Origin: Macrostomum hystrix
Taxonomy: Eukaryota; Animalia; Platyhelminthes
Length of the DNA stretch: 64,000 bases
Assembly: GCA_950097015.1 (NCBI GenBank)
Contig: CATNEN010000011.1
Location: forward strand, 6,014,001-6,078,000
Direction of reading: 5' to 3'
The notes under the pieces were generated by a model. The model was not told where the DNA came from. It saw only the letters and a list, made by a program, of their open reading frames with translations, and made no database searches. A program made the translations under genes and the position numbers. Of this stretch, positions 1 through 64,000 are shown one piece after another; position 1 is the stretch's first letter, and each line of letters begins with the position of its first letter.

Positions 1-3000
1 CCAGTGGCTTGCTGCTTGCCAGCTGCTCCTCCTCCGGCAGCATGTCGATGTCCTCGTCCATGTCGGGCGAGTGGAACTTGCCGATCAGCTGCCGGAGCAG
101 CAGCCGGATGTTGCTGAGGCGAACTTGCTCGGTGACCTTGCAGCGAGCCTTGCTGGTCAGCAGCTTGCGGATCTGAGGATGGAAATAGTTTGAGAATTTC
201 CATGTTCCCAATCCCAATATATCCCATTCTCTGTTATCCCACTTTCTCTTATCCCATTCGCTATGGGATGGGATTATCCCATTCTCAATTATCCCATTCT
301 CTATTATACATTTCTCAATTATCCCATTCTCTATTATCCCATTCAATTATCCCATTCTTAATTATCCCATTCTCAATTATCCCATTCTCTATTATCCCAT
401 TCTTAATTATCCCATTCTCAATTATCCCATTCTCTATTATCCCATTCTTAATTATCCCATTCTCAATTATCCCATTCTCTATTATCCCATTCTTAATTAT
501 CCCATTCTCAATTATCCAATTCTCAATTATCCTATTCTCAATTATCCAATTCTCTATTATCCCATTCTAAATTATCCCATTCACAATAATTCCATAATCT
601 ACGAGCGGATGATCGCACCCAAAAGTAATTGATCCCACCTGTACAGTAGCTGGGTTTTTGTCTCCGGGCTTCAGCCGAGCTCTGTACAGATCCCTTAGGC
701 GGCCGACCGTGAGAAATTCTCTCATGATGAGGCCGTTTCTAAGAAACAGCTTGACGAATTCAATTTTATCCTCAACGATGGCTTGCAGGGTGAACAGCTC
801 CAGGTTTGCCGTGTCCCACTGCAGCTCCTCCGTGAATATTTTCTCTGCGGCAATGTCCGGCCGGTTCCAGGTGAGCGAGAGACTGAGCTGGCGCTTGTAG
901 TCAGACATCTGCCTGGCATCCATGACTGGTTGGTTTCGGGGGAAAGACGGAAATTTACTTCGGGATAATAGCGGAACTAGTTTCGTTTTCGGAAATCCTC
1001 AGTTTCGGAAATCCCCAGTTTCGGAAATCCTCAGTTTCGGGAATCCTCAGTTTCGGAAATCCTCAGTTTCGGAAACCCCCAGTTTAGGAAATCCTCATTT
1101 TCGGAAACCCTCATTTTCAAAAGTCCTCATTTTCGGAAATCCTCATTTTTCCGAAATCCTCAGCTTCGGGAGTCTCGAAATTTTGTGACATTTTAGGTGG
1201 ATAAATGCCTCATTTCCGAAAAATCAAGTTTCGGTAACTTATAAATTTCGGTTCCTGAAGTCTACAATATTTGTTAAACTTTTGAAAGTTTTCTTAGCTG
1301 CTTCGTTTAAACAACGTTTTTATTTCTTAGAATTCCTGCAAAATGTTGATTTTGAACAATTGGGCCAGCTCACCCTTGAGCAGGGCTGACAGAATCGCCA
1401 GGTCGAGGTCATCGCTTCGGTTCATGTCGAAAACGGTAATCAGCTTCTCGTTGCTGACCAATTCTAGCAGCATCTGCAGCGTGTTGTCAACCTTCGCCGG
1501 GTTGATCTTCTTGGTCTTGGGATCCAGGTGAATGTCGCCAAAGGCCTCCTCGATTCTGGCGCGCAGGTCCGCCAGGTGGGCTTCCTTCATCTCCTAGGGA
1601 TGTCAGAAGATGGCGAGTGGAAGAGCGGTTAACGCGTTTGCCTCTCGCACCAAGGTCCCTGAGCTCGATTCCGCGGCGAGGCCACATTCATTTGGGGCAC
1701 AGCCGCGGAGAGAAGGCTTGGGGGCTTGTCGTGTGCAATTTACGCCATTGAGGGCCAACCTCCAAGGCACAGGGAGAGTGTACACAGCCCGACGATGAGA
1801 AAGTCAGGGCAGATGTACACACCTGTTTGAGTGTGTGCTCAGGAGTCAGCTAAATGTGCAGAATTGCCTCCTCGCTGGCTGCGGGTCTAGTGTCACCGAA
1901 TGATGTTCCATTGCCCTTGTTCTCTTTATCTCTTTTTATTTGCAGGTGGGCCCGGGGCACTTGTCGCACAAGCGACGGAGCGGCACGCCCCCAGACCGGC
2001 GAACTAGGCGCTTTTGCGCCCATCGCGCCGCCTCCCCTGAGCAGGCACCACACCAGCAGCACAGACCAGCCGGGGAGGGCAGGAGGCACCCAGAATAGGC
2101 AGCAGTGCCCCCCCACCCCAGCCCCACACGCACAGAGCAGACCAAGCCGGGGGCGGAAGGCTGATAAGAAATCAGTCCTCGGGGGGGTGATGAGTGTACA
2201 CTTATCCAATCGCGCTGACGGAAGTCCAGAGAGCGCGCGGTGGTGTACACCCGCCCTCCAGCCACCCCCCGCAAGGTCTAACGCCCCAGCACCAACGCAC
2301 ATAACTCATACAACGCAGAAAAGGCACACAGAAGGTAGGAGCGAAGCTATTATTTCAAGCTTTGATTGCACGAAATATGGTGCACCTCCGCCGGTCGCTA
2401 CTCGCTACTGTCCAAACCCCCCCCAACAAGCCCCGAAATTAATCGTGACTTGAAGGGTGAATCGAACTAGCGTCCTTTGGAGTGCGAGGCAGCGACGTTA
2501 GCCGCTGACCCACTCGCCCCCCATTGCCCTTGTTACTATTTATATTACAATTTTTTATTATTATTAGCTCGAATCCAGCCGCTCACCTTGCTCTCAGATT
2601 TGTGCAGTTTCTTGTAGGCGAAAGCGATTATGTCGGCGGCTCTGCCGGTGTTGTCGCATGTCACAATGGGAATCTGGGCATTGATCATGCTCTTCATCTC
2701 CTCGAAGATGTCGAAGCCGCCTTCAACAATCAGCAGAACAACCGGAATGTTTTCCTTCTCCTTGATCTGCTTCTGCAGGTCCGCCTTGATGACACTGCTT
2801 TTTGAGCCGCCGTACCTGCGGGAGTTGAGAATCAAGATTCAAAATACCTTAGAGAGTCTTCAATCCCCTTTATTTTCTGCGATGGGAGAAATTTCCACTC
2901 CACGACCTGAAATAGTAAGTTTATCCTCTAAATTGCATAAGACTAATCCTCAATCAAGATTATCAATTGATGGGAAAATTATCCCTGAAGTAATTGACTG

Positions 3001-6000
3001 ATGGGAATATTATCCCTACAGTGATTGATTGATGGGAAAATTATCTTCAAATGACGATTGAGGGAAAAATATCCTCAGAATGATCGATTTATGGGAAAAT
3101 CATACTTAAATTAATCGATTGATAGAAAATTTATCCTGAAAGTGGGTAATTTATGGGAAAATTATTCCCAAAATAACAAATCGATAGGAAAATAATCCTG
3201 AAAAATGTTAACTGATTAAAAATCACATTTTCAGGGCAATTATCCAAAAAACATTCTCCATAAATTATTTTTCCCTTCACTTTGGAGAGTAATAATTAAA
3301 CAAACCAAATTAAAAAGTCTATCTACGAGATGATCAGGAATGAGTCAGTTATCCTCTTTCCTTATTTCATAGATTTTTATCCGATATTAATAAATAATGC
3401 AATTCAGAACCTTTGTTAAATTATCCGCAATAAATCCCCCTCACCTGTTCCTCTTTCCGTCATCCACCAGCAGGTAGTGGGTGTGATTGGCATTCAGTGA
3501 CACTGGCTGGCCCTTGCCAATAGCACTGCTGATTTTGTACGCGACATCCAGGTTGAGCTCGTCGGAGTTTGTCGACTTGTTGATCAGGTCGTTCTTGTTG
3601 AGCACATAGCCCCATGGGGCCACACCGATGCACCTAATTAGGTTTGAGATAAGTTCCAATAAGTCCATGGACAGTTCCTTTAGGCATACGCAGTTAACAT
3701 CAGTCCCTAGACATTTCACCTCAGTCCTTAGACATTTCACCTCAGTTCGTACAGTTTTCATCAGTCCATAGACAGTCCAAAGACATTCCATAGACAGTCC
3801 ATAGACATTCCATAGACAGTCCATAGACATTCCATAGACAGTCCATAGACATTCCATAGACAGTCCATAGACATTCCATAGACAGTCCATAGACATTCCG
3901 TAGACAGTCCTTGGACACCTCAGTCTCTAGACAACTGCCATCAGCCCTTAGACAGTTTCCCACGGGCCATAGACTGTTCCCCTCAGGCCATAGACAGTTC
4001 CCCTCAGTCACAAGAACGCTTCAAACCTGAGCTTTGAAGACCTGCTTGATTTCTCCCAGTGAGAAGCGCGTCCCTCTTCCAAAGCGTTGCCAACCACTCG
4101 GGTGATGCCCAGATTGAGTCCAGAGGTGATAATCCATGCGTTTGTTGTCTGAGCAGCCCGTATTAGGCCGTGATGAAAGACCTCCTTCTTGCGGCCTTCC
4201 AACTTGAAATTCTTGGCTCCGCCGATGACAGAGATGCACAGTGACGGCTGCTGCGGCTCCAGCATCTTCCAGTGGCTCTTCATCAGCTCTGTGGATGAAG
4301 CCAGTTCAAACAGATAATCCGTCTTCGTAAAATAGTGTCCTCTCTGTCTAACGGATAATCCTACTGTCTAACGGATAATCCTACTGTCTAACGGATAACC
4401 CTACTGTCTAACGGATAACCCTACTGTCTAACGGATAATCCTACTGTCTAACGGATAATCCTACTGTCTAACAGATAATCCTACTGTCTAACGGATAATC
4501 CTACTGTCTAACGGATAATCCTACTGTCTAACGGATAATCCTACTGTCTAACGGATAATCCTACTGTCTAACGGATAATCCTACTGTGTAACAGATAATC
4601 CTAGCTACTGTCTAACGGATAATCCTACTGTCTAACGGATAATCCTACTGTCTAACGGATAATTCTACTGTCTAACGGATAATGCCTCTGTCGAAAAGAT
4701 TATCTCTCTGTCCATGGGATAATCCCTGGTTTTATAAGATAATCCCTCGTTTTATAAGATAATCCCTCTGTCTAAAAAAATCCCACTGTCTAACGTGTCA
4801 GATAGATAATCGCTCTGTCTCTAAGATAATCCCTCTGTCTGATAGATAATCCCTCTGTCTGATAGATAATCCCTCTGTCTGATAGATAATTCCTCTGTCT
4901 GATGGATAATCCCTCTGTCTGATAGATAATCCCTCTGTCTGATAAATAATCCCTCTGTCTGAAAGATAGTCCCTCTGTCTGAAAGATAATCCCTCTGTCT
5001 GAAATATAATCCCTCTATCTGATAGATAATCCCTCTGTCTGATAGATAATCCCTCTGTCTGATAGATAATCCCTCTGTCTGAAATATATTCCCTCTGTCT
5101 GATAGATAATCCCTCTGTCTGATAGATAATTCCTCTGTATGATGGATAATCCCTCTGTCTGATAGATAATCCCTCTGTCTGAAATATATTCCCTCTGTCT
5201 GATAGATAATCCCTCTGTCTGAAATATAATCCCTCTGTCTGATAGATAATCCCTCTATCTGATAGATAATCCCTCTATCTGATAGATAATCCCTCTATCT
5301 GATAGATAATCCCTCTATCTGATAGATAATCCCTCTGTCTGAAAGATAACCCCTCTATCTGATAGATAATCCCTCTGTCTGAAATATAATCCCTCTATCT
5401 GATAGATAATCCCTCTGTCTGAAAGATAACCCCTCTATCTGATAGATAATCCCTCTATCTGATAGATAATCCCTCTATCTGATAGATAATCCCTCTGTCT
5501 GAAAGATAACCCCTCTATCTGATAGATAATCCCTCTATCTGATAGATAATCCCTCTATCTGATAGATAATCCCTCTATCTGATGGATAATCCCTCTGTCT
5601 GATAGATAATCCCTCTGTCTGAAAGATAATCCCTCTGTCTGAAAGATAATCCCTTTATCTGATAGATAATCCCTTTATCTGATAGATAATCCCTCTGTCT
5701 GAAAGATAATCCCTCTATCTGATAGATAATCCCTTTATCTGATAGATAATCCCTCTGTCTGAAAGATAATCCTTCTATCTGATAGATAATCCCTTTATCT
5801 GATAGATAATCCCTCTGTCTGAAAGATAATCCCTCTGTCTAGAAAAATCCCTCATAGTCATCAAACCTCTAATAATCCGGGGATAAACTCCCCGGAGAAA
5901 CTCACCGAGAATCATGTCCAAATTATCCTCATCGCTCAGCCGGACAAAGTTGATCGGCTCCCTATTGTCGAAGCCCTCATTCTTGAGTGTGATGCGGCCG

Positions 6001-7362
6001 AATGCGTTAGTCGGGCCCACAATGGCCAGATGCTTCTCAGCTGACCATTTCTCCTTGCTGCCCGTCAGCAGCACCGATGCGTCGTGATTGTCGCGCACTT
6101 CGCCGCAGGCGCACCTGCCCGCGTCTTTCTCTTCAAATAGGCGGCACTCCTTGCGACAGAAGTGCCTCTTCATGAACTCCCGAAGGCTGTTCTCAACCGC
6201 TTGTCTATTTCTGTCCATGAGTTCCTGGGGCGGCGGGGTTGGATGTTCAGCTCAGATGCACAAGGCATCCAAAGGCTGCGTACAACTGTTCAGTCCATGG
6301 ACTGTAAAAAGGCCAAACTACAAGCCCCAAAAAATGGATGAACTGAAGCGGTGAGGAATAAGATATCCTGCGCTGAGAATCGAACTCCCGACATCTCAGT
6401 GAGTTATCAAAAGCTCTAAACACTGAGCAGCAAGCATAGCTCATTTTATAAGATCAAATTGATTCAAATTTTCTCAACTGAGTGTACCTCACTAAGATTG
6501 GTTCTCTGCTAAAGGGTGTCGATTCTCTCTCTTGAAATGGAATATTGCTTTCTGTGTGTTCATTTTTTCATGCTCAAGGGGGTCATTTGTCCTCTGCTAA
6601 GCTAAGAAGGAACGTTGTTTTCTGCTAAATGGGATATTAAGTGCCTTCTAAAGGGCAGCCATGGGTATTCTACTAAACGGTGACAATAGTTCTCTGCTAA
6701 AGGAAGGCATTGGTTGCCTGCTGAGGGGCATTGGTTGCCCTGCTGAGGGGCATTGGTTGCCCTGCTGAGGGGCATTGGTTGCCCTGCTGAGGGGCATTGG
6801 TTGCTCTGCTGAGGGGCATTGGTTGCCTGCTGAGGGGCATTGGTTGCCCTGCTGAGGGGCATTGGTTGCCCTGCTGAGGGGCATTGGCTGGTTCTCTGCT
6901 ATATGGCTGAGGGGCATTGGCTCACTATCAAAGGGGCAAAGATTGCTTGCTGGGCGAATATTGGTAGCCTGGGGATGGGCTAAAATTGCTAGTATAAGAT
7001 CTAATCTTGTATGAACTAGATTTTCCACATTTGACCTCGGAAAGAAGCTTAGAAAATGACTAAACAGCGTACTTTGAGTAGGCCGCTAAGATTTTCATTA
7101 CCTCCTGCCTCTTCTGTTGCTTATTGTTGCGCTTGTTGAACCGCGCCTTGGCCAGCTCTTCGGTCGCCTCGGAGTCGGCAAACCCGAAGGCTGGCGTCGG
7201 CCTGCTGGATTCCCGACCAGTCGGCGATCCGGGATAGCCTGACATCGGGCCAGCGAGCTGGCGAATGCCGCTGCTGCTGTTGCTGCGCAGATCGGATCGG
7301 CTCGCGACTCCACCGATGGAGACTGTCAGGTTCTCCATCGGGTGGACACCAATGCGAGACAT
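1..7362 (-). CDS. TRPM: TRPM-family cation channel, N-terminal MHR/SLOG region; gene continues past the left edge
   Basis: Phase-compatible GT-AG exons at about 7362-7102, 6224-5906, 4339-4027, 3633-3445, 2815-2587, 1593-1374, 925-639 and 172 to <1. They give TRPM motifs: ISVIGGAKNF, GLIRAAQTTNAWIITSG, CIGVAPWG, LNANHTHYLLVDDG, IPVVLLIVEGG, TGRAADIIAFA, LDLAILSALLK, LSLTWNRPDIA, FVKLFLRNG. Start codon is uncertain. Confidence 0.92.
195..590. repeat. Intronic minisatellite, 15-bp unit (attatcccattctca)
   Basis: Tandem copies visible in the TRPM intron; explains spurious ORF 190..570. Confidence 0.9.
975..1170. repeat. Intronic minisatellite, about 16-bp unit (tttcggaaatcctcag)
   Basis: About 10-12 degenerate copies in a TRPM intron. 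Confidence 0.85.
1612..1921 (+). mobile_element. tRNA-derived SINE, family A
   Basis: tRNA-like head (gagcggttaacgcg...gagctcgattccg, B-box-like) and a body shared with four other copies in the window. Its AT-rich tail resumes after 2534. Confidence 0.8.
1922..2520 (-). mobile_element. Second tRNA-derived SINE-like element (family B) nested in SINE A
   Basis: The minus strand starts ggggcgagtgggtcagcggctaac...ctagttcgattc (A/B-box-like) and ends in A-rich caaataaaaagagataaagag. It is flanked by the 14-bp direct repeat ccattgcccttgtt (1908-1921 and 2521-2534). Confidence 0.7.
2960..3200. repeat. Degenerate intronic tandem repeat of about 31 bp (gatgggaaaattatccct...)
   Basis: Recurring gatgggaaaattatcc motif at roughly regular spacing in a TRPM intron. 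Confidence 0.6.
3765..4005. repeat. Intronic minisatellite with alternating 11-bp units (ccatagacagt/ccatagacatt)
   Basis: Tandem copies inside TRPM intron 3634-4026. Confidence 0.85.
4345..5840. repeat. Intronic 20-bp minisatellite with two sub-arrays (ctactgtctaacggataatc, then cctctgtctgatagataatc)
   Basis: Roughly 70 tandem units filling TRPM intron 4340-5905. Confidence 0.95.
6705..6920. repeat. Intronic 22-bp minisatellite (gaggggcattggttgccctgct)
   Basis: About 9 copies in the first TRPM intron; explains ORFs 6602..6862 and 6648..7028. Confidence 0.9.
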
Positions 7363-9266
7363 TTGGCTGCTCTCTCTGTCTCTTTTTCTAGAGTGCGAAC
7401 TGAAAGCGAAATCAAAGATTGACAATAAGTTAATTTCTCGAGCTATAATTTTCAGAAACATTTTATGTGCACTAAATAAAAAGTTGTGGCATGCATTTAT
7501 GAAATTTGTAATTATAAAATGAATTCATAGCATGCTTATTCTGATCAATGAAATGTATTTCGTTTTCCTTTTGATGCAATATTCAAGTATAGTTAATCAA
7601 TTGTTTTGAAAGAGCACTTAAAGGCTGGTACACTTAAGAGAAAGTTAAACTACACGTCAATACTTTGTGTAGAGCAATTCAAAATAAAACTTAAAATTAA
7701 AAACGTTGATAATTTTTCTTACGCTTTCTTAACCTATGTTTTACAAAACAATACTACTAAGTATTTGATTGGCTGATCTGCATTATCATTTGACTAAGTT
7801 ATAAGCTAAGCTAAGTCACCAGGTTAGGTAAGTGGTATTTTATATTTAGCACTTTTATAAAAAGAAAACATTGGAGAGAGATTCGGTCTCACACTCATTT
7901 AAAATATGAATGTGACAAAAATATCATAACTGTTTTAAATGTACATTTTATGACTTTTTTACTTTCTTTTGACTATAAAGCTTCACGTATGACGCTAAAT
8001 TAACGGTAATATAAAGTTAAAAATGTAAAGACAATTATTTCTAAGCCTTTAATCTATCGCTTTAATTCAAGAGGAATTTATTTTGTATCATAATGAATTA
8101 AATTTATCTGCAAATCGCGAAAAAGTTCTTTTGCTCGATTGTTGAATCTCGTAGCTGTGTATACAAAAATGATTATTAATTTATTGAATAAAAAAGCTCC
8201 CTAAACCCAACTTAATACCTCATTTAACACAGAAGGAGGTAAAAAATCCTTATAATATAATTGAATTCAAACTTACTTAACTAATTTTGTTATTTCATAA
8301 ATCATCTGAGTTCATGCGATTGCTCACTGCAAGGTTTTGAATTGTTAATTTTCTAGGAAAGCTTTACTTAATGCGACGGTGTTACTTCCGCCTCAGGTAA
8401 AGGAAGGTATTATTTTCCCCTCATTCTTTAATTTTCTGTGACATAGAAGCCAATATGTTTTTATAATAAATATTTAGCGCAAAACGTTATCTCACTAAGC
8501 CTCAACAATTTTTAAGGCTTGCTTAAAATTATATATACAGTAATTTGTCGCACTAAACTTCGTTTAGACAACTTTTTCTTACATCTTCTTCCATCTTACT
8601 CATTGTCTGTATATGTATGCCCCAGAGACAAACAATATAATAAAGTGTAGTATAATTCTTTTATTTAAAATTTGGCTGTAAAAGGCAATGGTCAAAAGAC
8701 CTGGTTCTATTTTTTAGTTCCTGTACAGCATATTATATAGCAGAGCACAATATACATTTTAGCTTGACTAAAACACTTCCAAGTGTTTATTAAATTTTGC
8801 TAAGCAGGCACATAGGGATAAGGGATCGCAGTTTCAGAGTATACATTATATTTTTTGGCACCGTTATATATTTTATATTTTTAGATGCATGTTTTTTTCA
8901 GACATGTTTTAAATAAAAACTTAAATATTGTCCTGTATTTAACTCGTTTTAAACTTAACATGTCCTTGAAATTTTTTTGTATCTTAAGAATAACAATTAA
9001 GTATTTTATACTAATAAATAAAGAAATAAAGTATAACGACGAGTAATGATAACAATTTATATAATAGCACGTAGCAATGTATAAAAATATTATATTAAAT
9101 AACTTTTAATACTAATTTTAATTTGGCCACATAATTATTTAATGCATGAAGTGTAACAGTAGAGCTTGATTTGAATAGAAAAAATGATTTTAACGTCTTC
9201 AGAAAGCGTCCCATATAACGACTACTGAATTCCTAAGGAAATCAGAGACAAACAGCAAAGCAAAAA

Positions 9267-12200
9267 ATGCCTGGCAAGAAGTTGCGCTCAAACCGCTTGC
9301 TGTCCGAACTCGCTGACCAGCTCGATCGACAGTTCGAAGGCGAGACCGAGCTTCAGGAACTGGCCGAGTTTCTCAACAGCCGCGACATCCGGGCTGCGGT
9401 GGCCGCCCACGAGACGCTTCGTCGTTTGGAGAAGCAGAAGCGCAAAGCGGCTGCAGCCAGTGGGGTCACCGACAGTAAAAGTGCATTTCCTGAGGCGGCT
9501 CGCACCGACTTCATTCAAACATTCCGCGCCGCTCTTGACAGCCTGGAGTCGGCTGCTGCGGGAACCAACGAGGACGCGTGCGAGCTGTACGACCTTCTGG
9601 CGTCGCCTCGGATGACAATCTTCATCGACGCGCTAGAGGATATCGGACATCGAAACTATGAGGTCTGACTGGGATGCTCTAACATTAGGAATCCCGCAAA
9701 GCCTGTTCTTTTAAAATACAATCACGAAATTCTAGCTGGTGGAGCTTATCTACGTGGACATAGAGAGGCTCCAAATGCATTTTTCAAACGACTCTACCAT
9801 AGACTATGGCAATACTTCGAAGTATATTGATGCTTCAGTCTTTCTAGGACGGTAATGTTGCAGCATTCTCTACGCTTCTGAGCTCGATACCTGTCAACAA
9901 ATGATTATGGAGGGAGGAAGTACCTCCCTTTCAAAGCTAGCAGAGCGGTTAACGCGTCTTGCCTCTCGCACCGAGGTCCCTGAGCTCGAATCCGCGGCGA
10001 GGCCACATTATTTTGGAGTGCAACCGCGGATAGAATACTTGTGGACTTGTCGTGCCATTTGCGCCCTTGAGGGCCAACCTCCTAGGCACAGTGAGATTGT
10101 ACACTGCCTGACGATGAGAAAGTCATGGCAGATGTACACACCTGTGTGCGTGTGTGGTCAGGAGTCAGAAAAATGGGCAGAATTGCCTCCTCGCTGGCTG
10201 CAGGTCTAGTGTCACCTAATGATGCGCCATTGCCCGCAGCCCTCCTGCATGTATTACGAGCTATTATTATGATTTCTTTTACTCAGAGTGCATTTAGACT
10301 CAGCCAATCAAACGGACTCACAAACATCTCACAGGGCGAGCCTCCGCTGCTGGGTCGCATCGCCAGCCGGGACCTGGTCGAGTGCAACGTCGACGAAGCT
10401 GGCCGTCAGGTCGGGCCGATCTCGCGGGAGAATCCGAGCTTTCAGGGCGGCGATATCGCGCTGGGCAGTCTGGCCACCGAGGCCGGCAACCCGCTGCAGT
10501 CGCAGCAGCAGCTCGGTCGCAACTTGACTGGCAGTCAGGAAGACGACCTGGACGAGTTTGGCCGGCCGCAGAAGATGATCGCTTTCAATAAGGTTAGAGA
10601 TTAAATTACTGCTGATTAGCTGTTTCATGTTTTTCTATACATATCGGATGAAAAATGCATTCGCATTAGACATGAATTTTACGTGATAGACAGGAGTGTC
10701 ACCTGTCATGCAGTTAAATAATGGTTTATAATTAATCGCCCAGGTCCCAGGTGAGGACTTAGGTATCACAGTTGGAACTATCGAATGGTACGACGATAAC
10801 ACGGGCCAGAGCGGCCTGGACATTGTCGTGGAGCGAATCATGGCCGGCTCGCGGATTGAGCAGCAGAACACGCTAAAACCTTACGACGTCATCAAGGAGG
10901 TCAACGGCATCCCGATCGACTCGCCGGAGAAGCTGCAGCAGGTGATGAAGAAGGCGAGTGGAAGCATCACCTTGAAGGTGCGGTCGGGTTTCTATGAAAG
11001 CACCAAGCCTGTGCAGGTAAGAGTACCCGAATGCGCTATTCTGCTTATACTAATGAGTTGAAATTATTTAATTGAATTTGTTTACTTTTTCTTTTATTTA
11101 ACAACAGAATATTAGCTTCATCGCTGTGACGAAGGTTAGGATGGGGTCAAAATGTACTTTTGCAGTAATTATTATATATTCTAGTTTATTCCTTATATTA
11201 TCCATATACTCATAGAGATAATGTTTGTGCTATTTAAACAAAAATTATTTAAGCAATCAATATATTCTACCTTTCAGGAAGCTTTTGTAAGTACTTCCGG
11301 TAAAGAGCTCCTACAGAATTTAATTAGCATTATCAATCTGATTCAATTCTCAACTTGATTAGCAACAAAATAACAATATCCTCAAACGCAACTTTTGCAA
11401 TGATTACATTTGCGGTTCTCACTATTTGCAATATTACTAATCAGTAGTTCAGCGCACACATTGACAATTAATTTCAAGTTAACTAAAGTTGCAAGCATCT
11501 TCATTCAGACCTACGTGAAGGCATTGTTCTCCTACGATCCCCAATACGACGGCCTGCTGCCGTGTCGCGAGGCTGGCTTGAAGTTCACGGTTGGCGACAT
11601 CCTGCAGGTGCTGTCCCAGGAGGATCCAAACTGGTGGCAGGCCCGACAGTGGAACAGTCGGGGTCGAGCGGGACTCATTCCATCGCTGACTATGCAGGAG
11701 CGGCGAGCGGCGTTTGTGCAGTCCGCGCCCGACAAGGACGCCATCAATTATAAGGTGAAGCAGCCTACTTCATCCGCTTCGACGTTTCTTCATCCACTTC
11801 GACGTTTCTTTGTCCGCTTCGACGTCTCTTCATCCGCTTCGACGTCTATTCATCTGCTTGGAAGTCTCTTCATCCGCTTCGACGTTTCTTTGTCCGCTTC
11901 GACGTCTCCTCATCCGCTTCGAAGTCTCTTCATCCGCTTCGACGTCTATTCATCTGCTTGGAAGTCTTTTCATCCGCTTCGACGTCTTTTCATCCGCTTC
12001 GACGTTGTTTCTTCATCCGCTTCGACGTTGTTTCTTAATCCGCTTCGATGTTGTTTCTTCATCCGCTTCGACGTTGTTTCTTCATCCGCTTTGACGTCTC
12101 TTCACCCGCTTCGACGTTTCTTCATCCGCTTCGACGTTGTTTCTTCATCCGCTTCGATGTATCTTCACCCGCTTCGACGTTTCTTCATCCGCTTCGACGT

Positions 12201-14403
12201 ATCTTCATCCGCTTCGACGTATCTTCACCCGCTTCGACGTCTCTTCATCCGCTTCGACGTCTCTTCATCCGCTTTGACGTCTCTTCACCCGCTTCGACGT
12301 TTCTTCATCCGCTTCGACGTTTCTTCACCCGCTTCGACGTCTCTTCATCCGCTTCGACGTCTCTTCATCCGCTTTGACGTCTCGTTATCCGCTTCGACGT
12401 CTCTTCACCCGCTTCGACGTCTCTTCATCCGCTTCGACGTCTCTTCATCCGCTTTGACGTCTCTTCACCCGCTTCGACGTTTCTTCATCCGCTTCGACGT
12501 TTCTTCACCCGCTTCGACGTCTCTTCACCCGCTTCGACGTCTCTTCATCCGCTTCGACGTCTCGTTATCCGCTTCGATGTCTCTTCATCCGCTTCGACGT
12601 TGTTTCTTCATCCGCTTCGACATTGCTTCTTCATCCGCTTTGACGTCTCGTTATCCGCTTCGTCGGCTCTTCATCCGCTTCGTCGGCTCTTCATCCGCTT
12701 CGTCGTCTCTTCATCCGCTTCGACGTCTCTTCATCCGCTTTGACGTCTCTTCATCCGCTTTGACGTCTCGTTATCCGCTTCGTCGGCTCTTCATCCGCTT
12801 CGTCGGCTCTTCATCCGCTTCGTCGGCTCTTCATCCGCTTCGTCGGCTCTTCATCCGCTTCGTCGGCTCTTCATCCGCTTCGTCGGCTCTTCATCCGCTT
12901 CGTCGGCTCTTCATCCGCTTCGACGTCTCTTCATCCGCTTTGACGTCTCGTTATCCGCTTCGTCGTCTCTTCATCCGCTTCGACGTCTCTTCATCCGCTT
13001 CGACGTCTCGTTGTCCGCTTCGACGTTGTTTCTTCATCCGTTTCGACATCTCTTCATCCGCTTCTTCGTTTCTTTATCCAGTTCGAAGCATCTTCATCCG
13101 CTTCGACGCCTTTTCATCCACTTCAACGCCTCTTCCTCAGTTTCGACGCCTCTCTTTCCGTTTCGACGTCGCTTTTTTAGTTTCGACACTTCTCATGCCG
13201 GTTGGACCCCTCTTCTGCAGCGTCTGAAGCTCCTGCTTTTGACGTCGCTTCTTGTGAATCAAATTGTTAATAGCTTGTCTGCCATCATGAGCAGAATCGA
13301 TTGCGATTATTGTGACTTTAGTAAATCAGCAGCTTGTGATTCGATCTCGTAGGTGATGGGACTCGGCATCACCTCCAAGAAGCGTACAGTTCGCGTCACC
13401 TACAAGGCCAACGTGTCGCAGAAGTACGAACGCTCGGACCTGACAATCTACCAGGAGGTCGCCAGGGTGCCACCGTTTCGCCGATCTCTGGTGCTTCTTC
13501 TAGGAGCCCCGGGCATCGGGAAATACTCGCTGATTGATCACCTGATCAGGTAAGAATTCAATAGCGTGTTACGCAACATAACCTTTGAAGCTTGACGTCA
13601 GTATATGTTGCTTAAATCACACCACAACCAACAGACAACACCCTGAGAGCTACGCCAGGCCCATACCCCACACCAGCCGGCCTCCAAGAGACGGTGAAGT
13701 GAACGGTGAGAGGTACTTATTCGCTGGTCGGCCAGAGATGGAGGTTGACATCAGGCGAGGCGGATACATGCAGTACGGAGAGCTCAACGGACAACTCTAC
13801 GGCATCAAGGTGGACACACTGCGGTCCATGGCCAAACAGGTGAGCCATGAGATTGCTAAAGGATTGTTAATGTAGCCTCATGAACAGAATGGATTGCTAA
13901 TCTAGCCTTTTCTGCCGTTCCTGCCACAGGAACGCACTCTCATTGTGGACTGCCCGCCAGACAAGGCGCGAATAGTTTGCACCGCGGAGTTCAAGCCGTT
14001 TGTGGTGTTTGTTGCAGCTCCCAGCTTTGACTGCATGAAGTCGATGTACGAACTGGGCTCCTCATTGGGCCTGACTAACAAGCTCAAGCGGGTGAGAAAC
14101 TGCGTCCTTGCCTCCCTTCTTAACTGATGGGATTCTAGAGAATGGATTTGTGTGGGACTGGTGTGATTCTACAGAACGGATGTGTACACTGTTGGTATAG
14201 ATTTTCATCTCATTCCTTGCCCGCAGGACGAAGACTTCCGCCGCTCCATCCAGGAGTCAGTCCGTATCGAGCGGTCTTATCGGCACCTGTTTGACGCAGT
14301 ACTAATCTGTGACAACTTCGAGGCCTGCTACGAACAGCTGGAAGCTCTGCTGGACTCGCTGAACAAGGAGCACCAGTGGCTGCCAGTGAGCTGGCTATAT
14401 TAG
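9267..14403 (+). CDS. p55-subfamily MAGUK (L27-PDZ-SH3-HOOK-GuK), MPP2/MPP6(PALS2)-like
   Basis: Exons 9267-9662, 10287-10592, 10744-11016, 11509-11754, 13353-13549, 13635-13839, 13930-14091 and 14227-14403 splice in frame. Motifs: PDZ GEDLGITV; SH3 YVKALFSYDP...EDPNWWQA...GLIPS; GuK IYQEVARVPPFRR...PHTSRPPR; C-terminal QWLPVSWLY. Confidence 0.93.
9938..10270 (+). mobile_element. tRNA-derived SINE, family A
   Basis: Highly similar to 1612-1921; (att)n-like tail; lies in MAGUK intron 1. Confidence 0.8.
11765..13180. repeat. Intronic CpG-rich minisatellite of about 20 bp (tcttcatccgcttcgacgtc)
   Basis: About 70 units filling MAGUK intron 11755-13352. Confidence 0.95.
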
Positions 14404-15761
14404 GACCATTAATAAAGTCTACCCAAACATATTGCGCTTGATAACTTTGATAACTTAAGTTTTTCAGACGAATCAGAGTTATGCCTATTGGTTTGCGTTG
14501 ACTATTACGCATGCAGAAGTTCGTAGCTATATAAAGCATGGTTGTTTTTAAACGGCCCAATTTAGGACCACAAAATAGTCTTCGCGTGTTAACTAACTGC
14601 GCATGTTAGTTAAGTTTGTGTTTTCTAAACTTTTCGCTTTTTATGCCCATAGAAATTATACCAGGCTACTTTTTAGTCTGATATAATTTTTTATATCGAA
14701 TTCTTTTTCGATTTTGTTAAAATCTGATTACAAAGTGATTTTCTCAACCTATTAACGGAGTCTTTGTTTTAATTTATTACATAGCTTAACTTAAAGATAT
14801 CCATTTAATTTTGTATTTTACTAAGATTTTCGTGGCTTCAATCAATTACGAATCCGTGCAATTTATTGTTTTGGTGCTTTTAAAACCCGAGTTGCAATAC
14901 TTTTTTCTAGTTTATTAGAAATTACCTTTTAACGTTTGGAGTCTTGACATACAATTAAACACCTTCCAAGGTCAAATGCTCACCCTTTGCTTTAAATTTT
15001 TGAAAAAACTATGAATGAAAATATGGAAGGCTTTTTATTTTTTTGCTAATTTAATTCGACTGCAGTCCTTCACTAAAATTGCTCTAAATATGTGCACACT
15101 GAAGGTAAGACTAAAACCAAAATCTCGTGTAACCGAGAATTGGCTGTTAGCGTTTTTATGGAAATTACGCAATATAATTTTTTCCTGAGTATTTAGGAGT
15201 GATACACATGTCCTAATCACACTACTGACAGTGGCAGTAATAGGATGTTCCATCACCCCCGCTCCTGACCGCATGGGTGGGTGTACAGACACAGGCTCGG
15301 ATTCACATAACGCACGCCATAATTCGCACATAACGAATTAGATTCACGAACTATATTCAAGAAGGGTCTGTTGTCTATGGTAGAAATCATAGCTTAAAGT
15401 CGTATTCTTGCCTAAAAGCTACAAATCGATTATGTTCCATGCTGTTTTTATAATCAGTTAAAGCTTAGTCTATGGTCCAAAAGGACAAAAGCATTAGATT
15501 CTTAGACCTAGACACAAATTAACTGATTTACAAAGCAGTCCAGCATTTGCTATCTAAATGACAAACTCAATGCAGTACATGATTGACAGGCAGTTTGAGG
15601 TTTACTTTCAGGAGCTGTTATAGTCCAACCCAGTCCATTTATTACATTTCCATATCTCTTTGTCAGTGTACAATGACTGAGCGGGGTCGCACAAAAAATA
15701 ATATCTTGGAAATAATTGCTGTAACATCTTCGCAAAAGACCGCGGAGCTCAAGCTTGGTGG

Positions 15762-16050
15762 CAAAGGAGGAGGCAATTCTGCACGTTTCGCTGACTCCTG
15801 AGCACACACGCACACAGATAGCGTGCCTACCGTAGCGTGCTTAGCTCAGGCACACACTCACACCGAAGTGTACATCTGCCCTGACTTTCTCATCGTCAGG
15901 CAGTGTACACTCTCATTGTGCCTAGGAGGTAAGTCCTCAAGGGCGCAAATGGCACGACAAGTCCACAAGTCTTCTCTCGGCGGTTGTACCCTAAATGAAT
16001 GTGGCCTCGCCGCGGATTCGAGCTCAAGGACTTTGACGCGAGAGGCAAAT
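15762..16050 (-). mobile_element. tRNA-derived SINE, family A, 5' head partly lost
   Basis: Reverse complement matches the SINE A body (gagctcgaatccgcggcgaggccacattc...gatgagaaagtcagggcagatgtacac...gcagaattgcctcct). Confidence 0.8.
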
Positions 16051-16683
16051 AAATTTTCCAAAGTCCATACCTTCATTGAGCATATATTTTCAGCACCCAA
16101 CCTGAAATCAAATCATAGTCTAAGTTATTCTTCGTCTCAAAGTGCAATTTAAGGCTAGCAGACTTCAGACTCAGATTGAGCTCACTAAAATCTGTTTTTC
16201 CTGAAATGTAAATATATATTTCAGCATCTGGTGCTTTGATGAGGGACAAATATAGATTGACAAGATTGACATAGAAACTAAAAGTAAGCGACCCTCAAAA
16301 TCTCTTAGAAGGCGGAATCGCGAGTAAGAAGCGAAGTAAGTCTTCACATTTGAGTGATAAATCGATATTTTTCACCTGCAGCTTGTATTCCTGGGGGTGG
16401 GAACAAGTTCTTTGGATGCCACCATGTTTTCTGAAAGCATCGACCTACTGAAGTGAGACTTCTGCAAAAAATTGTCTAGCGCGATATTAGTTTAGATGTC
16501 AGGGGCCCCAAGAGTCAGAAAAAACATGAAAAGAAAGCGAGAAACTACAGCTGAAAAGACGTCTCAGTGCATTCCTTTCTATTCATCAGAGACATCTTTC
16601 AGAATAATTATTTCACATTTTTTGCAAAAGCAGAGGTCAAATGAATAGCAGCATACAGAGTAGTTTCCTTGAAGGTGAGTCCC

Positions 16684-17586
16684 CTAGGCTGCAAAAACCA
16701 GCAAATATTCAGCAGGTGCGCGATGGCTGCCCCAGTGTCCCATTGGCAAGTTGTACAGAATGCCTGGCAGGGCGGGGACGCGAGCCCAAGCGCAGATGTC
16801 TGACGCATACTCCACCACAACCAGCAGGCCAATGTCCCCTGGACAGTCCTGATGTTTGGTGGAGATGTAGAAGCTCCTATCAGCAATGTTGGCGGCAATC
16901 TCTCCGTTGATGCTGAAGTAGTTGAAGGTCCTGCTGGAGAGGCCGAGGTCCGGCTCGCTGCTGAGCACCGCGGCCTTGCTGAACCAACCGCTGCCGAAGC
17001 TGGCGTCGAACACAATCCTGAGCAGTCGGGCGCCGGAAGAAGACAGCAGCTCGAGGACCAGCTGACGTCGAGGCATCAGCTCAGCCAGGTGCACGAGCTG
17101 GTCCAGTCGATCGATCCAGCACGATCGATAGTTGCTCACCTGAGGCGCGGAGTCCGACCACACCAGGAGGAAGTTTCCAGCGCCGCAGTTGGTCGAAGCT
17201 GTCGAGTACAAAGACCTGGCTGAGACTCCTGAGCCGGACTTGATTGAGAACAGGGCTAGTCTTGGCACTCCGTGGCGCGAGCTGGCGTAGAACTTCACCG
17301 CCAGGTGTGAGGAGTAGTTGCCGAAGACAGGCTGCTGCAGCAGCTTGCAGGTATTTGAGCTCTCGGCAAACATGGCTATTGTGGCATGAGATGAGTCAGT
17401 GGATTCTCGGGCCAGAGATGCTACGCAGGTGATTGGGGATTTGCCCGAGAGCTCCTTGACAGAAGCTGATTCCACAGACACCTTAGGCAGCTGCAGCAGC
17501 GTCATCTCCAGTCCAGCTGATGCTTCAAACTCGAATGCGATCAACAGTATTTGTACCTTTATCCACGCTAATATAGCTGCTTGCAT
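16684..17586 (-). CDS. Single-exon putative secreted protein: signal peptide, PAN/Apple-like segment, unassigned C-terminal domain
   Basis: 300-aa ORF with aaaATG context and a hydrophobic N-terminus (MQAAILAWIKVQILLIAFEFEASAG); non-repetitive, globular-looking composition. Domain calls are by eye. Confidence 0.65.
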   Translation of the reverse strand: MQAAILAWIKVQILLIAFEFEASAGLEMTLLQLPKVSVESASVKELSGKSPITCVASLARESTDSSHATIAMFAESSNTCKLLQQPVFGNYSSHLAVKFYASSRHGVPRLALFSIKSGSGVSARSLYSTASTNCGAGNFLLVWSDSAPQVSNYRSCWIDRLDQLVHLAELMPRRQLVLELLSSSGARLLRIVFDASFGSGWFSKAAVLSSEPDLGLSSRTFNYFSINGEIAANIADRSFYISTKHQDCPGDIGLLVVVEYASDICAWARVPALPGILYNLPMGHWGSHRAPAEYLLVFAA

Positions 17587-17829
17587 TTTAGTTCTCTTCT
17601 TAGTGAATTCCTATGAGAACCAAATAAAGCAACAAAAAAATTAACAACTAATGCGGACCCGTGGGTTAAAACCTCACGAGGCTTTTGAATTCAGCCTTGT
17701 CATTGCCTGTTTCTATTTTAAGTTGCACCTAAGCGCCTTACGTTGCATTGGTTGCAGCAGCAAATTTTGTGGAACAGGTTTTTACCTGACGTTTTCCAAT
17801 TTAATCACAAGCTGAACATCGAGTGGAGA

Positions 17830-18070
17830 TCTGCAACATGCGCACCAAACATGCTTAGCCCTCACATGTACACACTCGCACAGAGAGTGTGTACCATCGC
17901 CAGGTAGTGTACACTTTTATTGTGCCAATAGGGGGTTATAGCCCAGTGATGGCGTATATTGTACGATGCCTTCTCTCCACGACTGGACCCCAAAGGAAAT
18001 TTGGTCCTTGTCGCGGATTCGAGCTCAGGAACATTCAGTGCAGTGACTACAGTACAGCGCAGTCAGCTAT
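17830..18070 (-). mobile_element. Diverged SINE family A copy
   Basis: Reverse complement contains cctgagctcgaatccgcgacaagg...gtggagagaagg...gtgtacacta, collinear with the other copies. Confidence 0.6.
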
Positions 18071-18612
18071 TGTGTGACTGCAGCCGTGAACAGGCTGTGA
18101 ACGGGCTTGTGCGCACGAGCCAAGGAATAAATCATGTGACTCGTGTCCTTGAAGAAGAAATAATAATTGTTAAAAACAAGTACTTATACACGTATATTTT
18201 CCGTTTCCATATCATTTCAGCGCATACACTTATAGCATATAACTAATGTGATTAATTGGTGACTCCTGTAGTTTGTAAAATATGGAGTCCTTTTTACAAT
18301 GGGATATTTCTGTGAGGTCCGGCGTACTAAAATTACTTTCAGCTCCTGTTTCTAAAAATTGTTTTAGAGCATTGGATTACTAATTGTAATCCAAAAATAT
18401 ATTCTTTACTAGTATTTAGTTCTGTACATTACCAACACAACGCTTAATGAGCTCCGCTCCTAGATGAAAAGTACAAGGCTATTGTAACAAGAATATTTAG
18501 CGAAAGCTTCTAGATCTAGAAATCGGCAAAAATACAAAATATATATTTAATTCAGATCGTTTGTCCACTCAGATTGTCTTGCTTGGAAATCAGTCCTGAT
18601 TCGCAATTCCGT

Positions 18613-19647
18613 TTATGTCGTACCCTCAACGCGCGACCCGGACCCGTAGACGCCGCTGTCGCTGGTGCCCGAAGGCGAGGCCGCATCTTCGGAGTGAACG
18701 CACGCCAGCTTCTTTGACCCTGTGGCTGCTGTGGGCCGGCTGAAATCTAAGTCGGCATCGTCGATGTAGCAGTAGGTGTGCTGCTCGGCATCGTACACAG
18801 CGTATGTCTGAGGATCGCTGCTAGAAGATTCTGGTCGAGACAGCGACAAAAGTGTCGTAGGCGGTGGCGGCAGTGTCATCTGCGGTGGAGGCGGCAGCGG
18901 AGGCATCTGCGGCATCGGCTGAGGGTCAAGATAGAACCTATGATGCGTCAACTCGGAAGAGCCAGGCTCTGACTCTCCGCTGTCCTCGTCACCGCTCGCC
19001 CCGACGGCGCAGGCGGCGAAGACATGCAGCAGACTGCGCATCGGCTGCACCGAGCGACGATTCCTCTGCCGCTGCAACGACTGCCGCTGCCTCGGCTGTC
19101 CAGCAGATGCTGCCGCTGTTGTTGCTGCTGGTGTCGACGTCGAAGGAGGTGGCAGCGACGGCGACGGTTGCTGAGGCAGGAAAGAGAACTGACCCGCCAC
19201 CGTCGGTGTGCTTGGCACCGAGGCATGCCGCCCGACTGACAGTTTTTGAGACACCCGACGAGCACTTTTTGGAGTTAGAGAGGCCGCGTCTTCTTCAAAA
19301 CTGACTGCAGCAGCTTGACTGGCTGCAAAAATCGGACTGCCAGGCAGCTGCGCCGGTGGAGCTTGCGCTTGCGAAGTTGTTGTGGTCATTGTCGTAGTCT
19401 TGATGGTCATGGTAGTTGAAGCAGTGCCAGCTGTGGCCGCTGTAGCGAGAATCAGCTGAGTCGGCGGAGGGGTCTGGGACGGCTCCGAGTCCGGCCCAGG
19501 TGAGGAAGCGCCCGAGCGCACCTGCTTCTGCTCCTCAATCCAGCTGGAGAGAATGGCTGCGGCTTCCTGCTTCTCTAGTGCGCCTGTTCGCGTGGCCGAT
19601 TCCAGCAAGTCAACGACCACACTGGCTCTGTGCGGGTCAAAGCTCAT
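18613..19647 (-). CDS. Uncharacterised low-complexity (S/T/P/Q-rich) protein or exon
   Basis: 344-aa GC-rich ORF with an ATG start and no tandem repeat; no family recognised. Confidence 0.5.
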   Translation of the reverse strand: MSFDPHRASVVVDLLESATRTGALEKQEAAAILSSWIEEQKQVRSGASSPGPDSEPSQTPPPTQLILATAATAGTASTTMTIKTTTMTTTTSQAQAPPAQLPGSPIFAASQAAAVSFEEDAASLTPKSARRVSQKLSVGRHASVPSTPTVAGQFSFLPQQPSPSLPPPSTSTPAATTAAASAGQPRQRQSLQRQRNRRSVQPMRSLLHVFAACAVGASGDEDSGESEPGSSELTHHRFYLDPQPMPQMPPLPPPPQMTLPPPPTTLLSLSRPESSSSDPQTYAVYDAEQHTYCYIDDADLDFSRPTAATGSKKLACVHSEDAASPSGTSDSGVYGSGSRVEGTT

Positions 19648-20511
19648 TGTGATACTCGAGCTCGAGCTTCAGCTTCACTGTCTGTCTAATCTTTCTGCTG
19701 ACACAATAGCCGACTGGTTCTCATGCAGAGATGCTCAATTTATCCTCGATGGCCTCAAGAAGGAACCGGTCTAGAGGAGTGAGGTCACTCACTGCTGCCC
19801 CACGGCCAGAGTTTTGGTTCGCTCAATTTTGGTGACTGGGGAGGTTGAGGTGGACATTGAAACTGGTTTCCTGAGTGTGCTCGTCACGCTTATCTGCAGC
19901 AACACCGCAGCCAAAATCGTTTGTGTTCTTTAACCAATGACACCTTGAGTGTATCACCGAGTAGTATGTGTGTCTCTCGTGGATTCGAGGGTCAGATAGC
20001 AGTCAATCTGTGGCAATTGTTTAGAGCTGCTCGGTTGAGGTGGAAGAAAAAACTGCATTGCGTCCTGCCTTGGGGAGACAACGACTGAGATATGCTCGCC
20101 TGAGAGCGTCCAATTTGAACGCGAGGACTTGTGTGACAGCACACCTGCGTATCACCGAATTACGAGCTATAGTTGTTTGTCTGGAACGAGCTGAAATTAG
20201 GCCGTGAAACTGTTAATTGTAGTGGGGTGGCTGCATTACTAGCATTCGGCATAGGTAACTTAAAAAAGCATTTAACGGTAGAAAGACACGCTATTTTCCC
20301 ACTGGGGGGAAGACAACGAGGTATTTCAAATACAAACCGCCTACTTCACGATAGTTCCCAAAACTTTCAAAACCTATAATTAATAACTAATATAATGATA
20401 ACATAACTAATAATGATTATTTAAACATTTAGGGAGATACGAGTACGAAAAGAAAAAATGTGGGTATTTTAGATAACGCCAGTACTCTCTCTGCTGTTAA
20501 CAGTGAGAGAG

Positions 20512-21418
20512 GAGAGATGAGACAGGGGAGAGATGAGACAGGGGAGAGATGAGACAGGCGAGAGATGAGACAGGGGAGAGATGAGACAGGGGAGAGATGA
20601 GACAGGGGAGAGATGAGACAGGGGAGAGATGAGACAGGGGAGAGATGAGACAGGGGAGAGATGAGACAGGGGAGAGATGAGACAGGCGAGAGATGAGACA
20701 GGGGAGAGATGAGACAGGGGAGAGATGAGACAGGGGAGAGATGAGACAGGGGAGAGATGAGACAGGGGAGAGATGAGACAGGGGAGAGATGAGACAGGGG
20801 AGGGATTCGACAGGCGAGAGATGAGACAGGGGAGAGATGAGACAGGGGAGGGATGCGACAGGCGAGAGATGAGACAGGGGAGTGATGAGACAGGGGAGAG
20901 ATGAGACAGGGGAGAGATGAGACGGGAGAGATGAGACGGGGGAGAGATGAGACAGGGGAGGGATTCGACAGGCGAGAGATGAGACAGGCGAGAGATGAGA
21001 CAGGGGAGGGATGAGACAGGGGAGAGATGAGACAGGGGAGAGATGAGACAGGGGAGAGATGAGACAGGGGAGAGATGAGACAGGGGAGAGATGAGACAGG
21101 GGAGAGAGGAGACAGGGGAGAGATGAGACAGGCGAGAGATGAGACAGGGGAGAGATGAGACAGGGGAGAGATGAGACAGGGGAGAGATGAGACAGGGGAG
21201 AGATGAGACAGGGGAGAGATGAGACAGGGGAGAGATGAGACAGGCGAGAGATGAGACAGGGGAGAGATGAGACAGGGGAGAGATGAGACAGGGGAGAGAT
21301 GAGACAGGGGAGAGATGAGACAGGGGAGAGATGAGACAGGGGAGAGATGAGACAGGGGAGAGATGAGACAGGGGAGAGATGAGACAGGGGAGAGATGAGA
21401 CAGGGGAGAGATGAAACG
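20512..21418. repeat. Polypurine 16-bp minisatellite (gagatgagacagggga)
   Basis: About 56 units; explains spurious ORFs 20429..21445 and 20497..21549. Confidence 0.95.
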
Positions 21419-21934
21419 GTGAGATAAGGTGAGAAAAAAGTCCATTTTAAATGAAGCTTGTAATAAAACCCGCAGAACATTTTTCCATTTGAAGCCTTCC
21501 TAAAAAGTAAAATATTCGCACAAGACTGCCTCATGAATACGATTAGCAAAGAATATTAAACTCGTATGAAAGTATAAAACACTTCACACTGGACAGAAAA
21601 GAGATTGTATTTAATAGTTTCTTTAAAAAAAGCACGGTCACCCTACCCTGTACGCAAGCTGCCTTTAGAAAGGGGGGAGAGAGGAGGGCTTCCAATGTAC
21701 ACTGTCTCCGGCAATGTACATTAAGCTTGAGCGGTGTAGGAAAAGAGAGAGAAAAATGGCTGCTAGAATGAAACTAGGAACTAAACAGGTCAGAGGCAGA
21801 CAATCTACAATATCAGGGTGGAAAGCTGCATACCAATTAAAAGCTTTTCAATTATTTCTGCAGTGAAATTGCAGTTGGCAAAAGAAACTGCTTGATAGAT
21901 TAGTATCGACAGAAACTAATAAGCAGTAGTCAGC

Positions 21935-23759
21935 ATGTCCGAGCAGAGAAGATCTAGCGCTGGCGGTAAAGTGACCATCTTGAACTCGGGCGAGCCCGCG
22001 CTGAGCCAGCAGGTCGCGGCTCAGGCCACCGAGGCGGCAGCGGCGGCGACAACTTCCGGCACAAGCGGCAGTGCTAGAAACTCCAGCAGCAGAAGAAAAG
22101 TTGCCACTAACCTGGAAAGATCGTTTGTTGATCCTGGCGCTGGGTCATCTAGGCAGGCTCAGCAGTCCCAGCAGCAGCAGCAGCAGAGGCCAGTGCTCAA
22201 GGCCGGTAAAGCGGTAGCCAGCGCCCCAACGCCGCTGCAGCCGCGTCCTCTGACTGAGCTTGAAAAGGCATTCGCCGAGCGAAGCGTTCAAGACCAGCGC
22301 TGGCTGCTGAGCTTCCCGCTAGCTCTGAAGCAGTTGTACTTTAGCTTCGCCGAGTCAACCAATCACGAGCAGACACTGACGGTGCTGATCAACCGGTTTC
22401 CGGAGCTGCTAGCCGGCAATGAGCAGCACCCGTCAGCCATTCAGCTGGCCATCGAGCGGGCAAACTGGACGCCCGCGAAGCAGTTCATCGGCGCCTGCGT
22501 CAAAGGAGGAGAGGTGGGTGCGGGCAACGGCAAGATTATTTCCTGGAAAAATCAAAACGAAAATTTATTTAGGATTCGCTTTGGCTACTAAATATGCGAT
22601 ACTGTCTACTCCATAGTATCCTCAAGTAGGCGAGAAGTTTATAGTTGCTGATTAAAGCAAAGATGTTGCGAAACTTAGTTTATCTTCCTCCTTTAAATCA
22701 AATCTTATCACACCCTCCACATCATTTCATCAACTCTCCGGCTCCACTACAATCTTCCCCAATCCATCCCAATCTTCCCCAATCGATCCCAATCTTCCCC
22801 AATCCATCCCAGTCTTCCCCAATGCATCCCAGTCCCCAATCCATTCCAGTCTTCCCCAATCCATCCCAATCTTCCCCAATCCATCCCAGTCTTCCCCAAT
22901 CCATCCCAATCTTCCCCAATCCATCCCAATCTTCCCCAATCCATCCCAATCTTCCCCAATCCATCCCAGTCTTCCCGACTCCTCCGTCAGACACATTTGT
23001 AGCATCCAGCGCCCATTAACCCCTCAGACGTACATCAGACTGCTCACTCAGCGCTGCTCAGGGCCCGAGAGCCAAACCTTCCTCATTCAAGCGGTGCAGC
23101 GAGCCGGCCAAGACGACATCGCGGATGTAGGCCCCGCTAAAGAGGTGATTCTAATTCTCGCCAAAGAGTGCCCGGAGCTGCTGGCGACCGCCGACTTGTC
23201 CGGACGGAATCCGATGCACTATTTTGCGGAGCAGCCGAAACTGTACACCAGCCTGCTGCTGCCGCTGCTCGCCGAACTTCGCCAGCTGGCTTCCGACTCG
23301 CCCAACTTGGCGCGTCGCCTTGGCAACGCTCTGGCCGCAGCCGACAACAAAGGCAACAGACCAATCGACCTGTTGCAACCGACGGTGGCGAATGAGGCGA
23401 CGACGGTGCGCGACACCCTGCAGAAGCTGATGTCGGAGCTGCCAGTGGGCCCCGATGATGAGCCCGCAGATGATCCGATGTTGCCACCCCTGCCGGCACC
23501 AGTCGAACCGTTGGCGGGCGAGGCGGCGAGAAAAGCCATTTGCTCAGCCTTGGCTCAGCGACGTAAGGCCGCAGACTTTGTTAGCCTTCTGTCTGAACGT
23601 CTGGGTGACGCAGATCCCAGAATTTTCCTGCTGGGCACCGTCGAACGACCCGAGCAGGTGGCCCTGGATTGGTTCGCTTCGACTAACGCAGACGATGTGA
23701 GACAGGTGCTAACGATTGTTGGACTGCCTGAGTTCTGCGACTTGGTTGACAGACTGTAA
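21935..23759 (+). CDS. Ankyrin-repeat-like protein, two exons, about 436 aa
   Basis: Exon 21935-22513 (gag|gtgggt) splices in frame to 23028-23759 (ccctcag|acg). Ankyrin-like motifs: PSAIQLAIERANW, ADLSGRNPMHYFAE, ADNKGNRPIDLL. Confidence 0.65.
22745..22978. repeat. C-rich intronic 20-bp minisatellite (tcttccccaatccatcccaa)
   Basis: About 11 units in the ankyrin-gene intron. Confidence 0.9.
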
Positions 23760-24983
23760 CAACATTAGCCATTGTATTGTTTGTAGTGTACTTTTAGTGA
23801 CCGCTTTTAATTAAACAGTTTCATCAGAAGTATCTCAGAATCGCAAAGTCTTACTGAACACATCCAAAATTCCAAGTGGACTGTTTTTATTAAAAAGCCC
23901 ATTGCCGATTTGTATTTCGAAACGAATATTTTGTCGCAATTTCAATACTAGCCTACTAGAAGTAGAGCTACACGCAAGTTGCGCAAATTAATTTTTCTGT
24001 ATTCAAAAGCACAGGTCTGTACAATGCGCGCTTTCGATATTCCAATTAACAACAGCTCTGCTCGAAAAAGCAAAACAGTGCTTGTGTTTTTAAAGGAATT
24101 GGAATTGTGAATACCTAATTTTTTCATCTTGATATTTTAATTTAAAGGACGCCAATCATCACATTATTGGTAGAATCAGATAGTTTTTAATACTTTAATT
24201 CATATTATTTAAAAAAGTTTATCAATAATTTAAACTATGATGAATTGAAACCTTTCTTTTTAGCAGTGCGTGATGCTACTGTTTGTTTCCATGCACCGCA
24301 ATTTAAATTTAGTGCATTGAAGTTCTTGTAGAACATGTAGGCCTAGCGAAAGAAACTGGTAGCGGATAAATATGTAAAAAACTTTATTCTAATGATTAGA
24401 CGCAGAATAAAGCTAAAACTAAAAATCTGACTGATTTTGTAAAAATTGATTGGATTGATAAATTAGTTTTTTTCCGAGTTTTGAAAAAAATATAACTTGT
24501 GGAGTAAAACGGCCCTTTTTAGGTCCCCAAGCCGTAAAAATATCAAGAATGTACCGAACTTCGTTTCATTACAAACTTTAAAGCCAACTCTTAAATTATA
24601 TGGATTTCTTAAATGTCTTTCAGTAAATTTTCAATTTTATGTCTACACTGTAGGCGAGTGCGATTCTTATTTAACTAAAACAGGAACTAACGTTATTTGC
24701 AAATGCAGCAAGCTGATAAAATAAGCTAGAGAAGCACATAAAAAATATAAATACGCATTTTCCTTGTGTAAAAAGATTTCTGCATTATAAGACTTTTATA
24801 AATGAGAGTAAAGTGATTTGGAAATAAAACTGTCTATATACTGGCTACCATACCATAAAGAGCCGTTTCCAAGCGGCAGTTCTGGCGAGAATAGAAAATT
24901 TTAGCCGATCGATAATTTTACTCCATTGATGGGGTGGGTAGCTTAGCCAACCAGAATTCACCAGGCATCAAATTTTGCCGAGC

Positions 24984-24992
24984 TATTTAAAA
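24984..24992 (+). promoter_or_regulatory. TATA-like box of histone H4
   Basis: tatttaaaa about 85-90 bp upstream of the H4 ATG. Confidence 0.45.
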
Positions 24993-25071
24993 GACGGAAT
25001 GTTTCACTCGTTATGTTATCAAATACCAACCTACTCTCTGTAGATCCCTAAGCATTAAGATTACATTGTGA

Positions 25072-25386
<315 letters not shown>

Positions 25387-25493
25387 TCGCACAACTTAGC
25401 AAGATCCGCTGAGGAGCATGGCGTCTAGCTCCAGCTAATCCAGCGACGTCTGACAGACGCTGTGGCTTTCAGTCACCAAGTGAACGTTAAAAC

Positions 25494-25509
25494 GGCCCTT
25501 TTCAGGGCC
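25494..25509 (+). promoter_or_regulatory. Histone mRNA 3' stem-loop (SLBP site)
   Basis: aaaac GGCCCT TTTC AGGGCC accac, about 108 nt after the H4 stop; candidate downstream element caatagatg follows. Confidence 0.95.
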
Positions 25510-26269
25510 ACCACATCAATAGATGCGGAATCTGTCTAGTTGCTCTAAAAGCATTGTTATAAAAACCGCATGTTCCAATAGACAGGATTCTAATTTAATA
25601 CTAAATCATTTAGAGTTCACAGGAAATAACTTATCCAACTGTGAAGCTAGGCTAACAACTTTCACATTTTTAATAACTGGTAAAAATTTTAAATCGCTTT
25701 CGTAACTATAATATAACTTGACATTAACATATTTAGCGTTCTAATGCGGCATTTAACTGCTACATTTGCAAAGAACATTTGCATTAAATCTTGATTTTCA
25801 TGATTAAATTATTGACACCTTAAATTACCTTCCACTTAGCAGGCTAATAGGCAAGTATGTATGTAGTATGTCGAGTGTCTCATCTCTTCCCTATCTCATA
25901 TTTCTACAATCAATGCGGCCCGCTGTCGTCTTTTAGGTTCTCTCTTTAACCTACCACAAACTGCTTCTGCGGTTATAATAAATAGTTAGGCTTATTGAAA
26001 ATCGCAGCTGGGGTATCGCTTCTGCTTAAACGACAGCAAATCCACTTTATATGGACCGAAGTGACACTTTAATTTTATCGCTGATTCAAAAAACCACTAT
26101 CATTCTCTATTTGCTACTAGGATATGCGAGCTGTATGGATACTTTCGTATACGCTCGTACGCTCGTACGATACGCTCGTATATATATATATAATATATAA
26201 ATATTGTATCATACTTGAGTTAAATCCCAGTAGAAAAATCGAGATCGCGAAGTGGGGTTTGCGAATAGA

Positions 26270-26372
26270 AGCAATGACGTCTAGCTCCAGCGATGTCTGA
26301 CATACGCTGTGGCAGTCAGTCAATAAGTGAACTAAAAACGGCCCTTTTCAGGGCCACCACATCAATAGATGC
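26270..26372 (+). other. Orphan duplicate of the H4 3' UTR including a perfect stem-loop
   Basis: Collinear with about 25418-25526; GGCCCTTTTCAGGGCC at 26340-26355 plus accacatcaatagatgc; no H4 CDS upstream. Confidence 0.85.
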
Positions 26373-28494
26373 GTGTCAAAAGACGTTAAAACGTATTACA
26401 ATTGTAATAAAAAACTGAAATTAAGAAACTTCAAAATTATAAAGATGATCACGAGAGTAAAGCATTAAGAAGATGGACTAATGCCAGTGTCCGTGGTCAT
26501 GGGTGCAACGAACTCTCGCTCAAAAATGAGTCAAATGATCGACGCCGAGTCAATAAGCTGATTGAGCAGATTTTCAACTGGTTGGTCGACAGCTAGTGAA
26601 TCCGCTGAGAGTAGCTTTGAAGTAGTTTTATACTACTGGGTCGATTTGACTCACGTCTTAGATTAAGGATCGTCGTTGCATTGTGACGAGCGACACAATG
26701 CTGCTGATGCGCACACGGAGCTGATCAGCTGGTGCTCCGGCTAGCTGATGCAGTTGAGCAAGAGTGCCACTGCGAGATCTAGAAATGGAATCTAACAGTT
26801 ATTGGCTGCAGAGCTTTATTCAATGCCCATTCACTTTCCTCTGACGTGGACTGAAATTGTGAGAACTATTATGCAACGAGAGGTCAGAATGGGCAACGAC
26901 AGTGACTCTAATCAGCAGCAGGACGCCCAAGAAGATGGAGAAGATGCGCTTCGAGAATGTCCATGAACAAGCTGTCAGCTGTCTAAAGTCTAAAAGGCGA
27001 GAAAAATGTTTCCTTGCATGGCAAATACAATGCAATAGCCTATATATTATGGATTTATGTTGGTCTCTACTCTCTATTGATTAAGAATTCCAGTAAAATA
27101 AAAAGAGAACTTCAATGTTGTCCCACTTCTTAAAACAGTTATGACACTGTCTCTTGATGTTAAGCACTGTAAATTATGTATCAATCATATTTTGGCATGA
27201 TGGCATCAGTGTTATTTTCGGGTTATTGTTGTTCGCAAAAATTAGTAGATTAATGATGCTAACTACTATTAGTAGATGGATCAGTTGGGTGAGACGAGCA
27301 GCCAGACGCACAGCCGTAGCTGGTACAAATTTATCATTTAAAATTTTAAATGTTTATATCAGAACTAAATAGATTGGAACGAAGCGAAACGGAACGATCA
27401 CGATGGGAGATTAACCTCTGTGAAGCATTTTTAAATAAGGTATATTCCATTTTAAAGTACAAGATGCAATAAATTCAATTATGAGCGATCAGGCGCAGAG
27501 CATTGCGTTTCTATTTGTTGTTCTAGCTAGCCTTTGTTTGAGTGTTATTTGAGAAGCTTTACGAGCGTAGATCCACTTTAAGCCATCATGCACAAAGAAT
27601 GAAATGAATGGATAAAGTGGATTTATAGTGGGTCCAAGAGAGTCGCATATTAGACTTTCCCTTGTTACAACGGATGTAGACAGCAGTCGTGAGTACTATT
27701 TTTCTAAAAAAACTGTTTAAGTTCCCAACTTCAGTCTCACAGGCCTACTCGGAAGACTTATATTGACTCAACGTCAGTTTTGGCATTCAGCAGTTCGACT
27801 AGAATGCATTGCGAGTGTTTGCTCACGACTCAATGAGAATATTTCTATGAGCCAATAAAGAATTATAAACTTGGGAGCATTGCCGTTGGGAAAAAATTGT
27901 TCCGCTGACCAAATAGCGCTCTCGTGTGGGAAAATTTCTCGTTGCCATAGCAACAGGGCCAAACTTCGAGACGCCATGTAGAATCGCAAGGTTCGAGCCT
28001 TCAATTTGCCCGCAACAGCTGCCTAGCAGGAGAAGTTTCTTGATGACCAGCGATTGTCCTTATCGTAAATAATTTATGCCGGCTGCTGTTCCCGAAAAAT
28101 TCAGCAAACTCATGCGTCAAATCTGAGAAGGACAAACAAAGCCACTGCGAGTTGATAAGCGGCTGCTGATAACACTCCCCGGTCGCAATAAAGTTTGTTG
28201 CCACATGCAGCTGCTTGGAAGTCTTCCAAGAAGCGATCCAATTTCGAAGAGTCGATTTAGACAAGCCACACTTTACTTTACAGGGATATTGCGCTGTCTT
28301 CGTCACGCTCTGCTTGAGAGAAAAAAGCGCTTTTAGGAGGCGGTTGGACCTTAATTTGGCGCGAAAAGATCACAGGATCAACGAGGGCGACTGGGGTGTC
28401 CTACAAACCGCACTTATTTGCTCTGTGTATCTAGCCTAAACCCGCTCTCGAGTTCTGAGATTGCATAAGAGCAGATCTTTTCTGACCGATCGGC

Positions 28495-31400
28495 ATGCAC
28501 TACGGACAAGCGTACTCACTTGAGATGCCCTCCAGCAGGCGCTGCCAGCCCAGTGGTCTCTGCTACCACATCTACTGCCGCCTGCGCAGTCTGCTGCACA
28601 TGCTCTGCCTGCTCGCCAACCGCTGCTGCAGCCGTCGACGTGTCGCAGACGCTGGCGACGGCGACAGGACGCGAGTCGTCGGAGAGCCGCCGTCCACAGC
28701 CACCACGACCACAACAGCCACCACGACCAACACGACCATCACGACCATCACGCCGACTGGCACTTTATCGGGAAATCTGAGCGGCGGCTGCGTGACGCCA
28801 TTCCGTTTTCCCTCCACGGCCTTCTTTGGCCTGGCATCGGACAAGCTGAACCGCTGGAGCAGCATCCTGAAAGAGGACAAAGCGGACGAGTTTGTCCGCC
28901 TGCTGGAGGACAACCGGCATCAGCTGACTCTGGTGTACGACCATCCGTCCTGCAACTACATCTCCTTCCACCGGCTGACTCACCTGTGCGCCTTCAACTC
29001 GGCGATCAACTGCATGCGCCAGCTGGTGAGTCGCTACGAGACGCCAATCTGGTGCGCCAAGGACACCAACGAGAGCACCGTGTTCCACGCACTGTGCTGG
29101 GGCGCGCACTACCAGAAGCGCCAGGAGACGGACTACATCAGCCTGTACAGAGCCGTCTGTGCCCTGATCAAGACTGAGCGCCTGCGAGAGCTGCTACTGT
29201 CGGAGGATCTCGGCGGCTTTCGGCCCGTTGAGTTGGCCATCAAGCTGCGCTGCTTTCGACTGGCCGTCGAGATCCTGGAGACGCCCGGAGTCTACCAGGA
29301 TTCGAGCCTGCGAGGTAATCTGCAAGTTAAGCGCTACTATTTGCACGGATACTTTCGCTGCGGCACAGGTGTCTGCAGGTCGTTGCGTAATCCGGTTCTG
29401 CTATTGTCGGAACTCAGGTAGGAATCGACTGTCAGGTGAAGATAACTGGTCCGATTCTTCAAGCACAGACTGGCAAGGTAATTCCCCAAAATCTATTTTT
29501 CAGGAAAGCTGACTTCAAAGATTTGCGCAGCAGCAACATCATGAACCATCCGGTCGTCAAGTACCTCATCTCGCAGCTGTGGTACCGAAATGTACTTATC
29601 TGCGTCCTGCTGGCGCTGTTCTGGCTCGCCCTGATAATCATCATGCAGATACCGCTGGAGATGCAGATGCAACAGGTGACAACAGATAGCGACGCCTGCT
29701 TTGGCAAGGAAGCAATCAAGGTGGCATTCTACACCATTGTGGTGCACGACCTAAAAGTCTTGGAGAATGTCAGCGTTCGCGCGGTCGAGAACAAGACAGG
29801 AGGGAGTCAGTGGATGAACGAGTAAGTCTGATATGCATTTTGGTCCTCGTGTTCAGCCACTGATAAATAATTCTACTAGGATAAAAGCCAAGGCGAAGAT
29901 ACTGAAGTATGCCAAATTATGTTACTCTTTCAATAATTGCAGGAGGGCTTTGCGCAATGGCCCACCATTTGGTGACACTAGACCCGCAGCCAGCTAGGAG
30001 GCAATTCTGCCCATTTCGCTGACTCCTGAGCACACACGCACACATATACCGTACGCAGGCGCAGTGTCACACAGGTGTGTACATCTGTAACCCTGACTTT
30101 CTCATCGTCAGGCAGTGTACATTACACTGTGCCTTTGAGGTTGGCCCTCATGGGTGTACATTACACGACAAGCCCCCAAGCCTTCTCTCCGCGGCTGCGC
30201 CCCAAGTGAATGTGGCCTCGCCGCGGAATCGAACTCAGGGACCTTGGCGCGAGAGGCAAACGAGTTAACCGCTCTGCCAATGAACCCCTAAGTTAATCTA
30301 ATATACTAAAAATGAAATGGTTGGTTGGTTGGTTGTAATTGATTTTTTCCCGAACGGCTCAACCGATTTTCACCATTTCTTCACCAAAAGATGCCAAATA
30401 TGGGGACAATTATACACGTATTTTTATTAAGCTTAACTTTATTGCTAAAGGGATTAAATATTCGAAAAACATGATTTTTTCAAAGGTCAAACCATCTTGG
30501 CCTATTGAGAATTTCACTGACAGTCACTGAATTAGAATTGCATCGTCAAATCGCGCAACAACCCCTAGCTGATTGAATTTGAAGCCTGCACTCTGGAGAC
30601 AAATTGGAAATAAATGTACACAACCAACCGCGAGACTGAGTGTACTCTATTTTCTTACTTCATTGTACAAAGCCAGAACTTTCAGAATTCATTTTATAAG
30701 GCTGATTTTTGCACCCACTAACCAACAGTCGGAATAGCCGATGTGTAGGCACTAGGAATAGGTTAGGCTAGGCTAGGGTTCGATTCTGCACTGCGTCAAA
30801 TCATTTAGACTAATTTTCAGCCAGTAGTGATTGAAGAGTATTTTAATTTATTTTTTCATTTCGTAAATAAAATATCATAAATCATAGCAAACCTGAATTT
30901 GAATCATGGCAAAAATAGAGCTTGAATCATGGCTAAACCAGCGTCTGAATCATGGCTAAACCAGAGCTTGAATCATGGCTAAACTGGAGTCTGAATCATG
31001 GCTAAACCAGAGTCTGAATCATGGCTAAACCAGCGTCTGAATCATGGCTAAACCAGAGTCTGAATCATGGCTAAACCAGAGTCTGAATCATGGCTTAACC
31101 AGAGTTTGAATCATGGATAAACCAGAGTCTGAATCATGGCTAAACCAGAGCCTGAATCATGGCTAAACCAGAGTCTGAATCATGGCTAAACCAGCGTCTG
31201 AATCATTTAGACTAATTTTCAGCCAGTAGTGATTGAAGATTATTTTAATTTATTTTTTCATTTCGTAAATAAAATATCATAAATCATAGCAAACCTGAAT
31301 TTGAATCATGGCAAAAATAGAGCTTGAATCATGGCTAAACCAGCGTCTGAATCATGGCTAAACCAGAGCTTGAATCATGGCTAAACTGGAGTCTGAATCA

Positions 31401-34400
31401 TGGCTAAACCATAGTCTGAATCATGGCTAAACCAGCGTCTGAATCATGGCTAAACCAGAGTCTGAATCATGGCTAAAATAGAGTCTGAATCATGGCTAAA
31501 CCAGAGTCTGAATCATGGCTAAACCAGAGCCTGAATCATGGCTAAACCAGAGTCTGAATCATGGCTAAACCAGCGTCTGAATCATGGCTAAACCAGAGTT
31601 TGAATCATGGCTAAACCAGCGTCTGAATCATGGCTAAACCAGAGTTTGAATCATGGCTAAACCAGAGTTTGAATCATGGCTTAACCAGAGTTTGAATCAT
31701 GGCTAAACCAGAGTCTGAATCATGGCTTAACCAGAATTTAAATCATGGCTAAACCAGAGTCTGAATCATGGCTTAACCAGAGTCTGAATCATGGCTAAAC
31801 CAGAGTCTGAATCATGGCTAAACCAGAGTCTGAATCATGGCAAAACTGGAGTCTGAATCATGGCTAAACCATAGTCTGAAGCATGGCTAAAATAGAGTCT
31901 GAATCATGGCTAAACCAGAGTCTGAATCATGGCTAAAATAGAGTCTGAATCATGGCTAAACCAGAGTCTGAATCATGGCTAAACCAGAGTCTGAATCATG
32001 GCTAAACCAGAGCCTGAATCATGGCTAAACCAGAGTCTGAATCATGGCTAAACCAGCGTCTGAATCATTTAGACTAATTTTCAGCCAGTAGTGATTGAAG
32101 ATTATTTTAATTTATTTTTTCATTTCGTAAATAAAATATCATAAATCATAGCAAACCTGAATTTGAATCATGGCAAAAATAGAGCTTGAATCATGGCTAA
32201 ACCAGCGTCTGAATCATGGCTAAACCAGAGCTTGAATCATGGCTAAACTGGAGTCTGAATCATGGCTAAACCATAGTCTGAATCATGGCTAAACCAGCGT
32301 CTGAATCATGGCTAAACCAGAGTCTGAATCATGGCTAAAATAGAGTCTGAATCATGGCTTAACCAGAGTCTGAATCATGGCTAAACCAGAGCCTGAATCA
32401 TGGCTAAACCAGAGTCTGAATCATGGCTAAACCAGCGTCTGAATCATGGCTAAACCAGAGTTTGAATCATGGCTAAACCAGCGTCTGAATCATGGCTAAA
32501 CCAGAGTTTGAATCATGGCTAAACCAGAGTTTGAATCATGGCTTAACCAGAGTTTGAATCATGGCTAAACCAGAGTCTGAATCATGGCTTAACCAGAATT
32601 TAAATCATGGCTAAACCAGAGTCTGAATCATGGCTTAACCAGAGTCTGAATCATGGCTAAACCAGAGTCTGAATCATGGCTAAACCAGAGTCTGAATCAT
32701 GGCAAAACTGGAGTCTGAATCATGGCTAAACCATAGTCTGAAGCATGGCTAAAATAGAGTCTGAATCATGGCTAAACCAGAGTCTGAATCATGGCTAAAC
32801 TAGAGTCTGAATCATGGCTAAACCAGAGTCTGAATCATGGCTAAACTAGAGTCTGAATCATGGCTAAACCAGAGTTTCAATCATGGCTAAACCAGCGTCT
32901 GAATCATGGCTAAACCAGCGTCTGAATCATGGCTAAACCAGCGTCTGAATCATGGCTAAACCATAGTCTGAATCATGGCTAAAATAGAGTCTGAATCATG
33001 GCTAAACCAGAGTCTGAATCATGGCTAAACTAGAGTCTGAATCATGGCTAAACCAGAGTCTGAATCATGGCTAAACTAGAGTCTGAATCATGGCTAAACC
33101 AGAGTCTGAATCATGGCTAAACCAGCGTCTGAATCATGGCTAAACCAGCGTCTGAATCATGGCTAAACCAGAGTCTGAATCATGGCTAAACTGGAGTCTG
33201 AATCATGGCTAAACCAGAGTCTGAATCATGGCTAAACTAGAGTCTGAATCATGGCTAAACCAGCGTCTGAATCATGGCTAAACCAGAGTTTGAATCATGG
33301 CTAAACCAGAGTTTCAATCATGGCTAAACCAGCGTCTGAATCATGGCTAAACCAGCGTCTGAATCATGGCTAAACCAGCGTCTGAATCATGGCTAAACCA
33401 GAGTTTGAATCATGGCTAAACCAGCGTCTGAATCATGGCTAAACCAGAGTTTGAATCATGGCTAAACCAGCGTCTGAATCATGGCTAAACCAGAGCTTGA
33501 ATCATGGCTAAACCAGAGTTTGAATCATGGCTAAACCAGAGTCTGAATCATGGCTAAACCAGAGTCTGAATCATGGCTAAACCAGAGTCTGAATCATGGC
33601 AAAACCAGAGTCTGAATCATGGCTAAACCAGAGTTTGAATCATGGCTAAACCAGGGTCTGAATCATGGCTAAAACAGAGTTTAAATCATGGCAAAACCAG
33701 AGTCTGAATCATGGCTAAACCAGAGTTTGAATCATGGCTAAACCAGAGTTAAAATCAAGGCTAAACCAGAGTTAAAATCATGGCTAAACCAGAGTCTGAA
33801 TCATGGCTAAACCAGAGTCTGAATCATGGCTAAACCAGCGTTTGAATCATGGCAAAATTTTTCTTTTGTCATTGAATTGAATTTTGAGTTTGTTATCTCA
33901 TAACGTCATAATGATATATATTTGTATGATAAATATTTTGCCTAATAATCATTTAATTGTTGTTCTTCTCAATTTTCTACAAAAGAAGCTAATATAAAAA
34001 TTAACTGGGCAACATTGTCAACTGGGCATCATCATCAATAAGGAGTCCTCATCAAATGGGGGATCATTGTCAACTGGGGGATCATTGTCAACTGGGGGAT
34101 CATTGTCAACTGGGTGATCATTGTCAACTGGGGGATCATTGTCAACTGGGGATCATTGTCAACTGGGGGATCATTGTCAACTGTGAGATCATTGTCAACT
34201 GGGGGATCATTGTCAACTGGGGGATCATTGTCAACTGGGGGATCATTGTCAACTGGGGGATCATCATCAACTGGGGGATCATTGTAAACTGGGGGATCAT
34301 TGTCAACTGTGGGATCATTGTCAACTGGGGGATCATTGTCAACAAGGGGATCATTGTGAACTGGGGGATCATTGTCAACTGGGGATCATTGTCAACTGGG

Positions 34401-37400
34401 GGAACATTGTCAACTGGGGGATCATTGTCAACTGGGGGATCATTGTCAACTGGGTGATCATTGTCAACTGGGGGATCATTGTCAACTGAGGGATCATTGT
34501 AAACTGGGGGATCATTGTCAAATGGGTGTTCATTGTCAACTGGGGTATCATTATCAACTGGGGGATCATTGTCAACTTGGGAATGATTGTCAAATGGGTG
34601 TTCATTGTCAACTGGGGGATCATTGTCAACTGGGAGATCATTGTCAACTGGGGGATCATTGTCAACTGGGGGATCATTGTCAACTGGGGTATCATTATCA
34701 ACTGGGGGATCATTGTCAACTTGGGAATGATTGTCAACTGGGGGATCATTGTCAACTGGGGGATCATTGTCAACTGGGGGATCATTGTCAACTGGGTGAT
34801 CATTGTCAACTTGGGGATCATTGTCATCTGAGGGATCATTGTCAACTGGGGTATCATTATCAACTGGGGATCATTGTCAACTGGGGGATCATTGTCAACT
34901 GGGGGATCATTGTCAACTGGGGGATCATTGTCAACTGGGTGATCATTGTCAACTGGGGGATCATTGTCAACTGGGGGATCATGGTCAACTTGGGGATCAT
35001 TGTCAACTGTGAGATCATTGTCAACTGGGTGATCATTGTCAACTGGGGGATCATTGTCAACTGGGGGATCATTGTAAACTGGGGGATCATTGTCAACTGT
35101 GAGATCATTGTCAACTGGGGGATCATTGTCAACTGGGGGATCATTGTCAACTGGGGGATCATTGTCAACTGGGGGATCATCATCAACTGGGGGATCATTG
35201 TCAACTGTGGGATCATTGTCATCTGGGGGATCATTGTCAACAAGGGGATCATTGTGAACTGGGGGATCATTGTCAACTGGGGATCATTGTCAACTGGGGG
35301 TTCATTGTCAACTGGGGGACCATTGTCAACTGGGGGATCATCATCAACTGGGGGATCATTGTCAACTGGGGATCATTGTCAACTGGGGGTTCATTGTCAA
35401 CTGGGGGATCATTGTCAACTGGGGGATCATCATCAACTGGGGGATCATTGTCAACTGGGGGATCATTGTCAACTGGGGGTTTATTTTAGCTTTAAAAAGC
35501 TGTAAATTCAGCTGCTAAACAGTATATACAAGACGAATTAAAAATATTTCTGCTCCCCGAAGGGGGGCAAAACATGCTAGTCCACTATACTAAAAATGAA
35601 ATGCTTGGTTGGTTGGTTGGTTGGTTGGTTGGTTGGTTGTAATTGATTTTCTTCCAAACGGCTCAACCGATTTTCACCATTTCTTCACCAAAAGATGCTA
35701 AATATGGGGACAATTATACACGTATTTTTATTAAGCTTAACTTTATTGCTAAAGGGATTAAATATTCGAAAAACATGATTTTTCAAAGGTCAAACCATCT
35801 TGGCCTATTGAGAATTTTACTCACTGCCACTGAATTAGAATTGCATCGTCAAATTGCGCAACAACCCCTAGCTGATTGAATTTGAAGCCTGCACTCTGGA
35901 GACAAATTGGAAATAAATGTACACAACCAACCGCAAGACTGAGTGTACTCTATTTTCTTACTTCATTGTACAAAGCCAGAACTTTGAGAATTCATTTTAT
36001 AAGGCTGATTTTTGCACCCACTAACCAACAGTCGGAAAAGCCGATGTGTAGGCACTAGGAATAGGTTAGGCTAGGCTAGGGTTCGATTCTGCACTGCATC
36101 AAATCATTTAGACTAATTTTCAGCCAGTAGTGATTGAAGACTATTTTATATTATTTTTTTCATTTCGTAAATAAAATATCATAAATCATAGCACACCGGC
36201 TAAAACAGAGTTTGAATCATGGCTAAACCAGAGTCTGAATCATGGCTAAACCAGAGTCTGAATCATGGCTAAACCAGAGTCTGAATCATGGCTAAACCAG
36301 AGTCTGAATCATGGCTAAACCAGAGTCTGAATCATGGCTAAACCAGAGTCTGAATCATGGCTAAACCAGAGTCTGAATCATGGCTAAACCAGAGTCTGAA
36401 TCAAGGCTAAACCAGAGTCTGGATCATGGCTAAACCAGAGTCTGAATCATGGCTACACCAGAGTCTGAATCATGGCTAAACCAGAGTTTGAATCATGGCT
36501 AAACCAGAGTCTGAATCATGGCTAAACCAGAGTCTGAATCATGGCTAAACCAGAGTTTGAATCATAGCTAAACCAGAGTTTGAATCATAGCTAAACAAGC
36601 GTCTGAATCATGGCAAAACCAGAGTTTGAATCATAGCTAAAACAGAGTTTGAATCATGGCTAAACCAGAGTCTGAATCATGGCTACACCAGAGTCTGAAT
36701 CATGGCTCATAGCTAAACCAGAGTCTGAATCATGGCTAAACCAGAGTCTGAATCATGGCTAAACCAGAGTCTGAATCATGGCTACACCAGAGTCTGAATC
36801 ATGGCTAAACCAGAGTTTAAATCATAGCTAAACCAGCGTCTGAATCATGGCTAAACCAGAGTTTGAATCATGGCTAAACCAGAGTTTGAATCATGGCTAA
36901 ACCAGAGTTTGAATCATGGCAAAACCAGAGTTTGAATCATGGCTAACCCAGCGTTTGAATCATTGCTAAACCAGAACTGGTGGATAATCGTCAACTGGGG
37001 GATCATGGTAAACTGGGGGATAATTGTCAACTGGGGGATCATTGTCAACTGGAGGATCATTGGCAACTGGGGGATAATTGTCAACTGGGGGATAATTGTC
37101 ACGGGGAAACATCACCAAATGCGGGATCATAATCAACTAGGGGATCATTGTCAACTAGGGGATCATGTTCAACTGGGGGAACATTGTCAACTGGGATCAC
37201 CATCAATGGGGGATCATAGTCAACTGAGAGATAATTGTCGACTGGGGGATAATCGTCAACTGGGGGATCATGGTCAACTGGAGGATCATTGTCAACGGGG
37301 GGATAATTGTCAACTGGGGGATAATTGTCAACTGGGGAGTCATCATCAAATGCGGGATCATGGTTAACTGGGGGATAATTGTCAACTGGGGGATCATTGT

Positions 37401-39194
37401 CAACTGGGAGATCATTGTCAATGTCAACTGGGGGATCATTGTCAACTGGGGGTTTATCATCACCCGGAGGATCATTGTGAACTGGGGGGATCATTGTCAA
37501 CTTGTTGATCATCATCAACTGGGGGATCATTGTCAACTGTGGGAACATTGTCAACTGGGGGAACGTTGTCAACTGGAGATTATCATCAATGGGGAGTCAT
37601 CATTAACTGGGGGATCATTGTCAACTGCGTGATCATCATCAATTGGGGGATTATTGTCAACTCGGGGATCATTGTCAGCTGTGGGAACATTGTCAACTGG
37701 GGATCATCATCAATGGGGAGTCATCATTAACTGGGGGATCATTGTCAACTGCGTGATCATCATCAATTGAGGGATTATTGTCAACTGGGGGATCATAATC
37801 AACTGCGTGATCATCATCAATTGGGGGATTATTGTCAACGGGGGGATCATTGTCAACTGGGGGATCATTGTCAACTGAGGGATTATTGTCAACTGGGGGA
37901 TCTTTATCAACTGGGGGATCATTGTCAACTGATCATTGTAGCGTAAAAAGGCTGAAAATGCAGCTGCTAAAAAGTGTATACTGGACGAAATCAAAATATT
38001 TCTGCTCCCCTTCGGGGGGCAAAACTTGCTAGTAACATTATAAAATTGGATAATTTATGGCGAGCTCACAATCGTCCCATAGCGGAAACACCACTGGCGG
38101 TTTCATGACGTTACTCGGCGGTGGTCGAGCTGTGGCCTCCAGTTCAAACCTCCTCGAGGTGTGCAGCCTGTTCTCAGCTATTCGGTACACCTACGTGGCG
38201 GTGAGTGTGTTCCTGGTGCTTTGGCACACACTGACCATCTGCCAGCGAGTCCGGATCAAGCTGCGGATGCGGCGTCACGGGCAGCTGGTGTATAAACGAT
38301 TCCTGAACTCCGTGGAAACCGGATGGATGGACCAGGACTGGCTGTCCTACCTCTGCCGTTTCTGTCTCATACTATTCTCAGTGATTCTGTGCTCAGTTCG
38401 AATCTCGAGCCTGCCGTGTCCGCAGAGTCCTCTGTACTTCTACCTAATTCACTATAGAAGCATTCTCAACAGGGTGAGTTTTGGAGCACTGATGAGAGAC
38501 ATAAACTACGAGTACTCATACTTTGCCCGCTAAAAGCCTAAGAGCGTGTTCTGTCTCGCTCTAATATTTTCAGGACCATATCACAAACATCTTCCTAATC
38601 CTACGCGTAATTTTCCACCTGTGCTACCTGTTTCTGCACATCCTGCTGGTCTATTACCTGGAGATGATACCGCACCTTGGTCCGGTGGTCCACGCTTTCC
38701 GCTGCATGTTCTCCCGGTTCCTGTCTTTCGCGGCCATCTACCTGGTTGTGCTGTGGGTCTTCTCGAGCATCTTCTTTTCCGTCAGCTTCGCCTCGGTGCA
38801 CACGCATCAGGACAGGGAGAAGCTGGAGAGCCTGAGCACCTACTACACACAGCACCTGCGCCAGGTGTACTATGCCTTCACGGTCAGCCTGAACATGGAG
38901 AAGCCGTCAGAACTGGTGACCAAGCGGGATCAGATTGGCATCTCGGAGGCCAGCGTCGTCCACCTCATCTTCGTTCTGGTGTTCGCCGTTCTTGTGCTGA
39001 ACTTCATCATCGCGCTACTGGTCAGCGCAATGAACGAAGTCAACGAGTACAGGGACATCTTCTACAGGATCCGCACCACACGCATGTTTCTGCAGATTGA
39101 CGCCGTCTGGTACCCGGTGCTAGCCAAGCTGTCCGACATCACGGGCTGGAAACTGACGGGTCAGGACACTTACACGACTGTCACCCCGGTGTAA
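28495..39194 (+). CDS. TRPV-like ankyrin + 6TM cation channel, about 740-750 aa
   Basis: Exons 28495/28525-29417, 29504-29821, 38083-38473 and 38574-39194 splice in frame. Ankyrin-like repeats (EDLGGFRPVELAIKLR), pre-S1 (VVKYLISQLW), S4-S5 (YYLEMIPHLGPVVHAF), S6 (LNFIIALLVSAMNEV) and a TRP-helix-like segment (YRDIFYRIRTTRMFLQID). Confidence 0.8.
29935..30290 (-). mobile_element. tRNA-derived SINE, family A, near full length
   Basis: Reverse complement begins tggcagagcggttaactcg...gagttcgattccgcggcgagg; same body as the other copies. Confidence 0.8.
30880..33852. repeat. 23-bp satellite (gaatcatggctaaaccagagtct) with higher-order duplication
   Basis: More than 110 monomers, interrupted twice by a copy of the roughly 100-bp flank (at 31201 and 32063). 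Confidence 0.97.
34006..35480. repeat. 18-bp satellite (tgggggatcattgtcaac)
   Basis: About 80 monomers; explains the LGDHCQ/IVNWGI pseudo-ORFs. Confidence 0.97.
36196..36975. repeat. 23-bp satellite, second array
   Basis: Same monomer as 30880-33852, about 34 copies. Confidence 0.95.
36976..37935. repeat. 18-bp satellite, second and more degenerate array
   Basis: Same monomer as 34006-35480 with more substitutions and indels. Confidence 0.92.
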
Positions 39195-40049
39195 TGAGGC
39201 CTCACCACCTGATTGCTGCTAAACCCGAGAGAAATACAAAAGATAGGAGCTTTTGACTCGTACACTACTGGTTTGCACCTGCTTAAACGATGTTGAATTT
39301 TCTGAAATTAGCTCCGATGGTGACAATGTTTGCCTTGAATTCGGTATTTGAGCCAGTTTATAAATTTCTGTAAATTGCTTGAGAGCTTGTTAATATTCAA
39401 TGATATATTTATTTGTTTAAAACAACCCTTAAAATCCGAAACCAAAGTGCTTGTCCACTGCTGGATGTCTCGGAGTGCGTCAAAGATAGAACTTTCATGC
39501 AGTGGTTGCATGTCAACCGCTACCCTGCAGAAAAAAACTATAGAGGAAACTATAGAGAACTAACTACACAAAAAATATTTGTGTAAAAAATTGGACCAAA
39601 TAAAAAGAGAATAAAATGCGGAGTGGGTGGCGATGGACCTACCTGAAGTCAGTGAAAGACAAAACAACAAAGGCTGTCCACTTCAAACTTCCCCAAACCT
39701 GCACCAAACCCGCGCTGCATTTCCCCAAGCGATGGGAGTGCCAGACAATCAGCTAGCCCTCTGTGACAAATCGCATAAAATTGATGCAGTTTGTTAAGCT
39801 GAGTGGGAGAAGCAGAAAAGCAAGTGTTGGGGGGCCGGGGGCAAAACGGAGTCGCTCTTGGTATTTGGACTGCGGAGAGAGTTAGGCAAGCAAAGCGAAA
39901 TTACAATTGATGTTCTCATGTTTACCTGACTTGAGGCAGGCTATTTTGGGGTGCTGCGCTTGGTCTATAAAACCTGGTCATTCTTCACATCTCCTCGCTT
40001 CTGCCTTGCCCCCTCTGCGCGTGTCTCACGACTCTCCCGCACTCGCACA

Positions 40050-41051
40050 ATGACTAACACTAGCCGGCTTCCAGTGCTGGGCGCCGTCATCGCACTGCTG
40101 CTCAGAGCTGAAGTCTGCTGTGCAAGCAGCAGCAGCAGCAGTTTTGACTCCCTGGCAATGTGCCCCACAACCGCAGCGGACTGGTCCGTTCTCGGAGCCC
40201 CCGTGACCAGTGTCACCCAGCCCAACGCGTGCATTGTGGAGTGCGCGCTTCGGCCCAACTGCACGGCTGTGCACTACAACCAGACGGCCCGCAGCTGCTG
40301 GCCGGCCCACAGCTCTGAGTGGCAGGACCGCTGGCAGAGCGCTGCCTCAGCGGACTGTCTGGCATTCATCAAGCGACCCAATCCCGCTGAGCAGCTGCCC
40401 GCTTCCCTGCTGTCCGGCCTCGCCCTGTGGTACAACTTCCGCTACTCGCTCAGCAATCTGGCTGGTAACGCCAGTAGTCAGCACATTGCGGCTAGCCTGC
40501 AGTTGGGCGCCATCAGAAACAGCTCGGGAGTTGTGCTCAACTCCAGCTCCGAGTCGCACGCAGCCCTGACCATACCTGGCGGCGGCTTCGAGTCTTTATT
40601 CTCTTCCGGCGGTCGCTTCTCCGTCTACATGAAGGTCGATCGTCGGCCACGCGCCCAGGAGGTGAGCTACTTGCAGTCGGTGGAGTCGGGCAAGTCAGTC
40701 ACCTTCCTGACCGAGAGCGTGGACGGCCGGTTCACGGTAGGCTGTCGAGTCTACGTTAATCAGAAGCAGACAACTGTGCAGCCGGTGCTGATCAGCCCAG
40801 TGGCTGCTGGCCCGATATCCGTGGGCTTCAGCTACGATGGCAGCGTATTTCGATTCTTCAACAATGCCAGCCTGTACGGCACGAGCAGCAACAGCAATGT
40901 CCCGGCTGCCAGCGCCGGCACCGAGGTTCGCATTGGAGGACGCCTCAGCGACTCCGGCGCCACCCTCGACGGCCGGGTGCTGTGCTTCGGCCTGGCGACC
41001 AGGGCGCTCAGCGTGGCCGAGTTCTCAGCACTGGAGTATGCCTGCACCTGA
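40050..41051 (+). CDS. Secreted PAN/Apple + LamG/concanavalin-A-like domain protein, intronless
   Basis: ATG at 40050 downstream of tataaaa (39966). Signal peptide LPVLGAVIALLLRAEVCCA; PAN motif ACIVECALRPNCTAVHY...SCW; LamG-like VGFSYDGSVFRFFNN...IGGR...LDGRV...RALSVAEF. Confidence 0.8.
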   Translation: MTNTSRLPVLGAVIALLLRAEVCCASSSSSSFDSLAMCPTTAADWSVLGAPVTSVTQPNACIVECALRPNCTAVHYNQTARSCWPAHSSEWQDRWQSAASADCLAFIKRPNPAEQLPASLLSGLALWYNFRYSLSNLAGNASSQHIAASLQLGAIRNSSGVVLNSSSESHAALTIPGGGFESLFSSGGRFSVYMKVDRRPRAQEVSYLQSVESGKSVTFLTESVDGRFTVGCRVYVNQKQTTVQPVLISPVAAGPISVGFSYDGSVFRFFNNASLYGTSSNSNVPAASAGTEVRIGGRLSDSGATLDGRVLCFGLATRALSVAEFSALEYACT

Positions 41052-42200
41052 GCAGTGGAGAGCTAGCCTAATTTGAGTCCTTTCGAAAGACTTCTTTTGC
41101 TGGAAGTACTTTTATAGAAGTGCTAGAAGTTTTTTTTTCATAGACTTCGATATTCTATATTTATAAATAAGCTAATCGACAATGCAATAAATTTGTTAAA
41201 ATATACACTGCCTTTGTTCAAAGTAGCTTTCTGATGTCTACTCTGGTGTGTTTGTTGTGGCGATGAAAAAGAGAAGCAGATCAGGGTGTCAGTTTGGAAG
41301 GAGTGTCGAGTGTCAGTGGGAGAGAGTCTAAGTGGGAGAGAGTCTCAGTGGCAGAGAGCTTCAGTGAGAGAGAGTGTGACTGCCTACATGGAAGAGTGAA
41401 TGTACAGGATAAGTAGGATTAAGATATTCCGCCCTTAAAAGGGCCGTTTTAACTTTTTTCCGTTTAGTCTGCTTTAATGCTTTTCCTGACAACGCTACTA
41501 AAAGTAGACTTGTAAGTATCCTGTGAGTAATTTTTTTAACAAATTAACTGGCTGAAAGCCGCTGAACTGAACTGTTGAACATTGGATGGAGAATAAGTGG
41601 CGTGTAGACGGCGGAAGGTGGGAAATATTTAGAAGCATTTTCTTCAACTAGGATGAACTATTCTACTATCTGATCTACTGCTATTCCGAAGAGCAGAGAC
41701 TCGGCAGTGTGGGATGGAAGGTGAATATGAATATTAGTTGTCGTTTAAAAGTTTTACTCCATTGATTTGTTTAGATTTGTTCATCTGATTTTTCTTACAG
41801 CTCTACTGTGAGTAGACGTCTATGTACATGCTGCTGTGATACACAAACATTTTTATTAATGAATTCATCATTTGTTGAAGGAATTTATAGTTAGGCCGAT
41901 CGTTGCAAAAATTGCATAATTAAATTTTTGGGAATTTGCAGGACAATGCCACTAAACAACATACAACTAACAAAGAATTTGATTTCAAAAGCCTGTCTAG
42001 TTTCGTATGGGAATAGTCATATTTGCAATAGAAGCAAGTTTTTCTGTTAAGAAATCTGTCCGAAGATTTTTTGAAACATAGTCTTCAAAATTTTGGATAG
42101 GCCTGGGAAAGTGCAAGATGTTAGGAAAAGCCAGAAAGAAGAGTCTAATCATTCGACTCCATCCAGTCTAAGTTTATGCTATGCTTATGCTAAATCTAAA

Positions 42201-42344
42201 GAAATTTCTAGAATTCTACGATCACGTCATCTACTTATAGTAGAAATACGAACATTTCACTTGCTAAATTTGGAAACTGAGGAGTTTCTAGAAATTTCTG
42301 GAATGCCTGAAATTCCAGAAGCTTCCTCAGCGCAGTCTATATAA
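42201..42344 (+). promoter_or_regulatory. Heat-shock elements and TATA box of the sHSP gene
   Basis: Inverted nGAAn arrays at 42201-42213 (3 units), 42286-42303 (4 units) and 42313-42325 (3 units); TATATAA at 42338-42344. Confidence 0.85.
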
Positions 42345-42456
42345 GCGAGGCAGCTGCCCTAGTCAACAGTCAGGACTCAAGCAAGAGAGCAAACCCAAGC
42401 TGAGCATAGCAACTGCCAAGCGAATAGCCGCGACTTTCAAAGCAAACTCGAGAAGC

Positions 42457-43254
42457 ATGTCTCTGTGGATCGCACCGAGCACTGCTTACACCCATTCGCT
42501 GCCGCTTGTGGCTGCATTGAGCGAGCTGGACGACTGGCTGACGCCGGAGTACGATGCGCTGGTGCAGCTGCTGCGCCACAGGGGTCCGAGGAGGCCGCGC
42601 CAGTGGAGCCGCACTGTGGACCTTCGCGGCTTCTCGCCGAAAGACGTGTCGGTGAAGCGAGAGGAGCGGAAAGTGCGAGTGGTGGCCCGGCTGGAGAATG
42701 GCGAGGACGTGACGGAGGTGAAGCGGACGGTGGACCTGCCGGAGGAGGTGGACGCTGAGAAGCTGAACAGCGGCTTCACCCGAGACGGCATGCTTGTGCT
42801 GCGGGCGCCGTTCAAGGAGCAGCAGGTGCAGCAGCAGCAGCAGCAGGGAGGGTCGGTGTGGGACGAGCTTCGCAACCTGCTGCGGGGCGACTTGCAGTCG
42901 GACGGCTCCGGCCAGGTGGTGCAGGCGGAGGATGGCAGCAAGCGGTTCAAGGCCGAGCTGTCGGTGCGCGAGTTCCATCCGAGCGAGATTCGCGTACGTC
43001 AGCAGGGCGACTGCGTGCTGGTGGAGGCGGAGCACAAGCAGGAGGCCGGCGGTCAGCGGCTGCACAAGCGGCTGGAGCGAATCTTCCAGCTGCCTCAGGG
43101 CACCAAGATGGACCAGTTGGTGAGCAAGCTCAGTCCCGATGGCCGGCTCTGCATCGAGGCGCCGTTCGAGGCGCCACCGGCTCCGGAGAAGCCGCAGCTC
43201 AAGGACGTACCCATGGAGATGGAGAAGCCAGTTGAGGAGGCCAAGCAGAGCTGA
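42457..43254 (+). CDS. Small heat-shock protein with two alpha-crystallin domains (flatworm p40/Tsp36-like)
   Basis: 265-aa intronless ORF with two HSP20 domains (VDLRGFSPKDVSVK...LPEEVD...DGMLVLRAP and VREFHPSEIRV...FQLPQG...DGRLCIEAP) joined by a Q-rich linker. Confidence 0.93.
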   Translation: MSLWIAPSTAYTHSLPLVAALSELDDWLTPEYDALVQLLRHRGPRRPRQWSRTVDLRGFSPKDVSVKREERKVRVVARLENGEDVTEVKRTVDLPEEVDAEKLNSGFTRDGMLVLRAPFKEQQVQQQQQQGGSVWDELRNLLRGDLQSDGSGQVVQAEDGSKRFKAELSVREFHPSEIRVRQQGDCVLVEAEHKQEAGGQRLHKRLERIFQLPQGTKMDQLVSKLSPDGRLCIEAPFEAPPAPEKPQLKDVPMEMEKPVEEAKQS

Positions 43255-43611
43255 GCAGACTTTTGATCACAAACCTCTGCACTAATAGTTGCTTCTGCGT
43301 TGATTGTTTCACATTTCCCAGCTTTTCTTCCTCATTTTCACTGGCTTTGTCTCATGCGCTCTACTCAGTAGTAGTATATCAGCGTGTGCGTTTTCTCTAG
43401 TTCGTGCTAGTACTGCGTTTTCAACATTGCTTATCCCAGTGATCTAGCTCATCTACGTAGCAACATATGCAGTTTTTCATCACGCAATAAAGCCGTTTTA
43501 TCCACTTGCGTCAACGTTTTACGCATTTTTACAATACCAGCTAAATTTTGGACTCGAATCTGCAATTGTTTACTGTCGAAATTTCAAGACAACCTACAAT
43601 TACAGGCGCGG

Positions 43612-44332
43612 GTGGGTTAGAGATGGCTCAGGGTGTTAGAGATGGCTGGGGTGTTCTAGAGATGGCTGAGGGTGTTAGATTGACTGACGGTGTGTTAGAG
43701 ATGGCTGAGGGTGTTATAAGTGACTGACGGTGTGTCAGAGATGGCTGAGGGTGTTAGAGGTGACTGACGGTGTTTTAGAGATGGCTCAGGGTGTTAGATA
43801 TACTTTTGGGTGTTAAAGATGTTTGAAATGGCTTAGGGTGTTAGAGGTGATTGATGGTGTGTTAGAGGTGACTGATGGTGTGTTAGAGGTGACTGATGGT
43901 GTGTTAGAGGTGACTGATGGTGTGTTAGAGGTGACTGATGGTGTGTTAGAGATGGCTGAGGGTGTGTTAGAGGTGACTGATGGTGTGCTAGAGGTGACTG
44001 ATGGTGTGTTAGAGGTGACTGATGGTGTGTTAGAGATGGCTGAGGGTGTGTTAGAGGTGACTGATGGTGTGCTAGAGGTGACTGATGGTGTGCTAGAGGT
44101 GACTGATGGTGTGTTAGAGGTGACTGATGGTGTGTTAGAGATGGCTGAGGGTGTGTTAGAGGTGACTGATGGTGTGTTAGAGGTGACTGATGGTGTGTTA
44201 GAGATGGCTGAGTGTGTGTTAGAGGTGACTGATGGTGTGTTAGAGGTGACTGATGGTGTGTTAGAGGTGACTGATGGTGTGTTAGAGGTGACTGATGGTG
44301 TGTTAGAGATGGCTGAGGGTGTTAAGAGGGCA
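43612..44332. repeat. 21-bp minisatellite (gtgttagaggtgactgatggt)
   Basis: About 33 units between the convergent sHSP and CHORDC1 genes. Confidence 0.93.
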
Positions 44333-44719
44333 TATTGACAAAACATTGTCGCTGCAATGCTATTAAAATAAAGAACACTTTTGTAACAAGTAGTATGTTC
44401 TGCGTATTACAATATAAATTATGAAAAAACTGTCTTTAAAAGCTTGAATCGCATCAACATGCCACATGTATAATAATTTCTAGGCTTTCCAGCTAATCTT
44501 CTGTTCGACTTGAATTATCGTGAGTAGTATCGAGTAGTAGCATGCGCGCATTCTGTGAGATATTTGCCTAGAGAAGATTGCAATAAAGCTGAAATCCAGT
44601 TCGAAGTATTTGCTAGTCAACTAACAGTAAAATGATATAGATAGCTTGTCAGTATTGCCTGAAATAGTACTGCATTCAAATCACAAGCGCACTGATGTTG
44701 TAGGTAATATAGCATGAAA

Positions 44720-45050
44720 CAGTAACTCCCCCCTTCTATCCCTTCATTTCCCTACATCTATTCCTTCATCTCATTCTCACTATATCTATCCCATCACTCC
44801 CTAAATTTATCCCTTCATCTCCCAACATCTATCCTATTATCTCCTACATCTATCCTATCACTCCCTACATCTATCCCATCACTCCCTACATCTATCCCAT
44901 CATCTCCCTACATCTATCCCATCACTCCCTACATCTATCCTTTATCTCCTACATCTATCCTTTATCTCCTACATCTATCCCATCACTCCCTACATATATC
45001 CTATCATCTCCCAATATCTATCCTTTATCTGCTACATCTATCCCTTGATC
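44720..45050. repeat. Degenerate C-rich minisatellite of about 21 bp (ccctacatctatcccatcact)
   Basis: About 14 units downstream of the CHORDC1 stop. Confidence 0.8.
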
Positions 45051-45218
45051 TAGCTTGGCCATGATCCTAAATCTCAAAGATATTGGTTTGCATTTTAGAC
45101 CACGAAAGTGCAGTGAGAAACACAGTTGTATCATAGTTAAAATTGTTACATCTAAAATAGACATTGTCGTAACACTATTAAAAAACCTGTCATAAAATAT
45201 CTTCGCATTCAGTGCAGG

Positions 45219-47230
45219 TCAGACGAGCTCAAGCGATGGCCAATTGGCGGCGTTGGTCTTCTTGAGCAGAATCTCCACTTTTGTGGGACGAATGTTCACA
45301 AACGACTGAGATGGGTCGATTTTCTGCAATGCGGAATCAGGAAATCACTGTGCAAATCTCACCTGTTACTGTCATATGATCTCCTTAGATATAGTAGTAG
45401 TATCTACTTACTACTCTTAAAACTACCCTTAAAACTCTCATTGTCTTCTCAAAATTCCTCTGTATTTTTTTATCCCCTTAGAAATCCTATATGTACTCTC
45501 ATTGTCTACTCGGAAATCTCACCTGTAAATCTCACCTCTCATTGTCCACTCGGAAATCACATGTATACACTCACTGCCTCCTTAGAAAACCCATGTGTAC
45601 ACTCACTGCCTCCTCAGATATCACATGTGTACACTCACTGCCTCCTCAGAAATCACATGTGTACACTCACTGCCTCCTCAGATATCACATGTGTACACTC
45701 ACTGCCTCCTCAGATATCACATGTGTACACTCACTGCCTCCTCAGAAATCACATGTGTACACTCACTGCCTCCTCAGATATCACATCTGTACACTCACTG
45801 CCTCCTCAGAAATCACATGTGTACACTCACTGCCTCCTCAGATATCACATGTGTACACTCACTGCCTCCTCAGATATCACATGTGTACACTCACTGCCTC
45901 CTCAGATATCACATGTGTACACTCACTGCCTCCTCAGAAATCACATGTGTACACTCACTGCCTCCGTAGAAAACCCATGTGTACACTCACTGCCTGCTCA
46001 GAAATCTCACCTGTACTCTCATCATTACCTTTAAAACCTTATCACAGCTCCATAAACAGAACTCCAGCCAGATCCCGAAGCCTACCTATCCCCATGACTC
46101 ACATCGTAAAGCACAAAGTCTCGCTGAAACTGACTTTGTCCAGCAGCGAACAGCAGTTTAACGGAGCAGCACACACGATTGGCTTCCACAGTGCAGTCCT
46201 CCGGTACGCACAATTTGGCGAACACATCGAGCGTGATGTAGCCCGCCTTGCCTTGGTGATGGTCGCAGCGACAGCTCGCCGCTGAGGGACCACCGTTCTC
46301 ATCTCTGGCAGCGTCCGCCTGCTTAGTCCAGCGGTGCTTGCCCTGCTCGCAGCCCTCCTGAGCCATGAAGTTGTCGAATTCCGTCGTCTTCCTCTGACAG
46401 CAACTCCAGTACTTCATGCCCTCGTGAAACACCGGCCCACCTGGATGATAATAGCACACCTGACGATCGGCCTGCGGACCCGTGAAGGTGGCCCGACAGC
46501 CGGAGTTCTTGCAGGCGGTGCCCATGGCAACTCCGCCAAACTCGCTGTCCCGATCGCCAGATTTGTTGGCTGCATTGGAGGCTGCCTTCTCCGCCTCGGC
46601 TTTGAGTCGCTCAGTGGTTTTGTCCAACTCAGCGAGTAACCGAGAATCAACCTTACTTATTAAAAGGTAGGTTTCTTCTTTCAGGTATGGGAACCTTCAG
46701 GTATGGGAACCTTCAGGTATGGGAACCTTCAGGTATGGGAACCTTCAGGTATGGGAACCTTCAGGTATGGGAACCTTCAGGTATGGGAACCTTCAGGTAT
46801 GGAAACCTTCAGGCATGGAAACCTTCAGGCATGGAAACCTTCAGGCATGGAAACCTTCAGGCATGGAAACCTTCAGGTATAATATTTTTACCTGCTTATT
46901 AAGGGCCACTTTCTCTTCATCCACCGGTGGTCGAATCGCGGGCTCAGATGATACGCTGACTGGTTTTCTGACCAGCACTGGCTCATTGTAGATCTCGGCA
47001 GATTTCTCCTGCTTAGGCTGAGGCGGCGGTTTCACGGGATTGTGGGGACCCTTGGCACAGCCGCGGATCTGCAGGAAGGTGGTGAAGTCCACAGAGCTCT
47101 TGTTGCAGCAGGACCATTTCTTGCCGCCATCGTGAAACACCGGGGCGCCTGGATGGAACAGGCAGGAGGTGTCAGTGTTGTTGGCCGGGTCAAATTGCTT
47201 GTCGCAGCCTTTGTTGTAACAGTTGAGCAT
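45219..47230 (-). CDS. CHORDC1: CHORD domain-containing protein 1 (Hsp90 co-chaperone), about 330 aa
   Basis: Exons 47230-46892, 46651-46103 and 45323-45219 in frame. Two CHORD domains (CYNKGC...CLFHPGAPVFHDGGKKWSCC...GC..GPH and CKNSGC...CYYHPGGPVFHEGMKYWSCC) and a CS domain (KIDPSQSFVNIRPTKVEILLKK). Confidence 0.95.
45540..46020. repeat. 30-bp minisatellite in CHORDC1 intron 2 (tgtacactcactgcctcctcagatatcaca)
   Basis: About 15 units; explains the Cys/His-rich pseudo-ORFs 45441-46285. Confidence 0.93.
46682..46879. repeat. 16-bp minisatellite in CHORDC1 intron 1 (gtatgg(g/a)aaccttcag)
   Basis: About 12 units. Confidence 0.93.
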
Positions 47231-48476
47231 TGTTTATTTTCGGTTTGGTGATTGTTTTCAGCTGAAAGTTTTTGTTTACGAAACAGAATTTTTGACTAAT
47301 TTTGGTATTTTAAAAAGTGGAAGAAATGTATTCGTGTTTCTAATGTAGACGTTGAAATTGAATGGAAACCTGGTTTCAGAAATCTAAGAAGTGATCTTCT
47401 TCAAAAAAATTACTTACAGTACTCAGTTTATTCAGTTTGAAAATTAAATGCTTTGCAAAACAGAGACTTATAATCAAGAGCTGTGAAACAGAAAATTTTA
47501 AAACCATACACGATTGCAGTTTTCATTGTCAGTTACTTTTTGTTGCAGAAAAAACGACAAAACGAAATCAAAGGATTGGGGAGGGAAATCCTAAATGAAA
47601 TCCTGAAAATTAGAATTAGATTATGAGGAAAGAAATCCCAAATATAGGATTTAGTTGCTTACACTAAATCCAGACGTTTAAAATCAAATGATTTAGGGAA
47701 GAATATATAATTGAGGATCTGATGATGGCGGCTTAAAACAGGTTAAAATAACAAGATAAGGGATTTGAATATTAAAAATCCCACTACAATTTAGAAGGGT
47801 TTATCTGTCTTATATAAAAAAGGAATTGTATGATAGACAGGTTTAAAAGTAGAACTACCGAGGGGGGATTTCCGTGACAATTTTTGGCTGCACCCGAACG
47901 GAGCAACGCAAGCTCACGAAACTCAAGAACACGGGCCAACTTTTTGTTGCGCATCTTCTTAAACAAGAAATAAATCACCAGCTCTTTAGAACTTCGAGAT
48001 ATTCAATGGTTCTGGCCGAAGGTCTGATTTTTCCTATAAGCGCCAGTGTATTTCATACACCCCTATACACGAATTAGCACTGCGCCTCCGTGAGGACTTG
48101 CCAGGCCTTCAAAATTGATCAGCATGTCACCCGAATGTGCCTGCATCATCTCCGTCTTCGGTGGTCACCTATCTTTATCTAGACGGACTGCTGGACCTTC
48201 AAGGGCTACAACAGGCAGAACTAGGCCACTATGGCCACCCTGACGTGAATTTATGCAATGTCACCGATCAAGCCTAAGTATTAGGCGCAGCTCAACCACA
48301 AGACGCTATCGCCTAGTCTGTCAACTAATCAGTCACCACCCAACGCTGCTAGCAGTCAGGCGCTGCCAATTTTTTTCTTTTAATTTTCGTTTTCATGGGT
48401 ATAAAAACGGGCGGCAAAATGGCTTGGTAGTCCTACTGTTAAAATGACAAGGCAATCCTTCCCAATGCAACCCCAG

Positions 48477-49200
48477 TCACAATCCCATAGTTTGGCACGC
48501 TAGTCTAGCCAGCTGGAAGACAATCTCAACATCTCCATTGCCGTCAATTCGATGCAGTTGACCGATGCGTTGAAACTCGTCGATAACCGGCTGCGTGTCG
48601 GCTAGGAAAGATTGCAATCGTTTAGCCAGGGTGGCCGCATTGTCGTCCGCTCTGTTTCCGGTACGAGCCATGCAGCGCTTTGAACAGACATCGTCAGTCA
48701 CGTCGAAGAGTAGGACGCCAGTGGCTAAAGCGGGGCCGTCGGCAGTGCAGCTGCGCCAACCATTGAGATTGTCCAGATTGCGGGGAAAGCCGTCAATCAG
48801 GAAGCTGGCTGCTCCATCCTGAAGAAATGTGCATAAGAATTTAATGGAAACCTTCAGGTATGGAAACCTTCAGGTATGAATTTTAATCAATAATAATCTT
48901 TTTTCAGCACAAGCCTTATTATTTGCACAAAAGACAAAACAATTTCCATTACCTTTTTGCCACAAGAGAGAGCTGCCATTCTCTCTAGCAATAGTCGGCA
49001 GGTGATCTCAGAGGGCACAATTTGACCAGTTAGCATTCGGTTGGAAATGTCTCTGCCAGTTTTAGTGCCAGCTAATCGGGACAGCTCATGACGCAACAAC
49101 TCACCAGCTGAGATGTGAGCAAAGCCCAGCCTGCTAGCCAGCAACTGGCCTTGGGTGCCCTTGCCACTACCTGGCTTACCCAAAAGGAAGGCTACACGCC
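48477..49200 (-). CDS. CMPK1: UMP-CMP kinase / adenylate kinase family protein; true start not resolved
   Basis: Exons at about 49330/49200-48953 and 48818-48477. P-loop FLLGKPGSGKGTQ, HISAGELLR, GQIVP, FLIDGFPRN, RADDN...KRL..F. Confidence 0.85.
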
Positions 49201-50467
49201 AGCATGGATTGGCTGTCCTACTGCCTGTGGTATTGGCTGATGAGTAGTATCTTAAGATTTTCTGACTGGCTAGTTTGTAGCCAGCAAATCTGCAGCTACC
49301 TTTAAGCAGTATAGTAACTGACCAATGCTGAAATATTTAATATTATATTATATTGCTGAAGTATATATTTATATAACTGAAACAATGAAGAAATAAACTG
49401 AAATCTACCCTACCCTATTTTGACTATAGGCCTAGTAATATAACTAAGAAAAATTAAATTATGAAATTGCAAACAAATTTTTAATTTAGTGAAAAAATGA
49501 AGAGTATATGTGCAATAATCTAGGACGCTAAAAACTAGATTTTTATGTATAAGTGTAGTTTACAATGTTTAGAACTTTATGGCAATGAAAAGTTGAATTT
49601 GCATCTAAAATGATAGTTTTTTTTCAAAACAAGCAACAATATTTTTTATATGAAGTTTTTTTATTTTTCTTCTTTTTTAATTTTATTTAAATGTAAGTTA
49701 AACTATGTTTCATAGGCCTATAGCCTAGTTATATACAAAGTTTGACTTAAAAGTATTTACCAAGTAACCAAGTACCAAGTAAGTAATACTTACTTGCCAC
49801 AGATCAAATGCCACAGAGGCCATTTATATGACTTTTGAAGAGGGCTTAAAGATGACATTAGTGACATTTTACTGCTCAGTAAAATGTCGCTAACATTTAA
49901 AATGGTATGTATAGCATTGAGCTTGGACTTTGCCCACAGACATTTTATCAAGCTAATATCAATGCCCATGGCCACATTGAAATCGGATGTTGTACATGCT
50001 GACTGGTGACTGCTGACCTGAGTTTAGCACCAATTTAAAAATTGTAATCTCACACAGCACTTTGTGAAAATGCAGTTTAAAGAGAAAAATAATTAAGCAT
50101 GCGAAAGTGCAAGATAGCCATTTCAGTTTTCAGATTGTTGGCATGGTATTTTCATGGTTATTTGAAATTTGCAAGTGATGCATATATAGATTTAAATTTA
50201 AATTTTTAATTACTTAAGTAATGCAGGCAAGGCACGCAATGTAGGCCGTACACTATCTAAATCTAATGCAATCGGCAATTGCCTAGACAATAAAATGTTT
50301 GATTTGAACAAACTTATTCTAGCAATAGAATATTTACAACACAGTATCAACGAATTAGGCTATAGCAGTTTCCATTAGAAAATACAAAACAAAACACATT
50401 ATTATACACCTTGATTGATAATGTTAGCAATGCAATGAGCAGCACACACGCTAGCACTCAACGCGAT

Positions 50468-50489
50468 TTCTCGAAATTTCTAGAACTTC
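50468..50489. promoter_or_regulatory. Canonical heat-shock element
   Basis: TTCtcGAAatTTCtaGAA (four perfectly spaced inverted units) plus an offset TTC. Confidence 0.6.
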
Positions 50490-50893
50490 TAAGATATTAT
50501 TTGCACTTTTTATTAGTATAACAAGCATTTAATCTATAGACGATGCTTTTAAAGCATTTTCTTTCTTGAGTAAGTTTTAATAGAAAAAATATTTTAAGTG
50601 ATCGATTTTTTGCATAAGTAAGATTTATAAAGCTAAAGTAATTAATGTTATTGGGAACGTAATATACTTACTTTAGAACTTAAAGGCATCATTGATTACT
50701 TAAAAGAACTCGCTTGGGACAGTACTTTTTGTGGACGTGCAGATTAAGTTTTAACAGAAATGATACATTTTTTAGCTTCTCGCTACTTTAAGCGGACGAC
50801 ATGTCGATTAAGAAGTCAATCTAGCCAACCGATTATTTAATCGAGGCGCGCTTATCTTGCCCTAGCTGCAGCGATCGATAGAGGCGCCTGAAA

Positions 50894-51363
50894 TCTATAT
50901 ATATAAAAGTGAAAACTCTGTCTGTGTGTGTGTGTGTCTGTCTGTGTGTGTGCAACCTTTTGTCTTTATAGACGCCGAAACCGCTCAACCAAATCGCACC
51001 AAACTTTGCACATACCTAAAACCACCTACGCTGAGTGCAATAGGCTACTCAAATTCCCGAAAAATCATTTCCTTCCTGCTCAAAAGTGCAAAAAACTGCT
51101 CAAAAATCGTCAAAAAATCACTCAATTCGACATATCGTCGCCCCACTTTGTCAGATTTTCTCCAAGTTTGATCCACTTACACTTTACATGTTTTCCAACA
51201 ATGCTGTCAATTTTGAACATCTCTACTCAATCCAGAGCAAAGCTGCATCATCTCAAAGTGAGTCACTTTTTGTTTTCCGAGGACAGCCACCCCAACTCCC
51301 CTCCGCCACTCTGCGGGCCAAATTTTCATCTAACGGCCGCCGGCTAGCCGACACTTCCACTAG
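50894..51363 (+). mobile_element. Short non-autonomous Helitron-like element
   Basis: a|TCTATATATATAAAAGTG 5' end, (tg/tctg)n microsatellite, ccgctcaacc motif, 3' palindrome cggctagccg, then CTAG|t; inserted at an AT dinucleotide. Confidence 0.75.
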
Positions 51364-53337
51364 TCAAAAAATACTCGGCTAGCCGGGTGATTCCACGTGG
51401 ACCCACGGGGGGCTAGCCTTACTGGCGGTGGCCTTGGGGGAATTGCATTCCTAACCCACGTGCATGTAGTAAGAAACTATATAAATAACTTATTTCCAAA
51501 CATATAGGGAAGCCATTTTTACGGCGTAGTGTAGAATAACTTCGACTAAGTAGCTCAATGAGATACATGAGATACATACATGACAAGGCCATTTTTCAAA
51601 AGAAACCAAACTAGAATCCTTGTCCCTAGAACTCAAAGAACTCGATATGGAAAACTCTTGCATAATGAATTATAGCTTTTTGGCTAGAACGGCAAGTACT
51701 ATATACAAAACAGGCATATATGCATTTTAGAAATGAAATAGATGACAGATTAATAGAAAGGAGGAATGAAAAGAAAAAATGACAAAAAGTGAAAAAGTTT
51801 TATTTCGTCAATTACAAAAATCAGTAGTGGTTGGTAATCGAGCTAGGGACCTTCCGCATGCGAGGATTCAGCGCTACTCAACAATCTACACAGACTTGAT
51901 AGAAGTGAAGGGAAAAAATGTTATTATACTGGCTGGTAGAAAGCCCAACTTAAAAGTTCTTTATCGTTCTTAATCGTTCTTTCATTCTTATTTATTCTAT
52001 ACCGTAACAGTTGAACCTAAAATCTGTAATTTAGAAGATACAAGAGAGAATAAGTATACAATTATAAATATAGGAATGAATAAGTAGAAGCTAGGTATGT
52101 AAGTATGCATAATTTAAAAATTTGGCGCGTTCCGATGCACAAGATTGAGATTCTAAATAGAGGAAGAGGGACTGTGTTTCGTACATTAATAAGATAATAG
52201 TTTGGTATCTTATCTCCCTCCCGAGTTCCGGCCAACAAATGAATTAGTAATGAATTTCGATTGCTAGGGACCATTGAAAGGTTACACGATCGATCATAAC
52301 CAATTGTGAATTATTTGATATTTTTTTGTTTTCTGCAATCTAAATTCGAAATTTATTCATATACATTCTGTTTTTATTAAACGTTGCTTCATTTTGTGTT
52401 CATATGTGTTTATTTTGGTACGTCCCAATTCCTTCACGCAAACTAAACTCCCGGACGATAAAATGTTACGTAAACACGTTAAAACAAAACAAACGCTAAA
52501 AACAAAACGTAGAATTAGTAAAAAATCTCATTTTATTGCACAAAAATTAAAATTGCTTTAACAGTTTTTAGTTACAGACAAGCGCTTTATTGACTTAAAA
52601 TTTAAATTTTAAATTACAGTTTTTGCGGTTGTTTTATTCCTATCCAATATTCTATCCTATTCTATTGTAGTATAACTGGGTTTGAATGCCGCGAATTTAA
52701 ACAGTTTTACTACAGCAATTTAACGTCTTCAGTTTACACGCCGCGCCGCGCCTTACACTTACAATCGATTGCAGCGCGCTTTTCAAACTGGTGCGATTAT
52801 ATTTTAATTAGACAACGATTAAAATAATTTATAATTAATATTTGCATTATTTTCAAGGGTCATAAAAGTAGAAATTAATAACATAATAATGTTATTTGCA
52901 ATCGCTATAGTTACTGTATAGCAACAATTAAATATTTAGCGCAATTTTAAAAGAACATTTCCAGCCGCACTACACTATGCTATCCTAAACCGATTAGGTT
53001 ACTTGTGTTAATTATCTACTGATACTACTAGGCCTACTAGATAATAGATCTATTCTTAAATCTTTAATTTATTTTGAAGTCTCAGTCAAAAGCATTGCGA
53101 TTTTTTTGTCGCAGCGCATTTTTATTGCAAAATAGTAAATATAAAGTTTCTAATTAATTTAGATTAAATCGTCAAATTAGCTATTTGTTAAGGTAAGTAT
53201 GACCGTCAGTGCTTTCTATTCACTCATATTTTCCTTAAATATGTTGCCCGTAGTTGTATAGACAACTAATATAATTAATAATTTTTTATTAACCATGCTT
53301 CCAGGGCCTAGCTGTGTCCCATAGGAAGTGCTTATTC

Positions 53338-53455
53338 ACATGGTCCTATGCTGATAATTTCAATTTTATCCACGTGGTCCTATGCTGATAATTTCAATTT
53401 TATCCACGTGGTCCTATGCTTATAATTTCAATTTTATCCATATGAATCCATGCTC
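53338..53455. repeat. 34-bp tandem repeat, about 3.5 copies (ccacgtggtcctatgctgataatttcaattttat)
   Basis: Copies start at about 53336, 53370 and 53404, then degenerate. Confidence 0.8.
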
Positions 53456-53498
53456 AAAATTTATGCTTATCTGCTGGTGTTTTGTTTTGCAATCAGTC

Positions 53499-53867
53499 CT
53501 AAAAACAGACTGGCTGGCTGCCTACATCGATCACCCTCAAACTGCAGCCAATTAAACCTGCCACAGAAAATGAATTCCACTGAGCAATGTAGAGAGCCTG
53601 GCACTTGCTGTCACAGCTAAGACCTGTGATTTCCTTTGGCAAATCAAAATCCCTCTGGGCTTTAAGACAGACAGACCCATCAATTGAAAAGGCAAGAATC
53701 TCATAACTTTAGTCTCCATGTAAAACGGAACAAAAAGGGAGCCTCACAGTGATATCACCTGCACAATTCTCTCTCACTAGCTGGCCTGAAGAATCAGCAA
53801 CAAAAGTTTTAGTGTTGGAGCACAATGCAATAAATCTAGGATTGCCTAGACTTTCCAGCTCACCAGA
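53499..53867 (-). pseudogene. Disrupted NHL/beta-propeller-like exon
   Basis: After a ttccag acceptor: SGELESLGNPRFIALCSNTKTFVADSS...HGD*SYEILAFSIDG...PKEITGLSCDSKCQALYIAQWNS, with one in-frame TAA at 53711-53709. Confidence 0.35.
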
Positions 53868-54314
53868 CTGGAATAAACATAATCCAACAATCATATGTAC
53901 AAAAACATTCAAGACACAATAGTTTTGATGACTATAGTTGGTTGTAGTGTCTCAAACAAACTTTTCTTGTACAACACTTAAGCATGCAGATAACGCCTAT
54001 GCCATATCTATCCATAGTGTGGATCATGTAGTGCAGACAAGAATTTTCCTGTGTGTATTTTCAGAAGTGGCATGCAGTGGTGTACAAATTGGTCAGTGGC
54101 CTGCATAATGCACACTACATAATTACACTGGCATGGCAATGTTGCCAATGCATTTATGCATGCAGCAAAAAACATATTCAACTTTTTTTTAAATCTATTG
54201 TATATTAACAGTATAAATAGAGAAACAAAAATTAACATTTGTCTCCACTTGATTTGTGTTGCCTATGGATGAGTTAGCTCTATGTAGCAATGTATGCAGT
54301 GCGCTGCACGTGGC

Positions 54315-54480
54315 CTACATCTTGAATGTGCATTGACTTCCAAGTTGCAGGTACTGCTTGACTGTTTTCACCTGCCTGTGACCAGTCACTTTACAGATAT
54401 TGGCATTTGAGTAACCAACATCAGAAAACTCCTTGCAGAGCTATTGCTGCGGCTGCCTCATGGAATGGTTGGAGCAGCAA
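54315..54480 (-). pseudogene. Tyrosine recombinase C-terminal remnant (Crypton-like)
   Basis: One frame reads SNHSMR....*LCKEFSDVGYSNANICKVTGHRQVKTVKQY, i.e. HxxR, GH and the catalytic Y in the correct order, with an internal stop. Confidence 0.5.
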
Positions 54481-54825
54481 ATCAAACATGTCGACACCGG
54501 TGACGCCCATCTGAAGTGGTCCCAGACCCTCTGACTTGGCCACCAGCTGGAACATGTCCATGGCGGCAAGAAGGTCGCTGCTGTTAGCGGCCTGATTATG
54601 CGAACATCCGATGGGATTCCAATTGCTCTAACAGACATTTGACATTGTTCTAAAATAAGAAAATGCAATGAAATTTACAGAATTTTATCATGTAGTCTAA
54701 AAATTTACTGCAACATGCTAACAAAATATGTGTTAAATTATATTCACCTCATTGAAATTGGAAGGAAATCCATGGAAGTAAAGACGAAAATTTTCAAAGT
54801 CGTTTCTGAAATATTTGTTTTTATA

Positions 54826-55790
54826 CGTAGGGTGTCCCAGAATTAGCGGGAAAAATCGATGCTCAGGCAAACTGGTGCAACATAGTTTATTGAAACTTAC
54901 GTCACTGATATATAAACATTCAGCAGTTCTAATGCTTTTTAAATCAAGTAAATATGTCAACTCATTAAAAAGTTTTAGCTAAAATTAGAACAAGGGGTAA
55001 GGGGTAGAGTTACACCAAGTCAAGGCCAGCGGAATCGGTCACGCAGCATCGCCATTGCTGACCTACTTCTTTGACTTAGCGGCAGGGAGCCTCCATGACA
55101 GACGCAGCGAGGAGGCGGCCGGTGCCGCCCATATCGCTAACCCCTGGCAGCATCGCCATCGCCGTCGACTGACGACTTTTCGACGAAGTCCCCCTTAGCT
55201 CGCAGCACTTAGTCCATCGCGTGAGAAGCGCATTGATGGCATCTGCATAAGCTCGACGCGGAATTTCGTGCAGCAGAACCCGCCTGAATTCACCTTCCAA
55301 GTTGTCGCGATGGTCAAAGATGCGCCCCCGCAGGTGCTTCTTTAACTGAGGGAAAATTGCGTAGTCGCAAGGAGCTAAGTCTGGTGAGTAGGGTGGGTGC
55401 GCAAGCAGATCAAAATTGAGTTCGTTGATACGATCAAGCGTTTTCTTGGCCGTGTGAGGTCGAGCGTTGTCGTGCAACAGGAGGTGAGGCTTCATCGCAG
55501 CCCTGCGCTTGTTGCGGATGTCTGATTTCATCTTAGTCAGCGTCTCCGTGTACCGGTCCGAGTTAACCGTGCTGTTAGGCCCAAGGAAGTCGATGGTCAG
55601 GGTTAGACCCAGAAGGGTCAGGTCAACCTTCTTGATCGAAGAAAAGGGTCAGCATGATCTTCTTGCAGTGCTGGTCTCGCTTCGCTTTCACAGGTGGATC
55701 TGAACCCTTCAACGCCCACACCTTGCTTTCTGCTTGGTCTCAGGGTCAAAGTGCGGTATCCAGGTTTCATTGCCGGTCACCAGATAGGGT
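54826..55790 (-). mobile_element. 5'-truncated, frameshifted mariner (DD34D) element
   Basis: VTGNETWIPHFDPETKQKS...KIMLTLFFD, then a frameshift, then IDFL...TVNSDRY...LLLHDNARPH...HPPYSPDLAPCDY..F. Tc1/mariner-like end TA|cgtagggtgtccc at about 54824-54837. Confidence 0.88.
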
Positions 55791-56557
55791 GTATCTGGTA
55801 TTCGCTCGTATTTTAAGCGAATTTTTTTGAAGTTCTGTAAATTCTGTAAATTACCGAACTAGGCTACAACAAGCAAAAACAATTACAGTTTAGCATATGA
55901 TAGCTGCCTAAATTCCTGATGTACATAAATATATATCTCGGCTCCATTAGTAAAAAACACTAACCTGGCAGTTCAATCGCCCAACAGGCTACCTTCTGCC
56001 GCATTCATTTGAGCTGAAATTGGTAGGGATATTATACTCAAATCGCCAGAAGTATAATATCGCCAACTTAAATACTAACGTTAGTTTCCCTTTTGATTAG
56101 TCAAGATTAGTAAACATAGAAGCACAGCCGTTAATTGGCTGCGAACTTTTAATATCTGATTCAATATTGGGAACACTTTGAACTGCAGACTTCACCTCTA
56201 AGTTGTTTAAAGTACTTATTGGTCTCAGTTGCTGCAAGCTGTTGAAACATGGCACAATGATTTCAACCGCTACAACATATTGAACAGAAACTACTTAAAA
56301 ATAAATGAAAACGAAAAGTAATAAATTCCAGATCTACCTATCAATCAGACGAGCCAAGAGCTTTCACCTTCAAAGGCATTTTCCGGTAGATTATTTAACT
56401 CTTAGTCGTTATGATTATATTATTATATATTTTGCGGTGCCCTAAAGTAGTGGATACAAATAATAAGGATTCAAATAGTCCTGGTCAAACATGATATTTG
56501 TTGCATTATTAAACTTCATTAAATCAAATTAAAGTAAGTACATTTTACTTATTTCAG

Positions 56558-59050
56558 ATGTACCGTTTTAAAACCCTGAAGAAAACACGCAAGGTAACTT
56601 ACGTTTCTGGCCTGCGTGGACGACCAAGATCAACAAAATACTCTGCCGGTAAAGACTGTTGGAATCAACATAGTGCTAAATCTGCAGTTCAAAACACTTC
56701 TGGCACGTCCAGTTCTGTTTTTCAAGAAGCAGATTTCGACTTTGAAAGTTCGTCCGATTGCTTTATCGAGTGGGAAAATTATGATTCATTTGTTGAAAAT
56801 TGTTCACCGAGTTATCGGAAGTCATTTATTTTGAGCCAGTGCATACGCTGCCGAGAAAACCAAGGTATTTTTCGCTGTATAACCTGTAACGTGGATCTAT
56901 GTGCTGACTGCAAGGAAGTAACTCATGGAGATTTCGTTGCTCATAAATTTCTACTCTGGAATGTAAGCAAACCTACATATATTTAGTGATCTTTAGCTCA
57001 TAAGTGCACTTTTTTAAACGAAACAAGAAAAAAAGATCTCAACAGCAATTTTAGCGTCCAGGCAAAAGTTTTTACATGTGCAGCATGCGACACCTGTTGT
57101 GCTTTGCTGTCTCAGGGCTACTTCCCAGCAACGGCTTCATCAGATGGCGAATGTTTAACTTTTTTTTTCCTTTAGTTTCCTTTCACTTCTTGATTCAATG
57201 TGCATGGATGGACAGTTGCCTATGCATAGAGCAATTCACTCATTCTTTAAGGGCACAGTCGTGGGACAAGGTTGCTGGAGTCCAGACTTAGCGAAGAGTG
57301 TCTACCAACGTATTCAGCGGTACGGTGTACTTTTGCGCTTTCGCGAGTTGCAAAACCATAATTCATGTTGGCCAAAAACATGCCTAAGTTGCCCAGAAAA
57401 AAACTCTAAACGCAAGACTGTTCTATGTGGGGATGGTCTCTTCGGTTGGCAGCAATTTGCAGCGTCGGGTGGAAAGCAGAAGGATTTACCAGGTGATGGT
57501 CGTATTTTGCCTGAACCTCTTATTTACGTAGATGGAAATTCTCAACAATGTTCTACTGTCCATCATCCTGAGCCTGACAGTTGTCCTAACTGGAGAGCTG
57601 GTAGTACAACTAAAGAGACCTCGAGAGGTGCCTCACGGAACAACGTCTATGGATTCTTTGGTCTGTTCTGCAGACACAATAGGCTTGAGACAGGGTGTGA
57701 TATAAATACTCCAGGAGAGCGTCTTTGCTATCCAGAGGAATGCCTGCTTCATTATTTAAAAACGACGCCAGTGTCAAAGCATCTACTGTTTATTTATGAC
57801 GTTGGTGAGTAATCCGATTTAACATGCGTACAGTTTAAATCATATCATTATAATTCATACTTCGTGCAAAATATTTTTAACAGTTTTCCAAAAAATATTG
57901 AAAGTGGCATAAAAAGTTTTCTTGCTCGAATATACTCGAAATCGTTTCAATTTCAGGTTGTCGTGTCTCCAATCGGGTCAAGTCTATCGTTGCACAGTCC
58001 GGGGCTGATGTCCATAGCAGCATGTGTGCTGTTAATGCGTTTCACGTCCTTGGACATAAAACTAGCTGTCAGCTGAATCTATCCGTACGCGTTACTCCGG
58101 GAGCTGGCTTGTGTGACGGTGAGCATTCTGAACGAGCCTGGGCTGCCTTAAGACCGTATGGAAAGTTTTTTAAGTACATGCGGAATGATCGGAGGACAAT
58201 GTCCATATCCCATATTTTACACAATTTCAATGCTCAACAACTTTTAAATGCACATGTGTGGTTTGCGCAAAGGTTGAAATTGATTACAACTACCTCTACA
58301 GCAATAAAAAACGAAATTCAAGCTCTAATGCATGAAATGGCTGTCTTAAAAAATTCTGGTTGTATTGACACTCGCTTTGACGTATCGGATGAGCAGATTC
58401 TGGTCTTAGGCCAGCAATGGCATATGGAATCAATTTCGGGTCACGCCTCTCTTGAAGAAGATACGCTGGGCTCTTTAAGGTCAGTTGCCACTCAAAGAAT
58501 ATATTGGCTTAGAGAACTTGGTACTTCCACAGGTCAAAGTCGAACAAAAAGTTGTGCTCGTAGAGTTTTTAGTCTAACTTCGGAAATGCAGAAACTCTAT
58601 TCCAAATTGCCACAAAACGATAGACCAACTTTTACAGAACTTCAAAACCCTCAGCATAGCTTCTATTCCGGAATTGCTAAAAACGATTTTACAGGAAGCT
58701 TTCGTAGACGCGCCATTGACGTAAGTCATAAAAAAGAGAGGCTTGATGAGGAAAAAAACTTTCTTTTTGATGAATGGCGTGATATTCAGAAGCGTATTCA
58801 AGAGCATTGTATAACTTTAGAAGGTCAACCAGGTCTACCGGCACACTTTCACCGACTGTTTCAGATTATTTACCGGCAAATTGAAAGTGTCCCTATAGCA
58901 ATGCTCTCAGTCAACCAAGACTCAATCCAAAGTTTAACTCCCACGGTTGACAGTTTAGACAAAAATGATTCTAACGAACGACTGGACGATCTAGATAACT
59001 CATTCAATTCAGCATCAGATGATTCTGATGATGACGAGACCGCGTGTTAA
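56558..59050 (+). mobile_element. KDZ (Kyakuja-Dileera-Zisupton) transposase gene with introns, CxC-like domain and B-box-like zinc finger
   Basis: B-box-like CIRC...C..C.VDLCADC...H...AH; CxC-like CAAC...LLSQGYFPAT; catalytic-core motifs LCGDGLF, GLFCRH...GE, and YDVG|C across a GT-AG intron at 57805-57956, then FHVLGH..SCQ...GAGLCDGEHSERAW. Confidence 0.8.
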
Positions 59051-59150
59051 ATATATATTAGCAGCTAAGTGCATCAAACCAAAAAGTCTCATAATATTTA
59101 AGTCAAAATGCAACACTTTACTATTAAGTATCTGCTATCTGACACAAAAA

Positions 59151-59553
59151 AATGCTGGGACTGTCAATGTGCATTCATTGCTTTGACATTTTTCCCTCTG
59201 CAAAAAACTAATGCTGGGATTGTCAATGTGCATTCATTGCTTTGACATTTTTCCCTCTGCAAAAAACTAATGCTGGGATTGTCAATGTGCATTCATTGCT
59301 TTGACATTTTTCCCTCTGCATAAAACTAATGCTGGGATTGTCAATGTGCATTCATTGCTTTGACATTTTTCCCTCTGCATAAAACTAATGCTGGGATTGT
59401 CAATGTGCATTCATTGCTTTGACATTTTTCCTCTGCATAAAACTAATGCTGGGATTGTCAATGTGCATTCATTGCTTTGACATTTTTCCCTCTGCATAAA
59501 ACTAATGCTGGGATTGTCAATGTGCATTCATTGCTTTGACATTTTCCCTCTGC
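59151..59553. repeat. 59-bp tandem repeat, about 6.8 copies, each an imperfect palindrome
   Basis: aatgctgggattgtcaatgtgcattcattgctttgacatttttccctctgca(a/t)aaaact; period 59 (starts 59151, 59210, 59269). Confidence 0.93.
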
Positions 59554-61074
59554 ATTTGTCAGATAAATTTTTCTTTCACGAACGTGACGCGCCTCATCGT
59601 GGCGTGAAAGTGAACAGTGCGCGTTTCAATCTTTTGCACTGGCCAAGACGTCACTACTAGTTAGTCTAGGTGTTTTACAACCTTCTGTACTGAATATCCA
59701 CGAACCAATCACTTCATATATTTTATTCTATCTATTCACATTCTTTATACCCAGAAATTTGCTGTTATAGTAGACTCCCTCTCACAAAGTTGACCTATTT
59801 TGTCTTGTTTCCGGTACGTAAATCAAGAAATCAAAGCAATGAACGCTACTTTTAGTTTAAGATTTAGTATCATTTGCGATTCAGCTCTCAATCTGCGTGT
59901 TCTCAATATAATTTCCTGCTTTCATTCATTTTTTCCCTATGTTCCGTGGTGCACAACTGCTGGACTGGAGAACAATCGCACTCGGCACCAAAAGATGTAG
60001 TGGCACTTTTAGGCTTAAATACAGGTAAAAGATGCTTTTAATTACTTAAATTTGTGACTTATTTATTGAATTTTATATTCTAGTTCAATTCCCACCCTGC
60101 CAGGAAATGCGAACTGGACTCGACAGTTTAGATTATTCGGAGGCAGCCTTGCAAAAACAGTGGCGAAGCCTGTCTGTCACGAGCAGAAACCGTAGCCGGC
60201 CGTCAGTGTCGGCCACCTTCGCGATGCGCGGTTTCTCAATGTACGACGGAAGATAATTGCATATTATGCACTGTCTGCAGCTACCCATCTAGCCGACTAG
60301 CGGGCCTGCCATCCCACCAATGCAGCGCTGGAATACTGAGTACTGGTTGCTAACTGCAAAGATACATGCTTCTCACCTTAATTTGATATTATTTTGCGCA
60401 TTCTCAAGTCCGTGTACTCTGTACTTACCCCCTGTTGAGCAGTTATTGCAATATGCACATTTTTCTTATTTACGAGTAGCTAGTAAATATACAAATTGTA
60501 CTTCGTCTTACTGCTTGCTAATAAATAAGTAGCTTACGAAATGCGCCCGATACCATCCCGTATAAAGCCAGTCTTAAATGGCGCATATTTTGTTACACCT
60601 ACTGTGAGAAGCCTACTATGAAAGTGGTTGATAGTATATAACGACGTGTTATTCTTTGGAAATTATATGCTTAACATATCGCCATTCCAGCATTAAAATA
60701 ATTTTGTGTACAATTTGTTACTTAATAAAAAATTAATCAATTTTCGATATGTACAGCAAGCAAACCGATGCCTTAAGTACCCAAGTTCAGCCGACTGTAC
60801 TTTTGAAAAAACAAGAAAGTGTTTCGTGTTTAAGATTTTAACAGTAACGGCATTGAGGTCGATTGCTGGTAATGTACTGTACGTATCGAGTACAATCGTA
60901 ACAAGTAGCTCTACATGTACCTCAATCTCAGCAAAAATTAGATTAATTGGATGTCAGTATAGAAGTGGATTTCTCATCTCAATCTGATACGAATTTAACG
61001 CCAAAAGCCCCATTGTCAGAACTCTGTTTCCTGAAGTGCAAGTGTAAATTAATTGTCATGATAGTCGAATTTAA

Positions 61075-64000
61075 GCAGTATGTATTCAACTCAGTGTAAC
61101 CACTGATGAATCCGTAAATGTACCCCCACTTCAACAGTTCAGATAGTCAACTATAAGCCGTATATATTCAACTCAGTGTAACCACTGATGAATCCGTAAA
61201 TGTACCCTCACTTCAACAGTTCAGATAGTCAACTATAGGCCGTATATATTCAACTCAGTGTAACCACTGATGAATCCGTAAATGTACCCCCACTTCAACA
61301 GTTCAGATAGTCAACTATAAGCAGTATATATTCAACTCAGTGTAACCACTGATGAATCCGTAAATGTACCCCCACTTCAACAGTTCAGATAGTCAACTAT
61401 AAGCAGTATATATTCAACTCAGTGTAACCACTGATGAATCCGTAAATGTACCCCCACTTCAACAGTTCAGATAGTCAACTATAAGCAGTATATATTCAAC
61501 TCAGTGTAACCACTGATGAATCCGTAAATGTACCCCCACTTCAACAGTTCAGATAGTCAACTATAAGCCGTATATATTCAACTCAGTGTAACCACTGATG
61601 AATCCGTAAATGTACCCCCACTTCAACAGTTCAGATAGTCAACTATAAGCCGTATATATTCAACTCAGTGTAACCACTGATGAATCCGTAAATGTACCCC
61701 CACTTCAACAGTTCAGATAGTCAACTATAAGCAGTATATATTCAACTCAGTGTAACCACTGATGAATCCGTCAATGTACCCCCACTTCAACAGTTCAGAT
61801 AGTCAACTATAAGCCGTATATATTCAACTCAGTGTAACCACTGATGAATCCGTAAATGTACCCCCACTTCAACAGTTCAGATAGTCAACTATAAGCAGTA
61901 TATATTCAACTCAGTGTAACCACTGATGAATCCGTAAATGTACCCCCACTTCAACAGTTCAGATAGTCAACTATAAGCCGTATATATTCAACTCAGTGTA
62001 ACCACTGATGAATCCGTAAATGTACCCTCACTTCAACAGTTCAGATAGTCAACTATAAGCAGTATATATTCAACTCAGTGTAACCACTGATGAATCCGTA
62101 AATGTACCCCCTCAACAGTTCAGATAGTCAACTATAAGCAGTATATATTCAACTCAGTGTAACCACTGATGAATCCGTAAATGTACCCCCACTTCAACAG
62201 TTCAGATAGTCAACTATAAGCCGTATATATTCAACTCAGTGTAACCACTGATGAATCCGTAAATGTACCCTCACTTCAACAGTTCAGATAGTCAACTATA
62301 AGCAGTATATATTCAACTCAGTGTAACCACTGATGAATCCGTAAATGTACCCGGCCACTTCAACAGTTCAGATAGTCAACTATAAGCCGTATATATTCAA
62401 CTCAGTGTAACCACTGATGAATCCGTAAATGTACCCCCACTTCAACAGTTCAGATAGTCAACTATAAGCCGTATATATTTAACTCAGTGTAACCACTGAT
62501 GAATCCGTAAATGTACCCCCACTTCAACAGTTCAGATAGTCAACTATAAGCCGTATATATTCAACTCAGTGTAACCACTGATGAATCCGTAAATGTACCC
62601 CCACTTCAACAGTTCAGATAGTCAACTATAAGCCGTATATATTCAACTCAGTGTAACCACTGATGAATCCGTCAATGTACCCCCACTTCAACAGTTCAGA
62701 TAGTCAACTATAAGCAGTATATATTCAACTCAGTGTAACCACTGATGAATCCGTAAATGTACCCCCACTTCAACAGTTCAGATAGTCAACTATAAGCCGT
62801 ATATATTCAACTCAGTGTAACCACTGATGAATCCGTAAATGTACCCCCACTTCAACAGTTCAGATAGTCAACTATAAGCAGTATATATTCAACTCAGTGT
62901 AACCACTGATGAATCCGTAAATGTACCCCCACTTCGACAGTTCAGATAGTCAACTATAAGCCGTATATATTCAACTCAGTGTAACCACTGATGAATCCGT
63001 AAATGTACCCCCACTTCAACAGTTCAGATAGTCAACTATAAGCAGTATATATTCAACTCAGTGTAACCACTGATGAATCCGTAAATGTACCCCCACTTCA
63101 ACAGTTCAGATAGTCAACTATAAGCCGTATATATTCAACTCAGTGTAACCTCTGATGAATCCGTAAATGTACCCCCACTTCAACAGTTCAGATAGTCAAC
63201 TATAAGCCGTATATATTCAACTCAGTGTAACCACTGATGAATCCGTAAATGTACCCCCACTTCAACAGTTCAGATAGTCAACTATAAGCAGTATATATTC
63301 AACTCAGTGTAACCACTGATGAATCCGTAAATGTACCCCCACTTCAACAGTTCAGATAGTCAACTATAAGCCGTATATATTCAACTCAGTGTAACCACTG
63401 ATGAATCCGTAAATGTACCCCCACTTCAACAGTTCAGATAGTCAACTATAAGCAGTATATATTCAACTCAGTGTAACCACTGATGAATCCGTCAATGTAC
63501 CCCCACTTCAACAGTTCAGATAGTCAGCTATAAGCAGTATATATTCAACTCAGTGTAACCACTGATGAATCCGTAAATGTACCCCCACTTCAACAGTTCA
63601 GATAGTCAACTATAAGCCGTATATATTCAACTCAGTGTAACCACTGATGAATCCGTAAATGTACCCCCACTTCAACAGTTCAGATAGTCAACTATAAGCA
63701 GTATATATTCAACTCAGTGTAACCACTGATGAATCCGTAAATGTACCCCCACTTCAACAGTTCAGATAGTCAACTATAAGCCGTATATATTCAACTCAGT
63801 GTAACCACTGATGAATCCGTAAATGTACCCTCACTTCAACAGTTCAGATAGTCAACTATAAGCCGTATATATTCAACTCAGTGTAACCACTGATGAATCC
63901 GTAAATGTACCCGGCCACTTCAACAGTTCAGATAGTCAACTATAAGCCGTATATATTCAACTCAGTGTAACCACTGATGAATCCGTAAATGTACCCCCAC
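61075..64000. repeat. 82-bp satellite, at least 35 near-identical monomers, runs off the right edge
   Basis: tcaactcagtgtaaccactgatgaatccgtaaatgtacccccacttcaacagttcagatagtcaactataagc(c/a)gtatatat; period 82 (61086 to 61168). Confidence 0.98.

Follow-up and report, generated by a model that had tools for sequence, protein, structure and literature searches.

What fills an 8,261-bp intron of a TRP-type channel gene in Macrostomum hystrix, and how did its contents come to stand head to tail? The window analysed here is a stretch of 64,000 nucleotides from contig CATNEN010000011.1 (assembly GCA_950097015.1), and its features are collected in Table 1. We think it highly probable that two non-autonomous members of one canonical Helitron (HLE1) family inserted independently in this intron and now stand head to tail in sense orientation. 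Together the two units take up 7,736 bp, or 93.6% of the intron, and the downstream exon starts 50 bp past the end of unit 2, in keeping with the original prediction of about 93% of an 8.3-kb intron.

Table 1. The intron and the elements within it, in window coordinates.
Feature	Position	Strand	Remarks
Intron of TRP-type channel gene	29822..38082	+	8,261 bp; GTAAGT ... TAG; upstream ORF ends at 29821, joined to 38083 in frame; predicted splice
SINE-like repeat	29950..30289	-	A/B-box-like head; separated from unit 1 by 7 bp; further copies in text
Unit 1, non-autonomous Helitron	30297..35580	+	5,284 bp; spacer-bearing subfamily
Unit 1 5' terminus and arm	30297..30880	+	TCTAATATAC..., then (TTGG)4 at 30320-30336 and arm
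Unit 1 23-mer array	30880..33857	+	three blocks, each preceded by the 88-bp arm tail; TRF
Unit 1 spacer between arrays	33858..34051	+	194 bp; absent from unit 2
Unit 1 18-mer array	34052..35479	+	~80 copies, 90% matches; TRF
Unit 1 3' end	35481..35580	+	hairpin 35551-35569; CTAG 35577-35580
Unit 2, non-autonomous Helitron	35581..38032	+	2,452 bp; spacerless subfamily
Unit 2 5' terminus and arm	35581..36197	+	TCCACTATAC..., then (TTGG)8.8 at 35605-35639 (TRF) and arm
Unit 2 23-mer array	36198..36975	+	~34 copies; TRF
Unit 2 18-mer array	36975..37931	+	~53 copies, 76% matches, more degenerate; TRF
Unit 2 3' end	37935..38032	+	hairpin 38003-38021; CTAG 38029-38032, then host T

The predicted splice, from a donor GTAAGT at 29822 to an acceptor AG at 38081-38082, preserves the reading frame. 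A downstream exon of the host gene matches Pfam Ion_trans (E 6e-6), and a search of solved structures with the exons queried separately gave weak matches to Nanchung alone (E 0.05), with no match for the N-terminal exon. The earlier label of a 'TRPV-like' gene is tentative, having this domain match and the weak Nanchung matches as its whole basis. An old paralog of the gene has at most ~0.6 kb between the equivalent exon matches, as against 8.3 kb here, making this locus an instance of intron inflation by a Helitron family. The SINE-like repeat near the start of the intron has other copies in the window at 1618-1896, 9940-10215 and 15767-16049 as well as in several other loci; ARAGORN called no tRNA in the intronic copy.

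The common layout claimed for the two units was recovered in all its parts and in the same order, with arrays as unequal as had been described. Unit 1 begins TCTAATATAC at 30297, preceded by A, and at 35580/35581 its CTAG directly abuts the TCCACTATAC of unit 2, which is the direct join originally reported. Identity between the arms is 95% when counted by alignment column and 97.0% across a 538-bp core, that between the 3' ends 87%. Each 3' end, of ~100 bp, contains a G+C hairpin (8-bp stem, 3-nt loop) that stops 7 nt short of CTAG. Two details of unit 1 had been overlooked: its 23-mer array is interrupted twice by copies of the 88-bp arm tail (31194-31282 and 32056-32144), a block structure shared with the array of the element L002, and the spacer recurs in L026, L033, L041-L043, L053 and L056. 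At least 21 other copies in the genome have a 3' end that matches that of unit 1 at 100% identity.

The two units belong to a large dispersed family. Exact termini in the 220-Mb assembly number 692 for the 5' end and 502 for the 3' end, CTAG included, and since the reversed controls gave 0 for both, recurrence in the hundreds is not chance; the 5' arm gave at least 672 first-look candidates genome-wide. Sampled copies all start TCCACTATAC, TCTAATATAC or TCTACTATAC, that is with a TC 5' end, and a microsatellite, (TTGG)n or (CTTG)n, begins 24 nt from that end. The order of 5' arm, 23-mer array, 18-mer array and 3' end was kept in 60 of 60 sampled copies. Copies resemble one another precisely as far as TC on one side and CTAG on the other, and beyond these limits their flanks are unrelated. 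A related subfamily retains the hairpin with a different sequence (GCTACCC/GGGTAGC). Judging by arms that are 100% identical between loci with different flanks, the family is young and recently active. What the genome search for arm and 3' end returned, hundreds of dispersed copies bounded by TC and hairpin-CTAG, also bears on the notion that nothing mobile is involved and that the intron simply contains a segmentally duplicated, satellite-rich stretch. The local tandem layout is all that speaks for this; it is refuted by the exact shared ends in unrelated flanks, by paralogous empty sites and by coding partners, and we give it virtually no chance. In the literature, Helitrons and Macrostomum were linked by incidental mentions only, those examined all concerning other organisms.

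Across the family T follows 495 of the 502 3' ends (98.6%), but A precedes only 168 of the 353 5' ends that lie outside junctions (48%). For two elements, C33:2206529-2210267 and C1:25002003-25006498, the flanks join collinearly on four element-free paralogs in each case, with no target duplication; both empty sites are paralogous copies of 85-93% identity and not the same locus. The C1 site fits insertion between A and T, with a length equal to that of the paralogs, and a T-T insertion there would call for an additional base. Against the A-T reading, all four paralogs have A where the element is followed by host T. At C33 there is a T run with 3-4 extra bases (a TCCA stutter), compatible with either position. 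The family is therefore best read, from these two paralogous sites, as probably inserting between A and T without target duplication; none had been noted at the present locus. Two other candidate sites were rejected: the element L017 lies in a 19-25-bp host array, the periodicity of which should have revealed the empty site, but its downstream neighbour proved to belong to the family too, with no return of the host array beyond it; and the element at C1:26481384 has a 3' flank that matches window positions 50893-51077, where a related Helitron-like family has its 5' end. Flank searches for two further elements returned local tandem repeat or unique sequence only.

A Rep/helicase partner with matching ends lies at C29:5620001-5630811 and at C1:10163501-10178100. 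In both copies ORFs matching Pfam Helitron_like_N (E 8e-45), PIF1, Pif1_2B and UvrD_C accompany the ~580-bp arm of the family, a 23-mer array that is short, and a 3' hairpin-CTAG like that of the other members. The coding region of the putative transposase falls into 6-8 ORF pieces, and the occurrence of identical pieces in the two copies suggests introns. The Helitron reading originally proposed accordingly gains from four directions: the TC and hairpin-CTAG ends, the T after 98.6% of 3' ends, the two empty sites and the Rep/helicase partner. Transposition itself would be by rolling circle; the exact CTAG/TC junctions are compatible with a circular intermediate, though not proof of one.

Whether the elements might instead be of the Helentron/Helitron2 type (HLE2), that is HINE or DINE-1-like, deserves careful weighing. 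Their layout matches that of HINE, in which a microsatellite near the 5' end is followed by tandem repeats in the centre and a stem-loop at the 3' end (PMC7492417), and a 9-10-nt complement of the 5' terminus occurs ahead of the hairpin, at a distance of 45-55 nt from the 3' end. However, the best inverted match between the 5' terminus and the 3' subterminal site, at 8-9 of 10 nt, is no better than in shuffled sequence, and the perfect 9-nt inverted match at the 3' end of a coding copy is shorter than the HLE2 norm of 12-16 nt. The coding partner includes a weak OTU-like ORF (E 0.14), but OTU is found in both Helitron groups (PMC11417382), and the C33 empty site would accommodate a T-T insertion where the C1 site would need its extra base. 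DUF6570, a marker of HLE2 (PMC11417382), was readily detected genome-wide, in 18 places, all of them at other Rep/helicase families and none at the Rep/helicase copies of the present one, and no endonuclease domain (Exo_endo_phos) was found in the coding partner. With the TC and hairpin-CTAG ends also against it, membership of HLE2 is very improbable; ends, insertion and partner domains support assignment to the canonical Helitrons (HLE1).

Head-to-tail joining is a habit of the family, 339 of the 692 5' termini standing directly after GCTAG, and the origin of the present pair has to be considered against that background. The arm of unit 1 is closest to that of L002 (99.1%) and the arm of unit 2 to that of L028 (99.4%), as compared with 97.0% to each other; because each unit is closer to a relative elsewhere than to its neighbour, and because the two differ in type of 3' end and in the presence of the spacer, we conclude from these comparisons that they are independent insertions. 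A local origin, in which one element was doubled through unequal crossing-over or the pair formed as a rolling-circle concatemer, with later divergence, would be in line with events elsewhere in the genome, where L054/L055 and L056/L057 are 100% identical neighbours and contig C1 has a repeated 14.75-kb block of three units. Tandem copies are moreover an expected by-product of rolling-circle replication, according to PMC9248874, citing Pritham and Feschotte 2007. For the present pair this origin is unlikely nonetheless, given the much closer relatives at other loci, 3' ends that differ in type and share only 87% identity, the spacer in one unit only, and a unit 2 lineage at C2:1684166 with a different upstream partner. 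Helitrons are known to read through past weak terminators, and a transposition that ran beyond the first 3' terminator could have moved both units at once as a ready-made dimer, as may be illustrated by one C1 copy (copy A) with an internal defective 3' end followed by 6.6 kb more and a second 3' end. Yet among the other junctions sampled there is none in which a 3' end of the unit 1 type meets a 5' end and microsatellite of the unit 2 type, and the nearest relatives of either unit stand alone or beside different partners, which leaves a shared arrival quite improbable.

Returning to independent insertion, the likeliest single route, to which we would give slightly less than an even chance on age proxies that are indirect, is that unit 2 was resident first and that the younger unit 1 then inserted exactly at its 5' boundary. 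There the host A and the first T of the element would recreate the A-T target. Of the 22 copies that carry the youngest, identical type of 3' end, 7 run directly into the 5' end of elements that are older and heterogeneous. The longer arrays that identical units form at other places in the genome are attributed to local or rolling-circle amplification. It is conceivable, if rather doubtful, that the family targets itself, new copies preferring the 5' boundary of resident members, where A-T is remade beside sequence recognised by the transposase, such that mixed, satellite-loaded arrays would be built stepwise. Were this true, a dispersed transposon could give rise to higher-order, satellite-like arrays without concatemers or unequal crossing-over.

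That both satellites are carried inside the element, as first proposed, was confirmed from either end: in the sampled copies a 23-mer array followed the arm in 30 of 30 and an 18-mer array preceded the 3' end in 30 of 30, and among arrays checked on C1 matching termini adjoined four of four 23-mer and four of five 18-mer arrays (8 of 9 together), the remaining one, at C1:6278117, being an 18-mer array of at least 2.7 kb with no exact terminus nearby. Array lengths are mostly 0.2-3 kb, reaching at least 5.7 kb in the 23-mer array of one copy, L038, which lies inside a SINE. Genome counts of the 23-mer and 18-mer fit the cargo explanation alone. The satellites would thus be cargo, copied to new sites at each transposition and then changing in length locally. 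As a source of the satellite load of the genome the family does contribute, but modestly, the two satellites together amounting to ~0.6% of the assembly by rough extrapolation. Other repeats are carried too, namely a 17-mer, 31-mer and 22/44-mer arrays in coding copies, and tandemly arrayed 335-bp mini-units.

A recently active canonical Helitron with ~500-700 exact-ended copies, coding partners and interchangeable repeat cargo offers a clean system for work on the passage from transposon to satellite, and with half of the 5' ends in exact head-to-tail junctions the formation of tandem Helitrons is open to study. The family needs its own entry in repeat libraries, as annotation will otherwise split it into "satellite" and "unknown repeat".

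The present family is clearly a further example of a known phenomenon. DINE-1 and DINE-TR1 of Drosophila are non-autonomous rolling-circle elements that occur in very large numbers, and the tandem repeats at their centre can expand to form satellites; DINE-1, like the present family abundant, non-autonomous and with central tandem repeats, is classed as a Helentron (HLE2), and the DINE-TR1 repeat unit is ~150 bp, compared with 23 bp and 18 bp here. Satellite-carrying and tandem Helitrons have already been described in oysters, Drosophila, Meloidogyne and Rhynchospora (PMC7492417, PMC9248874, PMC13404089). The Drosophila and oyster precedents invoked in the original prediction stand as repeat-bearing rolling-circle elements; they are, however, Helentron-type, whereas the present family is assigned to the canonical Helitrons. 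The 5' microsatellite and central repeats, a trait of non-autonomous HLE2 elements, are present here as a resemblance of layout only. Cg_HINE of the Pacific oyster (Vojvoda Zeljko et al. 2020, PMC7492417) is likewise a non-autonomous rolling-circle element that has a microsatellite at the 5' end, satellite-like arrays in the centre and a palindrome at the 3' end; in either case short arrays are spread over the genome by the element. It differs in having one array cluster, exceptionally two consecutive ones, where two per element are the rule here, and in its Helentron-type subterminal inverted repeats, as opposed to TC and hairpin-CTAG ends and a partner without DUF6570 or endonuclease; in the present family, furthermore, half of the 5' ends form head-to-tail junctions.

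Closer in type are the canonical Helitrons with TC/CTAG ends and a 3' hairpin that are coupled to tandem repeats in the centromeric arrays of mitotic Meloidogyne and, as TCR1 with Tyba, in Rhynchospora, where autonomous and non-autonomous elements have been proposed as spreaders of tandem repeats (PMC13404089). Those repeats are centromeric and form large clusters, in contrast to the arrays described here, which are not known to be linked to centromeres, lie within the element between its own termini and are mostly 0.2-3 kb long. Exact 3'-to-5' head-to-tail joins are shared with the Helibats of bats and with Helitron-1_DPe of Drosophila pseudoobscura, in which they are read as a footprint of rolling-circle replication, as reported in PMC9248874, citing Pritham and Feschotte 2007. 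Many of the present junctions, by comparison, join units that differ in subfamily, in cargo or in being 335-bp mini-units, which points to insertion beside resident copies as well as to concatemers.

That two Helitron-like elements in tandem each carry the same two satellites, as the original prediction held, is a real observation, and the Helitron reading is right. The layout shared by the two units and the direct CTAG junction between them were borne out by TRF and by reading of the non-array parts. Unit 1 starts with TCTAATATAC at 30297, preceded by A, and is closed by CTAG at 35580, which the TCCACTATAC of unit 2 abuts directly; unit 2 is closed by CTAG at 38032 and followed by T. Arm identity, counted by alignment column, is 95% (97.0% over a 538-bp core), and that of the 3' ends is 87%. 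Both 3' ends fold into a hairpin with a G+C stem of 8 bp and a loop of 3 nt, 7 nt upstream of CTAG. According to the feature map the 23-mer array of unit 1 is split into three blocks, with an 88-bp copy of the arm tail in front of each, and a spacer parts the 23-mer and 18-mer arrays in this unit only.

Positions in the window of the arrays, open reading frames and repeats discussed in the text
Feature	Position	Strand	Detail
Host gene, upstream ORFs	28495-29421, 29436-29825	+	
23-mer array, unit 1	30880-33857		TRF
Arm-tail copies, unit 1	31194-31282, 32056-32144		88 bp; feature map
Spacer, unit 1	33858-34051		194 bp
18-mer array, unit 1	34052-35479		TRF
(TTGG)8.8 run	35605-35639		TRF
23-mer array, unit 2	36198-36975		TRF
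18-mer array, unit 2	36975-37931		TRF
Host gene, downstream ORFs	38057-38533, 38664-39194	+	
SINE-like repeat	29950-30289	-	
SINE-like repeat, further copies	1618-1896, 9940-10215, 15767-16049		
Histone H4 ORF	25075-25386	+	intact, 103 aa
Related Helitron-like family, 5' end	50895-51100	+	
Other array	43611-44329		21 bp
Other array	45549-46021		32 bp
Other array	46680-46880		16 bp
Other array	59151-59555		59 bp
82-bp satellite	61060-64000		at least 36 copies, 97% matches; continues past window end

Searching the 220-Mb assembly (42 contigs) with the arm and the 3' end revealed a dispersed family with exact TC and CTAG ends. The 584-bp arm gave at least 672 first-look candidates and the 100-bp 3' end at least 586, 22 of those listed being 100% identical; exact patterns matched 692 5' termini and 502 3' termini, the reversed controls none. 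Across 60 fetched loci the boundaries are sharp at TC and CTAG and the flanks unrelated. Genome-wide, T is the next base after 495 of the 502 exact 3' termini, and A precedes 168 of the 353 5' termini outside junctions. Our literature search found no account of Helitrons in Macrostomum.

Two elements sit within other repeats, so that element-free paralogs could be compared; both comparisons are paralogous rather than orthologous, at 85-93% identity, and at this level the predicted lack of a target duplication was confirmed. In each case the joined flanks are collinear with four paralogs. The element at C33:2206529-2210267 has an exact 3' boundary and no target duplication, with a TCCA stutter of three or four extra bases ahead of its 5' end, probably element-derived since it was found again at another copy. 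Read from the sequence, the host site would then be A|T, a T run leaving T|T formally possible. At C1:25002003-25006498 the joined length equals that of the paralogs if the site is A|T and is one base longer if T|T, and the host T past the element is A in all four paralogs. The stutter lies immediately 5' of the terminus in two independent copies, the fetched loci L082 (G000:C1:13446191-13446400) and L026, and in L082 the 5' terminus also has an aborted 20-nt copy ahead of the stutter.

The HELIANO paper (PMC11417382) separates two classes: HLE1, which ends in TC and hairpin-CTRR and inserts at A|T, and HLE2, which carries 12-16-nt inverted repeats, inserts at T|T and is marked by DUF6570. DUF6570 occurs at 18 genomic sites, all at other Rep/helicase families and none at the family studied here, the Rep domain of other families is just 44-70% identical to ours, no endonuclease domain was found in the coding copies, and a short inverted match between 5' terminus and 3' subterminal region was not significant against shuffles. 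We file the family as canonical Helitron, its non-autonomous copies resembling HINE/DINE-1 in layout. Several other Rep/helicase families in the genome have long open frames (1,400-2,100 aa); DUF6570 (HLE2 type) is present in some of them, and some come in pairs on one strand, spaced by 5.8-12.7 kb.

The anticipated RepHel partner with matching ends was found. Helitron_like_N has 67 genomic matches. In one group the Rep ORF piece is 293 aa long, and its members follow the family's 5' terminus on the same strand, at a distance of 2.8-4.7 kb. Two coding copies were read (C29:5620001-5630811 and C1:10163501-10178100), 96.8% identical across 6.4 kb. Their order is arm, short 23-mer array, weak OTU-like ORF, Helitron_like_N, PIF1, Pif1_2B, UvrD_C, 22/44-mer and 31-mer arrays, and the family's 3' hairpin-CTAG; the 18-mer was searched for in the C1 copy and is absent. 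Both copies share ORF breaks, which suggests introns in the Rep/helicase region. A short inverted 23-mer array, probably within an intron, lies between two Rep ORF pieces (4527-4612 of the fetched C1 locus L074; 6070-6178 of the C29 copy in reverse-complement coordinates), and may bear on the origin of the 23-mer. L074 also has an internal 3' end (7796-7862, G000:C1:10171296-10171362) whose terminus is without the final AG; beyond it come 6.6 kb of 22/44-mer and 31-mer arrays and then an intact second 3' end, in which the 150 bp upstream are the same. The arrangement has the appearance of read-through past a damaged terminator.

The prediction that one vehicle disperses both satellites stood for the sampled copies, all 30 arms leading directly into a 23-mer array and all 30 3' ends being preceded by an 18-mer array; spacer-bearing and spacer-free forms were each found in several copies. 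Among the first arrays listed on C1, three of four 23-mer arrays are flanked by paired termini, and the fourth is one exact monomer; a 3' terminus follows 1.5 kb downstream of it, and none of the exact 5' termini listed is close by. Four of five 18-mer arrays lie immediately upstream of a 3' terminus. The remaining 18-mer array (C1:6278117-6280872 and beyond) is very homogeneous, spans at least 2.7 kb and has no exact family terminus among those listed nearby; it could be satellite escaped from its element, or belong to a copy whose ends have mutated. The locus closest to unit 1, L002, has the same 23-mer block structure, the first block equal in size and later blocks different; the arrays were therefore inherited through transposition and changed in length later. 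The genome holds 8,147 exact 23-mers against 46 in the window's two units, and 3,226 exact 18-mer dimers against 13, so several hundred copies could explain the totals. A rough extrapolation from the fraction of exact monomers that lies in the window puts the 23-mer at ~0.7 Mb and the 18-mer at ~0.6 Mb, together ~0.6% of the assembly. The longest array seen, a 23-mer array of at least 5.7 kb whose arm was not reached, is at L038+L076 (G000:C29:1036489-1044588). At L017+L077 (G000:C8:1856446-1864534) a second element has the same arm (95%) and a mini-unit type 3' end, with a 17-mer rich in ATCTCCCATCGCC as its satellite, and the repeat cargo is thus interchangeable within the family.

GCTAG immediately precedes 339 of the 692 5' termini, at junctions of three kinds: identical neighbours, arrays of 335-bp mini-units, and unlike units. 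Identical neighbours (L054/L055 and L056/L057, 100%; on C1, a repeated 14.75-kb block of three units) suggest that units were amplified locally or by rolling circle. The mini-Helitrons are strung head to tail in long arrays immediately 5' of full-length members (C7:10001545-10007466, L003, L005, L006, L015, L042). Each has the family 5' terminus, (CTTG)n, arm-like sequence of ~175 bp, and a hairpin (GCTACCC/GGGTAGC) and CTAG of its own, which makes such an array in effect a satellite with a whole element as monomer. The window pair is of the unlike kind. The closest arm to unit 1 is L002 (99.1%) and to unit 2 L028 (99.4%), against 97.0% between the units; their 3' ends differ in type, one alone has a spacer, and the unit 2 lineage at C2:1684166 has a different upstream partner, so the pair arose through two insertions that were separate events. 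Of the 22 copies that share the identical, youngest 3' end, seven adjoin older and diverse elements at the latter's 5' end, and one member is inserted 4-5 nt upstream of the 5' end of a copy of a related family. These positions favour a model in which new copies insert at the 5' boundary of ones already present. There, the host A and the resident element's T would remake A|T for the incoming copy. This related family is also present in the window (Table), with a TC start after A, an A-rich terminus like that of the studied family, a (TGTC/TG)n microsatellite and then arm-like sequence.

The host-gene ORFs look, from their sequence, like a TRP-type channel. Searched one by one, the exons gave an Ion_trans Pfam match in the last ORF piece (E 6e-6), and insect TRPV Nanchung (E 0.05) as their sole solved-structure matches, the N-terminal piece having none in that search; these matches are weak, and the earlier "TRPV-like" label is tentative. 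GTAAGT at 29822 and AG at 38081-38082 would preserve the frame, and so predict an intron of 8,261 bp. The two units make up 7,736 bp of it (93.6%) and the exon starts 50 bp past unit 2, in agreement with the ~93% of an 8.3-kb intron and the ~50 bp first proposed. An old paralog (C30:3702386-3705696; exon identity 65-84%) has 607 bp between exon matches, versus 8,543 bp in the window.

Elsewhere, the window holds an intact histone H4 ORF, an 82-bp satellite and a SINE-like repeat that recurs in fetched loci; the latter has A/B-box-like motifs at its head, and ARAGORN called no tRNA in it.

Satellite-carrying, tandem Helitrons are a known kind. Non-autonomous rolling-circle elements of oysters carry satellite-like arrays, one cluster each and exceptionally two (PMC7492417); those are Helentrons, whereas the Macrostomum family is filed as canonical Helitron. 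Canonical Helitrons are linked to tandem repeats in Meloidogyne, Rhynchospora, wheat and rice (PMC13404089), and copies in tandem are described for bats and Drosophila pseudoobscura (PMC9248874). To these the Macrostomum family adds a well-resolved case.
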